A stretch of DNA of 49,350 bases from IMG/VR virus record IMGVR_UViG_2671180676_000008. One strand, given 5' to 3'. Position numbers and translations under genes: made by a program. Below the pieces are notes generated by a model. That model was given only the letters and a program-made list of their open reading frames with translations. It ran no database searches and was not told the origin of the DNA. Source of the DNA: a virus. Lineage: Duplodnaviria > Heunggongvirae > Uroviricota > Caudoviricetes. Positions 1 to 49,350 of the stretch are shown piece by piece (positions within the stretch are counted from its first letter, which is position 1; every line of letters begins with the position of its first letter).

Positions 1-212
1 CACAACATCCGAGGACAGCATCGTCCGCTGGCCCACAGAAGTCCGGAAAGTCATGGAAGGTCGTTGTTGGGAGGAGGTACAAATTCTCTCATGCAAAAAA
101 TACGTAAAATCGATAATAGCTGGAAATAATTCAATACATGCACTCTCGAAAGTGCATCAGCCAACCGCAGAACGTTATTGCATACAACGTTTCTGCGGCA
201 TAATCCCAATGA

Positions 213-797
213 TTACTCCCTGACAGGGTTCGTAGGCCACTCAATATCAGGTGCAGTTGATGTATCAACACGGTTCAGCAACACCCGATACTTTTTCCAG
301 GCTTCCAGCAATGAGGTTTCTTCCTCCGTTGCGATTTCCAGATCTACAGCATCCTGAAGTGGCGCAATATGCTCACTGGCTACCTGCATCAGGCTGTTTT
401 TTGTTTCTTCCGCCTCTCGGATCCGGAACAGTTTTTCTGCTTCTGCATCTTTCACCCAGGCTGTGCCGTTCCACTTCTGAAACTCCCCTTCCGGCGATAA
501 CCAGGTAACATTTTCCGGTAACGGACCGAGTTCAGAAATAAATAACGCGTCGCCGGAAGCCACGTCATAGACGGTTTTTCCCCGATGATCTTCAACGAGA
601 TGCCACGATGCCTCATCACTGTTGAAAACAGCCACGAAGCCTGCCGGAATATCTGGCGGTGCAATATCGGTACTGTTTGCTGGCAGACCTGTATGAGGCG
701 GAATATATGCGTCACCTTCACCAATAAATTCATTAGTTCCGGCCAGCAGATTATAAATTTTTATGGTCCGTGGTTGTTCACTCATTCTGAATGCCAT
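213..797 (-). CDS. tfa: Tail fiber assembly protein (lambda Tfa-like)
   Basis: 194-aa ORF, same length and context as lambda Tfa, directly downstream of stf; recognised from the translation. Confidence 0.85.
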
Positions 798-3700
798 TAT
801 GCAAGCCTCACAATATAGTTAAATGCGATGTTTTTGACGGTGTTTTCCGCGTTACCCGCAGCGTTAACGGTGATGGTATGTCCATGTGAGCCAATCGCAA
901 CGGAGTGCGTATGAGCACCAATACCGACAGTATGTGCATGTGCGCCTGCGCTTGCAGCAGTGCCGGACAGCGAGTGGGTATGAGCACCATCTGATGATGT
1001 CTTCCCTGCATTACGAGTCTGGCCACTACCGCTTGTTGTGCTCATAATCCCCGCGCTTGGATTTGAAATCGCGGTATAACCATTAGGGAAAATGCTCGTG
1101 TTCGTGCCACCAAATGCACCGGAACTCTTGTGTTGGTGCGCACCGGCACTATTTGCAGTCCCGCTAATACTATGGGTATGCGCCCCGGTGTTATTCGTGG
1201 ATTTGGTTCCGTAATCAAACGACGATGTGTTTTTCGTCCCCAAATCCGTACTGGATGCGCTGGCGCTGTGGGTGTGCGATTTAATGCCGTCCTGTTCCTG
1301 AGACAATACGGCACGACCACTGGCGGGCTTGCCCTTAATCGTCCAGCCACGCATATCAGGAATAACGCCTGACGGATAAGCCACTGCAAGTTTCGGGTAT
1401 GCAGATTTGTCAAAAGTCTGCCCCTGCATCAGGGCATAACCAGACGGAACGGTATCTGATGGCCACGGGATTGGTGCGCCGACTGGGTAGCTTTCTGGTG
1501 GAAGATTTTTCGAGGTATAAACTTCTGCCCAGTCTTCCTCAAAACCATAGCCATCTCTTGAGGAACGGTAGAACAGACCTCCATTTCTGTAATGTGCCTT
1601 CATCTGCAAGGTCCGGCAACTTCCGACTCCGGTATAGAAGTTAACCAGAATATAGCTGTCGCCAGAGCGGGTGACATTGTAAGCGCCTGATTCGGCATTC
1701 CATGGAACGCCCCCATCCGCATCGGCATACGTATCCGTTGCCCTTCTGGCAAAAGCAGCCACATGCGCGGCGGTTAAAGTAATATCTTTGGAACCATCAA
1801 ACTCAACACCAGAAACCAGTCTTGGCGTTTGCAGCTTTGTTGCTGTTAATGCATTACCGTTCAGACTTGCGGACAGTTTGGTTCCAATAGCCAGTTCGCC
1901 GGTTGCGTTATCAATAGCAAACGGTCTTAATGTATTCCAGCCACCATAAACATCACCTTGATTGGTAAGCAGCAGGTAAGTTTTAGCGCCATCATTACGC
2001 CATAATGCACCATACTCCCCACCTATCATTCGAATCTGATTACCACCACGCGCTACAATTTCGTCTGTGGCAAAAAGTTTTTTGCACGACAAGTTATCGT
2101 TAACGATTAACGAATGAGACTCATAAAAACCACGCCCACTCTTAAAATCAAGGATAACGTCCGCCGCGATACATTCAGTCGCTGGATTTGTTGCCCCAAA
2201 CTTATAGGTCGTATCATTAACAACGAGATCAGCACCAGGTGCGGATATTGACAGGCCATCTTCGATAAACGCAAAAACAGGGAAAGCAGCGCCATCAACA
2301 TAGAACACAGAGCGCAAATCATCGCCCTTATTACTCATCATTATTGAGTGGATGGCTCGTTCATTGTTTTGATATTGCCAGAACATTCCATAAGCATAAC
2401 GCCCCCTGTCACTCCAGCCAGCAGGCATAACAAATCCGTTAAACTCGCAGTTATTCATCGGATCGCCTGCGCTTCGCGTTGCCGTGGTGATAATGACCCT
2501 TGATGCCAGTTCGCTTACTGAGCCAGCAGAACGCATAACAACAACAGGGTAATATTTTCCAGATGTTGCACCTGCAGGAGCGTTAACCCGCACATAACGC
2601 ATACCACGCTTATCAGCAAAGTCTGTTTTACTGACCGCGTTAATGTTGTTCAGGAAGCGTCCCTTATCGGGTATATCAGCGCCGTTCTGGTCTTTCTGCA
2701 GACGTTTCTCTGCATTGTCATAGGCTGATTTTACTGCCTTTGGCGTTGCCGCCAGCGTTTCAGACGTACTGTTGGTCGCACTGCTGAGCTGTACTATCCC
2801 CTTTTTCGTCGTACTTGCATCCTCAAGCGCCACGGCGGATGCAATATCCTCTGCCCGTTTAGCTGCTGTCTCGGCGCGCGTTGCCGCGGATTCCGCCGTA
2901 CTTTTGCTCTGAGCTGCCGCCGTCGCACTGCCAGCTGCCTCTGTCGCCTTCGTGGATGCCGTCGTGGCGCTGCTCTTCGCTGCTGACGCTTGTCTGGTCG
3001 CCTCATCTTTTGAAGCAGACGCCGATGATGCCGATGACGCCGCCGAACTGGCGGACGATGCGGCAGCCGTTTTTGAGGATTCTGCGCTGGTTTCCGACGC
3101 TTTCGCGTTCGTTTCGGATGTCTTCGCTGCGGAAGCAGACCTCGCTGCTGCGCTGGCCTGTTCAGTGGCTTCGCCAGCCTTCGTTGTGGCTGTTGAAGCA
3201 GACGATGCAGCACTTTCTGCCGACTTTCCGGCAGCGGTGGCACTGGCTGAGGCCTGCCCGGCACTTGTTGACGCGGCGCTGGCAGATGAGGCAGCCGCTG
3301 TTTTTGAGTCTGCTGCTGCGGAGGCACTCTGTGCTGCTGCCGTCTCAGAAGACCTGGCGTTCGTCTCGGACGTTTTTGCCGCCTTCGCGGAAGTTCCTGC
3401 CGCTGTTGCCGAGGAGGCTGCACTACTGGCGCTCGAGGCTGCGCTCGTTTCTGATGATTTTGCCGCCTCTTTTGAAGCCGACGCATCCCTGGCTGAGGTG
3501 GCAGCTTCTGACGCTTTCGTGGTCGCGGTGGATGCAGAAGTGGCTGCTGATTGTTGTGACGCTGCCGCATTCGTTTCTGACGTTTTCGCCGCACCGGCAC
3601 TGGTAGCCGCCGCGCTTTTTGAGGACTCTGCAGCGGCAGCACTTTTTGAGGCTTCAGTGGCCTTTGTTGATGCCGTTCCTGCGCTGGAAGACGCTGACTG

Positions 3701-4204
3701 AGCCGACGACGCGGCCTGTCCGGCTGACGTGCTGGCTGCACGTGCTGAATCTGCAGCATCAGTCGCATGGGTTGCCGCCTCACGGGCTGATGTGCCGGCA
3801 TCGCTGGCTGACTTCTTCGCGGCTGCCGTGTTCTGTGCCACCGCGGACGCGTTACGCGCCACCTCTTCCACCATCAGTTCAAAACGGCGCAGTGCCTCCG
3901 GACGGGCATCATCCTCCGTCATGGCACCGAGAAAATCATTCAGCGTACCGGGGCGGGAATCTTCATACACGGTGATGGTCCCGGCATGTGACGGCGGGAA
4001 TCCTTCCACCAACAGAATAACGCTGTACTGACCGTACTCAACGTCCATACTGTAACGCCCGGCTTCATCCGGATTTTCTGAGGCCAGCGTGTTCACCACC
4101 ACCGTGGTGCTGTTACGTTTTGCTTTCAGCTGGATTGTGCAGTTCTGTACCGGTTTTCCTGTGCCGTCTTTCAGTACACCTGAAATCTTTACTGCCATAT
4201 TCAC
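797..4204 (-). CDS. stf: Side tail fiber protein (StfR-like)
   Basis: 1135-aa ORF between lom and tfa; long Ala/Ser/Thr-rich central repeats and His-rich C-terminal GAHTHS/GAHAH motifs typical of lambdoid side tail fibers. Confidence 0.85.
2840..3870. repeat. Low-complexity Ala/Ser/Thr-rich coding repeats inside stf
   Basis: Recurrent AAKTSETNA-like units; all frames on both strands are open here (overlapping ORFs 2794..3801, 2881..3606, 2952..3701), as expected for GC-rich repeats. Confidence 0.6.
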
Positions 4205-4208
4205 CCCA

Positions 4209-4236
4209 CAAAAAAGCCCGCCTGAACCGGCGGGCT
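4209..4236 (-). terminator. Rho-independent terminator downstream of lom
   Basis: 8-bp GC-rich stem agcccgcc/ggcgggct (4215..4236) followed on the - strand by TTTTTT. Confidence 0.5.
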
Positions 4237-4262
4237 GTCATAACACTGTGTTACCTGGCTAA

Positions 4263-4862
4263 TCAGAACTTATAACCGACACCCACGATGAAACCGTCAG
4301 TGCGCCAGTCGCCACTGCCGGAGCCTTCATAAGCAATATCAATGGCCACGGATTCGGTCGGGTTAAACTGCACGCCAGCTCCCCACGCCAGAGACGTGTT
4401 GCTGTGGCGACCGTCATCACTTCCGGTCAGCACGTCGTGCGTTTTCCCCTTGTTGTCAGTTACGCGGAGATAATCCCCGGAGAAAGTCGACACACGGCTG
4501 TAAGCCATACCCGCCATCGCATACGCGCTGAACCATTCATTCACGCGCACAGACGGCCCCACCATCACGCTGAACCAGCGGTTACGCACGGAATCTTCAT
4601 GCCAGCGGGTATCGCTGTAACGGGTAAGCTGGCGATTCTTGTCTCCTGCATAGCTGAATGACGTCACCAGCCCCAGTGTGTCCGTAAACTCATAACGGTA
4701 TTTCACGTTAATCCCGTTAAGATCATCGCTGCCGGGAACGTTCGTCGAGGCATGAAGATACCCCGCGCTCAGCGTGGACTGATGTTCAGATGCCCATGCA
4801 GGCGCACCGGATACGGCCAGACAAATGGCTGCGGACAAAATGGCGGCATAAAGTTTACGCAT
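4263..4862 (-). CDS. lom: Outer membrane protein Lom (Ail/Lom family)
   Basis: 199-aa ORF with signal peptide and beta-barrel-like sequence; sits in the lambda lom position between J and stf. Confidence 0.85.
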
Positions 4863-4885
4863 AATTACCTCTCGCTTTTCTGCAA

Positions 4886-4911
4886 TAAAAAAGGCACCAT
4901 TTCTGGTGCCC
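4886..4911 (-). terminator. Rho-independent terminator downstream of J
   Basis: Stem ggcacc/ggtgcc (4893..4910) followed on the - strand by a T7 run. Confidence 0.5.
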
Positions 4912-4931
4912 TTATATGGGTTATAACAATT

Positions 4932-7900
4932 TCAACGAATACTGATGCCGGAAGCGGCTTTTTTGGTCACAATCACCGTACAGTCGGTGATATTGCCTGC
5001 CCCCTGATTGCCTTTCTGGAAAATCTTAAACTCCAGAGTGACGCTACCACCACCACTAGGCATATCAATAACTGCACTGTAACTACCGGGAATGGCCCCT
5101 TTAGTTTCTCTGGATGCGATTAATACGCCGTTTTTGCGAACTTCAAAACCATAACCCGTGTATCGCGTGCCTCCTGGGTTATTTCCGCTCCCCGGATCGT
5201 CATACGCTATACCGTTAAAAATAATGGGCGGAATAATAATCTGGCGGTCAAAGTTATGATCATCGCTGATGGTGACTGTAACCGTACCGTTTGGTGTTTC
5301 CGTGTTACCCCACGTACCGACTTTTTTCGGGAAGGCTTTTGATACAGCTTTAACGAAATCCCCTCTGACCTGGGTCGCCTCCAGCATGCCCTTAATCGTA
5401 CAGTTCTGGTTAATCGTGACATTGTTGAGCGTTCCTGAGTTCGCATTCACACTACCACTGATATCCGCATTTTTAGCGGTCAGCTTTCCGTCTGATGTCA
5501 GGGAAAATACCGGAGGACTGCCACCGCTGGTAATGGTGGGGGCTGTCAGGCGCTTCAGGAACACGTCGTTCATGAATATCTGGTTGCCCTGCGCCACAAA
5601 CATCGGCGTTTCATTCCCGTTTGCCGGGTCAATAAACGCGATACGGTTAGCGGCAACCAGAAACTGGCTCAGCTTGCCTTCCTCCGTGTCCTCCATGCTG
5701 AGGCCAATACCCGCGACATAATGTTTGCCGTCTTTGGTCTGCTCAATTTTGACGCCCCACATGGCATTCCATTTATCGTTAGCGTCCTTCCACTCTTTCG
5801 AAAACTCATCCAGTCTGCTGGCGTTATCCTCCGTCAGATCAACTTTTTCCAGCAGCTCTTTACCGAGATGGGATTCGGTTATCTTGCCTTTGAAAAAATC
5901 CAGGTAACCTTCCGCATCATCGCTCGCCCGACCGACGGCCTCCACGAATGCCGATTTGCCAACGGTGTTCACACTGCGGATATAAAAGTAATAATCATGG
6001 CCCGGTTTGATATTGATACTGGCGGCTATCCAGTACAGCCCCGTGCCAAGGTAGCGGGCTGTGGTTTCAACCTGCCTGATATCGGTAATCCGCTTTTCCG
6101 AGAACCAGAACTCAAACTGTACCGTCGGATCATAAACGGCAAGATGCGGCGTTGCGGTTATCTGAAAATAGCCCGGCGTCAGCTCAATCCGCGACGGTGC
6201 TGCCGGTGCGGCAATCCGGAACGATACCGACGCCGGATCGCCCTGCTGCCCCCAGGCATTTGCCGCCCGGACTGTCAGCCTGTAGTTCCCCAGCGCCAGT
6301 TGCGTGAAGCGGTATGTGGTTTCCGTCGTCCGGGCCGTGCTGACCAGCCGCTCACTGCCGTCATCCGCTGCCACGGTCAGGCGAAGCATAAAGCTCACGC
6401 CCTTCACCACCTTCGGCGTGTCCCAGCGGGCCAGTACCTGATACTCCCCGCTGTCTGCGGTGACTTCGGCAGTCAGGTGCTGCACCGCTGGCGGCGTGAC
6501 ACCATTCACCGTGCCGCTCTGGTCGCCGTCAAAGTGCGCCCCGTTATCCACGATGGCTTCTTTTTCCGGTACATGCTGCACGGCAGTGATGGCATACGTG
6601 CCGTCATCGTTCTCACGGATACTCACACAGCGGAACAGGCGCTGGCGCAACGTCGGCAACTTCAGCCCCCATACGCTGTATCCGGCAACGCCGTCAGGAA
6701 CACGGCTCACTTTTACCTTCACGCCGTCGGTGACGGACTGGACCTCCACGCTGACCGGATTGCCACTTCCGTCAACCAGGCTTATCAGCGTGGTACCGGA
6801 GGATGGCAGCGTGATTTCACGGTCGAGCGTCAGCGTCCGGCTCTGGCTGTTCACCGCCAGCACGCGCCCGCCGGTGCTGATACCGGCATAGTCATCATCG
6901 CAGATTTCAATGACATCGCCCGGTACATGGCGAAGCCCTTCAGCACCCACGCTGAAGTCCACGGTCTGCGTTTCCAGCAGCTCCGTTTTAATCAGCCACA
7001 GCCCGGCTCGGTGTGCCTGCCCCCGGCTGGTACAGCCAAAGGCATCCATCTTCGTGACGTTACGACCATAACGGGCAATGGCCTGCGTGTCCTCCACAAG
7101 CTCTGTCGCCGTCTCCCAGCCGTTATCCGGGTCAATCCAGTTCACCTCAACGGCATTATGGCGGTCCTTGAGGGCGCTGAAGCTGTAGCGGAACGGCGCG
7201 CCATCATCCGGCATCACCACATTACTGCGGTTATAGGTCCACACCTTATCCGACGGTCGGTCCTGCACGAACGTCAGCGTCTGCCCGTTCCATACCGGCA
7301 TACAGCGCATCGCCGAGCAGAAATCACTGAGCACATCCCACGCCTTGCGCTGTGTGGTCAGGTACGCATTACAGGTGATGCGCGGCTCCGTGCCGCCAAA
7401 GCCGTCCGGCACTGACTGGTCGCAGTACTGGCCGATGACATACAGCGCCCATTTGTCCACATCCGCCGCACCAAGACGTTTCCCCATGCCGTAGCGTGGA
7501 TGGGTCAGCATATCCCACAGACACCAGGCCATGTTATTGCTGTATGCTGGCTTAAACGTTCCGTCCCAGATACCGCTGTATTGCCGCGTCTGCGGGTTAT
7601 AGTTCGACGGCACCTGCAGAATACGCCCGCGCAGATGATAATTACGGCTCACCTGCTGGCTGCCGAACTGCTCCGAATCCACCTGTACGCCGACCAGTGC
7701 CGTGTTCGGGTAGCACTGTTTCACATCGATGATTTCGGTGTATGACGACCAGAGCGTTTTGTTCTGCAGCTGGTCTGTGGTGCTGTCCGGCGTCATCCTG
7801 CGCATCCGGATATTAAACGGGCGCGGCGGCAGGTTATCCACCACCACCGAGGCCAGATACTGCGAGGTGGTTTTGCCCTTAATGGTGATGTCTTTTTCCG

Positions 7901-8345
7901 TCACCCAGCCACCGTTACGTTGTATCTGAACCAGCAGGCGGACTTCCGACGGATTCCTGTCCCCCTTAGAGGTGGTTTCCACCAGTGCCTGCACGCCGAA
8001 AGTAAAACGCAGACGGTCAATGTTTGCCGACGTGATGGTCCGGGTGATCGGCGTGTCATATTTCACTTCTGTACCGAGCACCGTCTCGGAGCCGGAGGAT
8101 TCAAATCCCTCCGGCGGTGTCTGCTCCTGCTCACCGGCCCGGAACACCACCGTGACGCCGGATATATTGGTATTCCCCTCACTGTCCAGCACCGGCGTAC
8201 TGTTCAGCAGCACGCTTTTTAATCCATCCACCGGACCTTCAACCGGCCCTTCGCTGATGGCATCGATCACACTCAGCAGCTGCGTGGACTTCAGGTTGTC
8301 CTTCGCTTCGCGCGGGGTATGCCCCTTACTGCTGCCTTTACCCAT
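4932..8345 (-). CDS. J: Host specificity / central tail fiber protein J
   Basis: 1137-aa ORF (lambda J is 1132 aa), recognised as J-like from the translation; downstream of I. Confidence 0.9.
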
Positions 8346-8405
8346 TCGTCATGCTCCATAAACGATAAAACCGCCCGGAGGCGGTTTCACATAAAACGTT
8401 TTTCA

Positions 8406-9053
8406 TCAGCGACCAATCACCACAACCTGACCACCATCCCCTTCGTCTGCCGTGCTGATCTCCTGAGAGACCACCCGCGACCCCACGCGCATTTCACCGT
8501 ACAGAACGGGCAGAACATTGCCCTGGGCAACCATGTTATCCAGTGACGAGAAATACGTGTTCTGTTTGCCGTTATCTGTACTGGCTGCCGTGGGCGTCCT
8601 GGCTTTCGGTGCCAACATCTGCGCCACACCGCCCAGGATCATACTGGCCCCTGCCGCATACATACCCGATACAGCCGTGGCCCCCAGCCAGCCCACAGGG
8701 TTCCACCATGCAACCGCAATCAGCGCCGCCCCCAGCACTGCCTGAAAAATACCGCCACTTTTAGCACCCGCCGGACGCGGTACGATGTGGATCACGGCAC
8801 CATTTTCCAGCGGCTCATTAAGACGGGCAGACAATTCAGTTTCACCTGCATCACGCCCGGCAATGCGTACCTGGTACCAGCCGTCGCTCAGTTTCTGACG
8901 AAATGCCGGGATCTGCATGGCCAGCGCCCGGATGGCTTCGGACCCCGTTTTCACTCGAAGGTCGATGCGGCGGCCAAATCGTTGTAAATCCCCGTAAAGG
9001 CAGATGCGTGCCATGCCCGGTGACGCCAGAGGGAGTGTGTGCGTCGCTGCCAT
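8406..9053 (-). CDS. I: Tail assembly protein I
   Basis: Position between K and J and lambda I-like sequence; true start uncertain because the ORF overlaps the end of K. Confidence 0.7.
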   Translation of the reverse strand: MAATHTLPLASPGMARICLYGDLQRFGRRIDLRVKTGSEAIRALAMQIPAFRQKLSDGWYQVRIAGRDAGETELSARLNEPLENGAVIHIVPRPAGAKSGGIFQAVLGAALIAVAWWNPVGWLGATAVSGMYAAGASMILGGVAQMLAPKARTPTAASTDNGKQNTYFSSLDNMVAQGNVLPVLYGEMRVGSRVVSQEISTADEGDGGQVVVIGR

Positions 9054-9694
9054 TTGTCGGTGTACCTCTCTCGTTTGCTCAGTTGTTCAGGAATATGGTG
9101 CAGCAGCTCGCTGTCACCACAGTAAATGGCGGCATGATTCGGCACCGATGAACCAAAACAGCACAGCAGCACATCGCCCGGCTGCGCCGCTGACAACGGC
9201 ACCTGATACAGCCCTGTGGCCTCCAGATTATCCAGATAGAGATTCTGACCGTTACGCCACCAGTTATCCCCGCGATGAAAATCCGGCATCTCAATTCCCG
9301 CCAGATGGTAAGCGTCCCGGAACAGCGTGTAACAGTCCGTCACCCCGTGCTCAAAGCGCCGCCCGGTGAGATGCGGCACACAGCGGAATTTATGAATCGC
9401 CCCCCGGCAGACCAGCCACCACGGCAAATCACTCTGTACCTGCAGCCGCCGGTCGGCCTCACTCAGCCAGGGCAGACCACCGGGGTGGCTGTGGACCAGC
9501 GCCACAATCTCTCCCTGCATTTCTGCACTCAGCCAGTCCTCCGGCGACATCCGGAAATACGCCTCCGGCTCACCGGAGATATTCACGCAGGGAAAATATC
9601 TTTCCTCCTCCGGCGTTCTCACCACGAAGCCGCACGACTCCGCTGGCGCACATCGCCGGGCGTGCGCCAGAATCGCTGATTCTGTCTCTGTCAT
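8951..9694 (-). CDS. K: Tail tip assembly protein K (NlpC/P60 + JAB/MPN)
   Basis: HSHPGG JAB-type motif; position between L and I. Confidence 0.8.
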   Translation of the reverse strand: MTETESAILAHARRCAPAESCGFVVRTPEEERYFPCVNISGEPEAYFRMSPEDWLSAEMQGEIVALVHSHPGGLPWLSEADRRLQVQSDLPWWLVCRGAIHKFRCVPHLTGRRFEHGVTDCYTLFRDAYHLAGIEMPDFHRGDNWWRNGQNLYLDNLEATGLYQVPLSAAQPGDVLLCCFGSSVPNHAAIYCGDSELLHHIPEQLSKRERYTDKWQRRTHSLWRHRAWHASAFTGIYNDLAAASTFE

Positions 9695-9699
9695 GGGAT

Positions 9700-10398
9700 T
9701 TACTGCGAAAGTTTGTTAATGGAAAGGAAGCTGCCAAAGTTGCCGACATTATTGCGAAACTTACAGCCACTCAGGCATTTGCTGCATTTATCCTTCGTGA
9801 TATCGGACGTCGGCTGGTCATATTCATCCGCGACCGCCGGACCGCTATAACCGCACTCATCGCCGCGATAGGTCCAGGTGCAGGTGTTGGCCAGCATGAT
9901 ACGTCCCGGAAAAACAGCGCCATCCGTTTCAGTCGGCGTGGACAGTACAAAAGAGGCACTGACCGCGCTCAGTTCGCTGCACTGCTCGATGCGCCAGCGG
10001 CTGATCACCTCCTGCTCCGGATCGGCTTCGCTGTTTCCGTTGACGAAGTTCACCGCATCCAGAAAGCGGGCGTAAACCTTACGCCGGACCACCGTTCCGC
10101 CGACCAGACTCTGCAGATCTTCCGCCATCCCGGTGATCATGCCGTGCAGGTTAGAGACCGTCAGTGTCGGACGGGCAGCACTGCCCTTGCCGTTCATCTC
10201 AAATCCACTCCCCTGAATGGGATAGGCCTGATACTGCCGACTCTGCCAGGTGACAGACTCACCTTTTTCGTTCTGCTCATTACAGAAAAAGTAGCGATCC
10301 CCGTCTACCTCGGTCAGGTCGATTTCCCAGAGCACCACGCTGGCCGACTGCTCCGCACGAATGCATTCATTCAGCGTTTCCTGTTGTATGTCCTGCAT
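9700..10398 (-). CDS. L: Minor tail protein L
   Basis: 232-aa ORF, same length as lambda L and recognised as L-like from the translation. Confidence 0.9.
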   Translation of the reverse strand: MQDIQQETLNECIRAEQSASVVLWEIDLTEVDGDRYFFCNEQNEKGESVTWQSRQYQAYPIQGSGFEMNGKGSAARPTLTVSNLHGMITGMAEDLQSLVGGTVVRRKVYARFLDAVNFVNGNSEADPEQEVISRWRIEQCSELSAVSASFVLSTPTETDGAVFPGRIMLANTCTWTYRGDECGYSGPAVADEYDQPTSDITKDKCSKCLSGCKFRNNVGNFGSFLSINKLSQ

Positions 10399-10736
10399 CA
10401 GATCACCACTTCGTCAAACTGACACGAAAAATCGGTATAGGTGATATGTTCTGTCGCTGACCACGTTCGACACACCACTCTGATTTTTCTGTTAATACCC
10501 GGCGGGCGCCAAAAAAAAGATTTATAGCCTTCATGCCGGGCTAAAAATTTTTCAAATGAATCACGTTCATTCGCCTCAACTTTGAAATCACAGGTGAAAA
10601 CGCGCAGAGAATGATTAAGTCCATTTGGACTTCGTTGCTCATAACCATCGCCAAATCTTACAGTTTTTATCGATGGTTTATTTTCTGTTTTCATTCCATC
10701 CTCTGGTAACCAGTGAAATTCTTCCGTATTAGCCAC
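10398..10736 (-). CDS. M: Minor tail protein M
   Basis: 112-aa ORF with lambda M-like motifs (RFGDGY..QR), immediately downstream of the tape measure gene. Confidence 0.85.
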
Positions 10737-13700
10737 TTAACATTCCCCCATCACGTCGCATATTTAACAGATTGCCCTGCACCCGCTGATCAACCATCCC
10801 CATAAGTGCTTTTATTGCCTGAGGGCCAATCTCTCCATTCTGGCCGTCATTTTGAATAGTGATTTGGTATACAGGGGCATAGGTAATATCTCCGCCTCCA
10901 TTACCACTTTTACTATTAATAGCTCTGACACCAAGAGAACCATCGGAAGTTCGTGTTAATGGCATAATGGCTTCCGGTCCAGCCTCACCAAAAACACCAG
11001 CCCCTCTTGCAAAAGCAAAAAATTGCGGGGAATCATAAATACCGTTCGAATACGTGTTCAATGACGGAGACTCATAAACACCGCCCTTTGCATTCGGAAT
11101 AAATTTACTAATAGCACTCCCGATAGTTCCTAAAATCCCCCCAGAAGAACTGTTACTAATGCTGTCGAAAATCCCAGTAATTGAAGCCTTTAATGCTATT
11201 CGACTAAGATCCGAAATCACGGAAGTAGCGAAAGAACGAAAATTTGCCTTGCCTGTCGTGACAAAATCACCCAGCGCATCGGTCATTCCATCAAACATCT
11301 GAGTCGTGGTTGATTTTATCTGCTCACTGATATCCTTAGTGTCATCCAGCCAGTTATTGAATCCCTGGGAGGCACCACTAACCCAGTCTCCTGCCTGAAT
11401 ATCGAGCTGCTCGTTTTTCTGTCTGACAATTTCTTTTTCTCGTTCCAGAGCATCATTCAGAGCCTGCATTTTCTCCTGAAAAACATGATTTGACATCCCA
11501 CGGGATTTATCTGCATAGTCACGTTCAAGTTGCAGACGCTGATTGTTATATTCACGTTCAATCCGCAGTAATTCCTGCTGGCGTTGCTGATTTTTATCGC
11601 CAACCCCATAACCAGCAATCTGAATATCATACCCCTGTTGACGATTATCAATCGAAGCCTGCAATGAATCACGCCATGCAGCTATTTCGGCGGATTCCTT
11701 GATTAGCCTGTTATTTTTTTCAATCGCAACATTTTTCTCCATCAACGCGGTTATTTCTTCCCGGTGTAAGAGAAGCGATTTCTGATCCTGGGTTAATTTC
11801 GATGACGGTCGTGACTCCAGGTCGGCAATCTGCTGACGCCACTTAACCAGTTCCTGTTCAGAGGAACTTAATTTAACGGTTAATTCAGTTTGTGAACTTA
11901 GTAACGCATTCTGTTGATTCAGATGATCAATCATTCGTTGGGCAGCATCATCCGAATAACCTTTCGCCTTTGGTTGCTTTGGATCTTTATAACGCTCATT
12001 TATTTGAGCGATAAAATTATTATATTCTTCCTTTGAATACTGACTCTTTAGCTTTTCCAGTTTTGCAAGTTCACTAGCTCTCTGCTGCTCCCGGGTCTGA
12101 TATTGTTTTGAAAAGGCATCTGCTCTCTGTCTGAGTTCAATTCCTTCCTGTTGTCGCTTGTTGTAATCGTTTATTGATGAATTTAGGACGTCCTGAGCAA
12201 TTTTTTCTGCTTGAAGTACGCCCAATTGCTGCTTTAATCGTGCCAGCCTTTTATTTTGAGCTCCGCCATCTCCAATGCCACCTAACCCGAAAACTCCGGG
12301 TCGGGTATTTTTTTCTATTTCATCAATTTGACGGAGAACATCTGAGATTTTTTGATCAAGGGAGGCCTCACGGCCAATGTCCAGCATGGAATCCCATGCC
12401 CATTTTGCGGAGTCTGCGACAGCTTTCCATGCAGTCTCAAGATAACCAAGATTTTCTTTAATCTGGTTGGTGCGCTGGATCATTGAGGATGAGTATGCTT
12501 CTGTCGCAATGCGGGCGGCCTCCTGCTGGTTCCCTTCATCCTGTAGCGCCTTAATCTGGTTATAAGTCGCAATTGTCAGAAAATGGTACTGATCATTAAG
12601 TTTTGATATGGCACTGACAGGATCCTTTGCAATTTCATTGAAGTCATTAACCAGTTGTTCGGTTGATATTCCTGTTACTTCGCTCGTTTTTACTATCGCT
12701 GTCGTCACTTGCTCCAGCGAACTGCTCGCTACCTTTCCCGAACGCACAAGCTGGTTTAATACTGCCGCCGCAGCGCCAGTTGTCGAATCAGCCGCATTCC
12801 CGGCACGTTGAGCTATATCGGCCAATTGCCCGCTGGTTGTCCCCAACTGATTTCCGGTAAGAATAAGAGATTTATTAAATTCGTCCTGCTCCTGAGAGCC
12901 TTTATAGTAAGCCAGTCCTAAGACCCCAACGGCTGCTGCGGCCAGGGTAAAAGGATTAATTAATCCCAGCACATAAGAACCTACACCTTTGATCGCCGGG
13001 CCAATCCCACCGAACATATCTTTTAGCTGGCCGCCCTGCTGCATTAACACCATAAATGGCGACTGACCAGTGGACAACCCAACAACAATATCCGTCATTT
13101 GTGCAGGCAACATGCGCATAGCAAAAGCCGTTTGTTTTGCCGACATTCCGGTTTTGCTTAATTGTGATTGAGTAACCTCAAGCTCACTCCGCATAGCACG
13201 AAGTTTTCCAGAAAGCTCCTCATACATTTCAGGAGAAAGCATCCCCTTAGCTTTTGCTTCATTGAGCTGTTTCTGTTGTTCTACCAGACGATTAAAAGCA
13301 GTTCCGACAGGATCAAGTTGAGCAATCAGACGTTGCAAAGCAACAACCTGTTCATCATGCGCTTTTGCTGCTTCTCGCTCTGCCTGAGCCTCTCCGGTAA
13401 GCTCTCGCCGTGTTTCCTGTATTTTTCGGCTATAATTCTCAAACTGAGAACCATTTATTTTCCCGGATGCAAACGCAGCATTAAGTTCATCATGCTGTTG
13501 TTCAAGATTTCTTAGCGCCGCAGCCAGAGGGTCGATCTTGTCCAGCATTCTTTGAAAGGCCTGAGCCTGCGCTTCCTGCTGGGCGGCAGCAAGTTTTCCG
13601 GCCTTCTCGGCTTCTCTCTGCGCTTGCGCAACCCCGCTCAATTCCTCTGTGGTTTCATTAAGTTTACGGACAAGAAATTCATATTCTTCTTTATCAATAA

Positions 13701-13962
13701 GCCCTTTATCGAAAAATTTCTTTAATTCAGAATAGCGTCGACCGACAGTATCAATTGCGGCACCAACTGGATCAATAGCTGCTTTTAATTTTGCGAGCGC
13801 GTTCTTCTCATCTTCTGTTGCCTTAGTCACTTTCCCTGCGCTATTTGCAGCAGTTTCCCCAGCCTGCGTCATTTTGACTAATGAGGAGGTCAGATTGTCA
13901 GCATTATTTTTCGCTCCAGTGCTATCAATAATTATTGCGAGACGCGAGGTTTGCTCTGCCAT
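10729..13962 (-). CDS. Tail tape measure protein
   Basis: 1077-aa coiled-coil-rich ORF between the G/GT chaperone and M. Confidence 0.85.
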
Positions 13963-13980
13963 TTATTAAAACTCCTGACA

Positions 13981-14006
13981 ACAAAAAACCCACCGCGAAG
14001 TGGGTT
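13981..14006 (-). terminator. Terminator-like hairpin between GT and the tape measure gene
   Basis: Stem aacccac/gtgggtt (13987..14006) followed on the - strand by TTTTTTG, then an SD and the tape measure ATG. Confidence 0.3.
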
Positions 14007-14127
14007 TCAGGCGACATAATAGTAGATATAGCGATTACGAGGCCACGCAATGCTTTTCTCCAGGAGCATCATCGATTTAATTAAAGACACCATCACATCT
14101 CTGTAACAGAGTGTACGTAATTAACAA

Positions 14128-14897
14128 CTACACACACTGCTCCTGAAAATACTGGTCATCCAGTGCAAAGATCACTGCTTCAAATTCATCGCGCTCAATC
14201 AATACCGGATGAGTGGCTAAATATTCATTTATCTCTGTCAGAGATAAAGGCAAAGGCACCCCAGCCATTCCAGCATAACGTCGGGCACGGGATATTACCG
14301 AATAGGCGTACAACAACTCCTTAAGCACCGGGTCTATTTCTGGTTCCGGTATCGGTGGCAACCTGAGTTTTTCTCGCTTCCATCTTGCCTTTTCCCCCCT
14401 TTCTCCCCCGAACTCCGATAACCACCGCTGGGCAGCTATGGCTTTTTTATCGTATCCTGCTTCTGCTGCTCTTTACCCTGGGCGATGCTGGCTGCTTCTG
14501 CAAGGATCTGCCAGTACAACTCTGGATTCTGCTTAAGCAGCGCGATCCCTCGTTCTGCCGTATATTCCAGTGCAACCTCAACACCATTAACCAGTTCACC
14601 AACCCCTTTCCAGTCTTTCAGCAGATAACGAGCGGCATTATCAATGAGTAAATCATCAACAGAATCCACCTCGGAAACCTTTGAAATATCAAACTCCTTC
14701 GTTCCGACGTGCAAACTGGCATCCATTTTCTCAATGTGGCGACGGATTAATGCATTACGGGAGCGATACTGATCGTTATCGCTGCTTGCCACCAACAGTT
14801 TTAACCCGTCTACAGGTTTTAAGTCCTTCATTGGCGTAAACCAGCGTTCTCCACCAATGATAATTTTCTGATTAAGAATAAACATCCATAACCTCAT
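14128..14897 (-). CDS. Tail assembly chaperone GT fusion made by programmed -1 frameshift
   Basis: G frame stops at 14436; a -1 shift at A_AAA_AAG (14449..14443) continues with no stop into the frame of ORF 14128..14361. I translated the junction by hand. Confidence 0.6.
14436..14897 (-). CDS. Tail assembly chaperone G
   Basis: 153-aa ORF between the major tail gene and the tape measure gene; slippery heptamer two codons before its stop. Confidence 0.7.
   Translation of the reverse strand: MRLWMFILNQKIIIGGERWFTPMKDLKPVDGLKLLVASSDNDQYRSRNALIRRHIEKMDASLHVGTKEFDISKVSEVDSVDDLLIDNAARYLLKDWKGVGELVNGVEVALEYTAERGIALLKQNPELYWQILAEAASIAQGKEQQKQDTIKKP
14443..14449 (-). promoter_or_regulatory. Programmed -1 ribosomal frameshift slippery site (A AAA AAG)
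   Basis: Heptamer lies in the zero frame of G, just upstream of its stop codon. Confidence 0.6.
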
Positions 14898-14945
14898 TCA
14901 ATGCGTCCCCCTGTAGGGCAGTACCACAGGAGGAATAACGGAAAA

Positions 14946-15908
14946 TCAACTAATCGCCTCAGCACTGGCTTTTGCGATCACGGCAGCCGGGGAATTTTTT
15001 TTTCTGGTTATCGTAGGTGCTTCATCTGCTGCGGTAATGCTCAATTGAACCTGGATAATGTCGCTATTACCCCCATCAGGCCATTCACCTGACACCTGAA
15101 CCTTCGGGAAACTGAAAGTGTATGCCCCCTCTCCATTCGAAAGCGTGAAGCTGAACGGAACTGTTTCTCCAGTCAGTGTTTTACTCCAGATTTCCCACGC
15201 GGCTTTAGACCATGAAAGCGTCACCGTACCGGACGGTGTAAAAGTAGTCGGAATATTTGCTCCTGCATAAGGCGAGCCAGTCCCGATACAACGCTGTGTC
15301 TGGAGTTTGTTATCGAACTGAATATCAAAACTGTCGATACAAAAACCGTTACCTCCGGCAACACCATTCAGGCTTACTGCTGAAACCTCCTTAAACGAAT
15401 AACGTAGCTTTCCTGCACTACCCACAGGTTCGCCTTTGATAAAATTCGTATCATCGGCCTTTGATTCCCAGTCCAGTCCGGCAAAGGTTACGGTCGCTGT
15501 AATATCGCCGTCGTTAGGGATCTGCATTTTCCATGAGCCAACCTGCGCTCCTCTGACGACAGAGGCAATTCCGACATCGGACGCATAGGTCGCCAGAGAA
15601 AATGTTATTCGCTCATTCCCCATTGTCAGAGAATCGCCTGACCATTCCGCGCCGAAACAGGATGCAAGAAAATCATCATGTTGACCCCAGCGAAATTTGG
15701 TACCAACATCACCGCCGACATCCACAGTGCCAGGCGTCGCCCCCTGAGCCATCCGGGAGCCACCAATCTCATTATTTTCGCCTTTATTCTGGGTGGGTTT
15801 TACTCCCCAGCTTGTGCGTTTTAATAAACTCCAGTCACCACTTGCTGGCGTAGTGCCTGCAACCGTCTCCCGGATAAATGCCGAGATAACCTTTGCACCT
15901 GAACTCAC
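14946..15908 (-). CDS. Major tail protein
   Basis: 320-aa ORF between the neck genes and G, in the major-tail position. Confidence 0.7.
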   Translation of the reverse strand: MSSGAKVISAFIRETVAGTTPASGDWSLLKRTSWGVKPTQNKGENNEIGGSRMAQGATPGTVDVGGDVGTKFRWGQHDDFLASCFGAEWSGDSLTMGNERITFSLATYASDVGIASVVRGAQVGSWKMQIPNDGDITATVTFAGLDWESKADDTNFIKGEPVGSAGKLRYSFKEVSAVSLNGVAGGNGFCIDSFDIQFDNKLQTQRCIGTGSPYAGANIPTTFTPSGTVTLSWSKAAWEIWSKTLTGETVPFSFTLSNGEGAYTFSFPKVQVSGEWPDGGNSDIIQVQLSITAADEAPTITRKKNSPAAVIAKASAEAIS

Positions 15909-15934
15909 AGGAGCCTCCTATGTCATTAATTGCG

Positions 15935-16327
15935 CTAGAGCGCGCGATATGGAATTTGAAGATTAAGCTGGAACCAGCCATTCTTTTCGCCAACGGCTAT
16001 TGAGGAAACAGCCTGGTAACTGAGACGATCGTCATCCTGAAACTCAAACAGTTCCCGCAATTTATCGGCTGTCTCAGTAATGAGTTTTGAACCAGAACCT
16101 GCGGGGACAAATAACTGAATAATGATTATCCCCGTGCGATAAACAATCGGCCCCGCGCCAATTTCATTAACTCCAGCCTGCCCGGGAATATTACTTAACC
16201 GCGCCCAGATTAACTTACCGGAAGGATCGAACGTTGGCGCGTTCGGATACAATACGTCTTTTCCATCAATAATCGTCTGTGCCGTCATTCTGGAAATAAC
16301 CGTATTTCTGATTTCAGTAAACGTCAT
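15935..16327 (-). CDS. Tail terminator / tail completion protein
   Basis: 130-aa ORF immediately upstream of the major tail gene (lambda U-like position). Confidence 0.5.
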   Translation of the reverse strand: MTFTEIRNTVISRMTAQTIIDGKDVLYPNAPTFDPSGKLIWARLSNIPGQAGVNEIGAGPIVYRTGIIIIQLFVPAGSGSKLITETADKLRELFEFQDDDRLSYQAVSSIAVGEKNGWFQLNLQIPYRAL

Positions 16328-16704
16328 TTGTAAGCCTGTAAAACACCATGAAAAGCGTTGGCATACACGCCAGTTGGCGCTTGTTGTGAATGACCGTTTT
16401 CAAGAGCCTCTGCATAAGGAAGGTTATTCTGGATATAAATAACTCCGTAATTTGCAGCTTTCGAAATAACCCCGATCCCACGCTGAACAGCAATCGTACC
16501 GTTCGGATCCACGTTATCAGATATACCAAAATCGGGATGCTGTAACGACACCAGGTTGTTATTTCTGAAACGTCCGGTATCAACCGGAGCAGCAATATCA
16601 ATAGCAGTAAGAATCTGAATAGCGATGTAGCGAATCTTCAGCCCTACATCTTCCTCAATCATCCCGGCAAATATTGACGGTTCTATATCCCATGCCTTTG
16701 CCAT
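16324..16704 (-). CDS. HK97 gp10-family tail component
   Basis: PVDTGRFRNN motif, characteristic of the HK97 gp10 family. Confidence 0.6.
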   Translation of the reverse strand: MAKAWDIEPSIFAGMIEEDVGLKIRYIAIQILTAIDIAAPVDTGRFRNNNLVSLQHPDFGISDNVDPNGTIAVQRGIGVISKAANYGVIYIQNNLPYAEALENGHSQQAPTGVYANAFHGVLQAYK

Positions 16705-17088
16705 TTACGCTCTCCTTAACTGGATAGAGTAAACTGATGCGGAAGGATCTACACTTGCTGTAATTACCTCGTATCGTTGTAACTGCCTTGATACAGGATC
16801 ATAAATCTCAATAATATGGTCGACAGCTGGTTTATCCGTAACCTCGCATACCAGAGCGGTTAATTTAAGGTCACCATGCAAAATATTAATCCCATCAATT
16901 CTGCCCAGCTTATAACGTGTCAACACGCCTCGCCCGGTATAGATTGCGGTGGATTCGCCGCCAGTTTCCGTCACAGGATCCCAGTGCCGGTGCGTAACGT
17001 AAGAACCAGAAAAATCACTCACGGCGTCCGCTAAATCCTCATCAAAAGCAGCGGCAACCTCTGACTGAATCTCTTCACGAAGCCCCAT
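16705..17088 (-). CDS. Head-tail adaptor / head closure protein
   Basis: 127-aa ORF in the neck module; assigned by position only. Confidence 0.45.
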   Translation of the reverse strand: MGLREEIQSEVAAAFDEDLADAVSDFSGSYVTHRHWDPVTETGGESTAIYTGRGVLTRYKLGRIDGINILHGDLKLTALVCEVTDKPAVDHIIEIYDPVSRQLQRYEVITASVDPSASVYSIQLRRA

Positions 17089-17483
17089 TATCCCCCCCTC
17101 ACAACCCTGACTTGTGAGCGACTAAGTCCGTACGGTTTCAGCAGTGCTATCGCAAGCTGTAAATCGGGTTCAAGCAATGCAGTGCTGTTTGCTGGCAACT
17201 CAGAAAATGATTTCGATACACTGACCCCGTCAGCCGACACGGCTTTACTGATAACAACGCCAGAATCATTTTTCTGCTGAAACAACTTACCGAATGAGGC
17301 AATTCTGGCTGCATATGCTCCCGCAAGTTTTACCTCTTCCGGAATACGGGATGGGTTAATTTTCAGGTTGAAGCCATTAAGCCAGGCATTAGCCATTAAA
17401 ACAGCTTTATTTTTAGCGTTCTCACTCGTCCAGGCGTTCCCAAACGCATTATCAACGTCATCACAGGTCACGTAAGTGATCAT
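17088..17483 (-). CDS. Head-tail connector (gp6-like)
   Basis: 131-aa ORF downstream of the capsid gene; assigned by position only. Confidence 0.45.
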   Translation of the reverse strand: MITYVTCDDVDNAFGNAWTSENAKNKAVLMANAWLNGFNLKINPSRIPEEVKLAGAYAARIASFGKLFQQKNDSGVVISKAVSADGVSVSKSFSELPANSTALLEPDLQLAIALLKPYGLSRSQVRVVRGG

Positions 17484-17486
17484 GTG

Positions 17487-17663
17487 TTACTCCTGAGTTT
17501 TCCAGCCCATAGCCTTCCAGTTGTCAACTTCATCAGGATGAACATTAGCGATAGTTGGTGCGCCGGGAAACATCTGATAATCGGTCACCATAACCACTAA
17601 CTCAATTTGCGTTTTTTGTGCGGCTTCACGCTGTGCTCTTTGCTCTTTAGTTAATCCGGCCAT
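17487..17663 (-). CDS. Small hypothetical protein (58 aa)
   Basis: Not in the ORF track; I read MAGLTKEQRAQ... by hand. ATG preceded by GGGGG; stop sits just before the 17483 start. Confidence 0.3.
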   Translation of the reverse strand: MAGLTKEQRAQREAAQKTQIELVVMVTDYQMFPGAPTIANVHPDEVDNWKAMGWKTQE

Positions 17664-17674
17664 ATGCCCCCCAT

Positions 17675-17695
17675 TAAAAATGGGGCCGAAGCCCC
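17675..17695 (-). terminator. Rho-independent terminator after the major capsid gene
   Basis: Stem ggggc/gcccc with a 4-nt loop (17682..17695) followed on the - strand by ATTTTT. Confidence 0.5.
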
Positions 17696-17705
17696 GTTTG
17701 AATGT

Positions 17706-18845
17706 TTAACCAAGAATCAGACAACCATGTGCCGGCTTCACTGATGAAACACCCCATGCCAGTCCAACTTCATAGCGCACCTGGCGATACTGACGATACA
17801 GTGCAATCTGGAACGTAATCCCTGAAATCGGGTCCGTAACATTCATTACATCATCAGCATTATCGCCACCTTCCGGCATTGCCGGAGTACGGGATGCCAG
17901 CAGAAACGCGTTGCGATCAAACGCCATATTTGCCGTAAAGGCCCCAACAACTGTGATGGCAGTATCATCGGCCAGATCCTGACGCAGTCCGGGCGCTGCA
18001 AGAGTAATCAGATTGCTGGTCGCTGCTGCCACAACATACTGATTCGGATCACCAGCGAACGTAACAATCTGACCTGCAGAAATACTCCCCGAACCAGTAT
18101 CAATGGAAATAAGAACATCGCCTTCTTTTTTCTCTCCATTCACGAGATAACCAGTTGCAGCAACCTTTGGCGCTCGTTTCACACCTGCCGAACTGTGAAT
18201 ATTGAATCCCTCCAGACGCCCCAACACGCCCTCACGCAGTAGCTGTTCAGTGCCGGATTCATTCACTTTAAACAATACAGACTGTTTTCCGCGCAAATTA
18301 GCAATGGCAGTGGAGCCAAGCACCATCTGCAGATCGGTTGTCGGTGCGCCGTTATCCTCCAGAACCTGACGAGCCAGAGCAGCATCAGAAAGATCATCTT
18401 TAACACCAAACGGCGTTGTCCCTGCGGTTCCCACGGCGCGGGAAGCACCGAAATACAACGCACCAAGATCAGCCTCAACCTCGTTTGCAAGGGCGCGAAA
18501 AGCCTGCTTGAACTGATCAGCCAGAATGGTGTTGTAAGTCCCTGAAGGGCCAAGAGCCAGTTGTTCTTCACCATTCCATTTAACCGGTGCCATTTTGGAT
18601 TTAGTAATTTTTACATCAACAGTGCCAATATTTTGATCACCGGTATTCGGAGCTGACGGCCCCGGTACGATATCTTCGGTTTTCGCCTCAGGCGCAACTG
18701 GCGCGGTTACCGTCTGATCTTTTGCTGCGGCGTCAGCTTTTGCGTTTTTTGCTACCGCAGGGATAAAACCTACCTGCTCACGGGATACAACATCCAGGGC
18801 GGTATAAATAGTCGGGATCAACCCGGTCAGGGTATTTCCAGCCAT
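17706..18845 (-). CDS. Major capsid protein
   Basis: About 379 aa from MAGNTL with AAGGAA upstream; sits after the scaffold gene. The ORF track starts earlier, at 18938. Confidence 0.75.
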   Translation of the reverse strand: MAGNTLTGLIPTIYTALDVVSREQVGFIPAVAKNAKADAAAKDQTVTAPVAPEAKTEDIVPGPSAPNTGDQNIGTVDVKITKSKMAPVKWNGEEQLALGPSGTYNTILADQFKQAFRALANEVEADLGALYFGASRAVGTAGTTPFGVKDDLSDAALARQVLEDNGAPTTDLQMVLGSTAIANLRGKQSVLFKVNESGTEQLLREGVLGRLEGFNIHSSAGVKRAPKVAATGYLVNGEKKEGDVLISIDTGSGSISAGQIVTFAGDPNQYVVAAATSNLITLAAPGLRQDLADDTAITVVGAFTANMAFDRNAFLLASRTPAMPEGGDNADDVMNVTDPISGITFQIALYRQYRQVRYEVGLAWGVSSVKPAHGCLILG

Positions 18846-18943
18846 AATTAAATATTCCTTAAAAATTTGCGTAATTGTGAATAGATGGAGTAATGAGCTA
18901 TCCAGCCCTGACACCAGCTCCCATCCGGAAGCTGACAAATGTG

Positions 18944-19708
18944 TTAATCAACGATTGTGATACCGTCTTTCAATGCGTTTTGCTTACCTGCAACATCCAG
19001 TGCATCAAAAGCAGAGCGTTTCATCGTTTTCTGACCAATATCATGCTGTGTCGGACGGGAGCCGCCGCCATTGTTGCCACTGGCTTTCAGGATGTAGTCT
19101 TTCTGAGGGTAATTTTCGACAAGGAACTCCAGCGCCTCATCAAACTGCGCCAGTTCGCCAGGCTTCGCGCGGGAATAAATTTTGTTGCCGGAAGCGTCAT
19201 AAGCAACGATCCTCCCTTCTTCCACTTTGAATGCCTGCCCGAAGCGGGCTTGTAATAAATCTGCCGGGATCGCAATTTTATCGGCAATATATTTTGAACC
19301 CGCAAAACTACCGCCAATCATAGAATCGTAAAGCTGCTTCTCCAGCATCTGAGAGCGTTGCTTTTCTTCATCTAATTGCTGCTGAAAATTTTTCGTAATT
19401 TCTGCCTTAACCTGGTCAACCTGTCCCGCATCGAGCAGCTTTTTCTGGTCGATTTTTGACAGCATTTCCAGTGCCTCGATCGCCTTCTTCGGGTCTTCGA
19501 TAGCGGCAAACTTAGCCAGTTTTTCCTCTGCAGCTTCTTTAGCCAGGCGATGATTTTTTGCCTCGCCATTAAGCTCTGTAATTTTTTTTGTCGCCAGCGG
19601 TGCATCGAAGCCAATTTCTTTACCATCGTCGTGCACATAAACTGGCAGGCCAGCAGTATCAATTTCTGCGTATTGTTTTCCGTTAATCTCGACCGTTTTC
19701 AGTTTCAT
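18944..19708 (-). CDS. Scaffolding protein
   Basis: Charged, coiled-coil-rich protein between the head morphogenesis and capsid genes; start taken at MKLKTVEING. Confidence 0.6.
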   Translation of the reverse strand: MKLKTVEINGKQYAEIDTAGLPVYVHDDGKEIGFDAPLATKKITELNGEAKNHRLAKEAAEEKLAKFAAIEDPKKAIEALEMLSKIDQKKLLDAGQVDQVKAEITKNFQQQLDEEKQRSQMLEKQLYDSMIGGSFAGSKYIADKIAIPADLLQARFGQAFKVEEGRIVAYDASGNKIYSRAKPGELAQFDEALEFLVENYPQKDYILKASGNNGGGSRPTQHDIGQKTMKRSAFDALDVAGKQNALKDGITIVD

Positions 19709-19812
19709 ATTAGTACCTGGTTTAAGTCTTCCGACAGTTACGCTGCTCACCATCCGGATCGCAGCAATAAAAAAGGCCACCCGAAGGTAGCCTGTTGTAA
19801 TAAATGATTTAT

Positions 19813-20928
19813 TTAAATCCCTGCTTTTCTGAATACCTGTGCATCACGCTCACGGAGCTGCTTCAGCGTCAGCCATTCGCCTTTATCGGTGTAAAATTCA
19901 TCTGGCGACATACCACCATCCCGAATCAGCTTTGCTCGGGTTTCCCCCACAATCTGTTTTTGTCTGGTGTAAGGCTGACGCAAAAACCATTCCCTGTAGG
20001 TTGTATCTCCGGCCACCACGCCATCCATGCTGGCCCGCTCAGCCGGGGAAATATCGCGAACATCAATACCCAGTTCCTTCGCTGATTTCAGAATGAACGT
20101 TTCCGTTGAGCGGCAGCAGAAATGAATTTTTCCCGGCCCCTGCAAATAAGGCACGCTGTGACCTACAGGTTTATTATTCAGCGTATATTTGAGGCGATCC
20201 CTGATTCGACATTGTGGCGTAGTACGATTATCAAGCGTTGATAACCATTGCTTACCCTTAATCAAATCATTATTCGCGCTGGCAAAACTCTCACGGGCAG
20301 TAGCAGCAAGATGTCCAACCGCTGTTTTTGCAATGCTGGCCGCATTAGCCCGGCTCATCTGCAATGCACCATCCTGAAATCCCTTACTGACATGTCCCCG
20401 AATTTTTCTTGCGATCTGCTCATTGGTATCCCCCAGCAAAAAACCCTGACGCACTGTATTTGTTATGCGTCTGAGCCGATCCGCCTCAAGATCTGAGGCC
20501 CACTCACTGAGCAGTCGTCCCTGGAATGGTCGCGCCATTGCAGCGGCATAAAGTGCATCAGGAGAGATACCAACCAGAGGGTGAACATCAGCAACAAAAT
20601 CAGGTAGCATAGAATCAAACAGACTTAACTGATAACCAGCCTCATAAATTGCCAGCTCGTTCAGCTCTCCGGAGAGACTGGTAAACATGCTGTTAATAGC
20701 AGTGCGGTTAACCTTTCTGACGCTCGCCAGAAGTGACTCCAGGCGCTTAACGGTAAAATTACCTGGATCGAGGCTGTCCAGTGCTATCAGCAGGCGAGCA
20801 GTAAGTTCCGCATCGCTGTCATTCAGTATTTTCACCATTCTGGCAGCCACGCCAGTGCTATAGCGGGATATCCAGACTGCATGAGCAATTGATTCATCAC
20901 GCAGCCGTTCATTCACGGTTTGCATCAT
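19813..20928 (-). CDS. Head morphogenesis protein (Mu F / SPP1 gp7-like)
   Basis: DNRTTPQCR motif typical of Mu F-like minor head proteins; downstream of the portal gene. Confidence 0.75.
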   Translation of the reverse strand: MMQTVNERLRDESIAHAVWISRYSTGVAARMVKILNDSDAELTARLLIALDSLDPGNFTVKRLESLLASVRKVNRTAINSMFTSLSGELNELAIYEAGYQLSLFDSMLPDFVADVHPLVGISPDALYAAAMARPFQGRLLSEWASDLEADRLRRITNTVRQGFLLGDTNEQIARKIRGHVSKGFQDGALQMSRANAASIAKTAVGHLAATARESFASANNDLIKGKQWLSTLDNRTTPQCRIRDRLKYTLNNKPVGHSVPYLQGPGKIHFCCRSTETFILKSAKELGIDVRDISPAERASMDGVVAGDTTYREWFLRQPYTRQKQIVGETRAKLIRDGGMSPDEFYTDKGEWLTLKQLRERDAQVFRKAGI

Positions 20929-22315
20929 TGATTTCCATCAGCATTACACTCTGATTTTTTAATTCATCGATCACTTCCTCTGGACGGGAATCCTGATCGA
21001 TAAATTTCAACGCCTGCAACACCCGAACCGCATCAATCTGACGTATATCACCGCCCTGACGCAATGACTGAACAGCCAGCGCGGAGGATGAGTCAAACAC
21101 CTGGGCAGATACATCCAGTTCAGTGCGCACATCCACATTGCCACCGCAACTCTCTCCGATCCATTCCGCCATTATCTGGAGAATATTATCGAGGGCATCT
21201 TCGAGGGAGTTCGCCATTGTATAAAGCGGCGAGTTTTCCTGCATTCGCTCTTCATTAGTCTGATCAACAGATTTGGTGGATGTATTTTCAGCACGCAGAA
21301 GTTTAGCGCCGGCATGACGCATCTGATTTTCCAGCTTCTCAAGTGATGTTTCGCCAGATTCTATCGCTGCGCCACTATGTTCAACATATTCGAGGCCATT
21401 TTTTGTTCTGTCCTCAAAAATCGTAGCGGTGGATGCACCAACCGTCAGTTCTTCATTCCTGTCCAGCCCGTAGGCCACCAGCAATGGAACGCGGGTAACA
21501 TGAAGAATATTGTCCTGCTCGCTCTGGCTTTGCCAGTGCTTGATATTCAGCAAGCCAAGATTAAGCAATGGCGGTGTACCACGCATAAATCCTGTTTTCT
21601 TCGTGTACAGTGTTACCAGAGGAATATCATCACGGCTGGTATTCCATGACTCATGAAGCGTCCAGACAGATTCGCCATTAGTGCCTTCGCTACGTCGATA
21701 AATTTCAACTCGACGGGGCATAATATGGCGGATCTGCTCCACCTTCTTCTGCCCGAAATCATCACCATCAATAATGATGACCTCTTTTATACGCAAATCA
21801 GTGAGAACAACTTTCCCTTTTTCAACTTTCGATTTCCATCCAATAACCTGGCGTGGATTCAGCATCGTAACGTACGGACGACCACCGGTCGCGTTTTCAT
21901 CGGCTTTTGTACGAATCTCTTTCATATCCGTTCGTGGATAGTCCACCAGCGCATGTGCCACACCATACTGAAATGCGAGGCTGAAAAATTGCTGCGCCCA
22001 CACATCCAGTCGGCTCCCCTCCATGTCGATATTTTCTGCATATTCCCTGATTTTTGCCGGCGTTTCCTCACTCAATACTGTCGGCTCTGCAAATATGCGC
22101 CCAATATTTTGCTTGATGCTTTCTTCATACACAGGAAGTAGCGTAGCCACAGACAGGCGTTTTTTATAAGCGTCTTCATCTTCGTTAGGCCATTTTGGGA
22201 GATAATTTTCCCCCTGCCTGCGCATTTCAAGCGTACCGCCCATCAGTGCGTCGTTAATATCCCACGCCTCCAGCATATCGTTATAGTCGAGGTTGGGTGT
22301 TGATATATCAGCCAT
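20909..22315 (-). CDS. Portal protein
   Basis: 468-aa ORF immediately downstream of terL. Confidence 0.75.
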   Translation of the reverse strand: MADISTPNLDYNDMLEAWDINDALMGGTLEMRRQGENYLPKWPNEDEDAYKKRLSVATLLPVYEESIKQNIGRIFAEPTVLSEETPAKIREYAENIDMEGSRLDVWAQQFFSLAFQYGVAHALVDYPRTDMKEIRTKADENATGGRPYVTMLNPRQVIGWKSKVEKGKVVLTDLRIKEVIIIDGDDFGQKKVEQIRHIMPRRVEIYRRSEGTNGESVWTLHESWNTSRDDIPLVTLYTKKTGFMRGTPPLLNLGLLNIKHWQSQSEQDNILHVTRVPLLVAYGLDRNEELTVGASTATIFEDRTKNGLEYVEHSGAAIESGETSLEKLENQMRHAGAKLLRAENTSTKSVDQTNEERMQENSPLYTMANSLEDALDNILQIMAEWIGESCGGNVDVRTELDVSAQVFDSSSALAVQSLRQGGDIRQIDAVRVLQALKFIDQDSRPEEVIDELKNQSVMLMEINDANRE

Positions 22316-22317
22316 AA

Positions 22318-23628
22318 TTAAATCCGAAGTGATGTGACTCTTCCGGTCGGTTTGACAATAGGGAATTGCTTAACGATGAAATAACCTCCGGCATCATTCG
22401 GGTGATCATTGCCAGATTTTTTATCAGGCTCCCCCTTCTCATCCCAGACCTGTTGCTCCAGAGATTCGGCATATAACGGGCAACGCTTCACATTAACTTT
22501 ATAGCGACGCTCACCATTGGCATTGCAGAACATTGCATTCATTGAGTTAACGCGATCTTTTACTGGCGGGTTCGAGCTGTTCACCACAACGTTAAAACCA
22601 GCCTGCTTAAGCTGGGCTATATCCGTCGTACTTGCGTTACTTGATTTTCTGGAATCCCCGGAAGCATCTGGATAAATATAAATTTCCCTCACTTTCCGGT
22701 AATCATTCCCATCATACAGCCAGAAGCGTTCTTTAATGATGCGGATCATATCCGGCGTATCGTAGGCATTGATGATTTCAGTTACCGCACATGGAAGCCC
22801 CAAACGCAGCACATGGACGATTCCCGCCATCTTTCCAACGTTAAAATCCATCCCAATATAAATCGGCTCCCCTGGCTGCTCCACTTCTTCGCAATTATTC
22901 AGTTTCCGGTCAAACTGATGGTAAACAGTACCACTTGTCAGGTTAGTAAACTGTCCTCGAAGATAGGCTTTAATCAGCTCTGGAGGGTATGATTCAAGAA
23001 GCGAAGGAATGTAATCTGCTGGCAGGTTCTTTTCATTATCGAAAGTAGATGCCTGCACCAGACCATACAGTGAGGCCAGCTCTGTTTTTTCACGCACGGC
23101 TTTAACAAACTGCTCGTAGACAAATTTGAATCCTTCCGGCGTGGTTGTAACGTCAATACCGTTGCGAAGTCCATCAATCTTATAACGCATACGTGCAATT
23201 ATCTTGCGCCACGCCGTTCTGGCTTTTTCCTTCGGCAAAATGTCCAGTTCATCCACCAACGCATTACCAATTTTGAAACCGACGATCGTTTGTGGCTTCT
23301 CCATCGATCTGCAGATAGTGGTTCCCCGATACTGGCGTCCGTAATAAAAGTGAACCTCTTTATTTCCCTCATTAATTTTTACGTTCAATCCCCAGTCAGC
23401 AGCAACTTCTTCCACTGTAGGGTAAAAAATATCGCGAATTTGGGGATACGTTGGCGCAAAATATCCCTGATTTATACCTGGATGCTCCCAAATCCCCTTG
23501 CATATGCCGCCACACCCAACCCATGTTTTGCCCGAGCCAAAACCAGCAATATAGGCTTTAAATTTATGGGGCATTGAAAGAAATCGCGCCTGAGGCACAT
23601 TAAGCGTCGGAGAGATCATCTTCATCAC
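22318..23628 (-). CDS. terL: Terminase large subunit
   Basis: Walker A GFGSGKT near the N-terminus and a nuclease-type C-terminal domain; 436 aa. Confidence 0.85.
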   Translation of the reverse strand: MMKMISPTLNVPQARFLSMPHKFKAYIAGFGSGKTWVGCGGICKGIWEHPGINQGYFAPTYPQIRDIFYPTVEEVAADWGLNVKINEGNKEVHFYYGRQYRGTTICRSMEKPQTIVGFKIGNALVDELDILPKEKARTAWRKIIARMRYKIDGLRNGIDVTTTPEGFKFVYEQFVKAVREKTELASLYGLVQASTFDNEKNLPADYIPSLLESYPPELIKAYLRGQFTNLTSGTVYHQFDRKLNNCEEVEQPGEPIYIGMDFNVGKMAGIVHVLRLGLPCAVTEIINAYDTPDMIRIIKERFWLYDGNDYRKVREIYIYPDASGDSRKSSNASTTDIAQLKQAGFNVVVNSSNPPVKDRVNSMNAMFCNANGERRYKVNVKRCPLYAESLEQQVWDEKGEPDKKSGNDHPNDAGGYFIVKQFPIVKPTGRVTSLRI

Positions 23629-24694
23629 TCCTTACTCTGGCATCAACCACATTAATATTGATCGCCACAGGCTGGGGATGTTCATTATCTTCCACCGTTT
23701 CGATCTCTTTGCGCAGCTTCTGGTTTTCCATTCTGCGCCGTTCAATTTCCAGTTCCTGTAGCCGTTTATCTGCACATAAAGCCCCGCCAGCAGAAAACAA
23801 ACGCAACAATTCACGCCGGGCGGCAGCCTTATCCTCCAGCAGGATCTCAACGCCGAATTTTCCGAATTTTGCCCCTGCATATAATTGCCGCGCATCCCCA
23901 TCAAGCAGAGTGGTATCAGCCATATAAAGCTGTCCCGTTCCCTCACCGCAGCACTTCGGGCAGTCCGGATTGGGTATGGCGTTATCAACAAAGCCGAGGC
24001 CTCCATATTCCGGTTCGGGTTTGCCATCTCTGGAAGCCTGCGCCGCTGCCTTGTCGAATTCTGCTATATCGCGCCACTGGTAGAGATGATTCTCGCCCCA
24101 GCAATAACGGCAGTTAACACGGCGAAATTGTGCAAGCTGATTGGGGTCGGCCAGGACAATAGCCATCAACTGACTCACTAGTAAATCCAGGTCTGCGGTA
24201 TAGCGTTTCTGGTACTGATTGCGGAAGTAGCTGATAGCGCGAAAAACCCTGGCATTTCTAAGCATACGACTGGCGTTGCTGTTAGCTGTCGCACCTTGCC
24301 CCTCATAACCGGCTAGTCGGTACGCCTCTGTCGGCTTTTTACCCTGAGCAACAAGCATCGCAAACTTAGCCTGCTGGTCAGAAATGCCGAATTCATCGGG
24401 ACAGAACGAAAATTCCTCCGCGTCGCCCTCATTCAGGCCCGCATCGAATACTGGCTTTTTTTCCTGAGATTTTTCGTTCCGCTTTTGTGCAGTCTGCGCA
24501 GATTTTTTCTGCGCACTTTTTTGCGCAGTTTTGCACATTTCTGTCTGCGCATTTTTCGGAGTTTTTTTGATGTAACGACGGGCTGTTGCGTAATTCAGTC
24601 CCCTTGCTTCACACCATGCCACCGGAGATATACCGGAGCGGGTGTATTCAGCAATATACTCCTGCTGCAACGCCCCCCAGTCCGGTCTGCTCAT
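23600..24694 (-). CDS. terS: Terminase small subunit
   Basis: N-terminal HTH, charged linker, conserved PTEAYRLAGY-type terS motif; immediately upstream of terL. Confidence 0.7.
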   Translation of the reverse strand: MSRPDWGALQQEYIAEYTRSGISPVAWCEARGLNYATARRYIKKTPKNAQTEMCKTAQKSAQKKSAQTAQKRNEKSQEKKPVFDAGLNEGDAEEFSFCPDEFGISDQQAKFAMLVAQGKKPTEAYRLAGYEGQGATANSNASRMLRNARVFRAISYFRNQYQKRYTADLDLLVSQLMAIVLADPNQLAQFRRVNCRYCWGENHLYQWRDIAEFDKAAAQASRDGKPEPEYGGLGFVDNAIPNPDCPKCCGEGTGQLYMADTTLLDGDARQLYAGAKFGKFGVEILLEDKAAARRELLRLFSAGGALCADKRLQELEIERRRMENQKLRKEIETVEDNEHPQPVAININVVDARVRSDEDDLSDA

Positions 24695-24697
24695 CAG

Positions 24698-24949
24698 TTA
24701 GTCCTGATTTTTATCCACCCTGAGTAGTTCGCGCAGAGCAAAGGCATCCCCTTTTCTGGCAAGCTTAAACAATGCCGCTCGTAACTCGGCTTCACCTTTC
24801 GCTCTGCCCTTACGGATGGCCGCATAAAAATCTGTCATTGCTTCCCGATTTTCTTTCAGTCGGTTCAGATCAACATCCAGAACGTCAGCGATTTGTTGTG
24901 CAGTCATCCGGCACGCTGCCAGAGACTCGACTTTCGAATACGGAATCAT
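24698..24949 (-). CDS. Hypothetical protein (83 aa)
   Basis: ORF between the GT-A-like gene and terS; start uncertain because of overlap. Confidence 0.4.
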   Translation of the reverse strand: MIPYSKVESLAACRMTAQQIADVLDVDLNRLKENREAMTDFYAAIRKGRAKGEAELRAALFKLARKGDAFALRELLRVDKNQD

Positions 24950-25817
24950 TTGTCACCCCCATTGATATGCAGGGTGTCTTCTTCCTGTATTTTTCGTGAA
25001 GGATTTTTACTGCAGCGTTGTTCCAGGTGACCTGATGGTGAATGCGTTTATGGCTGGCACCCATCAGTGAGATTTTTACGCACGACGGCGCATACATGAC
25101 GGAGTAAAAACTTTTAACGTAGGTTCCGGAATCCAGATACAGCTCGGTCATTCCGCCGCTGTTTTTCTGCGTCTGTTTCTGCCCTAACTGGACAGCACCG
25201 ATCGTCATAAACAATTCACCACAGCGACCGAGATTCGTGTACGTATTCACATCCTCGTTAATGCGCCCCATGAATGAGAACGGTCGATCAACCGAACAGA
25301 TAAAGCTGTTCATTGCCTTGCGTTTCACCCACGAAGCATGGCCGCCATTGTCACCAAGAAAATCCCCGCCCTGCGACATAGCGATGGAAAGAGCAGGTAT
25401 TGATTCGTAGTACGCCAGCATTTCAGAAAGGATCGCATCCAGTTTCCTTATCGGAAAATAGGCCTGGTCATAGTTGCGATCCACCCGAAACTGGAACTCG
25501 TGATAATCATCATCGAGCTGAATGAAGTATTTACACCCGACCAGTTTTGCCAGGTCGAAACAGGCATTACGGGCGTAAAAAATTGAGCGGCGGTCACAGA
25601 AATTATCGGCTTCGTCAAAACGACTGGCGATATCGGCTTTGGAAAACACCAGCACCTGTTCACCAAATTCAGCCATGTACTGATGCCGTGTCTTATCTTC
25701 ATCATCAACAACGATAAAAATTTTCCCGGTATAGCCAGCACGACGCAACGTCCGGTAAGTCAGAACTTTGTCCGGTCGCCCGTGAGTCAGAATAAAGGCG
25801 CAAAAATCATCACGCAT
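24885..25817 (-). CDS. GT-A-fold glycosyltransferase-like protein
   Basis: ILTHGRP...IVVDDEDK and a DxD-type QLDDDY motif resemble GT-A nucleotide-sugar transferases; start taken at the internal Met to avoid overlap with the upstream gene. Confidence 0.45.
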   Translation of the reverse strand: MRDDFCAFILTHGRPDKVLTYRTLRRAGYTGKIFIVVDDEDKTRHQYMAEFGEQVLVFSKADIASRFDEADNFCDRRSIFYARNACFDLAKLVGCKYFIQLDDDYHEFQFRVDRNYDQAYFPIRKLDAILSEMLAYYESIPALSIAMSQGGDFLGDNGGHASWVKRKAMNSFICSVDRPFSFMGRINEDVNTYTNLGRCGELFMTIGAVQLGQKQTQKNSGGMTELYLDSGTYVKSFYSVMYAPSCVKISLMGASHKRIHHQVTWNNAAVKILHEKYRKKTPCISMGVTNDSVFESRVSGSVPDDCTTNR

Positions 25818-26601
25818 ATTCCTCCTCCTCACCACCATGCATGATCTCCACCATGCGCTGCGTCATCCGGACAAATCCATTTTCAATAGCCTGCTGATAA
25901 TCAATGATCACCAGCGCCGACTCCTCGAAAAAACACTGAATTTCAGAGGGGGCGTGAGCGTAATAGTCCGCAATTCTGCTGAAATTAAACACCGTGTGAC
26001 GTTCTGCCGCACACAGGAGGAATTTCTCAATATCAGGCTCAAGGGACGCCGAACGTATCCGGCTGATCAGCTCCTGAGTTTTCGTATCGTCGTACAGTTC
26101 ACTGATATCCGGTTTACCGCCCGACGGCTCATAAACAGGCGTATCAATTTTCGTCGTATACGGCTCCTCCTCATTTCCTGTACCGGGCAAAACATCCGTC
26201 AACAGTTCATCAATTTCTGTCGGGATGAAGCCTGTCAGGGAGACATCAAAATCAGCATTGATTAGGTCCGACAGCTCCATCCGCAACAGATCTTCATCCC
26301 AGCCAGCATTCATCGGCAGGCGATTATCTGCCAGGCGGTACGCCTTTTTCTGCTCATCCGTCAGGCCAGACAGAACAATGACCGGAACAGAATCCATTTT
26401 GAGCATTTCAGCCGCCATAACACGACCGTGACCCGCAATAATTTCGCCCTTTTCGTCAATCAGCACCGGATTAGTCCAGCCGAATTGCTTAATACTTTCT
26501 ACCAGTTGTGCCACCTGCTCAGTACTGTGCGTCCTGGCGTTGTGCGCATACGGTGACAATTCTTGTAATGGGCGATAGACTATCTTTAATTTCTCGCTCA
26601 T
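25810..26601 (-). CDS. ParB-like nuclease domain protein
   Basis: N-terminal ParB/Srx-type motifs (PYAHNARTHS, GHGR); the short K-12 Rac ynaK looks like a remnant of this gene. Confidence 0.75.
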   Translation of the reverse strand: MSEKLKIVYRPLQELSPYAHNARTHSTEQVAQLVESIKQFGWTNPVLIDEKGEIIAGHGRVMAAEMLKMDSVPVIVLSGLTDEQKKAYRLADNRLPMNAGWDEDLLRMELSDLINADFDVSLTGFIPTEIDELLTDVLPGTGNEEEPYTTKIDTPVYEPSGGKPDISELYDDTKTQELISRIRSASLEPDIEKFLLCAAERHTVFNFSRIADYYAHAPSEIQCFFEESALVIIDYQQAIENGFVRMTQRMVEIMHGGEEEEYA

Positions 26602-26618
26602 ACAGCCTTGCTTTATGA

Positions 26619-26652
26619 ATAAAACGCACCCCAGCAGCCAGTGCTACTGGGG
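26619..26652 (-). terminator. Rho-independent terminator downstream of trkG
   Basis: Stem ccccag/ctgggg (26629..26652) followed on the - strand by GTTTTATT. Confidence 0.45.
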
Positions 26653-26738
26653 ACGGAGGTGTTGCTGGTAAAGTTAGGTATTGGATCAATGAGTGAGTCA
26701 ACATAATATTAAACTCACAATTATAAATCAGCCATATA

Positions 26739-28196
26739 TTAGGAGCGCCAAAAAAAACCTGAAAACAATATAATAACAGGATAAATTTCAAGGCGACCAA
26801 GAATCATAGCTATGCACATTAAGCATTTTGCAATGTCATTAAGTACTCCGAATGACGATGCAGTAGCCCCAAAACCTAATCCCATATTATTAATACATGC
26901 AGCCACTGTTGCAAATGATGTAAGAAAATCATATCCCATACCATTTAACACCAGTATAAAAAACACCGTGAAGAGAGTATAAAGAAAAAAGAAACTCCAT
27001 ACAGACCTCATTACACGATCTGTAACTATCTTCCCTCCTACATTTACACTCAACAACGCTCTGGGATGAGAAAGCTGATTTATCTCGTGTTTGCTTTGTT
27101 TGAAAAGTATAAGAAATCGAAGTGACTTAATTCCACCACAAGTTGAACCTATACATCCCCCAAAGAAACTTGACAACAGCAAAAACACTATCGTGTGCGT
27201 GGGCCAACTTGCATAATCCTGCGTAGCTAAACCATTATCAGTGAGCATGGAGCTGGCAAGAAAAAACGAATGAATAAAACTTCCATGCAAGTCATACATA
27301 CCTATATGCCAGACCTGGAAAGAGGTAACAATGATCACCCCTAAGGCTATTAACAGAAAGAAACGAAGTTCAATATCTCTGATTAAAGGTTTTATCGTTT
27401 TCCTGCTAATAACAATATACCAAAGAGTGAAGTTGAAAGCCGATAGCAGGGAAAAAGAACCAGCCACCAGCTCAACCAAATAGTTATTAAAATATCCGAT
27501 ACTCTCGCTATGAGTTGAGAAACCACCAAGCGAAACTGTGGAAATCCCGTGACAAATAGCATCAAACAAAGGCATTCCTGCAAGTCTATAACAGACAATA
27601 CAAGCAATACCTAATAAAGAATAAGTTATCCACAGTGTCCGTGACGTATCGGCCAGGCGGGGAGTGAGTTTGTCATCCTTAAATGGCCCCGGCATTTCTG
27701 ACTGATAAAGCTTTGCACCACCAATACCCAATAATGGCAATACAGCAACCGCCAGAACAATAACTCCTAAACCACCTATAAAATTTAACTGTGACCGATA
27801 GTACAAATATGCCCGAGGTAATGAACTAACATCATCAATTACAGTTGCTCCTGTTGTTGTTATTCCAGAAACCCCTTCAAACAGAGCATCAATGAACGTT
27901 AAATTAAGTTCTGAGTCAATCCATAAAGGGAATGCACTAATAACAGAAAACAAAATCCAAAACATTACAATTATAATAAACCCATCACGGGTACGTAATT
28001 GAATGCCAGATTTCTTAGTTGTATACCACGCTCCGCCACCAATGCAAAAAAATATAACGAAAGTTATAAAGAAAACAAACAGGCTTTTTTCTTTATAAAA
28101 CAATGCTACAACCATTGGTGGCAACATTGAAAGACTATAGAGCCAAACCAGGAACCCACACATATGAGTAACAACTCTTACATGAGATGTATTCAT
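26739..28196 (-). CDS. trkG: Trk-system potassium uptake protein TrkG
   Basis: Polytopic membrane protein with repeated GxGG selectivity-filter-like segments, recognised as the Rac trkG product; AT-rich gene; start taken at MNTSHV. Confidence 0.9.
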   Translation of the reverse strand: MNTSHVRVVTHMCGFLVWLYSLSMLPPMVVALFYKEKSLFVFFITFVIFFCIGGGAWYTTKKSGIQLRTRDGFIIIVMFWILFSVISAFPLWIDSELNLTFIDALFEGVSGITTTGATVIDDVSSLPRAYLYYRSQLNFIGGLGVIVLAVAVLPLLGIGGAKLYQSEMPGPFKDDKLTPRLADTSRTLWITYSLLGIACIVCYRLAGMPLFDAICHGISTVSLGGFSTHSESIGYFNNYLVELVAGSFSLLSAFNFTLWYIVISRKTIKPLIRDIELRFFLLIALGVIIVTSFQVWHIGMYDLHGSFIHSFFLASSMLTDNGLATQDYASWPTHTIVFLLLSSFFGGCIGSTCGGIKSLRFLILFKQSKHEINQLSHPRALLSVNVGGKIVTDRVMRSVWSFFFLYTLFTVFFILVLNGMGYDFLTSFATVAACINNMGLGFGATASSFGVLNDIAKCLMCIAMILGRLEIYPVIILFSGFFWRS

Positions 28197-28333
28197 ATCT
28201 AAATATTCTTTCAATTATAACCACCTTGCTGCAATATTATGATTATACTGTATAAAATTTAACTCCTCTTAGATCTTACTTCACTGTTCCTTATGAAACA
28301 ATCATCAAAATGAATCATATTGTAGTTAAGATT

Positions 28334-28798
28334 TTACTTTAAACACTGCTCGGTTATGTATTGCTGAGCACCTTCAAGTTGGGCCTGCATCATTACCAGT
28401 CGTTCCCGGAGGGTGAAATAATCCCGTTCAGCGGTGTCTGCCAGTCGGGGGGAGGCTGCATTATCCACGCCGGAGGCGGTGGTGGCTTCACGCACTGACT
28501 GACAGACTGCTTTGATGTGCAACCGACGACGACCAGCGGCAACATCATCACGCAGAGCATCATTTTCAGCTTTCGCATCAGCTAACTCCTTCGTGTATTT
28601 TGCATCGAGCGCAGCAACATCACGCTGACGCATCTGCATCTCAGTAATTGCCGCGTTCGCCAGCTTCAGTTCTCTGGCATTTTTGTCGCGCTGTTCTTTG
28701 TAGGCGATGGCGTTATCACGGTAATGATTAACACCCCATGACAGGCAGACGACGATGCAGATAACCAGAGCGGAGATAATCGCGGTTACTCTGCTCAT
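28334..28798 (-). CDS. Rz: Spanin inner-membrane subunit Rz
   Basis: 154-aa ORF recognised as lambda Rz-like from the translation. Confidence 0.9.
28393..28578 (-). CDS. Rz1: Spanin outer-membrane lipoprotein Rz1 (embedded in Rz, +1 frame)
   Basis: 61-aa ORF with lipobox LVVVGC and a proline-rich tract, fully nested in Rz. Confidence 0.85.
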
Positions 28799-29271
28799 AC
28801 CTCAATCTCTCTGACCGTTCCGCCAGCTTCTTTGAATTTTGCAATCAGACTGTCAGCCTTATGCTCGAACTGACCATAACCAGCGCCCGGCAGTGAAGCC
28901 CATATATTGCTGCAACGGTCGATAGCCTGACGGATATCACCGCGATCAATCATCGGCAAAGCGCCACGCTCTTTAATCTGCTGCAGCGCTACAGCATCCT
29001 GACTTTCTGGAGAAAAATCTTTCAGGCCAAGTTGCTTGCGGTAGGCATCCCACCAGCGTGAAAGAAGCTGGTAACGTCCAGCGGCTGTTGATTTGAGTTT
29101 CGGATTTAGCGTGACAAGTTTGCGGGGGTGATCGGAGTAATCAGTGAACAGTTCGCCACCGACAATAACATCATAACCGTGATTTCTGGTTTTCTGCCGT
29201 CCGTTATCTGTTCCTTCTGACCATGCCACCATATCAAGGAAAGCTTTACGCTGGGAATTAAGTGTCTGCAT
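28795..29271 (-). CDS. R: Endolysin (lambda R-type lytic transglycosylase)
   Basis: 158-aa ORF recognised as lambda R-like over its full length. Confidence 0.95.
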
Positions 29272-29274
29272 TAA

Positions 29275-29616
29275 TTACTCCTTATGGGCACCGAACTTGT
29301 TACCGATGACCCTCATTGCCGCACCACGAATAGCATCAACACCAATCAGCCCCACCCCACCACCAATGGCAACAGAAAGTGATTTAGGCCATCCGACATA
29401 CTCAAGCGCGGATGCAAAGGTCAGCGTCAGAGCACCACAAAGCAGAATCTCAAGCGTTTTTCGTTTCCAGCCGCCGCCACCGCCAAAATAGGCAATGCGC
29501 AAACCAGCCATAATAATTGACATAACCACTGCACCCAGCGGCGTATCTCCACGCCACCAACTTTGTAAGAGTTCCAGTAAGTCAGGCCAGGAATGAGGGG
29601 CATTGTGCATTTTCAT
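29275..29616 (-). CDS. Holin with dual-start Met-Lys-Met motif
   Basis: Three predicted TM segments and a charged C-terminus; strong GGAGGTGA SD before the MKM start; directly upstream of R. The ORF track starts at GTG 29625. Confidence 0.7.
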   Translation of the reverse strand: MKMHNAPHSWPDLLELLQSWWRGDTPLGAVVMSIIMAGLRIAYFGGGGGWKRKTLEILLCGALTLTFASALEYVGWPKSLSVAIGGGVGLIGVDAIRGAAMRVIGNKFGAHKE

Positions 29617-29962
29617 AAGCCTCACCTCCGAGAGTTCGGATGGTGCTAAGTGTAAGATTCAGGCTCTCAGGCTTGCTAACAAGAAGTCGAGGATGTTTCC
29701 GGAGCCTAACAACGAAAAAGCCCCGGGACATGCCGGGGTCAGATGGAGTGCCAGATTAAGCTTCTGGCGGTATATACTCGTGTTTGATATCGTTAAATCG
29801 CCAAAAGTAACAATTCAAACAAAGAGGATTTTTATGTCTGAAAAAACAAGCCACAAGATGAAAATAAACCTCAGCAACCCGTGGCACCAAAACCAACTCC
29901 AACACAAAGTACTACAGACTTTGCTACACGTCGTGTTTTTGTTGGAGATTCTGCCGACTCAG

Positions 29963-30532
29963 TCATTGAACATATAAAAAAACAGCCGAGATAAACATCG
30001 CCGCTACCGGAGCAAGGATGGTATACATCCTTGCTTTATCGAGACTCGTGCGGATTTTCTCATTTTCCAACAGTAACTCTCTTGCTGTATCACTCAAGTC
30101 AACAAGGCGATACCTTCGTATAAGCGGCAATAACTTATCAGGTCCTAAATATCCTGCATCAGCGAATATTTTAAAGCTCGAGGGCTCCATATCCTTATAT
30201 TTTTCATGATATAGATGATCAGGAGGGGCATTGATCAGGCCCCTAACCTTCACAGATAAACCAGTACATACCAAGTAAATGGCGCACCATGTCCATAGTA
30301 ATGTAAATGTGGTAATTCCGGCGGTGAGAAAATCGAAATTAGTTTTCTGTGTCAGCAATAAAAAAGATGAACCAATTCCAACAATCTGAATGTTCAGAAG
30401 TTTGTATCCATTCTCAACATTGGTTTTGTTAGAAAGATGAATCTCTCGTATCGTCTCTTCCCCTTGTTTTTCAAGATAATCGACGAGCTCATCATCTACT
30501 CCTAAAAAATAATCTTTAGGTAGTTCTCTCAT
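29963..30532 (-). CDS. Hypothetical membrane protein (Q-S moron)
   Basis: 189-aa AT-rich ORF with about three hydrophobic segments, between the post-Q terminator and the holin. Confidence 0.55.
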   Translation of the reverse strand: MRELPKDYFLGVDDELVDYLEKQGEETIREIHLSNKTNVENGYKLLNIQIVGIGSSFLLLTQKTNFDFLTAGITTFTLLWTWCAIYLVCTGLSVKVRGLINAPPDHLYHEKYKDMEPSSFKIFADAGYLGPDKLLPLIRRYRLVDLSDTARELLLENEKIRTSLDKARMYTILAPVAAMFISAVFLYVQ

Positions 30533-30635
30533 CTCACCTCCACATCCTGTACTGAAAACAATTTTACCAGAATGTCTCGATTCTAGGTATTCCGCCAGGA
30601 ATCGCGCTCCAGAAATGAAACATCAGGTTCGCCAG

Positions 30636-30676
30636 TACCAGAAACAACAAAACCCGCTCAATGGCGGGTTCTGGTA
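30636..30676 (-). terminator. Late-operon terminator-like compound hairpin downstream of Q
   Basis: Inner stem aacccgc/gcgggtt and outer stem taccagaa/ttctggta, with TTTGTTGTTTC on the - strand; position matches lambdoid tR-prime. Confidence 0.4.
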
Positions 30677-30753
30677 AAGTTCATGCGCTTGGTTCGCCTC
30701 GCGATACAGCTTTGCGAAGCATACCGGAATTGAAGCAGTTTATGCGTAAAAAA

Positions 30754-31296
30754 TCAAGCTATTTTTTGAGCAAATGATTCTCGCATGGGAATATATAGGG
30801 CATACTCAGCAACAGCCAACCAATTAGCAATTCGCTTTTCGCATGTGCTAAAACACCACTCAGGATGTGCATCATTTAGCAATTCAGCCATTTTGCGCTT
30901 AGTCATCCCCCGTCCTTCATACCGTTGCCGGAGGACACTAATCAATCCAGGATGCTCTGCCAGCACCTCACTTATGACTCTATCAATACATAACGCCTCT
31001 GCATCAGTACAATGCGCCAGCCAGGTCTTTTGCTTGCCATTGATCATCTCTCGCAAAAACGCTTCCAGCTCAGGTTTCTCTATTCCCGCTTTTTTCATCC
31101 TGCGCAGGGCTTCATTGACGGCTGTTTTCGTCAATTTTTTGGATGCCAGCAACTGGTTAAACATATTTCCCGTCTTACCGCCGCCAATATACGACCAGCG
31201 CCCCCACATGCGCAGTTTTCCCTGAATCCAGACACTTTCCAGCGTGGTGAGACGAAGGTGTTCCCCGCTTTTGCCTGTATTTGTTGGGTAAATCAT
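30754..31296 (-). CDS. Late antiterminator Q (phage 21/82 QuuD-like family)
   Basis: LRMWGRW segment resembles QuuD-type Q proteins; immediately upstream of the lysis genes; start taken at MIYPTN to avoid overlap. Confidence 0.6.
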   Translation of the reverse strand: MIYPTNTGKSGEHLRLTTLESVWIQGKLRMWGRWSYIGGGKTGNMFNQLLASKKLTKTAVNEALRRMKKAGIEKPELEAFLREMINGKQKTWLAHCTDAEALCIDRVISEVLAEHPGLISVLRQRYEGRGMTKRKMAELLNDAHPEWCFSTCEKRIANWLAVAEYALYIPMRESFAQKIA

Positions 31297-31583
31297 AAAT
31301 AACCTTCCTTTCTCCAGATTTCTTGTGTGCGAAAAACACCTTCTGCATGCATCAGGCGTAATTCTTCTTTGGTGTAATCGCTGGTTTTTACCCGCCCGTC
31401 GATTAAATCGTGGCATGAGCTACAGGCAATCGCTGCCTGCATATCGTGTGGTTTTGTCGCTGTTCCGCACGTCCCCGCCAGCCTGTAATGCGCCAGCACA
31501 GAGGTTTCGGGATTGTGATTGCAGTAGCCAGGGATTCTGATCTGGCACATCTGGCCTTTAGCCGCTTTACGTAAATTCACCAT
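31293..31583 (-). CDS. YbcO-like Cys/His-rich nin-region protein
   Basis: 96-aa ORF with a C..C..H..C..C..H pattern, just upstream of Q. Confidence 0.5.
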   Translation of the reverse strand: MVNLRKAAKGQMCQIRIPGYCNHNPETSVLAHYRLAGTCGTATKPHDMQAAIACSSCHDLIDGRVKTSDYTKEELRLMHAEGVFRTQEIWRKEGYL

Positions 31584-32182
31584 TACGCAAACTCCAGTAG
31601 TTGTGCGGCCACATTTTCAACTTCCTCCTGAGAGGAGAATTTACGGAACAGAATCCAGTTCCACAGCACATTCAGAACAGATTTATAAACCTGCTGAAAC
31701 TCGGTTTCGTCCATATTCGCAAACGCGATGGATTTCGCCCTGCGCCCACGGCTACCGTCCGGATAAATATGCTCGGTGTAAAATCCGGCCTGAATGGTTA
31801 CCCACTCGCGGAAAGCCTCAAACGACTTTAGCAATGCCGTATCCCGAGTTCTGCGTGTCGCAACTGTATTTAGATATTGCTCTGCGGCATCACTCAGGGC
31901 TGGTGTGTGTTCCCGACCAACTGATTCGCACAAGTAATCCACGAAACCAGACAGCAGTTCTCGTTCGCGAGGTGTGATCGCCCCACCGACCGGAGTCCAG
32001 TAATCGAATCCCAGTTGCAGGAGTTTGAAAAAACGCTTGTGGAATGCGTAGTTACGCACACGCTTAAAGTCTGCGTGTATCCACTCACCTATTTTGATTT
32101 GATGCAGAAAATCGCAACTCTCCGGCGTCGCCGGGAGAAGTAAACCAGAAGAGGTTTGTTTGACCAGTTGTATATGCGCCAT
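31583..32182 (-). CDS. Conserved lambdoid nin-region protein, function unknown
   Basis: 199-aa ORF tightly packed upstream of the YbcO-like gene. Confidence 0.5.
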   Translation of the reverse strand: MAHIQLVKQTSSGLLLPATPESCDFLHQIKIGEWIHADFKRVRNYAFHKRFFKLLQLGFDYWTPVGGAITPRERELLSGFVDYLCESVGREHTPALSDAAEQYLNTVATRRTRDTALLKSFEAFREWVTIQAGFYTEHIYPDGSRGRRAKSIAFANMDETEFQQVYKSVLNVLWNWILFRKFSSQEEVENVAAQLLEFA

Positions 32183-32462
32183 TTCTCAATCTCTCGATGG
32201 CGCAGCGCAGCAGATGCCAGTTGTTCAGGCTGACGAATAAAGTATAAATAAACTGGCTATGGTGTAAAGCCCCACATAGCATGAACAAACACTACATATC
32301 AAATAGCTGGTACAAGGATAGAAATACGACATTTATTATTAAAAACGATTAGATAAATTACATTTTAATGTTATGCAAAAGTTCTTTTTTATCATAACAT
32401 TTCAATAAAAGCATTACAGATGCAATCATCCCGTCATCATCAATTATTTAAGGTGGTTAAAC

Positions 32463-32549
32463 ATGGAAAATAACAAGTTCGCACATCTCGCTCCTTTTTT
32501 ATCCGTAATCCTTTTCGCTTGTTGTTTTATATGGGCATTATTTTTATAA
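32463..32549 (+). CDS. Candidate small hydrophobic peptide (28 aa)
   Basis: ATG preceded by AAGGTGG at good spacing; translation MENNKFAHLAPFLSVILFACCFIWALFL; in an AT-rich spacer. Not in the ORF track. Confidence 0.3.
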   Translation: MENNKFAHLAPFLSVILFACCFIWALFL

Positions 32550-32940
32550 AGTAGCCACATGATAAGTTGCTGGAATCATATTTCCCACTCAAGTCATTAA
32601 CATTTGATAAGATATATCTAAAAGGACACCTTTACATTATTTATGTGTATATAATTTATTTATATACACAGTAAAGGTATCCTGGGAAAATATTTATCGT
32701 TAAAAAATACATCATAAATAATTAAGCTGAAATTTCAGAACACAACTAATACACACAATAAGGTTCAGTAACAATAATCTATGTGGACTACATCGAGATT
32801 TTTTGATTAAACTTTAATAACTTATTCCTAACACACAGAATGCATAAACTAAAAGTAAAACAAATAGTTATACGAAAAACAACCATATTTATTATATCTT
32901 CTCCTCTAATCAACATATCAATTATGTGTTTCATAACAGC

Positions 32941-32988
32941 TTGACATAACCCTCAAAAACACGCATTTATAATACATGTTTTTGAGGG
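32941..32988 (+). promoter_or_regulatory. Promoter-like elements with a 12-bp perfect inverted repeat upstream of the yeaR-like gene
   Basis: TTGACA (32941..32946) and TATAAT (32968..32973), 21 bp apart; inverted repeat ccctcaaaaaca/tgtttttgaggg (32951..32988) encloses a GCATTTATAATACATG core and overlaps the SD. Confidence 0.4.
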
Positions 32989-32995
32989 GGTGGTT

Positions 32996-33334
32996 ATGAC
33001 ACACAAGAGAATTCCTAAAGATTGGGTAATCAAACGCTCAACTCCGTTCTTCACAAAAGAGAACGTACCTTCAGCGTTATTAACACATCATAATACAGCA
33101 GCAGGTGTTTTTGGGCAGTTGTGCGTAATGGAAGGCACTGTAACATATTATGGTTTTACTGATGAGAATGCTACTGAACCGGAGATAAAAGTAGTCATTA
33201 ATGCTGGCGCTTTTGCAACAAGCCCACCACAATACTGGCACCGTGTTGAACTAAGCGATGATGCTCAGTTTAATATTAACTTTTGGGTCGCTCCAGACTT
33301 CTCGGGCGAAAAAGTCTATAGCACCAAAAAATAG
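32996..33334 (+). CDS. YeaR-like DUF1971 family protein
   Basis: RSTPFF..K...GV.G.L.VMEG.V.YYGF.DE...EP...I.AG.FA..PP.YWH..E...D..FNI.FWVAP pattern matches E. coli YeaR as I recall it. Confidence 0.65.
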   Translation: MTHKRIPKDWVIKRSTPFFTKENVPSALLTHHNTAAGVFGQLCVMEGTVTYYGFTDENATEPEIKVVINAGAFATSPPQYWHRVELSDDAQFNINFWVAPDFSGEKVYSTKK

Positions 33335-33363
33335 ATGATCATATTAAAAATGCTTTAACAGTC

Positions 33364-33400
33364 AGACCCGGCAGGGCTATCCCCGACGGGTCTCATTTTT
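33364..33400 (+). terminator. Putative terminator downstream of the yeaR-like gene
   Basis: Stem agacccg/cgggtct with a long loop, followed by CATTTTT. Confidence 0.35.
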
Positions 33401-34096
33401 GTAAATATATTGGTTCTACATTGACAGGAGACTTCAACCATAAGAAGTAATCTGAATACTTGAGCAATAAATTTACTTAAGATTAATGAGCGCACCTTGC
33501 CGGACAAAGATAAACCAAGGTAACACCTTTTTTCTAGCCAGTATGTAATCAATCAGAAAGCCGCTCCATAAGAACAACAGCAAGACAATAAATTGCCATT
33601 ACAGCCGCAATAGCCAGCGCACATTTGAGAACCAGCACGACAACCCCCTGTATTAGACGCACACCAGTCCTGATAAATATGAGGCTGTCTCGTCAGTGAT
33701 TCAATACAACTATTGGGTATAGTTTCTGTGATTTTATTCTGTAGAAATGGAACACAACAACCAGTCACCACCAGCACTTCTTTAAATACGCCAAGTCCGA
33801 CGCAAGCTAACCTTCTAGTCCGCTTTGAGCGAAAAGCGGACAGGAACATTCTGGTTAATAGATATCAATGCTAACAAAAAAGCTCCCGATGGAGATTTTG
33901 AAACCGCTTCCACATAATGAAATAAAAGGATTTATTTCTGGTCATGCCCACACATTGACCACGTCGAAGTAAGTAGCTCCGCTTCGCGGAGTTACTTAAG
34001 ATAATTTCTATGTAGTTCCATGCTATGATTTAATTTTCAAGTTACAAAATCTAAATCTACAAATGTCCATTTGGGTGTAAAATTACACAATCCTAT

Positions 34097-36422
<2,326 letters not shown>

Positions 36423-36540
36423 TTTAATTACCTTATATATCCAAACTCTTAATTTTCTCTTTTTTACCATAGGATTAATCCAAAATAAAGACCTTGTTGA
36501 CTAAACCCTCATGTACAAAATGCACACTTACTCAAAAGGA

Positions 36541-36566
36541 TCTGGAGGCAATCTCGACCTCCATGA
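36541..36566. promoter_or_regulatory. Imperfect palindrome between the TetR-like gene and the deaminase operon (candidate operator)
   Basis: atctggaggcaatctcgacctccatgat contains the inverted repeat tggagg / cctcca. Confidence 0.3.
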
Positions 36567-36723
36567 TTTAGTTCCTAGGGATAAGCAGAAATCTAGCACT
36601 GGATTAAAATTTAAAAATAATAATCAATAGGTTATAATGGTTTTTATTCGCATCCATGGGATCTGCTGCTGCCCGCATGATGTTGGATGCGACGGCGCTG
36701 GCACGACCTCACCCGGTGAAACG

Positions 36724-37170
36724 ATGAAACGCGAAAGGGTTGTTCTTCGGGAAGGTGCAGTTGGACTTTCAATCGATGACGTTGCAAAAGAGGCTGGCGT
36801 CAGTAAGGCAACGGTAATGTACGATCATAAGTCAAAGCAAGATTTGCTCAGCGATCTCATCAGTCGCCTTATGCCAGTAGAGGAGGAACGTGTTCAGCAA
36901 GCGATAGCGGAAAGTAATAATACCCCACATCCCGCACTCTATGGGCGAATTATTTCAGCCAGTAATGCTCTCAGTCATACTGAGAGAGCAGTAGTGCTGG
37001 CGGTCAGCGAATCGTTAACTAACGATACGAATATCAGGGACACCATGCGTTCCTGCACAAACAAAGATTTGGATGAGATAAAAAGAGGACCAAAACCAGA
37101 CGTTGCCGTCCTGGTATATTTGGCGTTATCTGGTATCTACTGCCAAGAATTTTTTGATTTTTACAAATGA
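36724..37170 (+). CDS. TetR-family-like transcriptional regulator (short)
   Basis: LSIDDVAKEAGVSKATVMYDHKSKQDLL resembles a TetR N-terminal HTH; divergent from the operon; alternative start at 36637. Confidence 0.55.
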   Translation: MKRERVVLREGAVGLSIDDVAKEAGVSKATVMYDHKSKQDLLSDLISRLMPVEEERVQQAIAESNNTPHPALYGRIISASNALSHTERAVVLAVSESLTNDTNIRDTMRSCTNKDLDEIKRGPKPDVAVLVYLALSGIYCQEFFDFYK

Positions 37171-37443
37171 TCTCCTGGCGAGCGAGATAAAATTATCGAA
37201 GGCATTCGCTGTTTGTATGAATCATACCCTTACAAGTCTGAATAAATAATGTCTCCGGGAATGACATTTCATGTGCGACTAATTCGCGATATTCCTATAC
37301 GTAAAGGTCCGCTTTTGGCACAAAGTGGACAACCACGCTAGCTCTACCCTGTGCCACAAAATGTCAATTTGCATCTGAACTAATGCACTTTAATCTCGTC
37401 ACTTCAATAAATACCGAACATCCCCCTGATAAAACGACAATAT

Positions 37444-37836
37444 TCACTGCATAACTTCACTCTTCAGGCACTCGCGACAGATTATGTTCAGACGCCTGTC
37501 GTAACGGCGTATTTCTCCGTCTGGTAATGACCAGATAAGGTCAGGATCAACCACAACCGGTTTCTTCACCTTTGTCCTTGATAGTTTTTTGCGGGCGTTT
37601 TGCCAGTCTTTACGCGCCTGCTCAGACGGGAATAATCCGTAGCCTGAATTGTAAACATCACCACTGGCGACTAGTTCTCTGGCGAGAGTGCTTATGTAAT
37701 ACCTTGATGCACCGGTTTTAGCCTCCAGAGCCCGTAACGTCTCGCGACCGCTCAGAGGTACAAGTTCAACAACCTGTCCTTTAATTTTTTCTCGCTCTTC
37801 TGGTGTAAATACTTTTGCCATAGGTGCCTCCGGCAA
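37444..37836 (-). CDS. Hypothetical phage protein (130 aa)
   Basis: ORF in the post-replication region; no recognisable motif. Confidence 0.45.
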   Translation of the reverse strand: MPEAPMAKVFTPEEREKIKGQVVELVPLSGRETLRALEAKTGASRYYISTLARELVASGDVYNSGYGLFPSEQARKDWQNARKKLSRTKVKKPVVVDPDLIWSLPDGEIRRYDRRLNIICRECLKSEVMQ

Positions 37837-38598
37837 TCACTTTTCCGATGCAACATGGCGGGAAGAATCAGTAATCTGTCGTACAATATCCCTGTGCTTG
37901 TTCAACTCACGCAGCGCGGCGCAGACACGCTCCCACTTCTGGACATGATTTTTCGCCCGACGCAGTTCGCGGTTTGCCATATGCAGTGATGGTAAAACCA
38001 GGTCATCCGCTCGCGTTTCAGTAAACGATGGCAGCGACTGCACAATGTCCGCCACAGTTTCTGTTTTAATATCTTCCTGTGTTGCAGCCTCCTGTACTGG
38101 TAACGCAACACCTGCGGTCTGAGGAAAGGCCTTACCATCAGTTTCCGCTACCGATGCTGCTTTCGGCTCTGCTGGTAAATTATCGCCCGGTATGCAGTAA
38201 CGAAATTTACCGCCCTGATTTACGCGAATCAGACGACCTTTGCTGATTGCCATTGCCAGCGTTGAAGCCACTTTGCGTGATGTGGTACCAAACAATGTAG
38301 CCAGCTCATCAGCCGTTTGTGGTCCTCGTTGTTCAATCGTCGCGGTTAAATCGCACTCTGAGATTTTCGCTACTGTTGCTGTGGTGATTTCTTCCGGCAG
38401 TTCTGCCTGCGCTGGCTGTTCCTGCTGAACATTGTTATCAGCCACACGCCAGGTGTACGCGCTTTTATCAACAAAACCAGCCTTTTTCAGTTCCCATAGT
38501 TCGTTCAGCACTTCTTCACGACTGATATCAAGTCGCGCAGCAAGTTCTATGGATGTGGCTTTTCCCATTGCTTTCAGTGCGTCAAAAACAGTCTCCAT
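37837..38598 (-). CDS. Winged-helix-like phage protein
   Basis: Repeated HTH-like segments ([20 protein letters not shown]); start taken at METVFD to avoid overlap with ydaV. Confidence 0.45.
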
Positions 38599-38620
38599 TA
38601 AATTTTTCTCCCGGTAAAAA

Positions 38621-39367
38621 TTACTTCGCAATTCCTGGCTGGACGACATTCGGACGCCAGCTCTCCCAGTTAAAATTCACCCATCGCCCGCCGTTCATGG
38701 TCATGCGATCCATAATCCGCTCGCCGAGCAATGTTTTCATGGCCTCATAGTTCAGGTTTGTCAGCATCCCCACGCTGCGCATCGACGCTGTCCGGCGATC
38801 AACAATCTGGTGCAGTACCACCTGCTCGTTTTTCGTCTCGCGCTGAATGCCAATTTCATCAAGAACCAGCAGATCCACTTCGCACAGTTCCCGCAAAAAT
38901 TTTTCGCCTGACTGCCCATCGTCATAGCTGGCGTGCAGGGCACTCATAACATCAGCCACGGTAACCACAATCACTGTCTGACCGTCTTTCAGCAGGCGAT
39001 TCCCGATAGCTGCCGCTAAGTGGTTCTTCCCGGTACCAGGTTTTCCGCTGAACGCAAAATTTGTACACCCGGTCATCAGTTCATCAGCGATGGATTTCGC
39101 CTGACTCAACGCGTATCGCTGCCCTTCGTTCTGCACCTGGTAATTCGAAAACGAGCATTTGCGGTGCAATGGCTGGATGCCAGAGCGATTCAGAATTTTT
39201 TCCACCCGCAACTGACGATTCTGACGGTTGATCTCCTCACAACGTTTCTGGCCTTCGGAAAGTTGCCACTCGCGCCACTCCGCTACCGTCTTGAATGGCG
39301 CGGTTACATGTGACGGGGCCAGTCTGCGGATACGTTCAAGAACATCGCCTGTCGCAATATTTTTCAT
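38621..39367 (-). CDS. ydaV: DnaC/IstB-like replication helicase loader YdaV
   Basis: Walker [16 protein letters not shown] and Walker B DLLVLDE. Confidence 0.85.
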
Positions 39368-39373
39368 GGTCAG

Positions 39374-40231
39374 TTACCCCCTGAAGCCTGGCGGGATCGC
39401 ACTATCCGGTAACGAGACGGTGTTAACCTGTCGGAGTAACGTCTCAGGTCGAACACCTTTCGGCGCGAACAAGCCCTGGTATTCATTGGCGATGCTGTGT
39501 CGAATCACCTGCTCAGGTGAAAAACCCTGCTGGCGGAATTTTTCCAGCTCCCGTATCGCCCCGTTAGCGCCCTGCTCCGTTCGAATCGGTTTTCGCAATG
39601 CCTGGCGAAATTCAACCCACTCACGCCAAAGCGAGACAGAAATCCAGTTCGGCAAAGTAATATCCAGAGGGTCAAACTTTTTGACACCTCGATTCCCCCG
39701 GGGGGGATTTAGGGGGGGATCTGTTTTTAGATCTTTATCTGTATCTTTATTAGTTGCCTTTGTGTTGACATCATGTTCAAACACCACTTCAACATCTGTT
39801 TGAACACCTGTTAAATTTCTCTCTTGTTTTGTTTGAACATCTGCTTCCTTTCTGCTTCTTCTGGCCTGAACAGATGCTTTTCCTGCGGCTGATTTTTTGG
39901 TTAATTTTTCCCTGACTGATGCCAGATCTTCCTCAATCCGAAGATGCACCCATTCCTCGCCGTTATCGCAAAAAAACTCCTGCAAGGATGGTTCAACATC
40001 AGCCCATCGCTCGTTAGTCAGACGGGCAATTTTTGCCAGCCTGTTTTTAGGTATTGGCTTTCCTGTTTGCCAGTAATTGAACATCAGCAACAAATACGCA
40101 CCATGCTCCTCTGCTGACAAATGCATGGTGTCAGCCAGGTAATCAGCTATGTACAGTTGCATGTATGGTAATGCGGCCATAATTGCCCCGTATGATGCTG
40201 CCCGGTGGCTTAGAATAAGCACAAACAGCAT
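39374..40231 (-). CDS. ydaU: Replication initiation-like protein YdaU
   Basis: 285-aa ORF immediately upstream of the DnaC-like loader (O/P-like pair). Confidence 0.7.
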   Translation of the reverse strand: MLFVLILSHRAASYGAIMAALPYMQLYIADYLADTMHLSAEEHGAYLLLMFNYWQTGKPIPKNRLAKIARLTNERWADVEPSLQEFFCDNGEEWVHLRIEEDLASVREKLTKKSAAGKASVQARRSRKEADVQTKQERNLTGVQTDVEVVFEHDVNTKATNKDTDKDLKTDPPLNPPRGNRGVKKFDPLDITLPNWISVSLWREWVEFRQALRKPIRTEQGANGAIRELEKFRQQGFSPEQVIRHSIANEYQGLFAPKGVRPETLLRQVNTVSLPDSAIPPGFRG

Positions 40232-40243
40232 GGAAACTTTTGC

Positions 40244-40666
40244 TTAATGAACAATGACAGAATCGTCGGAAGAACCGCCGCCGCTGAAATGCGCTTTCCG
40301 GTAAACGGCTTGGACTGCATCATCATGCGCATCAATTGCCGTACTTAACGCTTCCTGCGCCGCCAGTAATGCACGGCGTTCCAGGGTATCGAAGATGCAG
40401 AGTCGGTGACGCAGCTCGCGCGGAAGGATTGCCAGAATTGCTGGGATCAGCTTCTGAATTTTTTCTCTTTGCGTTTTCGTTTCACCTTTCAACCAACGGT
40501 GATAGATATTCTGCTGATTGTTCCAGTCCTTGCCTGGAACCAGGGGCAATTCGCCGCCCCCCTGGCGCAGATATTCTTCAGTAATTGCATTGGCTACCCA
40601 TGCCTGCCCTTTTTCGGCTGCTAGGGCAAACAACACTGATTCGATGTGCTCATGCTTGATTTTCAT
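40244..40666 (-). CDS. ydaT: YdaT-family protein (CII-like regulator)
   Basis: 140-aa ORF downstream of ydaS in the Rac immunity-region order. Confidence 0.75.
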   Translation of the reverse strand: MKIKHEHIESVLFALAAEKGQAWVANAITEEYLRQGGGELPLVPGKDWNNQQNIYHRWLKGETKTQREKIQKLIPAILAILPRELRHRLCIFDTLERRALLAAQEALSTAIDAHDDAVQAVYRKAHFSGGGSSDDSVIVH

Positions 40667-40688
40667 GAATCATTTGCCTCTTGATGTT

Positions 40689-40985
40689 TCAGGTATGATC
40701 AAATGAGGATTTGTTACTGTCATTTAGTTGCTTCACTGACATATTCTGCGAACAACATGCCGAACGTCGTAAATATGACCAGTCAATATCAGGACGAAGT
40801 TCTTCGCACAGAACCTCACCTCTTGTTGCACGTTCAATTGCTGGACATCTCTCGGCAGGCAATTGACGTACCCCTTTGATCCATTGATTTACGCTTGGAG
40901 GTGATACACCTAAAAGCCTAGCCATTGCTGATTGCCCACCGACAACAGCACAAGCTTGCTTGAATGAATAGTTCTCTTTTTTCAT
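40689..40985 (-). CDS. ydaS: Cro-like HTH regulator YdaS
   Basis: 98-aa ORF with HTH (AMARLLGVSPPSVNQW), divergent from racR. Confidence 0.85.
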   Translation of the reverse strand: MKKENYSFKQACAVVGGQSAMARLLGVSPPSVNQWIKGVRQLPAERCPAIERATRGEVLCEELRPDIDWSYLRRSACCSQNMSVKQLNDSNKSSFDHT

Positions 40986-41013
40986 CGAATGAACTCCAAA
41001 AACACACAGAAAT

Positions 41014-41095
41014 ATTAGGCGACGCCTAACGCAATTGTCAATAGGCTGTGCCTAATGCAGTAAGGGTAGGGATTGCCTAATGTAATGCGCATAGG
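41014..41095. promoter_or_regulatory. Operator/promoter region between ydaS and racR with ATTAGGC-type repeats
   Basis: 15-bp perfect palindrome TTAGGCGaCGCCTAA (41015..41029) plus further ATTAGGC/GCCTAAT half-sites. Confidence 0.5.
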
Positions 41096-41108
41096 AGAAT
41101 ATTAAGCA

Positions 41109-41585
41109 ATGCTTAGTGGTAAAGACTTAGGCCGAGCGATAGAGCAGGCCATTAACAAAAAAATCGCATCGGGATCCGTCAAATCAAAGGCGGAGGTCGC
41201 ACGCCACTTTAAAGTCCAACCACCATCAATTTATGACTGGATTAAGAAAGGCTCTATAAGTAAAGATAAACTTCCAGAATTATGGCGTTTCTTTTCTGAT
41301 GTTGTTGGTCCAGAGCATTGGGGGCTTAACGAATACCCCATACCAACCCCCACCAATTCAGATACAAAAAGTGAACTTTTAGATATAAACAACCTTTATC
41401 AAGCAGCCTCTGATGAAATAAGAGCGATTGTAGCTTTCCTGTTATCTGGAAATGCTACAGAACCAGATTGGGTTGACCACGATGTTCGCGCCTACATAGC
41501 AGCGATGGAAATGAAAGTGGGTAAGTATCTGAAAGCTCTTGAATCTGAACGGAAAAGCCAGAACATCACAAAAACTGGAACTTAA
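41109..41585 (+). CDS. racR: Prophage repressor RacR
   Basis: 158-aa ORF recognised as RacR-like; divergent from the Cro-like ydaS. Confidence 0.9.
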   Translation: MLSGKDLGRAIEQAINKKIASGSVKSKAEVARHFKVQPPSIYDWIKKGSISKDKLPELWRFFSDVVGPEHWGLNEYPIPTPTNSDTKSELLDINNLYQAASDEIRAIVAFLLSGNATEPDWVDHDVRAYIAAMEMKVGKYLKALESERKSQNITKTGT

Positions 41586-41658
41586 ACTTATATGGTCTGA
41601 CGGAAAACTCCTGGATTCCGTTATTTAACCCCCCCATCACTTTCTGCTGTCGCCATCA

Positions 41659-41723
41659 CCTATTAGGTTACGCTCAAAACATTAGGCATAGCCTATTGAC
41701 AATCAATTAGGCATTACCTATAG
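41659..41723. promoter_or_regulatory. Second cluster of ATTAGGC-type operator repeats downstream of racR
   Basis: attaggcatagcctattgac is close to the reverse complement of gtcaataggctgtgcctaat on the other side of racR. Confidence 0.45.
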
Positions 41724-41893
41724 TTCCAGCATACCACCCACCCCGCCCCACAGAACGCCGGGCAATACTTCGAGTTACCAGGCAGTGGTAAGGGGTTAAG
41801 TAGCCAGCCCGAGGCGTATGAACATGACGGCGGGATTCAAATTTTGCAGTGCAGCAGTTAGTTCCGCCACCCGGCGTTAAGGGGAGAGATAAG

Positions 41894-42028
41894 ATGGTGC
41901 ATTACGAAGTAGTTCAGTATTTGATGGATTGTTGCGGTATCACTTACAACCAGGCTGTGCAGGCTTTACGCAGCAACGACTGGGATCTCTGGCAGGCAGA
42001 AGTCGCTATACGTAGCAACAAGATGTGA
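41894..42028 (+). CDS. ydaG: Small protein YdaG (44 aa)
   Basis: Hand translation MVHYEVVQYLMDCCGITYNQAVQALRSNDWDLWQAEVAIRSNKM; not in the ORF track. Confidence 0.6.
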   Translation: MVHYEVVQYLMDCCGITYNQAVQALRSNDWDLWQAEVAIRSNKM

Positions 42029-42038
42029 GATTCGCAAA

Positions 42039-42194
42039 ATGCAAAAAATCGACCTCGGCAACAACGAATCCCTGGTGTGCGGCGTGTTCCCCAACCAGGA
42101 TGGAACGTTCACTGCCATGACGTATACCAAAAGCAAAACATTTAAAACCGAAACTGGTGCGCGCCGATGGTTGGAGAAGCACACAGTAAGCTAA
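42039..42194 (+). CDS. ydaF: Small protein YdaF (51 aa)
   Basis: Hand translation MQKIDLGNNESLVCGVFPNQDGTF...; not in the ORF track. Confidence 0.6.
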   Translation: MQKIDLGNNESLVCGVFPNQDGTFTAMTYTKSKTFKTETGARRWLEKHTVS

Positions 42195-42679
42195 CGATTA
42201 AAACGTCTACTCCTGCTGTTCCAGAATAACTTCATAAAATGGGAGTATTTTTCGGTGACGAGATAATAAGAACAGTTTGCGCTATCACTCTGATGTTGAA
42301 TGATGCCCTTCCGTTCTAATTTTTTCATAACCGGGTTACGGCAAGGAGAAGTGATAATAAGATTTCCTGTTTTAAGGAAATCTTTAAATACAGCGATTTC
42401 TTTCTCAGATAAACGAAGCAATACTCGTTGCTCTGGTAGTAATGAATAATGCTTTTGAATATGTGCTCGCAATCTTGAGAAGGAAATGGCGACCACGAAA
42501 GAAAAGGCAAAAACGATAATCTGAAAGAGCCAAGGTATTTCAGTATAAGCATTGAATGCGACAGTAAACTCTTTCGGTATCAGCCAGAGAGTGAGACCAA
42601 AAATGATAATCGTATACATAAGTCTTTCGAGTGGCTCGTTAGCAAAAAGTTTCAACAATGGAGTAAATACATCCAACAT
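42191..42679 (-). CDS. sieB: Superinfection exclusion protein SieB
   Basis: Start taken at MLDVFTPLL (162 aa) with N-terminal TM segments, recognised as SieB-like; the ORF track extends to 42802. Confidence 0.85.
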   Translation of the reverse strand: MLDVFTPLLKLFANEPLERLMYTIIIFGLTLWLIPKEFTVAFNAYTEIPWLFQIIVFAFSFVVAISFSRLRAHIQKHYSLLPEQRVLLRLSEKEIAVFKDFLKTGNLIITSPCRNPVMKKLERKGIIQHQSDSANCSYYLVTEKYSHFMKLFWNSRSRRFNR

Positions 42680-43120
42680 ATCAATAACTCTCAACTGTAA
42701 GGGTATTGAAATGTTAACACAAGCTCTCGCTGTAGGGGTATAGCCGAGACCACCGAAGCCCGGAGGTGGTGAAATAAAACCGGGCACAACACGAAGGCGC
42801 ATTTCCGATATCCATAAAGAGTCGGTCTTGTCTGTTAAATTTAAATGGTGGGAGTGCGCCTCCGGTTGTAAATAACGACATTGCTGTGTGTAGTCCTGGC
42901 GGCATCAGTTTTTTTCTTGAAGTTCGGCTGATGTCCGCCCTTTTTAAAGTGAATTTTGTGATGCGGTGAATGCGGCTAAGCGCACGTGGCACAGTTAAAA
43001 GTCATGTTAGTCCTTATTGGTTTGGGTGGGAAAGCCGACTGTAATTGTTAACTGGTTGCAGTCACCTGGAGGCACCAGACACCGCATCAACAAAGTTCAT
43101 TTGTAAAAATGGAGATAATT

Positions 43121-43342
43121 ATGATTGCACATCACTTCGGAACTGATGAAATACCACGTCAGTGTGTGACTCCTGGCGATTATGTTCTTCATGAAGGCCG
43201 GACATATATTGCCTCGGCAAACAATATTAAAAAGCGAAAACTATATATTCGTAACCTGACCACAAAAACATTCATTACTGACCGCATGATTAAAGTCTTC
43301 CTCGGTCGTGATGGTTTACCTGTAAAGGCGGAGTCATGGTGA
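43121..43342 (+). CDS. kilR: Cell-division inhibitor KilR
   Basis: 73 aa from [10 protein letters not shown] with GGAG SD, recognised as KilR-like. Confidence 0.85.
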
Positions 43343-43512
43343 TGACTAAGAAAATAAAATGTGCTTACCACCTTTGCAAAAAAGACGTTGAAGAAAGCAA
43401 AGCTATTGAAAGAATGCTTCACTTCATGCACGGGATTTTATCAAAAGACGAACCGAGAAAATATTGCAGTGAAGCTTGTGCCGAAAAAGACCAGATGGCA
43501 CATGAACTTTAA
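43336..43512 (+). CDS. ydaE: Small Cys-rich protein YdaE
   Basis: Hand translation [14 protein letters not shown]...[14 protein letters not shown] with a zinc-ribbon-like Cys pattern; not in the ORF track. Confidence 0.6.
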
Positions 43513-43586
43513 TTAATTGACTATTCGAAACTGAATTTATGCCAGAAATGGCAGGTATTCGCTCAACCTTAATTAAGGAGAAAAAC

Positions 43587-43862
43587 ATGATTACCAATTA
43601 TGAAGCCACTGTTGTAACTACCGATGACATTGTTCACGAGGTGAATCTGGAAGGAAAGCGCATTGGCTACGTAATTAAAACAGAAAATAAAGAAACCCCA
43701 TTCACTGTGGTTGATATCGATGGTCCATCAGGCAACGTAAAAACACTTGATGAAGGTGTCAAAAAAATGTGCCTGGTGCATATCGGAAAGAATCTGCCCG
43801 CAGAAAAAAAAGCCGAATTTCTGGCAACTCTAATTGCAATGAAATTAAAAGGTGAAATCTGA
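43587..43862 (+). CDS. racC: RacC protein
   Basis: Start at MITNYEATVV preceded by AAGGAG; recognised as RacC-like. Confidence 0.8.
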   Translation: MITNYEATVVTTDDIVHEVNLEGKRIGYVIKTENKETPFTVVDIDGPSGNVKTLDEGVKKMCLVHIGKNLPAEKKAEFLATLIAMKLKGEI

Positions 43863-43963
43863 AAGAAATAGCCTGCGTATGGCGCAGGCTATGAACAGTG
43901 TGTATCCGGCAAGATCATTCACTGAACAAAACGAATTTTAATCTGAGTTGAGGTTAAAAAACA

Positions 43964-46564
43964 ATGAGCACAAAACCACTCTTCCTGTTACGGAAAGCGA
44001 AAAAATCATCCGGTGAACCTGACGTCGTCCTGTGGGCAAGCAACGATTTTGAATCGACCTGTGCCACTCTGGACTACCTGATCGTTAAGTCAGGTAAAAA
44101 ACTGAGCAGCTATTTTAAAGCTGTTGCCACGAATTATCCTGTCGTTAATGACCTGCCCGCTGAAGGTGAGATCGATTTTACCTGGAGTGAACGCTATCAA
44201 CTCAGCAAAGACTCCATGACATGGGAACTAAAACCGGGAGCAGCACCAGACAACGCTCACTATCAAGGCAATACCAACGTCAACGGCGAAGACATGACTG
44301 AGATTGAGGAGAATATGCTACTCCCAATTTCTGGCCAGGAACTGCCCATTCGTTGGCTTGCTCAACACGGCAGCGAAAAACCGGTAACGCACGTTTCACG
44401 CGACGGACTCCAGGCATTACACATTGCTCGGGCTGAAGAACTACCGGCTGTTACTGCCCTGGCTGTTTCCCACAAAACCAGCCTGCTCGACCCGCTGGAA
44501 ATTCGCGAACTCCACAAACTGGTTCGTGACACTGACAAAGTTTTCCCTAATCCTGGTAATTCAAACCTGGGACTGATAACTGCTTTTTTCGAAGCATACC
44601 TGAACGCTGACTACACCGATCGAGGACTGCTGACAAAAGAGTGGATGAAGGGTAATCGTGTTTCACACATCACTCGCACGGCTTCCGGTGCTAATGCTGG
44701 CGGCGGAAACCTCACCGATCGCGGCGAAGGTTTCGTACACGATCTGACGTCACTGGCGCGCGACGTAGCCACTGGCGTACTGGCCCGTTCAATGGATCTG
44801 GACATCTATAACCTTCATCCGGCACACGCTAAACGCATTGAGGAAATTATCGCTGAAAATAAACCGCCCTTTTCTGTTTTCCGCGACAAATTCATCACCA
44901 TGCCTGGCGGGCTGGATTATTCCCGCGCCATCGTGGTTGCGTCCGTAAAAGAAGCACCAATTGGGATCGAGGTCATCCCCGCGCACGTCACTGAATATCT
45001 GAACAAAGTACTGACTGAAACCGATCATGCCAACCCTGATCCGGAAATCGTGGATATTGCCTGCGGTCGCTCCTCTGCCCCGATGCCGCAGCGAGTAACA
45101 GAAGAAGGAAAACAGGATGATGAAGAAAAACCGCAACCATCTGGAACAACGGCAGTTGAACAGGGAGAGGCTGAAACAATGGAACCGGACGCAACTGAAC
45201 ATCATCAGGACACGCAGCCGCTGGATGCTCAGTCACAGGTAAATTCTGTTGATGCGAAATATCAGGAACTGCGGGCAGAACTCCATGAAGCCCGGAAAAA
45301 CATTCCATCAAAAAATCCTGTCGATGACGATAAATTGCTTGCTGCATCACGTGGTGAATTTGTTGACGGAATTAGCGACCCGAACGATCCGAAATGGGTA
45401 AAGGGGATCCAGACTCGCGATTGTGTGTACCAGAACCAGCCAGAAACGGAAAAAACCAGCCCAGATATGAATCAACCTGAGCCAGTAGTGCAACAGGAAC
45501 CGGAAATAGCCTGCAATGCCTGCGGCCAGACTGGCGGGGATAACTGCCCTGACTGTGGTGCGGTGATGGGCGACGCAACATACCAGGAAACATTCGATGA
45601 AGAGAGTCAGGTTGAAGCTAAGGAAAATGATCCGGAGGAAATGGAAGGCGCTGAACATCCGCACAATGAGAATGCTGGCAGCGATCCGCATCGCGATTGC
45701 AGTGATGAAACTGGCGAAGTCGCAGATCCCGTAATCGTAGAAGACATAGAGCCAGGTATTTATTACGGAATTTCGAATGAGAATTACCACGCGGGTCCCG
45801 GTATCAGTAAGTCTCAGCTCGATGACATTGCTGATACTCCGGCACTATATTTGTGGCGTAAAAATGCCCCCGTGGACACCACAAAGACAAAAACGCTCGA
45901 TTTAGGAACTGCTTTCCACTGCCGGGTACTTGAACCGGAAGAATTCAGTAACCGCTTTATCGTAGCACCTGAATTTAACCGCCGTACAAACGCCGGAAAA
46001 GAAGAAGAGAAAGCGTTTCTGATGGAATGCGCAAGCACAGGAAAAACGGTTATCACTGCGGAAGAAGGCCGGAAAATTGAACTCATGTATCAAAGCGTTA
46101 TGGCTTTGCCGCTGGGGCAATGGCTTGTTGAAAGCGCCGGACACGCTGAATCATCAATTTACTGGGAAGATCCTGAAACAGGAATTTTGTGTCGGTGCCG
46201 TCCGGACAAAATTATCCCTGAATTTCACTGGATCATGGACGTGAAAACTACGGCGGATATTCAACGATTCAAAACCGCTTATTACGACTACCGCTATCAC
46301 GTTCAGGATGCATTCTACAGTGACGGTTATGAAGCACAGTTTGGAGTGCAGCCAACTTTCGTTTTTCTGGTTGCCAGCACAACTATTGAATGCGGACGTT
46401 ATCCGGTTGAAATTTTCATGATGGGCGAAGAAGCAAAACTGGCAGGTCAACAGGAATATCACCGCAATCTGCGAACCCTGTCTGACTGCCTGAATACCGA
46501 TGAATGGCCAGCTATTAAGACATTATCACTGCCCCGCTGGGCTAAGGAATATGCAAATGACTAA
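43964..46564 (+). CDS. recE: Exodeoxyribonuclease VIII (RecE)
   Basis: 866-aa ORF, same length as RecE, with an acidic central region and C-terminal nuclease-type domain. Confidence 0.9.
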
Positions 46565-47366
46565 GCAACCACCAATCGCAAAAGCCGATCTGCAAAAAAC
46601 TCAGGGAAACCGTGCACCAGCAGCAGTTAAAAATAGCGACGTGATTAGTTTTATTAACCAGCCATCAATGAAAGAGCAACTGGCAGCAGCTCTTCCACGC
46701 CATATGACGGCTGAACGTATGATCCGTATCGCCACCACAGAAATTCGTAAAGTTCCGGCGTTAGGAAACTGTGACACTATGAGTTTTGTCAGTGCGATCG
46801 TACAGTGTTCACAGCTCGGACTTGAGCCAGGTAGCGCCCTCGGTCATGCATATTTACTGCCTTTTGGTAATAAAAACGAAAAGAGCGGTAAAAAGAACGT
46901 TCAGCTAATCATTGGCTATCGCGGCATGATTGATCTGGCTCGCCGTTCTGGTCAAATCGCCAGCCTGTCAGCCCGTGTTGTCCGTGAAGGTGACGAGTTT
47001 AGCTTCGAATTTGGCCTTGATGAAAAGTTAATACACCGCCCGGGAGAAAACGAAGATGCCCCGGTTACCCACGTCTATGCTGTCGCAAGACTGAAAGACG
47101 GAGGTACTCAGTTTGAAGTTATGACGCGCAAACAGATTGAGCTGGTGCGCAGCCTGAGTAAAGCTGGTAATAACGGGCCGTGGGTAACTCACTGGGAAGA
47201 AATGGCAAAGAAAACGGCTATTCGTCGCCTGTTCAAATATTTGCCCGTATCAATTGAGATCCAGCGTGCAGTATCAATGGATGAAAAGGAACCACTGACA
47301 ATCGATCCTGCAGATTCCTCTGTATTAACCGGGGAATACAGTGTAATCGATAATTCAGAGGAATAA
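46557..47366 (+). CDS. recT: Single-strand annealing protein RecT
   Basis: Start at [13 protein letters not shown] overlapping the recE 3' end by 8 nt; recognised as RecT-like. Confidence 0.9.
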
Positions 47367-47422
47367 TTCAGCCTGGCGGTGTAATGCACCGCCAACTTGA
47401 AATATTTTTTATGAGAAAAATT

Positions 47423-47617
47423 ATGAGATATGACAATGTTAAACCATGTCCATTTTGTGGTTGTCCATCAGTAACGGTGAAAGCCATTTCAGGATATTAC
47501 CGAGCGAAGTGTAACGGATGCGAATCCCGAACCGGTTATGGTGGAAGTGAAAAAGAAGCACTCGAAAGATGGAATAAACGAACCGCTGGAAATAATAATG
47601 GAGGTGTTCATGTATAA
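47423..47617 (+). CDS. ralR: Restriction alleviation protein Lar/RalR
   Basis: MRYDNVKPCPFCGCPS...CNGCESRTG zinc-ribbon-like small protein, recognised as RalR-like. Confidence 0.8.
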   Translation: MRYDNVKPCPFCGCPSVTVKAISGYYRAKCNGCESRTGYGGSEKEALERWNKRTAGNNNGGVHV

Positions 47618-47819
47618 AATTACCGCCACTATTGAAAAGGAAGGTGGCACTCCTACTAACTGGACAAGATATTCAAAATCTAAACTAACGAAATCAGAAT
47701 GCGAAAAAATGCTCTCAGGTAAAAAAGAAGCAGGCGTTTCCAGAGAGCAGAAAGTAAAACTGATAAATTTTAATTGCGAGAAACTTCAGTCCTCGAGAAT
47801 TGCATTGTATTCAAATTAA
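47610..47819 (+). CDS. ydaC: Small protein YdaC
   Basis: Start at MYKITATIEK preceded by GGAGG; sits between ralR and xis. Confidence 0.7.
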   Translation: MYKITATIEKEGGTPTNWTRYSKSKLTKSECEKMLSGKKEAGVSREQKVKLINFNCEKLQSSRIALYSN

Positions 47820-47897
47820 AACTTCATAGCTGATTATTAATAATCAACATCGGGCGTCAATTTCAGTCTAACATTGGCGCCTGCCAGAGGTGATGCG

Positions 47898-48113
47898 ATG
47901 GCACAAGTAATCTTTAATGAAGAGTGGATGGTTGAATACGGCCTGATGCTTCGCACTGGTCTGGGGGCCAGACAAATTGAAGCATACCGCCAGAACTGTT
48001 GGGTGGAGGGCTTCCACTTCAAACGAGTATCTCCTTTAGGTAAGCCAGACAGCAAACGAGGGATTATCTGGTACAACTATCCAAAGATAAATCAGTTTAT
48101 CAAAGACTCATGA
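47898..48113 (+). CDS. xisR: Excisionase-like protein (YdaQ/XisR)
   Basis: 71 aa from [10 protein letters not shown] with GAGG SD; directly upstream of the integrase. Confidence 0.75.
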
Positions 48114-48114
48114 T

Positions 48115-49350
48115 ATGTCTAAATTACCAACAGGTGTCGAGATTAGAGGTAGATACATTCGCATCTGGTTCATGTTTCGAGGAAAACGATGTCGGGAAAC
48201 ATTAAAAGGCTGGGAGATTACAAACAGTAATATTAAAAAGGCCGGAAATTTAAGAGCGCTGATAGTTCATGAAATAAACTCCGGTGAATTTGAGTATTTA
48301 AGACGTTTTCCCCAGTCCAGCACTGGGGCAAAAATGGTGACAACGAGAGTCATAAAAACGTTCGGAGAGCTTTGTGATATCTGGACAAAAATTAAAGAGA
48401 CAGAGTTAACAACAAACACAATGAAGAAAACGAAATCACAATTAAAAACACTCAGAATAATAATTTGTGAAAGTACCCCGATATCACATATTCGTTATAG
48501 CGATATCTTAAACTACCGGAATGAACTGCTGCATGGAGAAACGCTTTACCTGGATAATCCAAGATCCAACAAAAAAGGAAGAACCGTGCGCACAGTTGAT
48601 AACTATATCGCCCTGCTCTGTTCGCTGTTGCGTTTTGCGTATCAGTCGGGATTTATATCAACCAAACCATTTGAAGGAGTAAAAAAATTACAGCGAAACA
48701 GAATAAAGCCTGATCCGTTATCTAAAACAGAATTCAATGCATTAATGGAAAGTGAAAAAGGACAGAGCCAGAACTTGTGGAAATTTGCCGTTTACTCAGG
48801 ACTTCGTCACGGGGAACTGGCAGCTCTGGCGTGGGAGGATGTGGATCTCGAAAAGGGAATAGTGAATGTCAGAAGAAACCTGACGATACTTGATATGTTC
48901 GGTCCCCCAAAAACAAATGCCGGGATCCGAACAGTAACACTACTGCAGCCTGCTCTTGAAGCACTGAAGGAGCAATACAAACTGACCGGGCATCATCGCA
49001 AAAGCGAAATCACCTTTTATCATCGGGAGTACGGCAGAACCGAAAAGCAAAAACTGCATTTTGTTTTCATGCCCAGGGTGTGTAACGGAAAACAAAAACC
49101 TTATTACTCGGTAAGCAGTTTGGGGGCAAGGTGGAATGCAGCAGTAAAACGTGCTGGTATTCGCCGCCGTAATCCGTACCATACGCGGCATACTTTTGCC
49201 TGCTGGCTGTTGACGGCAGGAGCGAACCCGGCATTTATAGCCAGCCAAATGGGGCATGAAACTGCGCAGATGGTGTATGAAATTTACGGTATGTGGATTG
49301 ATGACATGAACGACGAACAGATAGCCATGTTGAATGCGCGGTTATCGTAG
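48115..49350 (+). CDS. intR: Tyrosine integrase
   Basis: 411-aa ORF with tyrosine-recombinase C-terminal motifs (HTRHTFACWLL...MGHE...Y); ends at the window edge. Confidence 0.9.
   Translation: MSKLPTGVEIRGRYIRIWFMFRGKRCRETLKGWEITNSNIKKAGNLRALIVHEINSGEFEYLRRFPQSSTGAKMVTTRVIKTFGELCDIWTKIKETELTTNTMKKTKSQLKTLRIIICESTPISHIRYSDILNYRNELLHGETLYLDNPRSNKKGRTVRTVDNYIALLCSLLRFAYQSGFISTKPFEGVKKLQRNRIKPDPLSKTEFNALMESEKGQSQNLWKFAVYSGLRHGELAALAWEDVDLEKGIVNVRRNLTILDMFGPPKTNAGIRTVTLLQPALEALKEQYKLTGHHRKSEITFYHREYGRTEKQKLHFVFMPRVCNGKQKPYYSVSSLGARWNAAVKRAGIRRRNPYHTRHTFACWLLTAGANPAFIASQMGHETAQMVYEIYGMWIDDMNDEQIAMLNARLS

Follow-up and report, generated by a model that had tools for sequence, protein, structure and literature searches.

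Few transcription factors of E. coli K-12 are essential; RacR is one, and the switch that it controls is being actively studied. In current models all RacR sites lie between racR and ydaS, and the question raised by this locus is whether the ATTAGGC-type repeats that also lie beyond the 3′-end of racR belong to a second operator. The window, the whole stretch of 49,350 nucleotides analysed here, is the Rac prophage of E. coli K-12. Over the 1.5 kb around the operator sites the sequence matches E. coli K-12 derivatives with 100% identity; the RefSeq annotation there lists ydaT, ydaS, racR, a phage protein (ydaG) and ydaF. The genes referred to below are:

40244-40666, minus strand: ydaT (ORF list)
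40689-40985, minus strand: ydaS, Cro-like regulator (ORF; RefSeq; Pfam YdaS_toxin 2.6e-31, P22_Cro 3.4e-9)
41109-41585, plus strand: racR, repressor of 158 aa (ORF; 100% identical to K-12 racR)
41894-42028, plus strand: ydaG (ORF list)
42039-42194, plus strand: ydaF (ORF list)
43964-46564, plus strand: recE (ORF list)

The racR (+) and ydaS (-) genes are divergent and separated by 123 bp. As in lambdoid phages, the repressor gene is opposed to a cro-like gene, with operators and back-to-back promoters between the two. Pfam places YdaS among the P22 Cro-type helix-turn-helix proteins. RacR has only a sub-threshold HTH_17 match, and the Pfam search found no Peptidase_S24 domain of the LexA/CI-type self-cleaving repressors in it.

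The exact heptamer ATTAGGC occurs five times on the two strands of the window, at 41014 (+), 41050 (-), 41075 (-), 41681 (+) and 41706 (+). This total is not above chance (6.3 expected from shuffles), and all five copies lie within the 285 bp of non-coding DNA that flank racR (P ~6e-12 under uniform placement). A preliminary description of the sequence had noticed several ATTAGGC/GCCTAAT half-sites in the ydaS-racR divergent region. The perfect 15-bp palindrome that it reported there was also found, as TTAGGCG-a-CGCCTAA at 41015-41029, with 7-nt arms and one central base, contained within ATTAGGCGACGCCTAAC (41014-41030). A near-reverse-complement copy past racR, the third feature described, is present with arms of 35 nt at 41034-41068 and 41669-41703 that are 83% complementary, and the core of this inverted repeat consists of one operator plus a -35 hexamer (CATTAGGCAyAGCCTATTGACAAT). 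The repeated half-sites are therefore real, but the better unit is a 17-bp operator made of two half-sites, with four such operators on the ydaS side of racR and two on the far side.

For this unit, 17-mers over the whole window were scored against ATTAGGC-N3-GCCTAAT with a cut-off of ≤3 mismatches. Six sites were obtained, all flanking racR, with one mismatch at 41014, 41040 and 41681 and three mismatches at 41065, 41101 and 41706. First-order random sequence of the same composition is expected to contain 2.3 such sites per 49 kb, and the probability that all six fall in the 285 bp flanking racR is ~4e-14 under uniform placement. The right-hand sites (OR) are spaced 26, 25 and 36 bp from start to start and the left-hand pair (OL) 25 bp, and the OR and OL pairs are 640-690 bp apart from centre to centre (~0.65 kb).

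The right-hand promoter and sites are:

41012..41041, minus strand: PydaS, the PR analogue (-35 TTGACA at 41041..41036, 18-nt spacer, -10 TAATAT at 41017..41012; 10/12 in the promoter scan)
41014..41030, unstranded: OR site A (published O1), ATTAGGCGACGCCTAAC, 1 mismatch, between the PydaS -35 and -10
41040..41056, unstranded: OR site B, AATAGGCTGTGCCTAAT, 1 mismatch, 2-bp overlap with the PydaS -35
41065..41081, unstranded: OR site C, GGTAGGGATTGCCTAAT, 3 mismatches, one good half-site, over the -35 region of the leaderless racR promoter
41101..41117, unstranded: OR site D (published O3), ATTAAGCAATGCTTAGT, 3 mismatches, with the racR ATG in the central spacer

This right-hand set, 41014-41117, is the published set of RacR operators and contains nothing new. 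Published work shows binding of RacR to the intergenic sites, repression of PydaS and autoregulation of racR. Three GCCTAA/TTAGGC repeats were reported in the 123-bp intergenic region, together with three RacR-DNA complexes in EMSA and enrichment in ChIP-qPCR (PMC5700373). A single ydaS start site, which agrees with the PydaS of the present promoter scan, was found by primer extension, and replacement of TAATAT abolished activity; three racR promoters were also mapped, of which a leaderless one with the -10 sequence GAGAAT was the strongest (PMC9638921). In our own reading of the sequence this published PracR3 -10 maps to 41095-41100. The same study reported a RacR DNase I footprint with an ATTAGGC logo and inverted repeats O1-O3, where O1 is on PydaS and was protected first, at the lowest RacR concentration, and O3 is over the racR initiation codon (PMC9638921). 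Four inverted repeats were recognized in PMC11014345, and RacR was an octamer in size-exclusion chromatography, and the authors assigned its four dimers to the four intergenic repeats, with no part for OL. The DNA described in these three publications is the same as that seen here, as the (T/A)TAGGC-N3-GCCTA(T/A) repeats and the logo match. The three publications deal only with the intergenic region and the racR start, and the sites at 41681-41722 are the addition made here. Site B is kept in all RacR-type loci.

A consensus scan of 40600-42100 found two strong promoters, PydaS (-) and a PL-like promoter (+) downstream of racR, and the second one coincides with the left-hand sites:

41681..41697, unstranded: OL distal site, ATTAGGCATAGCCTATT, 1 mismatch, 2-bp overlap with the -35 of the leftward promoter
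41696..41724, plus strand: PL-like promoter TTGACA-17-TATAGT (-35 at 41696-41701, -10 at 41719-41724; 11/12 in the promoter scan)
41706..41722, unstranded: OL proximal site, ATTAGGCATTACCTATA, 3 mismatches, over the spacer and most of the -10
41662..41678, unstranded: possible weak third left site, ATTAGGTTACGCTCAAA, 4 mismatches, one good half-site, starting 19 bp ahead of the next one

In the direction of transcription PydaS reads ATTAGGCacaGCCTATTGACAattgcgTTAGGCgtcGCCTAATAT and the downstream promoter reads ATTAGGCataGCCTATTGACAatcaATTAGGCattACCTATAGT. The geometry common to the two is GCCTATTGACA-N5/6-(A)TTAGGC-N3-xCCTAnnnT. At both promoters the -35 shares two bases with one operator, and the next operator lies over the spacer and the -10; the OL pair mirrors sites B and A. 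The PL-like promoter faces ydaG, ydaF, kilR, ydaE, racC, recE and recT. A second cluster, at 41681-41722, therefore sits past the 3′-end of the repressor gene on an outward early promoter, which is the lambdoid arrangement. The distal site is kept as ATTAGGC-N3-GCCTATTGAC in 16 diverged lineages. In E. coli the right half of the proximal site (ACCTATA) is poor, and the affinity of the site may consequently be low; in relatives it reads ATTAGGCATTACCTAAT (1 mismatch) in the Mixta-type and ATTAGGTATTGCCTAAT in Morganella. The candidate at 41662-41678 has 3 mismatches in some relatives. As the window contains 17 sites at 4 mismatches, it is indistinguishable from background and is retained as possible only.

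Conservation of the downstream pair was examined in relatives of RacR gathered from one genome per species and from viral contigs, giving 138 distinct immunity regions. The preliminary description had proposed a motif comparison with other Rac-like prophages, and the outcome supports its reading: the downstream pair, with a spacing of exactly 25 bp and TTGAC between the sites, is present in 130 of the 138 loci. These range from Escherichia to Proteus and Achromobacter-type phages, and the pair lies 60 to 1459 bp after the repressor stop codon. Among the eight exceptions one contig ends early, one locus has the distal site only, and six have no pair; none was found in the 0.8-1.6 kb available for the short-form Klebsiella locus L010 and five long-form loci. 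Because the 138 loci are not independent, being mostly close E. coli prophages, the measurement was repeated on 16 diverged representatives (with two E. coli types, Mixta-like, Morganella, Proteus and nine Achromobacter-type). In this set the following information content was obtained:

half-sites: 1.85 bits/position
-35 hexamer: 1.89 bits/position
central triplets (N3): 0.68 bits/position
spacer, from the -35 to the proximal site: 0.70 bits/position
flanks: 0.43-0.54 bits/position

High values in the half-sites and the -35, with low values in the spacer and flanks, point to a dimer-binding operator fused to a promoter and not to inherited similarity. The repressor shows a matching pattern. 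Homologues are 57-92% identical overall, and RacR residues 39-73 around the helix-turn-helix are almost invariant (PPSI.DWI.KGSISK.KLPELW..F.DVVGP.HWGL), the operator being conserved along with the DNA-binding domain of the repressor, as in lambdoid phages. Relatives of 340-370 aa in the Achromobacter-type phages combine the N-terminal domain of RacR and its OR/OL layout with a Peptidase_S24 domain (E 1e-13, 1.5e-12), and the operator system is therefore common to self-cleaving repressors and to the short enterobacterial ones.

Two heteroimmune Rac-like prophages, L002 and L003, share the ydaT side and the left operon with Rac but have unrelated repressor and cro genes. In blastn comparisons the homology ends at window position 40672, beside the ydaT start codon, and returns at 41730/41732 with 99.7-99.8% identity onward. 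The replaced block is:

40673..41729, unstranded: exchangeable immunity cassette containing ydaS, OR, racR, OL and the PL-like promoter (blastn against two heteroimmune Rac-like prophages)

The block is exactly 40673-41729, and its right end is at the predicted +1 (41730) of the leftward promoter. On the left the block adjoins the ydaT start codon, at the place given for the YdaT-box in PMC11879457. In each of the two prophages both positions hold a repeat of its own, AGTACAT/ATGTACT in L002 and TACCCATGGGTA-type palindromes in L003; the spacing is 24-25 bp, and the repeats on one side are inverted relative to those on the other. As in lambdoid phages, the repressor is exchanged with both clusters as one unit of specificity, and since L002 and L003 carry their own motifs at both positions within the block, the downstream sites form part of the specificity cassette.

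Published expression data bear on the left operon. When a foreign regulator lowered racR, ydaC, kilR and ralA rose >70-fold and ydaF, ydaG, ydaE and racC ~40-fold (PMC6765115; PMC11014345). Silencing of racR by CRISPRi reduced racR RNA 11- to 20-fold and induced ydaG, kilR, recE, recT, xisR and intR (bioRxiv 10.64898/2026.09.06.749655). As racR is co-directional with the left genes, a fall in racR RNA accompanied by a rise in downstream RNA suggests a separate RacR-repressed promoter past the block. Read-through from the racR promoter is ruled out as the source of the induction, because CRISPRi lowers racR RNA. Part of the derepression of the left operon could be indirect and arise through YdaS/YdaT, from excision of the prophage or from lost Rho-dependent termination; a Rho-dependent terminator inside racR has been reported to protect against kil expression (PMC4150792). 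The OR/OL-like two-operator layout suggested in the preliminary description is in agreement with these observations taken together: the predicted OL cluster is on an 11/12 promoter, is conserved, is swapped with the repressor, and is followed by left genes that are derepressed upon RacR depletion.

The downstream set is best described as a conserved predicted second RacR operator over a strong leftward promoter, a prediction that is well supported by sequence comparison, and it is undescribed for Rac in the literature found. A downstream operator or leftward promoter is absent from the accessible text of PMC5700373, PMC9638921, PMC11014345, PMC11879457 and bioRxiv 10.64898/2026.09.06.749655, and an older description, as in the 1996 Rac kil paper, is possible. 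In the available parts of PMC6765115 the names of the left-operon genes occur only in passages on expression and deletion. The Jobling letter (PMC5917428) makes no mention of a downstream operator, and the PPTP-seq supplements do not mention racR, ydaG, ydaF or kilR.

It is very probable that 41014-41722 is the complete Rac immunity operator set and that RacR represses PydaS, racR and, judging from anatomy, conservation and published transcriptomes, the leftward promoter. RacR dimers would recognize 17-bp sites formed by two ATTAGGC half-sites 3 bp apart. The four OR sites cover the strong ydaS-ydaT promoter and the racR promoters, so that RacR shuts off the Cro/CII-like genes and autoregulates racR, as published experiments show. 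RacR on 41681-41697 and 41706-41722 would exclude RNA polymerase from the leftward promoter and thereby keep silent the early-left operon (ydaG, ydaF, kilR, ydaE, racC, recE, recT, on to xisR/intR). Transcripts from the racR promoters run toward the leftward promoter and are reported to end at the Rho-dependent terminator inside racR (PMC4150792), which takes the role of lambda t-imm.

The downstream copy might instead be a non-functional relic of a duplicated ancestral module, with the left operon controlled by Rho termination of racR read-through only. The Rac prophage is defective, and termination by Rho within racR is reported to keep kil from being expressed (PMC4150792), both of which fit a relic. 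A relic would, however, decay evenly, whereas the half-sites and -35 hold 1.85-1.89 bits against 0.4-0.7 elsewhere, from Escherichia to Achromobacter-type phages; the heteroimmune prophages keep the two-position layout with different motifs, and the left operon is still induced when CRISPRi reduces transcription of racR (bioRxiv 10.64898/2026.09.06.749655). This makes a relic very unlikely. Alternatively, the downstream sites could be targets mainly of YdaS, or of YdaS as much as RacR, and serve to damp early-left transcription after induction instead of maintaining lysogeny. YdaS is a P22 Cro-type HTH protein, and in CP-933P PaaR2 and YdaS both regulate PL933P, with footprints that overlap in the intergenic region (PMC8630535). 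Against a primary role for YdaS, the motif tracks the RacR DNA-binding domain, which is near-invariant wherever the motif is kept, and the footprinted RacR sites share the sequence (PMC9638921). YdaS as the principal ligand is considered unlikely, and binding by YdaS as an additional role is possible and compatible with repression by RacR.

That the palindromes are not protein-binding sites at all, but form RNA/DNA hairpins (terminators) or allow the racR segment to invert, is scarcely credible. A scan flagged 41030..41014 and 41695..41683 on the minus strand as terminator-like, and the 35-nt inverted repeat does flank racR. These hairpins have 5-7 pairs with 3 G-C pairs, two were found against 1.4 expected from shuffles, and the first is inside the PydaS promoter, upstream of the mapped start, and so is not transcribed from PydaS. 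The central triplet is free to vary while the half-sites are fixed, as protein contacts predict. With regard to inversion, the nearly identical stretch of ~24 bp is short for a homologous event, and an inverted arrangement was seen in none of the RacR-type loci compared. The two terminator-like calls were rejected, since both are simply the operators and chance accounts for their number.

Occupation of the downstream pair by RacR, the preferred reading, would bear on the octamer. By analogy with lambda CI, an OR-OL loop held by octameric RacR over ~0.65 kb is plausible. A fuller version, which we put forward tentatively and would rate at somewhat below even chances, is that the octamer, instead of being a row of four dimers on the intergenic repeats, acts as a lambda-style bridge in which the PydaS-proximal sites and the OL pair are occupied by two dimers each. 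The ~0.65-kb loop around racR would strengthen the repression of the two early promoters and determine how racR is autoregulated, and the same DNA-binding domain and layout would serve two types of induction, S24 self-cleaving in the Achromobacter-type phages and non-SOS in the short enterobacterial repressors. If so, recET would be turned on by an operator-constitutive change in OL while the lethal ydaST genes stay repressed. Classical point-type sbcA strains activate recET and stay viable.

The immunity region of phage lambda comprises CI, OR1-3, OL1-3, PR, PL and PRM. The Rac region resembles it in having the repressor gene between two operator clusters, 17-bp partially symmetric operators, clusters that overlap divergent strong early promoters, a leaderless repressor promoter, an oligomeric repressor capable of forming octamers, and a terminator between the repressor transcript and PL. 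It differs from lambda in that RacR lacks a Peptidase_S24 domain and reportedly does not respond to SOS (PMC10448788), and in that YdaS is reported not to repress racR (PMC9638921). Rac has four sites in OR and two clear sites in OL, the OR-OL distance is ~0.65 kb compared with ~2.3 kb in lambda, and the operators have no sequence similarity to those of lambda. Another parallel is CP-933P (PMC8630535), a Rac-like prophage with the same gene order and an octameric repressor, PaaR2, in which regulation of PL933P, with OL1-3, by PaaR2 and YdaS was shown by reporter assay. CP-933P differs in its repressor, in its GTTTAGTAA-type 18-bp palindromes and in a toxin-antitoxin pair between the repressor gene and PL.

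A second operator would provide a direct mechanism for derepression of kilR, recET and xisR/intR when RacR falls, and would permit a different interpretation of the RacR octamer. It would also define exactly which 1.06-kb immunity cassette Rac-like prophages exchange. As OL is the expected lambdoid design and introduces no new principle, the novelty is modest.

Further elements downstream of racR were considered separately. A hairpin after racR (41598-41623) was rejected as a terminator since it folds no better than shuffles (z = -1.0). The segment that follows the cassette is:

41730..41893, plus strand: leader of the leftward transcript, common to the heteroimmune prophages and outside the operator itself

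The leader at 41730-41893 had no match in Rfam at E ≤1, and HK022 was not among the matching phage records, which gives no link to HK022 put or lambda nut. An alifold of 17 sequences contained no compensatory pairs, the core being too conserved for covariation to show. The single-sequence fold has z = -1.9, and in our own reading of the alignment its long-range helix is broken in L001. Given no Rfam or HK022 match and no covariation support, assignment of the leader to a known RNA was rejected. DicF sRNA at 42885-42940 was also rejected, with 39.1 bits against the Rfam gathering score of 48 (E = 2.5e-6). Compared with DicF, the terminal hairpin of 42885-42940 is conserved and the 5′ part has diverged.

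The leftward promoter predicted at 41696-41724 (+ strand) faces ydaG-ydaF-kilR-recET, and the transcript expected from it would begin with a conserved leader.

41730-41893, + strand, leader of 164 nt, reaching from the +1 predicted for the leftward promoter to the ydaG ATG

The leader is found across approximately 3,800 E. coli genomes and is also kept in 12 E. coli phage records, with 80-99% identity in both sets, and it is conserved to the same extent (80-99%) alongside three different prophage immunities. Within it is a near-invariant core of ~75 nt (GGGCAAUAC...GACGGC). The relative position of the leader is that of nutL in lambda and of putL in HK022, though it has no sequence similarity to HK022. 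No Rfam family matches the leader, and no covariation was measurable in an alignment of 17 sequences, in which the core is too conserved for the test. The first ~30 nt (41730-41760, + strand) are very C-rich and G-poor (CAUACCACCCACCCCGCCCCACAGAACGCC), a composition like that of Rho utilisation sites. Silencing of Rac kil expression by Rho has been reported, and the C-rich start may be connected with it.

The leader also adjoins the exchangeable immunity cassette (40673-41729). In E. coli ST648 (L001, 2751-4198), the left operon fused to a RacR-type immunity cassette with 87% DNA identity is Qin-like (DUF1391, dicB, ydfD) and stands in place of ydaG-ydaF-kilR, an arrangement that illustrates mosaic exchange at the leader. 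On the ydaT side, the only sequence common to the window and L003, a Rac-like prophage with an unrelated repressor, is 30 bp (40643-40672) surrounding the ydaT start codon. As the published YdaT-box (ATGATTCATGAAAATCAA) falls within these 30 bp, the cassette junction coincides with a regulatory site. A racR region is present on a 5,219-bp contig binned as 'Candidatus Nanosynbacter' (accession JARKOR010000130.1). The RacR it encodes is 100% identical to that of the E. coli K-12 Rac prophage, and this region is most likely binning contamination of that metagenome-assembled genome.

Further into the left operon, a sub-threshold Rfam match precedes kilR.

42885-42940, + strand, DicF-like RNA match upstream of kilR

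The match scores 39.1 bits against a gathering threshold of 48 (E = 2.5e-6) and retains the terminal hairpin but not the 5′ targeting part. The Qin prophage has dicF at the corresponding place, ahead of dicB.

A hairpin follows racR.

41598-41623, + strand, 8-bp hairpin followed by UUUAA, 13 nt past the racR stop codon

The L001 counterpart is a variant with one additional G-C pair. A terminator role is unproven, as the folding of the hairpin is not distinguishable from that of shuffled sequence (z = -1.0).

Related repressors are encoded on Achromobacter-type contigs.

L012, 1501-2595, RacR-like/Peptidase_S24 phage repressor
L176, 2501-3595, RacR-like/Peptidase_S24 phage repressor

Repressors of this type (340-370 aa) combine a Peptidase_S24 domain with a RacR-like N-terminal domain showing 73-77% identity over 77 residues. 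ATTAGGC-N3-GCCTAAT operators, at OR (in Rac, between racR and ydaS) and at the predicted OL (in Rac, downstream of racR), are common to RacR and the Achromobacter-type S24 repressors. In several of the latter loci, an intrinsic-terminator-like sequence (AGCGGGCTTTTTTT) is located directly upstream of OL.

Follow-up and report, generated by a model that had tools for sequence, protein, structure and literature searches.

sieB, kilR, recE, recT and ralR in a prophage relative of Rac: gene strands, operon extent and candidate upstream control elements

The leftward early operon of phage lambda, transcribed from pL, has the gene order N-ral-(sieB antisense)-ea10-cIII-kil-gam-bet-exo-...-xis-int, with sieB on the plus strand inside a minus-strand operon. 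Lambda SieB aborts the lytic growth of superinfecting phages. The same activity is described for SieB of P22 (PMC10883804). In the lambdoid prophage Rac of Escherichia coli K-12, a 23-kb remnant, the region from sieB through kilR, recE and recT to ralR is already well studied and has become textbook material. The prophage repressor is RacR (PMC5700373, PMC9638921), with the operator consensus (T/A)TAGGC-n3-GCCTA(T/A) (PMC9638921), and when C protein perturbs RacR, expression increases more than 70-fold for ydaC, kilR, and ralA and about 40-fold for ydaF, ydaG, ydaE, and racC (PMC6765115). In K-12, expression of recET classically requires sbcA mutations (PMC9504249), and K-12 KilR inhibits cell division and elongation (PMC12482147). 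RalR was shown to be a nonspecific DNase toxin whose antitoxin, in a type I system, is the sRNA RalA; it is 24% identical to lambda Ral, and according to the same authors it "does not inhibit restriction modification" (Guo et al. 2014, PMC4041452). The case for restriction alleviation by Lar is a genetic one (King and Murray 1995; Toothman 1981; both as cited in PMC4041452).

The window analyzed here is a stretch of 49,350 nucleotides from a virus of the Caudoviricetes (IMG/VR record IMGVR_UViG_2671180676_000008). Between positions 39500 and 49350, it differs from Rac of E. coli K-12 MG1655 (NZ_CP032667.1) at two nucleotides, with K-12 covering 100% of the region. Both differences are substitutions: 44136 (A/T) changes RecE to F58Y, and 47585 (G/A) changes RalR to T55A. 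These two changes set this copy apart from K-12, the second being common to strains MS15047 and BR1220. From sieB (b1353) to intR (b1345), the gene content, order, strands, overlaps, and the RalA sRNA are all equal to those of MG1655. Unlike the 23-kb K-12 remnant, however, the prophage here is an approximately 49-kb relative with full structural genes, still holding complete morphogenesis, lysis, and replication modules, and it carries an adenosine deaminase/ITPase/SIR2 operon. At least 80% of window positions 41000-49350 is present in 1458 of 5426 complete E. coli genomes (≈27%). We are almost certain that these genes represent the canonical early-left (P_L-type) region of lambdoid prophage Rac, in what is essentially its K-12 allele, carried by a full-size (~49 kb) Rac relative. 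Gene coordinates were obtained by transferring the RefSeq K-12 genes onto the window and then translating them (Table 1).

Table 1. Features of the early-left region, in window coordinates
Feature	Position	Strand	Description
racR	41109..41585	+	prophage repressor (cI analogue), upstream context; identical to K-12 WP_000948459.1
candidate RacR operators (O_L-like)	41681..41722		two sites, ATTAGGCATAGCCTATT and ATTAGGCATTACCTATA; match published consensus
candidate early-left promoter (P_L-like)	41696..41724	+	TTGACA-17-TATAGT; 11/12 consensus positions
structured leader RNA	41735..41839	+	~105 nt, conserved; 5' end of predicted early-left transcript, directly after candidate P_L
ydaG	41894..42028	+	44 aa; identical to K-12 WP_000233809.1; phrog_14709
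ydaF	42039..42194	+	51 aa, DUF1391; PF07151 E 1.9e-28; K-12 annotation
sieB	42191..42679	-	162 aa, superinfection-exclusion B family membrane protein; identical to K-12 WP_001312793.1
kilR	43121..43342	+	73 aa, FtsZ/cell-shape inhibitor; phrog_294; identical to K-12 WP_000560225.1
ydaE	43342..43512	+	56 aa, Cys-rich; NF041288 86 bits (cut-off 35); K-12 annotation
racC	43587..43862	+	91 aa; NF007306 206 bits (cut-off 171); K-12 annotation
hairpin	43868..43892	+	GC-rich, 11 bp; 5 nt past racC stop, 71 nt before recE
recE	43964..46564	+	exonuclease VIII, full length, 866 aa; F58Y vs K-12
recT	46557..47366	+	ssDNA annealing protein, 269 aa; PF03837; identical to K-12 WP_000166319.1
ralR (lar)	47423..47617	+	64 aa, Lar-family zinc-ribbon protein, DNase toxin; T55A vs K-12
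RalA target in ralR	47546..47561	+	16 nt, AAGTGAAAAAGAAGCA; matches repeat described in PMC4041452; partner 47718-47733
rcbA/ydaC ORF	47610..47819	+	69 aa, antisense to ralA; PF06688; K-12 annotation
RalA sRNA	47616..47794	-	RalR antitoxin; Rfam RF02694 225 bits (gathering score 170), full length 1-179
xisR	47898..48113	+	excisionase; PF06806; K-12 annotation
intR	48115..49350	+	tyrosine integrase; identical to K-12 WP_000040852.1; window ends at its stop codon

All five named genes, sieB, kilR, recE, recT, and ralR, are present and intact at the positions listed, and the family scores of their proteins far exceed the curated cut-offs. A sequence-only reading of this DNA had proposed the identities SieB, KilR, Lar/RalR, RecE, and RecT, with every gene intact and recE at its full 866 codons; the family models and K-12 annotation bear out the identities, and the comparison with K-12 Rac confirms the intact reading frames. 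RecE matches the equivalog model NF007259 over residues 1-866 (1828 bits; cut-off 1269) and combines an N-terminal PF06630 (Exonuc_VIII) domain with a C-terminal PF12684 PDDEXK nuclease domain. F58Y lies in the N-terminal region, and residues 605-866 match PDB 3H4R with a single substitution (E 3e-180). RecT matches NF007351 (464.5 bits; cut-off 296), and the junction, read directly, shows exactly the 8-nt recE/recT overlap that had been claimed (ATGACTAA, 46557-46564), with ...AAT GAC TAA in the recE frame and ATG ACT AAG in that of recT. KilR matches NF008465, "FtsZ inhibitor protein", over its full length of 1-73 (159.1 bits; cut-off 92). RalR matches the equivalog model NF007260 (164 bits; cut-off 113), and its Lar membership is apparent from PF14354 (52.7 bits; cut-off 28.6; E 5e-14) and TIGR03655 (55.3 bits; cut-off 39.6). 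The toxicity-critical residues 14, 37, 39, 49, 51, and 52 (list from PMC4041452) are unchanged. Relative to the published RalR/RalA system (Guo et al. 2014, PMC4041452), the equivalog toxin, full-length RalA, and 16-nt pairing are likewise kept; only T55A differs, outside both the Lar domain and the pairing site.

SieB matches PF14163 over profile positions 1-142 of 147 (108.4 bits; cut-off 26) and phrog_6399 (E 5e-70), and it is 27% identical to lambda SieB (BLASTP, E 8e-14). Its length follows from the RefSeq transfer; a 203-aa ORF reaching 42802 is merely the longest ORF. The gene lies between ydaF and kilR, convergent with ydaF, with a 4-nt overlap between the 3' end of ydaF and the sieB stop, and divergent from kilR. 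It is antisense to the operon, as is sieB in lambda, and because of this opposite strand it is not co-transcribed with the operon. Placed as in lambda and P22, sieB presumably has its own promoter and would be expressed in the lysogen, where, judging by homology, Rac SieB would presumably abort the lytic growth of superinfecting lambdoid phages.

The remaining layout also resembles that of lambda. In both, the leftward early operon lies downstream of the repressor gene, and a kil gene comes first, followed by overlapping exonuclease and annealase genes and a small restriction-alleviation-type gene, with xis-int last. Unlike the lambda operon, that of Rac is without N, cIII, or gam homologs; RecE and RecT stand in for Exo and Bet but belong to different families, and ralR follows the recombinase genes, whereas ral precedes them in lambda, RalR being unrelated to lambda Ral. 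The operon comprises ydaG-ydaF ... kilR-ydaE-racC-recE-recT-ralR-(rcbA)-xisR-intR, with the ydaE start overlapping the kilR stop by 1 nt. For rcbA, no protein was detected (PMC4041452), and the literature doubts that the ORF is translated. Of the extent 42191-47617 given in the sequence-only reading, the named genes stand and the limits do not: the operon starts upstream at ydaG/ydaF and runs on through rcbA/ralA, xisR, and intR.

Upstream of ydaG lie candidate control sites. The RacR operator consensus has six matches in the 49-kb window, all beside racR, against 1.87 expected by chance. The two matches in Table 1, which we take as candidate RacR sites from their fit to the consensus, overlap the -35 and -10 hexamers of the candidate P_L. 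This promoter is the best promoter-like site in 40600-49350, in a scan in which sites overall are no more numerous than in shuffled sequence. The operator/P_L block is nearly invariant in relatives of 81-83% overall identity.

These features suggest how the region would work. In a lysogen, RacR would keep leftward early transcription off. Upon loss of RacR, the candidate promoter, bracketed by two RacR-type operators, would drive one long plus-strand transcript comprising the structured leader RNA, ydaG and ydaF, running antisense across sieB, and continuing through kilR, ydaE, racC, recE, recT, ralR, (rcbA), xisR, and intR. KilR would block FtsZ and cell elongation, and XisR together with IntR would excise the prophage. 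RecE would act as a 5'-3' dsDNA exonuclease and RecT as an annealing protein, translationally coupled through the 8-nt overlap, together forming the two-component recombinase used for recombineering. RalR would be toxic as a DNase, and RalA, a convergent sRNA dependent on Hfq, would prevent its translation by way of the 16-nt pairing. The biochemical functions and the co-derepression on RacR depletion are drawn from the K-12 literature, from whose region this one is 2 nt apart; the exact promoter and the single transcript we infer. Counting against a single transcript is the strong hairpin between racC and recE (dG -18.8 kcal/mol, z -4.5), which a terminator scan also flags, on the minus strand.

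The sequence-only reading had instead joined sieB, kilR, recE, recT, and ralR in one co-transcribed operon themed on exclusion and anti-restriction. The genes are adjacent, and the SieB and Lar family signatures are present; however, sieB is on the minus strand and the others on the plus strand, as in lambda, which already refutes membership of sieB. KilR inhibits host division and elongation, which is neither an exclusion nor an anti-restriction function, and the PADLOC-DB v2 defense models match none of SieB, KilR, RalR, RecE, RecT, RacC, or YdaE. We consider such an operon hardly tenable, and what survives of its theme is the family membership of SieB and of RalR, whose anti-restriction role is disputed. 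That dispute underlies another account, in which RalR is mainly a restriction-alleviation protein (Lar) that guards recombinant or phage DNA lacking modification against type I restriction, with toxicity an artifact of over-expression. Its place in the Lar family, the older genetics cited above, and the position of ralR directly after recET, which fits protection of recombination products, speak for this account, but this prophage conserves both RalA and the site with which it pairs. We regard it as possible, though we incline to the DNase toxin.

The region might also be a relic, silent and without effect in its present host, like recET in wild-type K-12. The requirement of K-12 recET for sbcA mutations, which counts against the derepressible operon proposed here, and the tight repression of the region by RacR both point that way. 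Yet every ORF is intact, many lineages carry an almost unchanged sequence, a fall in RacR strongly induces the genes, and the prophage keeps its morphogenesis, lysis, and replication modules. A silent relic seems to us improbable; with those modules complete, the operon is probably used in a genuine lytic cycle.

Upstream of, and outside, the sieB-ralR genes lie the candidate O_L/P_L and a structured leader RNA. A covariance model built solely from Arsenophonus copies finds this RNA in the window with 68 bits (E 3e-18). In an alignment of 27 sequences, 90.5% of cells are paired; shuffles reach 72.5% and slid controls 30-43%. Double changes occur at 15 of the 22 pairs. The architecture consists of a closing helix, a long hairpin whose 15-nt loop (CAAUACnnCGAGUUA) is invariant, a short GCC/GGC hairpin, and joining strands that are likewise invariant. 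The RNA is conserved across several genera of Enterobacterales, in lambdoid prophages with unrelated repressors, and it always follows a P_L-type promoter within a few nucleotides. Hosts include Escherichia, Serratia, Superficieibacter, Arsenophonus, and Phlomobacter, and a further carrier is a phage whose deposit names it an Actinobacillus phage. Nut sites and N-like genes accompany the RNA in Arsenophonus. The window yielded no second (P_R) copy. Among 4227 Rfam covariance models searched against 41600-42100, none matched the leader, the hits at E<=10 being just two chance-level microRNAs.

The putL antiterminator RNA of the lambdoid phage HK022 is likewise a structured RNA immediately downstream of P_L (PMC9378689). 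It consists of two stem-loops of ~70 nt, whereas the Rac leader forms a closed three-helix junction of ~105 nt, and the leader model found nothing in HK022 (12 bits, E 0.78), with no sequence or model similarity. The leader and the candidate O_L/P_L are absent from Rfam and from the accessible Rac literature; the two RacR operators and the promoter beside the leader would constitute the O_L/P_L of Rac, hitherto undescribed. We hold it about evenly balanced whether the early-left transcript of Rac, in K-12 too, begins with an undescribed and widely conserved structured RNA that is a possible new cis-acting early-left control element. It could be a processivity or antitermination RNA, a transcript-stabilizing RNA, or a ligand- or protein-binding RNA.

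The sieB-ralR region is the source of RecET recombineering, of KilR, and of the RalR/RalA toxin-antitoxin pair, and its re-identification matters little. The practical value lies in correct annotation and in the reminder that the Rac relative carrying this copy is full-size and possibly inducible. The leader RNA and the candidate O_L/P_L could explain the control of a long, N-less operon, and a role for the leader, if true, bears on kilR-recET-ralR-xis-int expression in phages without N.

Open reading frame listing and family scans of positions 40000-49350 revealed a plus-strand series of genes with a single minus-strand gene, bearing the signatures described in the sequence-only reading. By megablast against all complete Escherichia coli genomes, positions 41000-49350 have full-length matches at ≈100%, including K-12 MG1655, C600, and J53, and at least 80% of this stretch is present in 1458 of 5426 genomes. 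Base-by-base comparison of 39500-49350 with MG1655 (NZ_CP032667.1) uncovered two differences only: A/T at 44136, which changes Phe58 of RecE to Tyr (F58Y) and is absent from K-12, MS15047, and BR1220, and G/A at 47585, which changes Thr55 of RalR to Ala (T55A), an allele common to MS15047 and BR1220. We transferred the RefSeq gene coordinates to the window and checked every translation. sieB, kilR, recE, recT, and ralR are all present and intact, as that reading had held; translation yields the full-length 866-aa RecE, and the recE/recT junction (GCAAATGACTAAGCAA), read directly, contains the reported 8-nt overlap between the recT start and the recE end (ATGACTAA). The feature is real, its gene-level reading is correct, and it is already known as the early-left region of the K-12 Rac prophage.

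Coordinates of the early-left genes and of the deaminase/SIR2 region in the window
Feature	Position	Strand	Product or context
SIR2	34097-34891	-	operon 34097-37170
Non-canonical purine NTP pyrophosphatase (ITPase-like)	34891-35445	-	operon 34097-37170
Adenosine deaminase	35442-36470 (ORF)	-	operon 34097-37170
TetR gene	36637-37170		divergent from deaminase/pyrophosphatase/SIR2 operon
racR	41109-41585	+	158 aa
ydaG	41894-42028	+	44 aa
ydaF	42039-42194	+	51 aa
sieB	42191-42679	-	162 aa
kilR	43121-43342	+	73 aa
ydaE	43342-43512	+	56 aa
racC	43587-43862	+	91 aa
recE	43964-46564	+	866 aa
recT	46557-47366	+	269 aa
ralR	47423-47617	+	64 aa
rcbA/ydaC	47610-47819	+	69 aa
xisR	47898-48113	+	71 aa
intR	48115-49350	+	411 aa

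The protein assignments are well supported by NCBIfam equivalog or subfamily models, with scores of 1828 bits for RecE (cut-off 1269), 464 for RecT (296), 159 for KilR (92), and 164 for RalR (113). Residues 605-866 of RecE match the crystallized nuclease domain (3H4R) at all but one position, and the only solved relative of RecT is the Listeria protein (7UB2). KilR had been grouped with exclusion functions, but it is not one; it acts as an inhibitor of cell division and elongation (PMC12482147).

SieB matches Pfam PF14163 (108 bits versus a cut-off of 26) and is 27% identical to lambda SieB (E = 8e-14). A 203-aa extended ORF reaching 42802 was set aside for the 162-aa RefSeq form because the latter is where both Pfam and PHROG matches start. 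The gene is convergent with ydaF, with their ends overlapping by 4 nt, and a 441-bp spacer separates it from the divergent kilR. Because it lies on the strand opposite to the other genes, sieB is a separate gene outside the operon rather than the member it was taken to be; the layout is like that of lambda, where sieB, on the plus strand, sits between N and ral in a pL operon on the minus strand. Presumably it is expressed in the lysogen, and exclusion by Rac SieB would follow by analogy with P22, for which the phenotype is documented (PMC10883804).

The description of ralR as an anti-restriction gene is disputed: by sequence RalR is a Lar family member, but Guo et al. demonstrated that it is a nonspecific, metal-dependent DNase toxin and report that it "does not inhibit restriction modification" (PMC4041452). 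Its translation is blocked by RalA, an Hfq-dependent sRNA, through a 16-nt pairing (PMC4041452). RalA is present at full length at 47616-47794 (-) (225 bits, Rfam), and the two 16-mers were located by reading the sequence, at 47546-47561 and 47718-47733; an inverted-repeat search for this pairing found nothing because the 16-mers repeat in direct orientation on the plus strand. RalR residues 14, 37, 39, 49, 51, and 52, at which changes reduce toxicity (PMC4041452), are unchanged here, and T55A falls neither in the Lar domain match nor in the RalA pairing site.

Taken whole, the window represents a full-size Rac-like prophage of ≈49 kb (the K-12 remnant is 23 kb) with genes for tail fibre, tail, capsid, portal, terminase, lysis, trkG, and replication; its end coincides exactly with that of the intR stop codon. 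Its best complete-genome matches are BR1220, with an extra IS3 and sitD at the left flank, and MS15047. Near its left end, Rfam places a match to the IS009 sRNA family (RF02111) at 256-454 (-) with 229 bits. No protein of the 42191-47617 feature matches a PADLOC defence model, and a defence-island label for the region was dropped since all five proteins lack matches. The deaminase/ITPase-like/SIR2 operon sits between the replication and late genes. There PADLOC recognizes domains only, SIR2 (ThsA-like, 8.9e-32) and deaminase (CARF_ADA, 2.9e-36), and the operon is therefore not a catalogued complete system.

The operon extends past 42191-47617 in both directions, so the limits originally drawn were too short. 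When RacR is interfered with, ydaC, kilR, and ralA rise by over 70-fold and ydaF, ydaG, ydaE, and racC by ≈40-fold (PMC6765115). The top promoter-like site in the region, the near-consensus sigma-70 sequence TTGACA-17-TATAGT at 41696-41724, lies 110 bp past racR. Two sequences that fit the RacR operator consensus of PMC9638921 flank it, at 41681-41697 and 41706-41722. Each of the six matches to this motif in the 49-kb window adjoins racR (1.87 expected by chance), with four between racR and ydaS and two at 41681-41722; among the papers found, those on RacR operators treat the racR-ydaS ones only. The operator-promoter block is near-invariant and the sequence 5' of it drifts, in prophages 81 to 83% identical across the spacer. 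Promoter rank, motif placement, and block conservation together lead us to propose that 41681-41724 is likely the O_L/P_L of Rac. Further downstream, a GC-rich 11-bp hairpin at 43868-43892 (dG -18.8, z -4.5), which lacks a plus-strand U-tract, begins 5 nt past the racC stop and 71 nt ahead of recE. It may attenuate read-through into recE, and could be an attenuator or processing site bearing on recET silence; attenuation would be in keeping with the classically silent state of recET when sbcA mutations are absent (PMC9504249).

In blastn with 41560-41900 as query, thousands of E. coli genomes show homology that begins directly 3' of the -10 box, and this start persists next to unrelated repressors in O104:H4 C227-11, phage Evi, and pPE4 (deposited as an Actinobacillus phage). 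The conserved element is a leader RNA of ≈105 nt directly 3' of the candidate P_L and recurs in lambdoid prophages. A core-pattern search located copies in Serratia, Superficieibacter, E. ruysiae, and Shigella and a large number in Arsenophonus and Phlomobacter, and a viral contig scan added more than 120 loci. Folded independently by minimum free energy, divergent copies converge on one architecture, in which a helix closes the structure, the invariant loop CAAUACnnCGAGUUA caps a long hairpin, and a second, short hairpin is formed by GCC/GGC. A covariance model built from the Arsenophonus copies only matches Rac at 41735-41839 (+) with 68 bits (E = 3e-18). The same model detects no other copy elsewhere in the window, and HK022 and lambda 27500-38500 gave no match.

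Covariation was assessed on a model-guided alignment of 27 distinct sequences, many of them closely related. In this alignment, itself fitted to the model, 90.5% of cells are paired versus 72.5% after shuffling (reached in 0 of 500 shuffles) and 30 to 43% in slid controls; 15 of 22 pairs show double changes versus 11.0 (1 of 500) and 6 to 8; and the covariation score is 0.365 versus 0.145 and at most 0.118. An 18-sequence alignment gave similar values, and G-U pairs argue for the plus strand. With a plain MAFFT alignment, RNAalifold recovered the invariant GCC/GGC hairpin only, because the variable stems were misaligned, hence the model-guided alignment; on the latter it independently recovered helices P1 and P4 and not P0 and P3. 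A tertiary pairing between the loop and the RUAY joiner was discarded, as the joiner varies and the invariant loop does not.

In Arsenophonus, a repressor gene is on one side of the leader RNA and a nut site (boxA CGCTCTTTAAC and a boxB-like hairpin) on the other, and next comes a gene whose N terminus is arginine-rich and N-like. The leader is therefore a P_L-leader element in phages both with and without N, and its occurrence alongside nut/N in Arsenophonus speaks against simple redundancy. In Arsenophonus triatominarum (L019 879-4027), two tandem immunity modules share one orientation, and in each a cro-like gene and a repressor gene are accompanied by the leader RNA, boxA/boxB, and an N-like gene whose N terminus is rich in arginine; such tandem arrangement explains paired Arsenophonus matches 1.9 to 2.7 kb apart. 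The position right after P_L is like that of HK022 putL (PMC9378689), but sequence and architecture are dissimilar, and identity as a put element was rejected for want of similarity to HK022 by pattern or model. Nothing in Rfam 15 matches the leader, and the literature search returned no paper carrying its sequence. A second conserved block follows at 41845-41893 (+) (GTTCCGC..CCCGGCGTTAAGGGGA), and its 3' G-run shares bases with the Shine-Dalgarno (SD) sequence ahead of the first ORF, which is ydaG here and a DUF1391 gene elsewhere; the block could form a hairpin that sequesters the SD. In a region otherwise known from K-12 Rac, only the leader RNA and the candidate O_L/P_L might merit more work.
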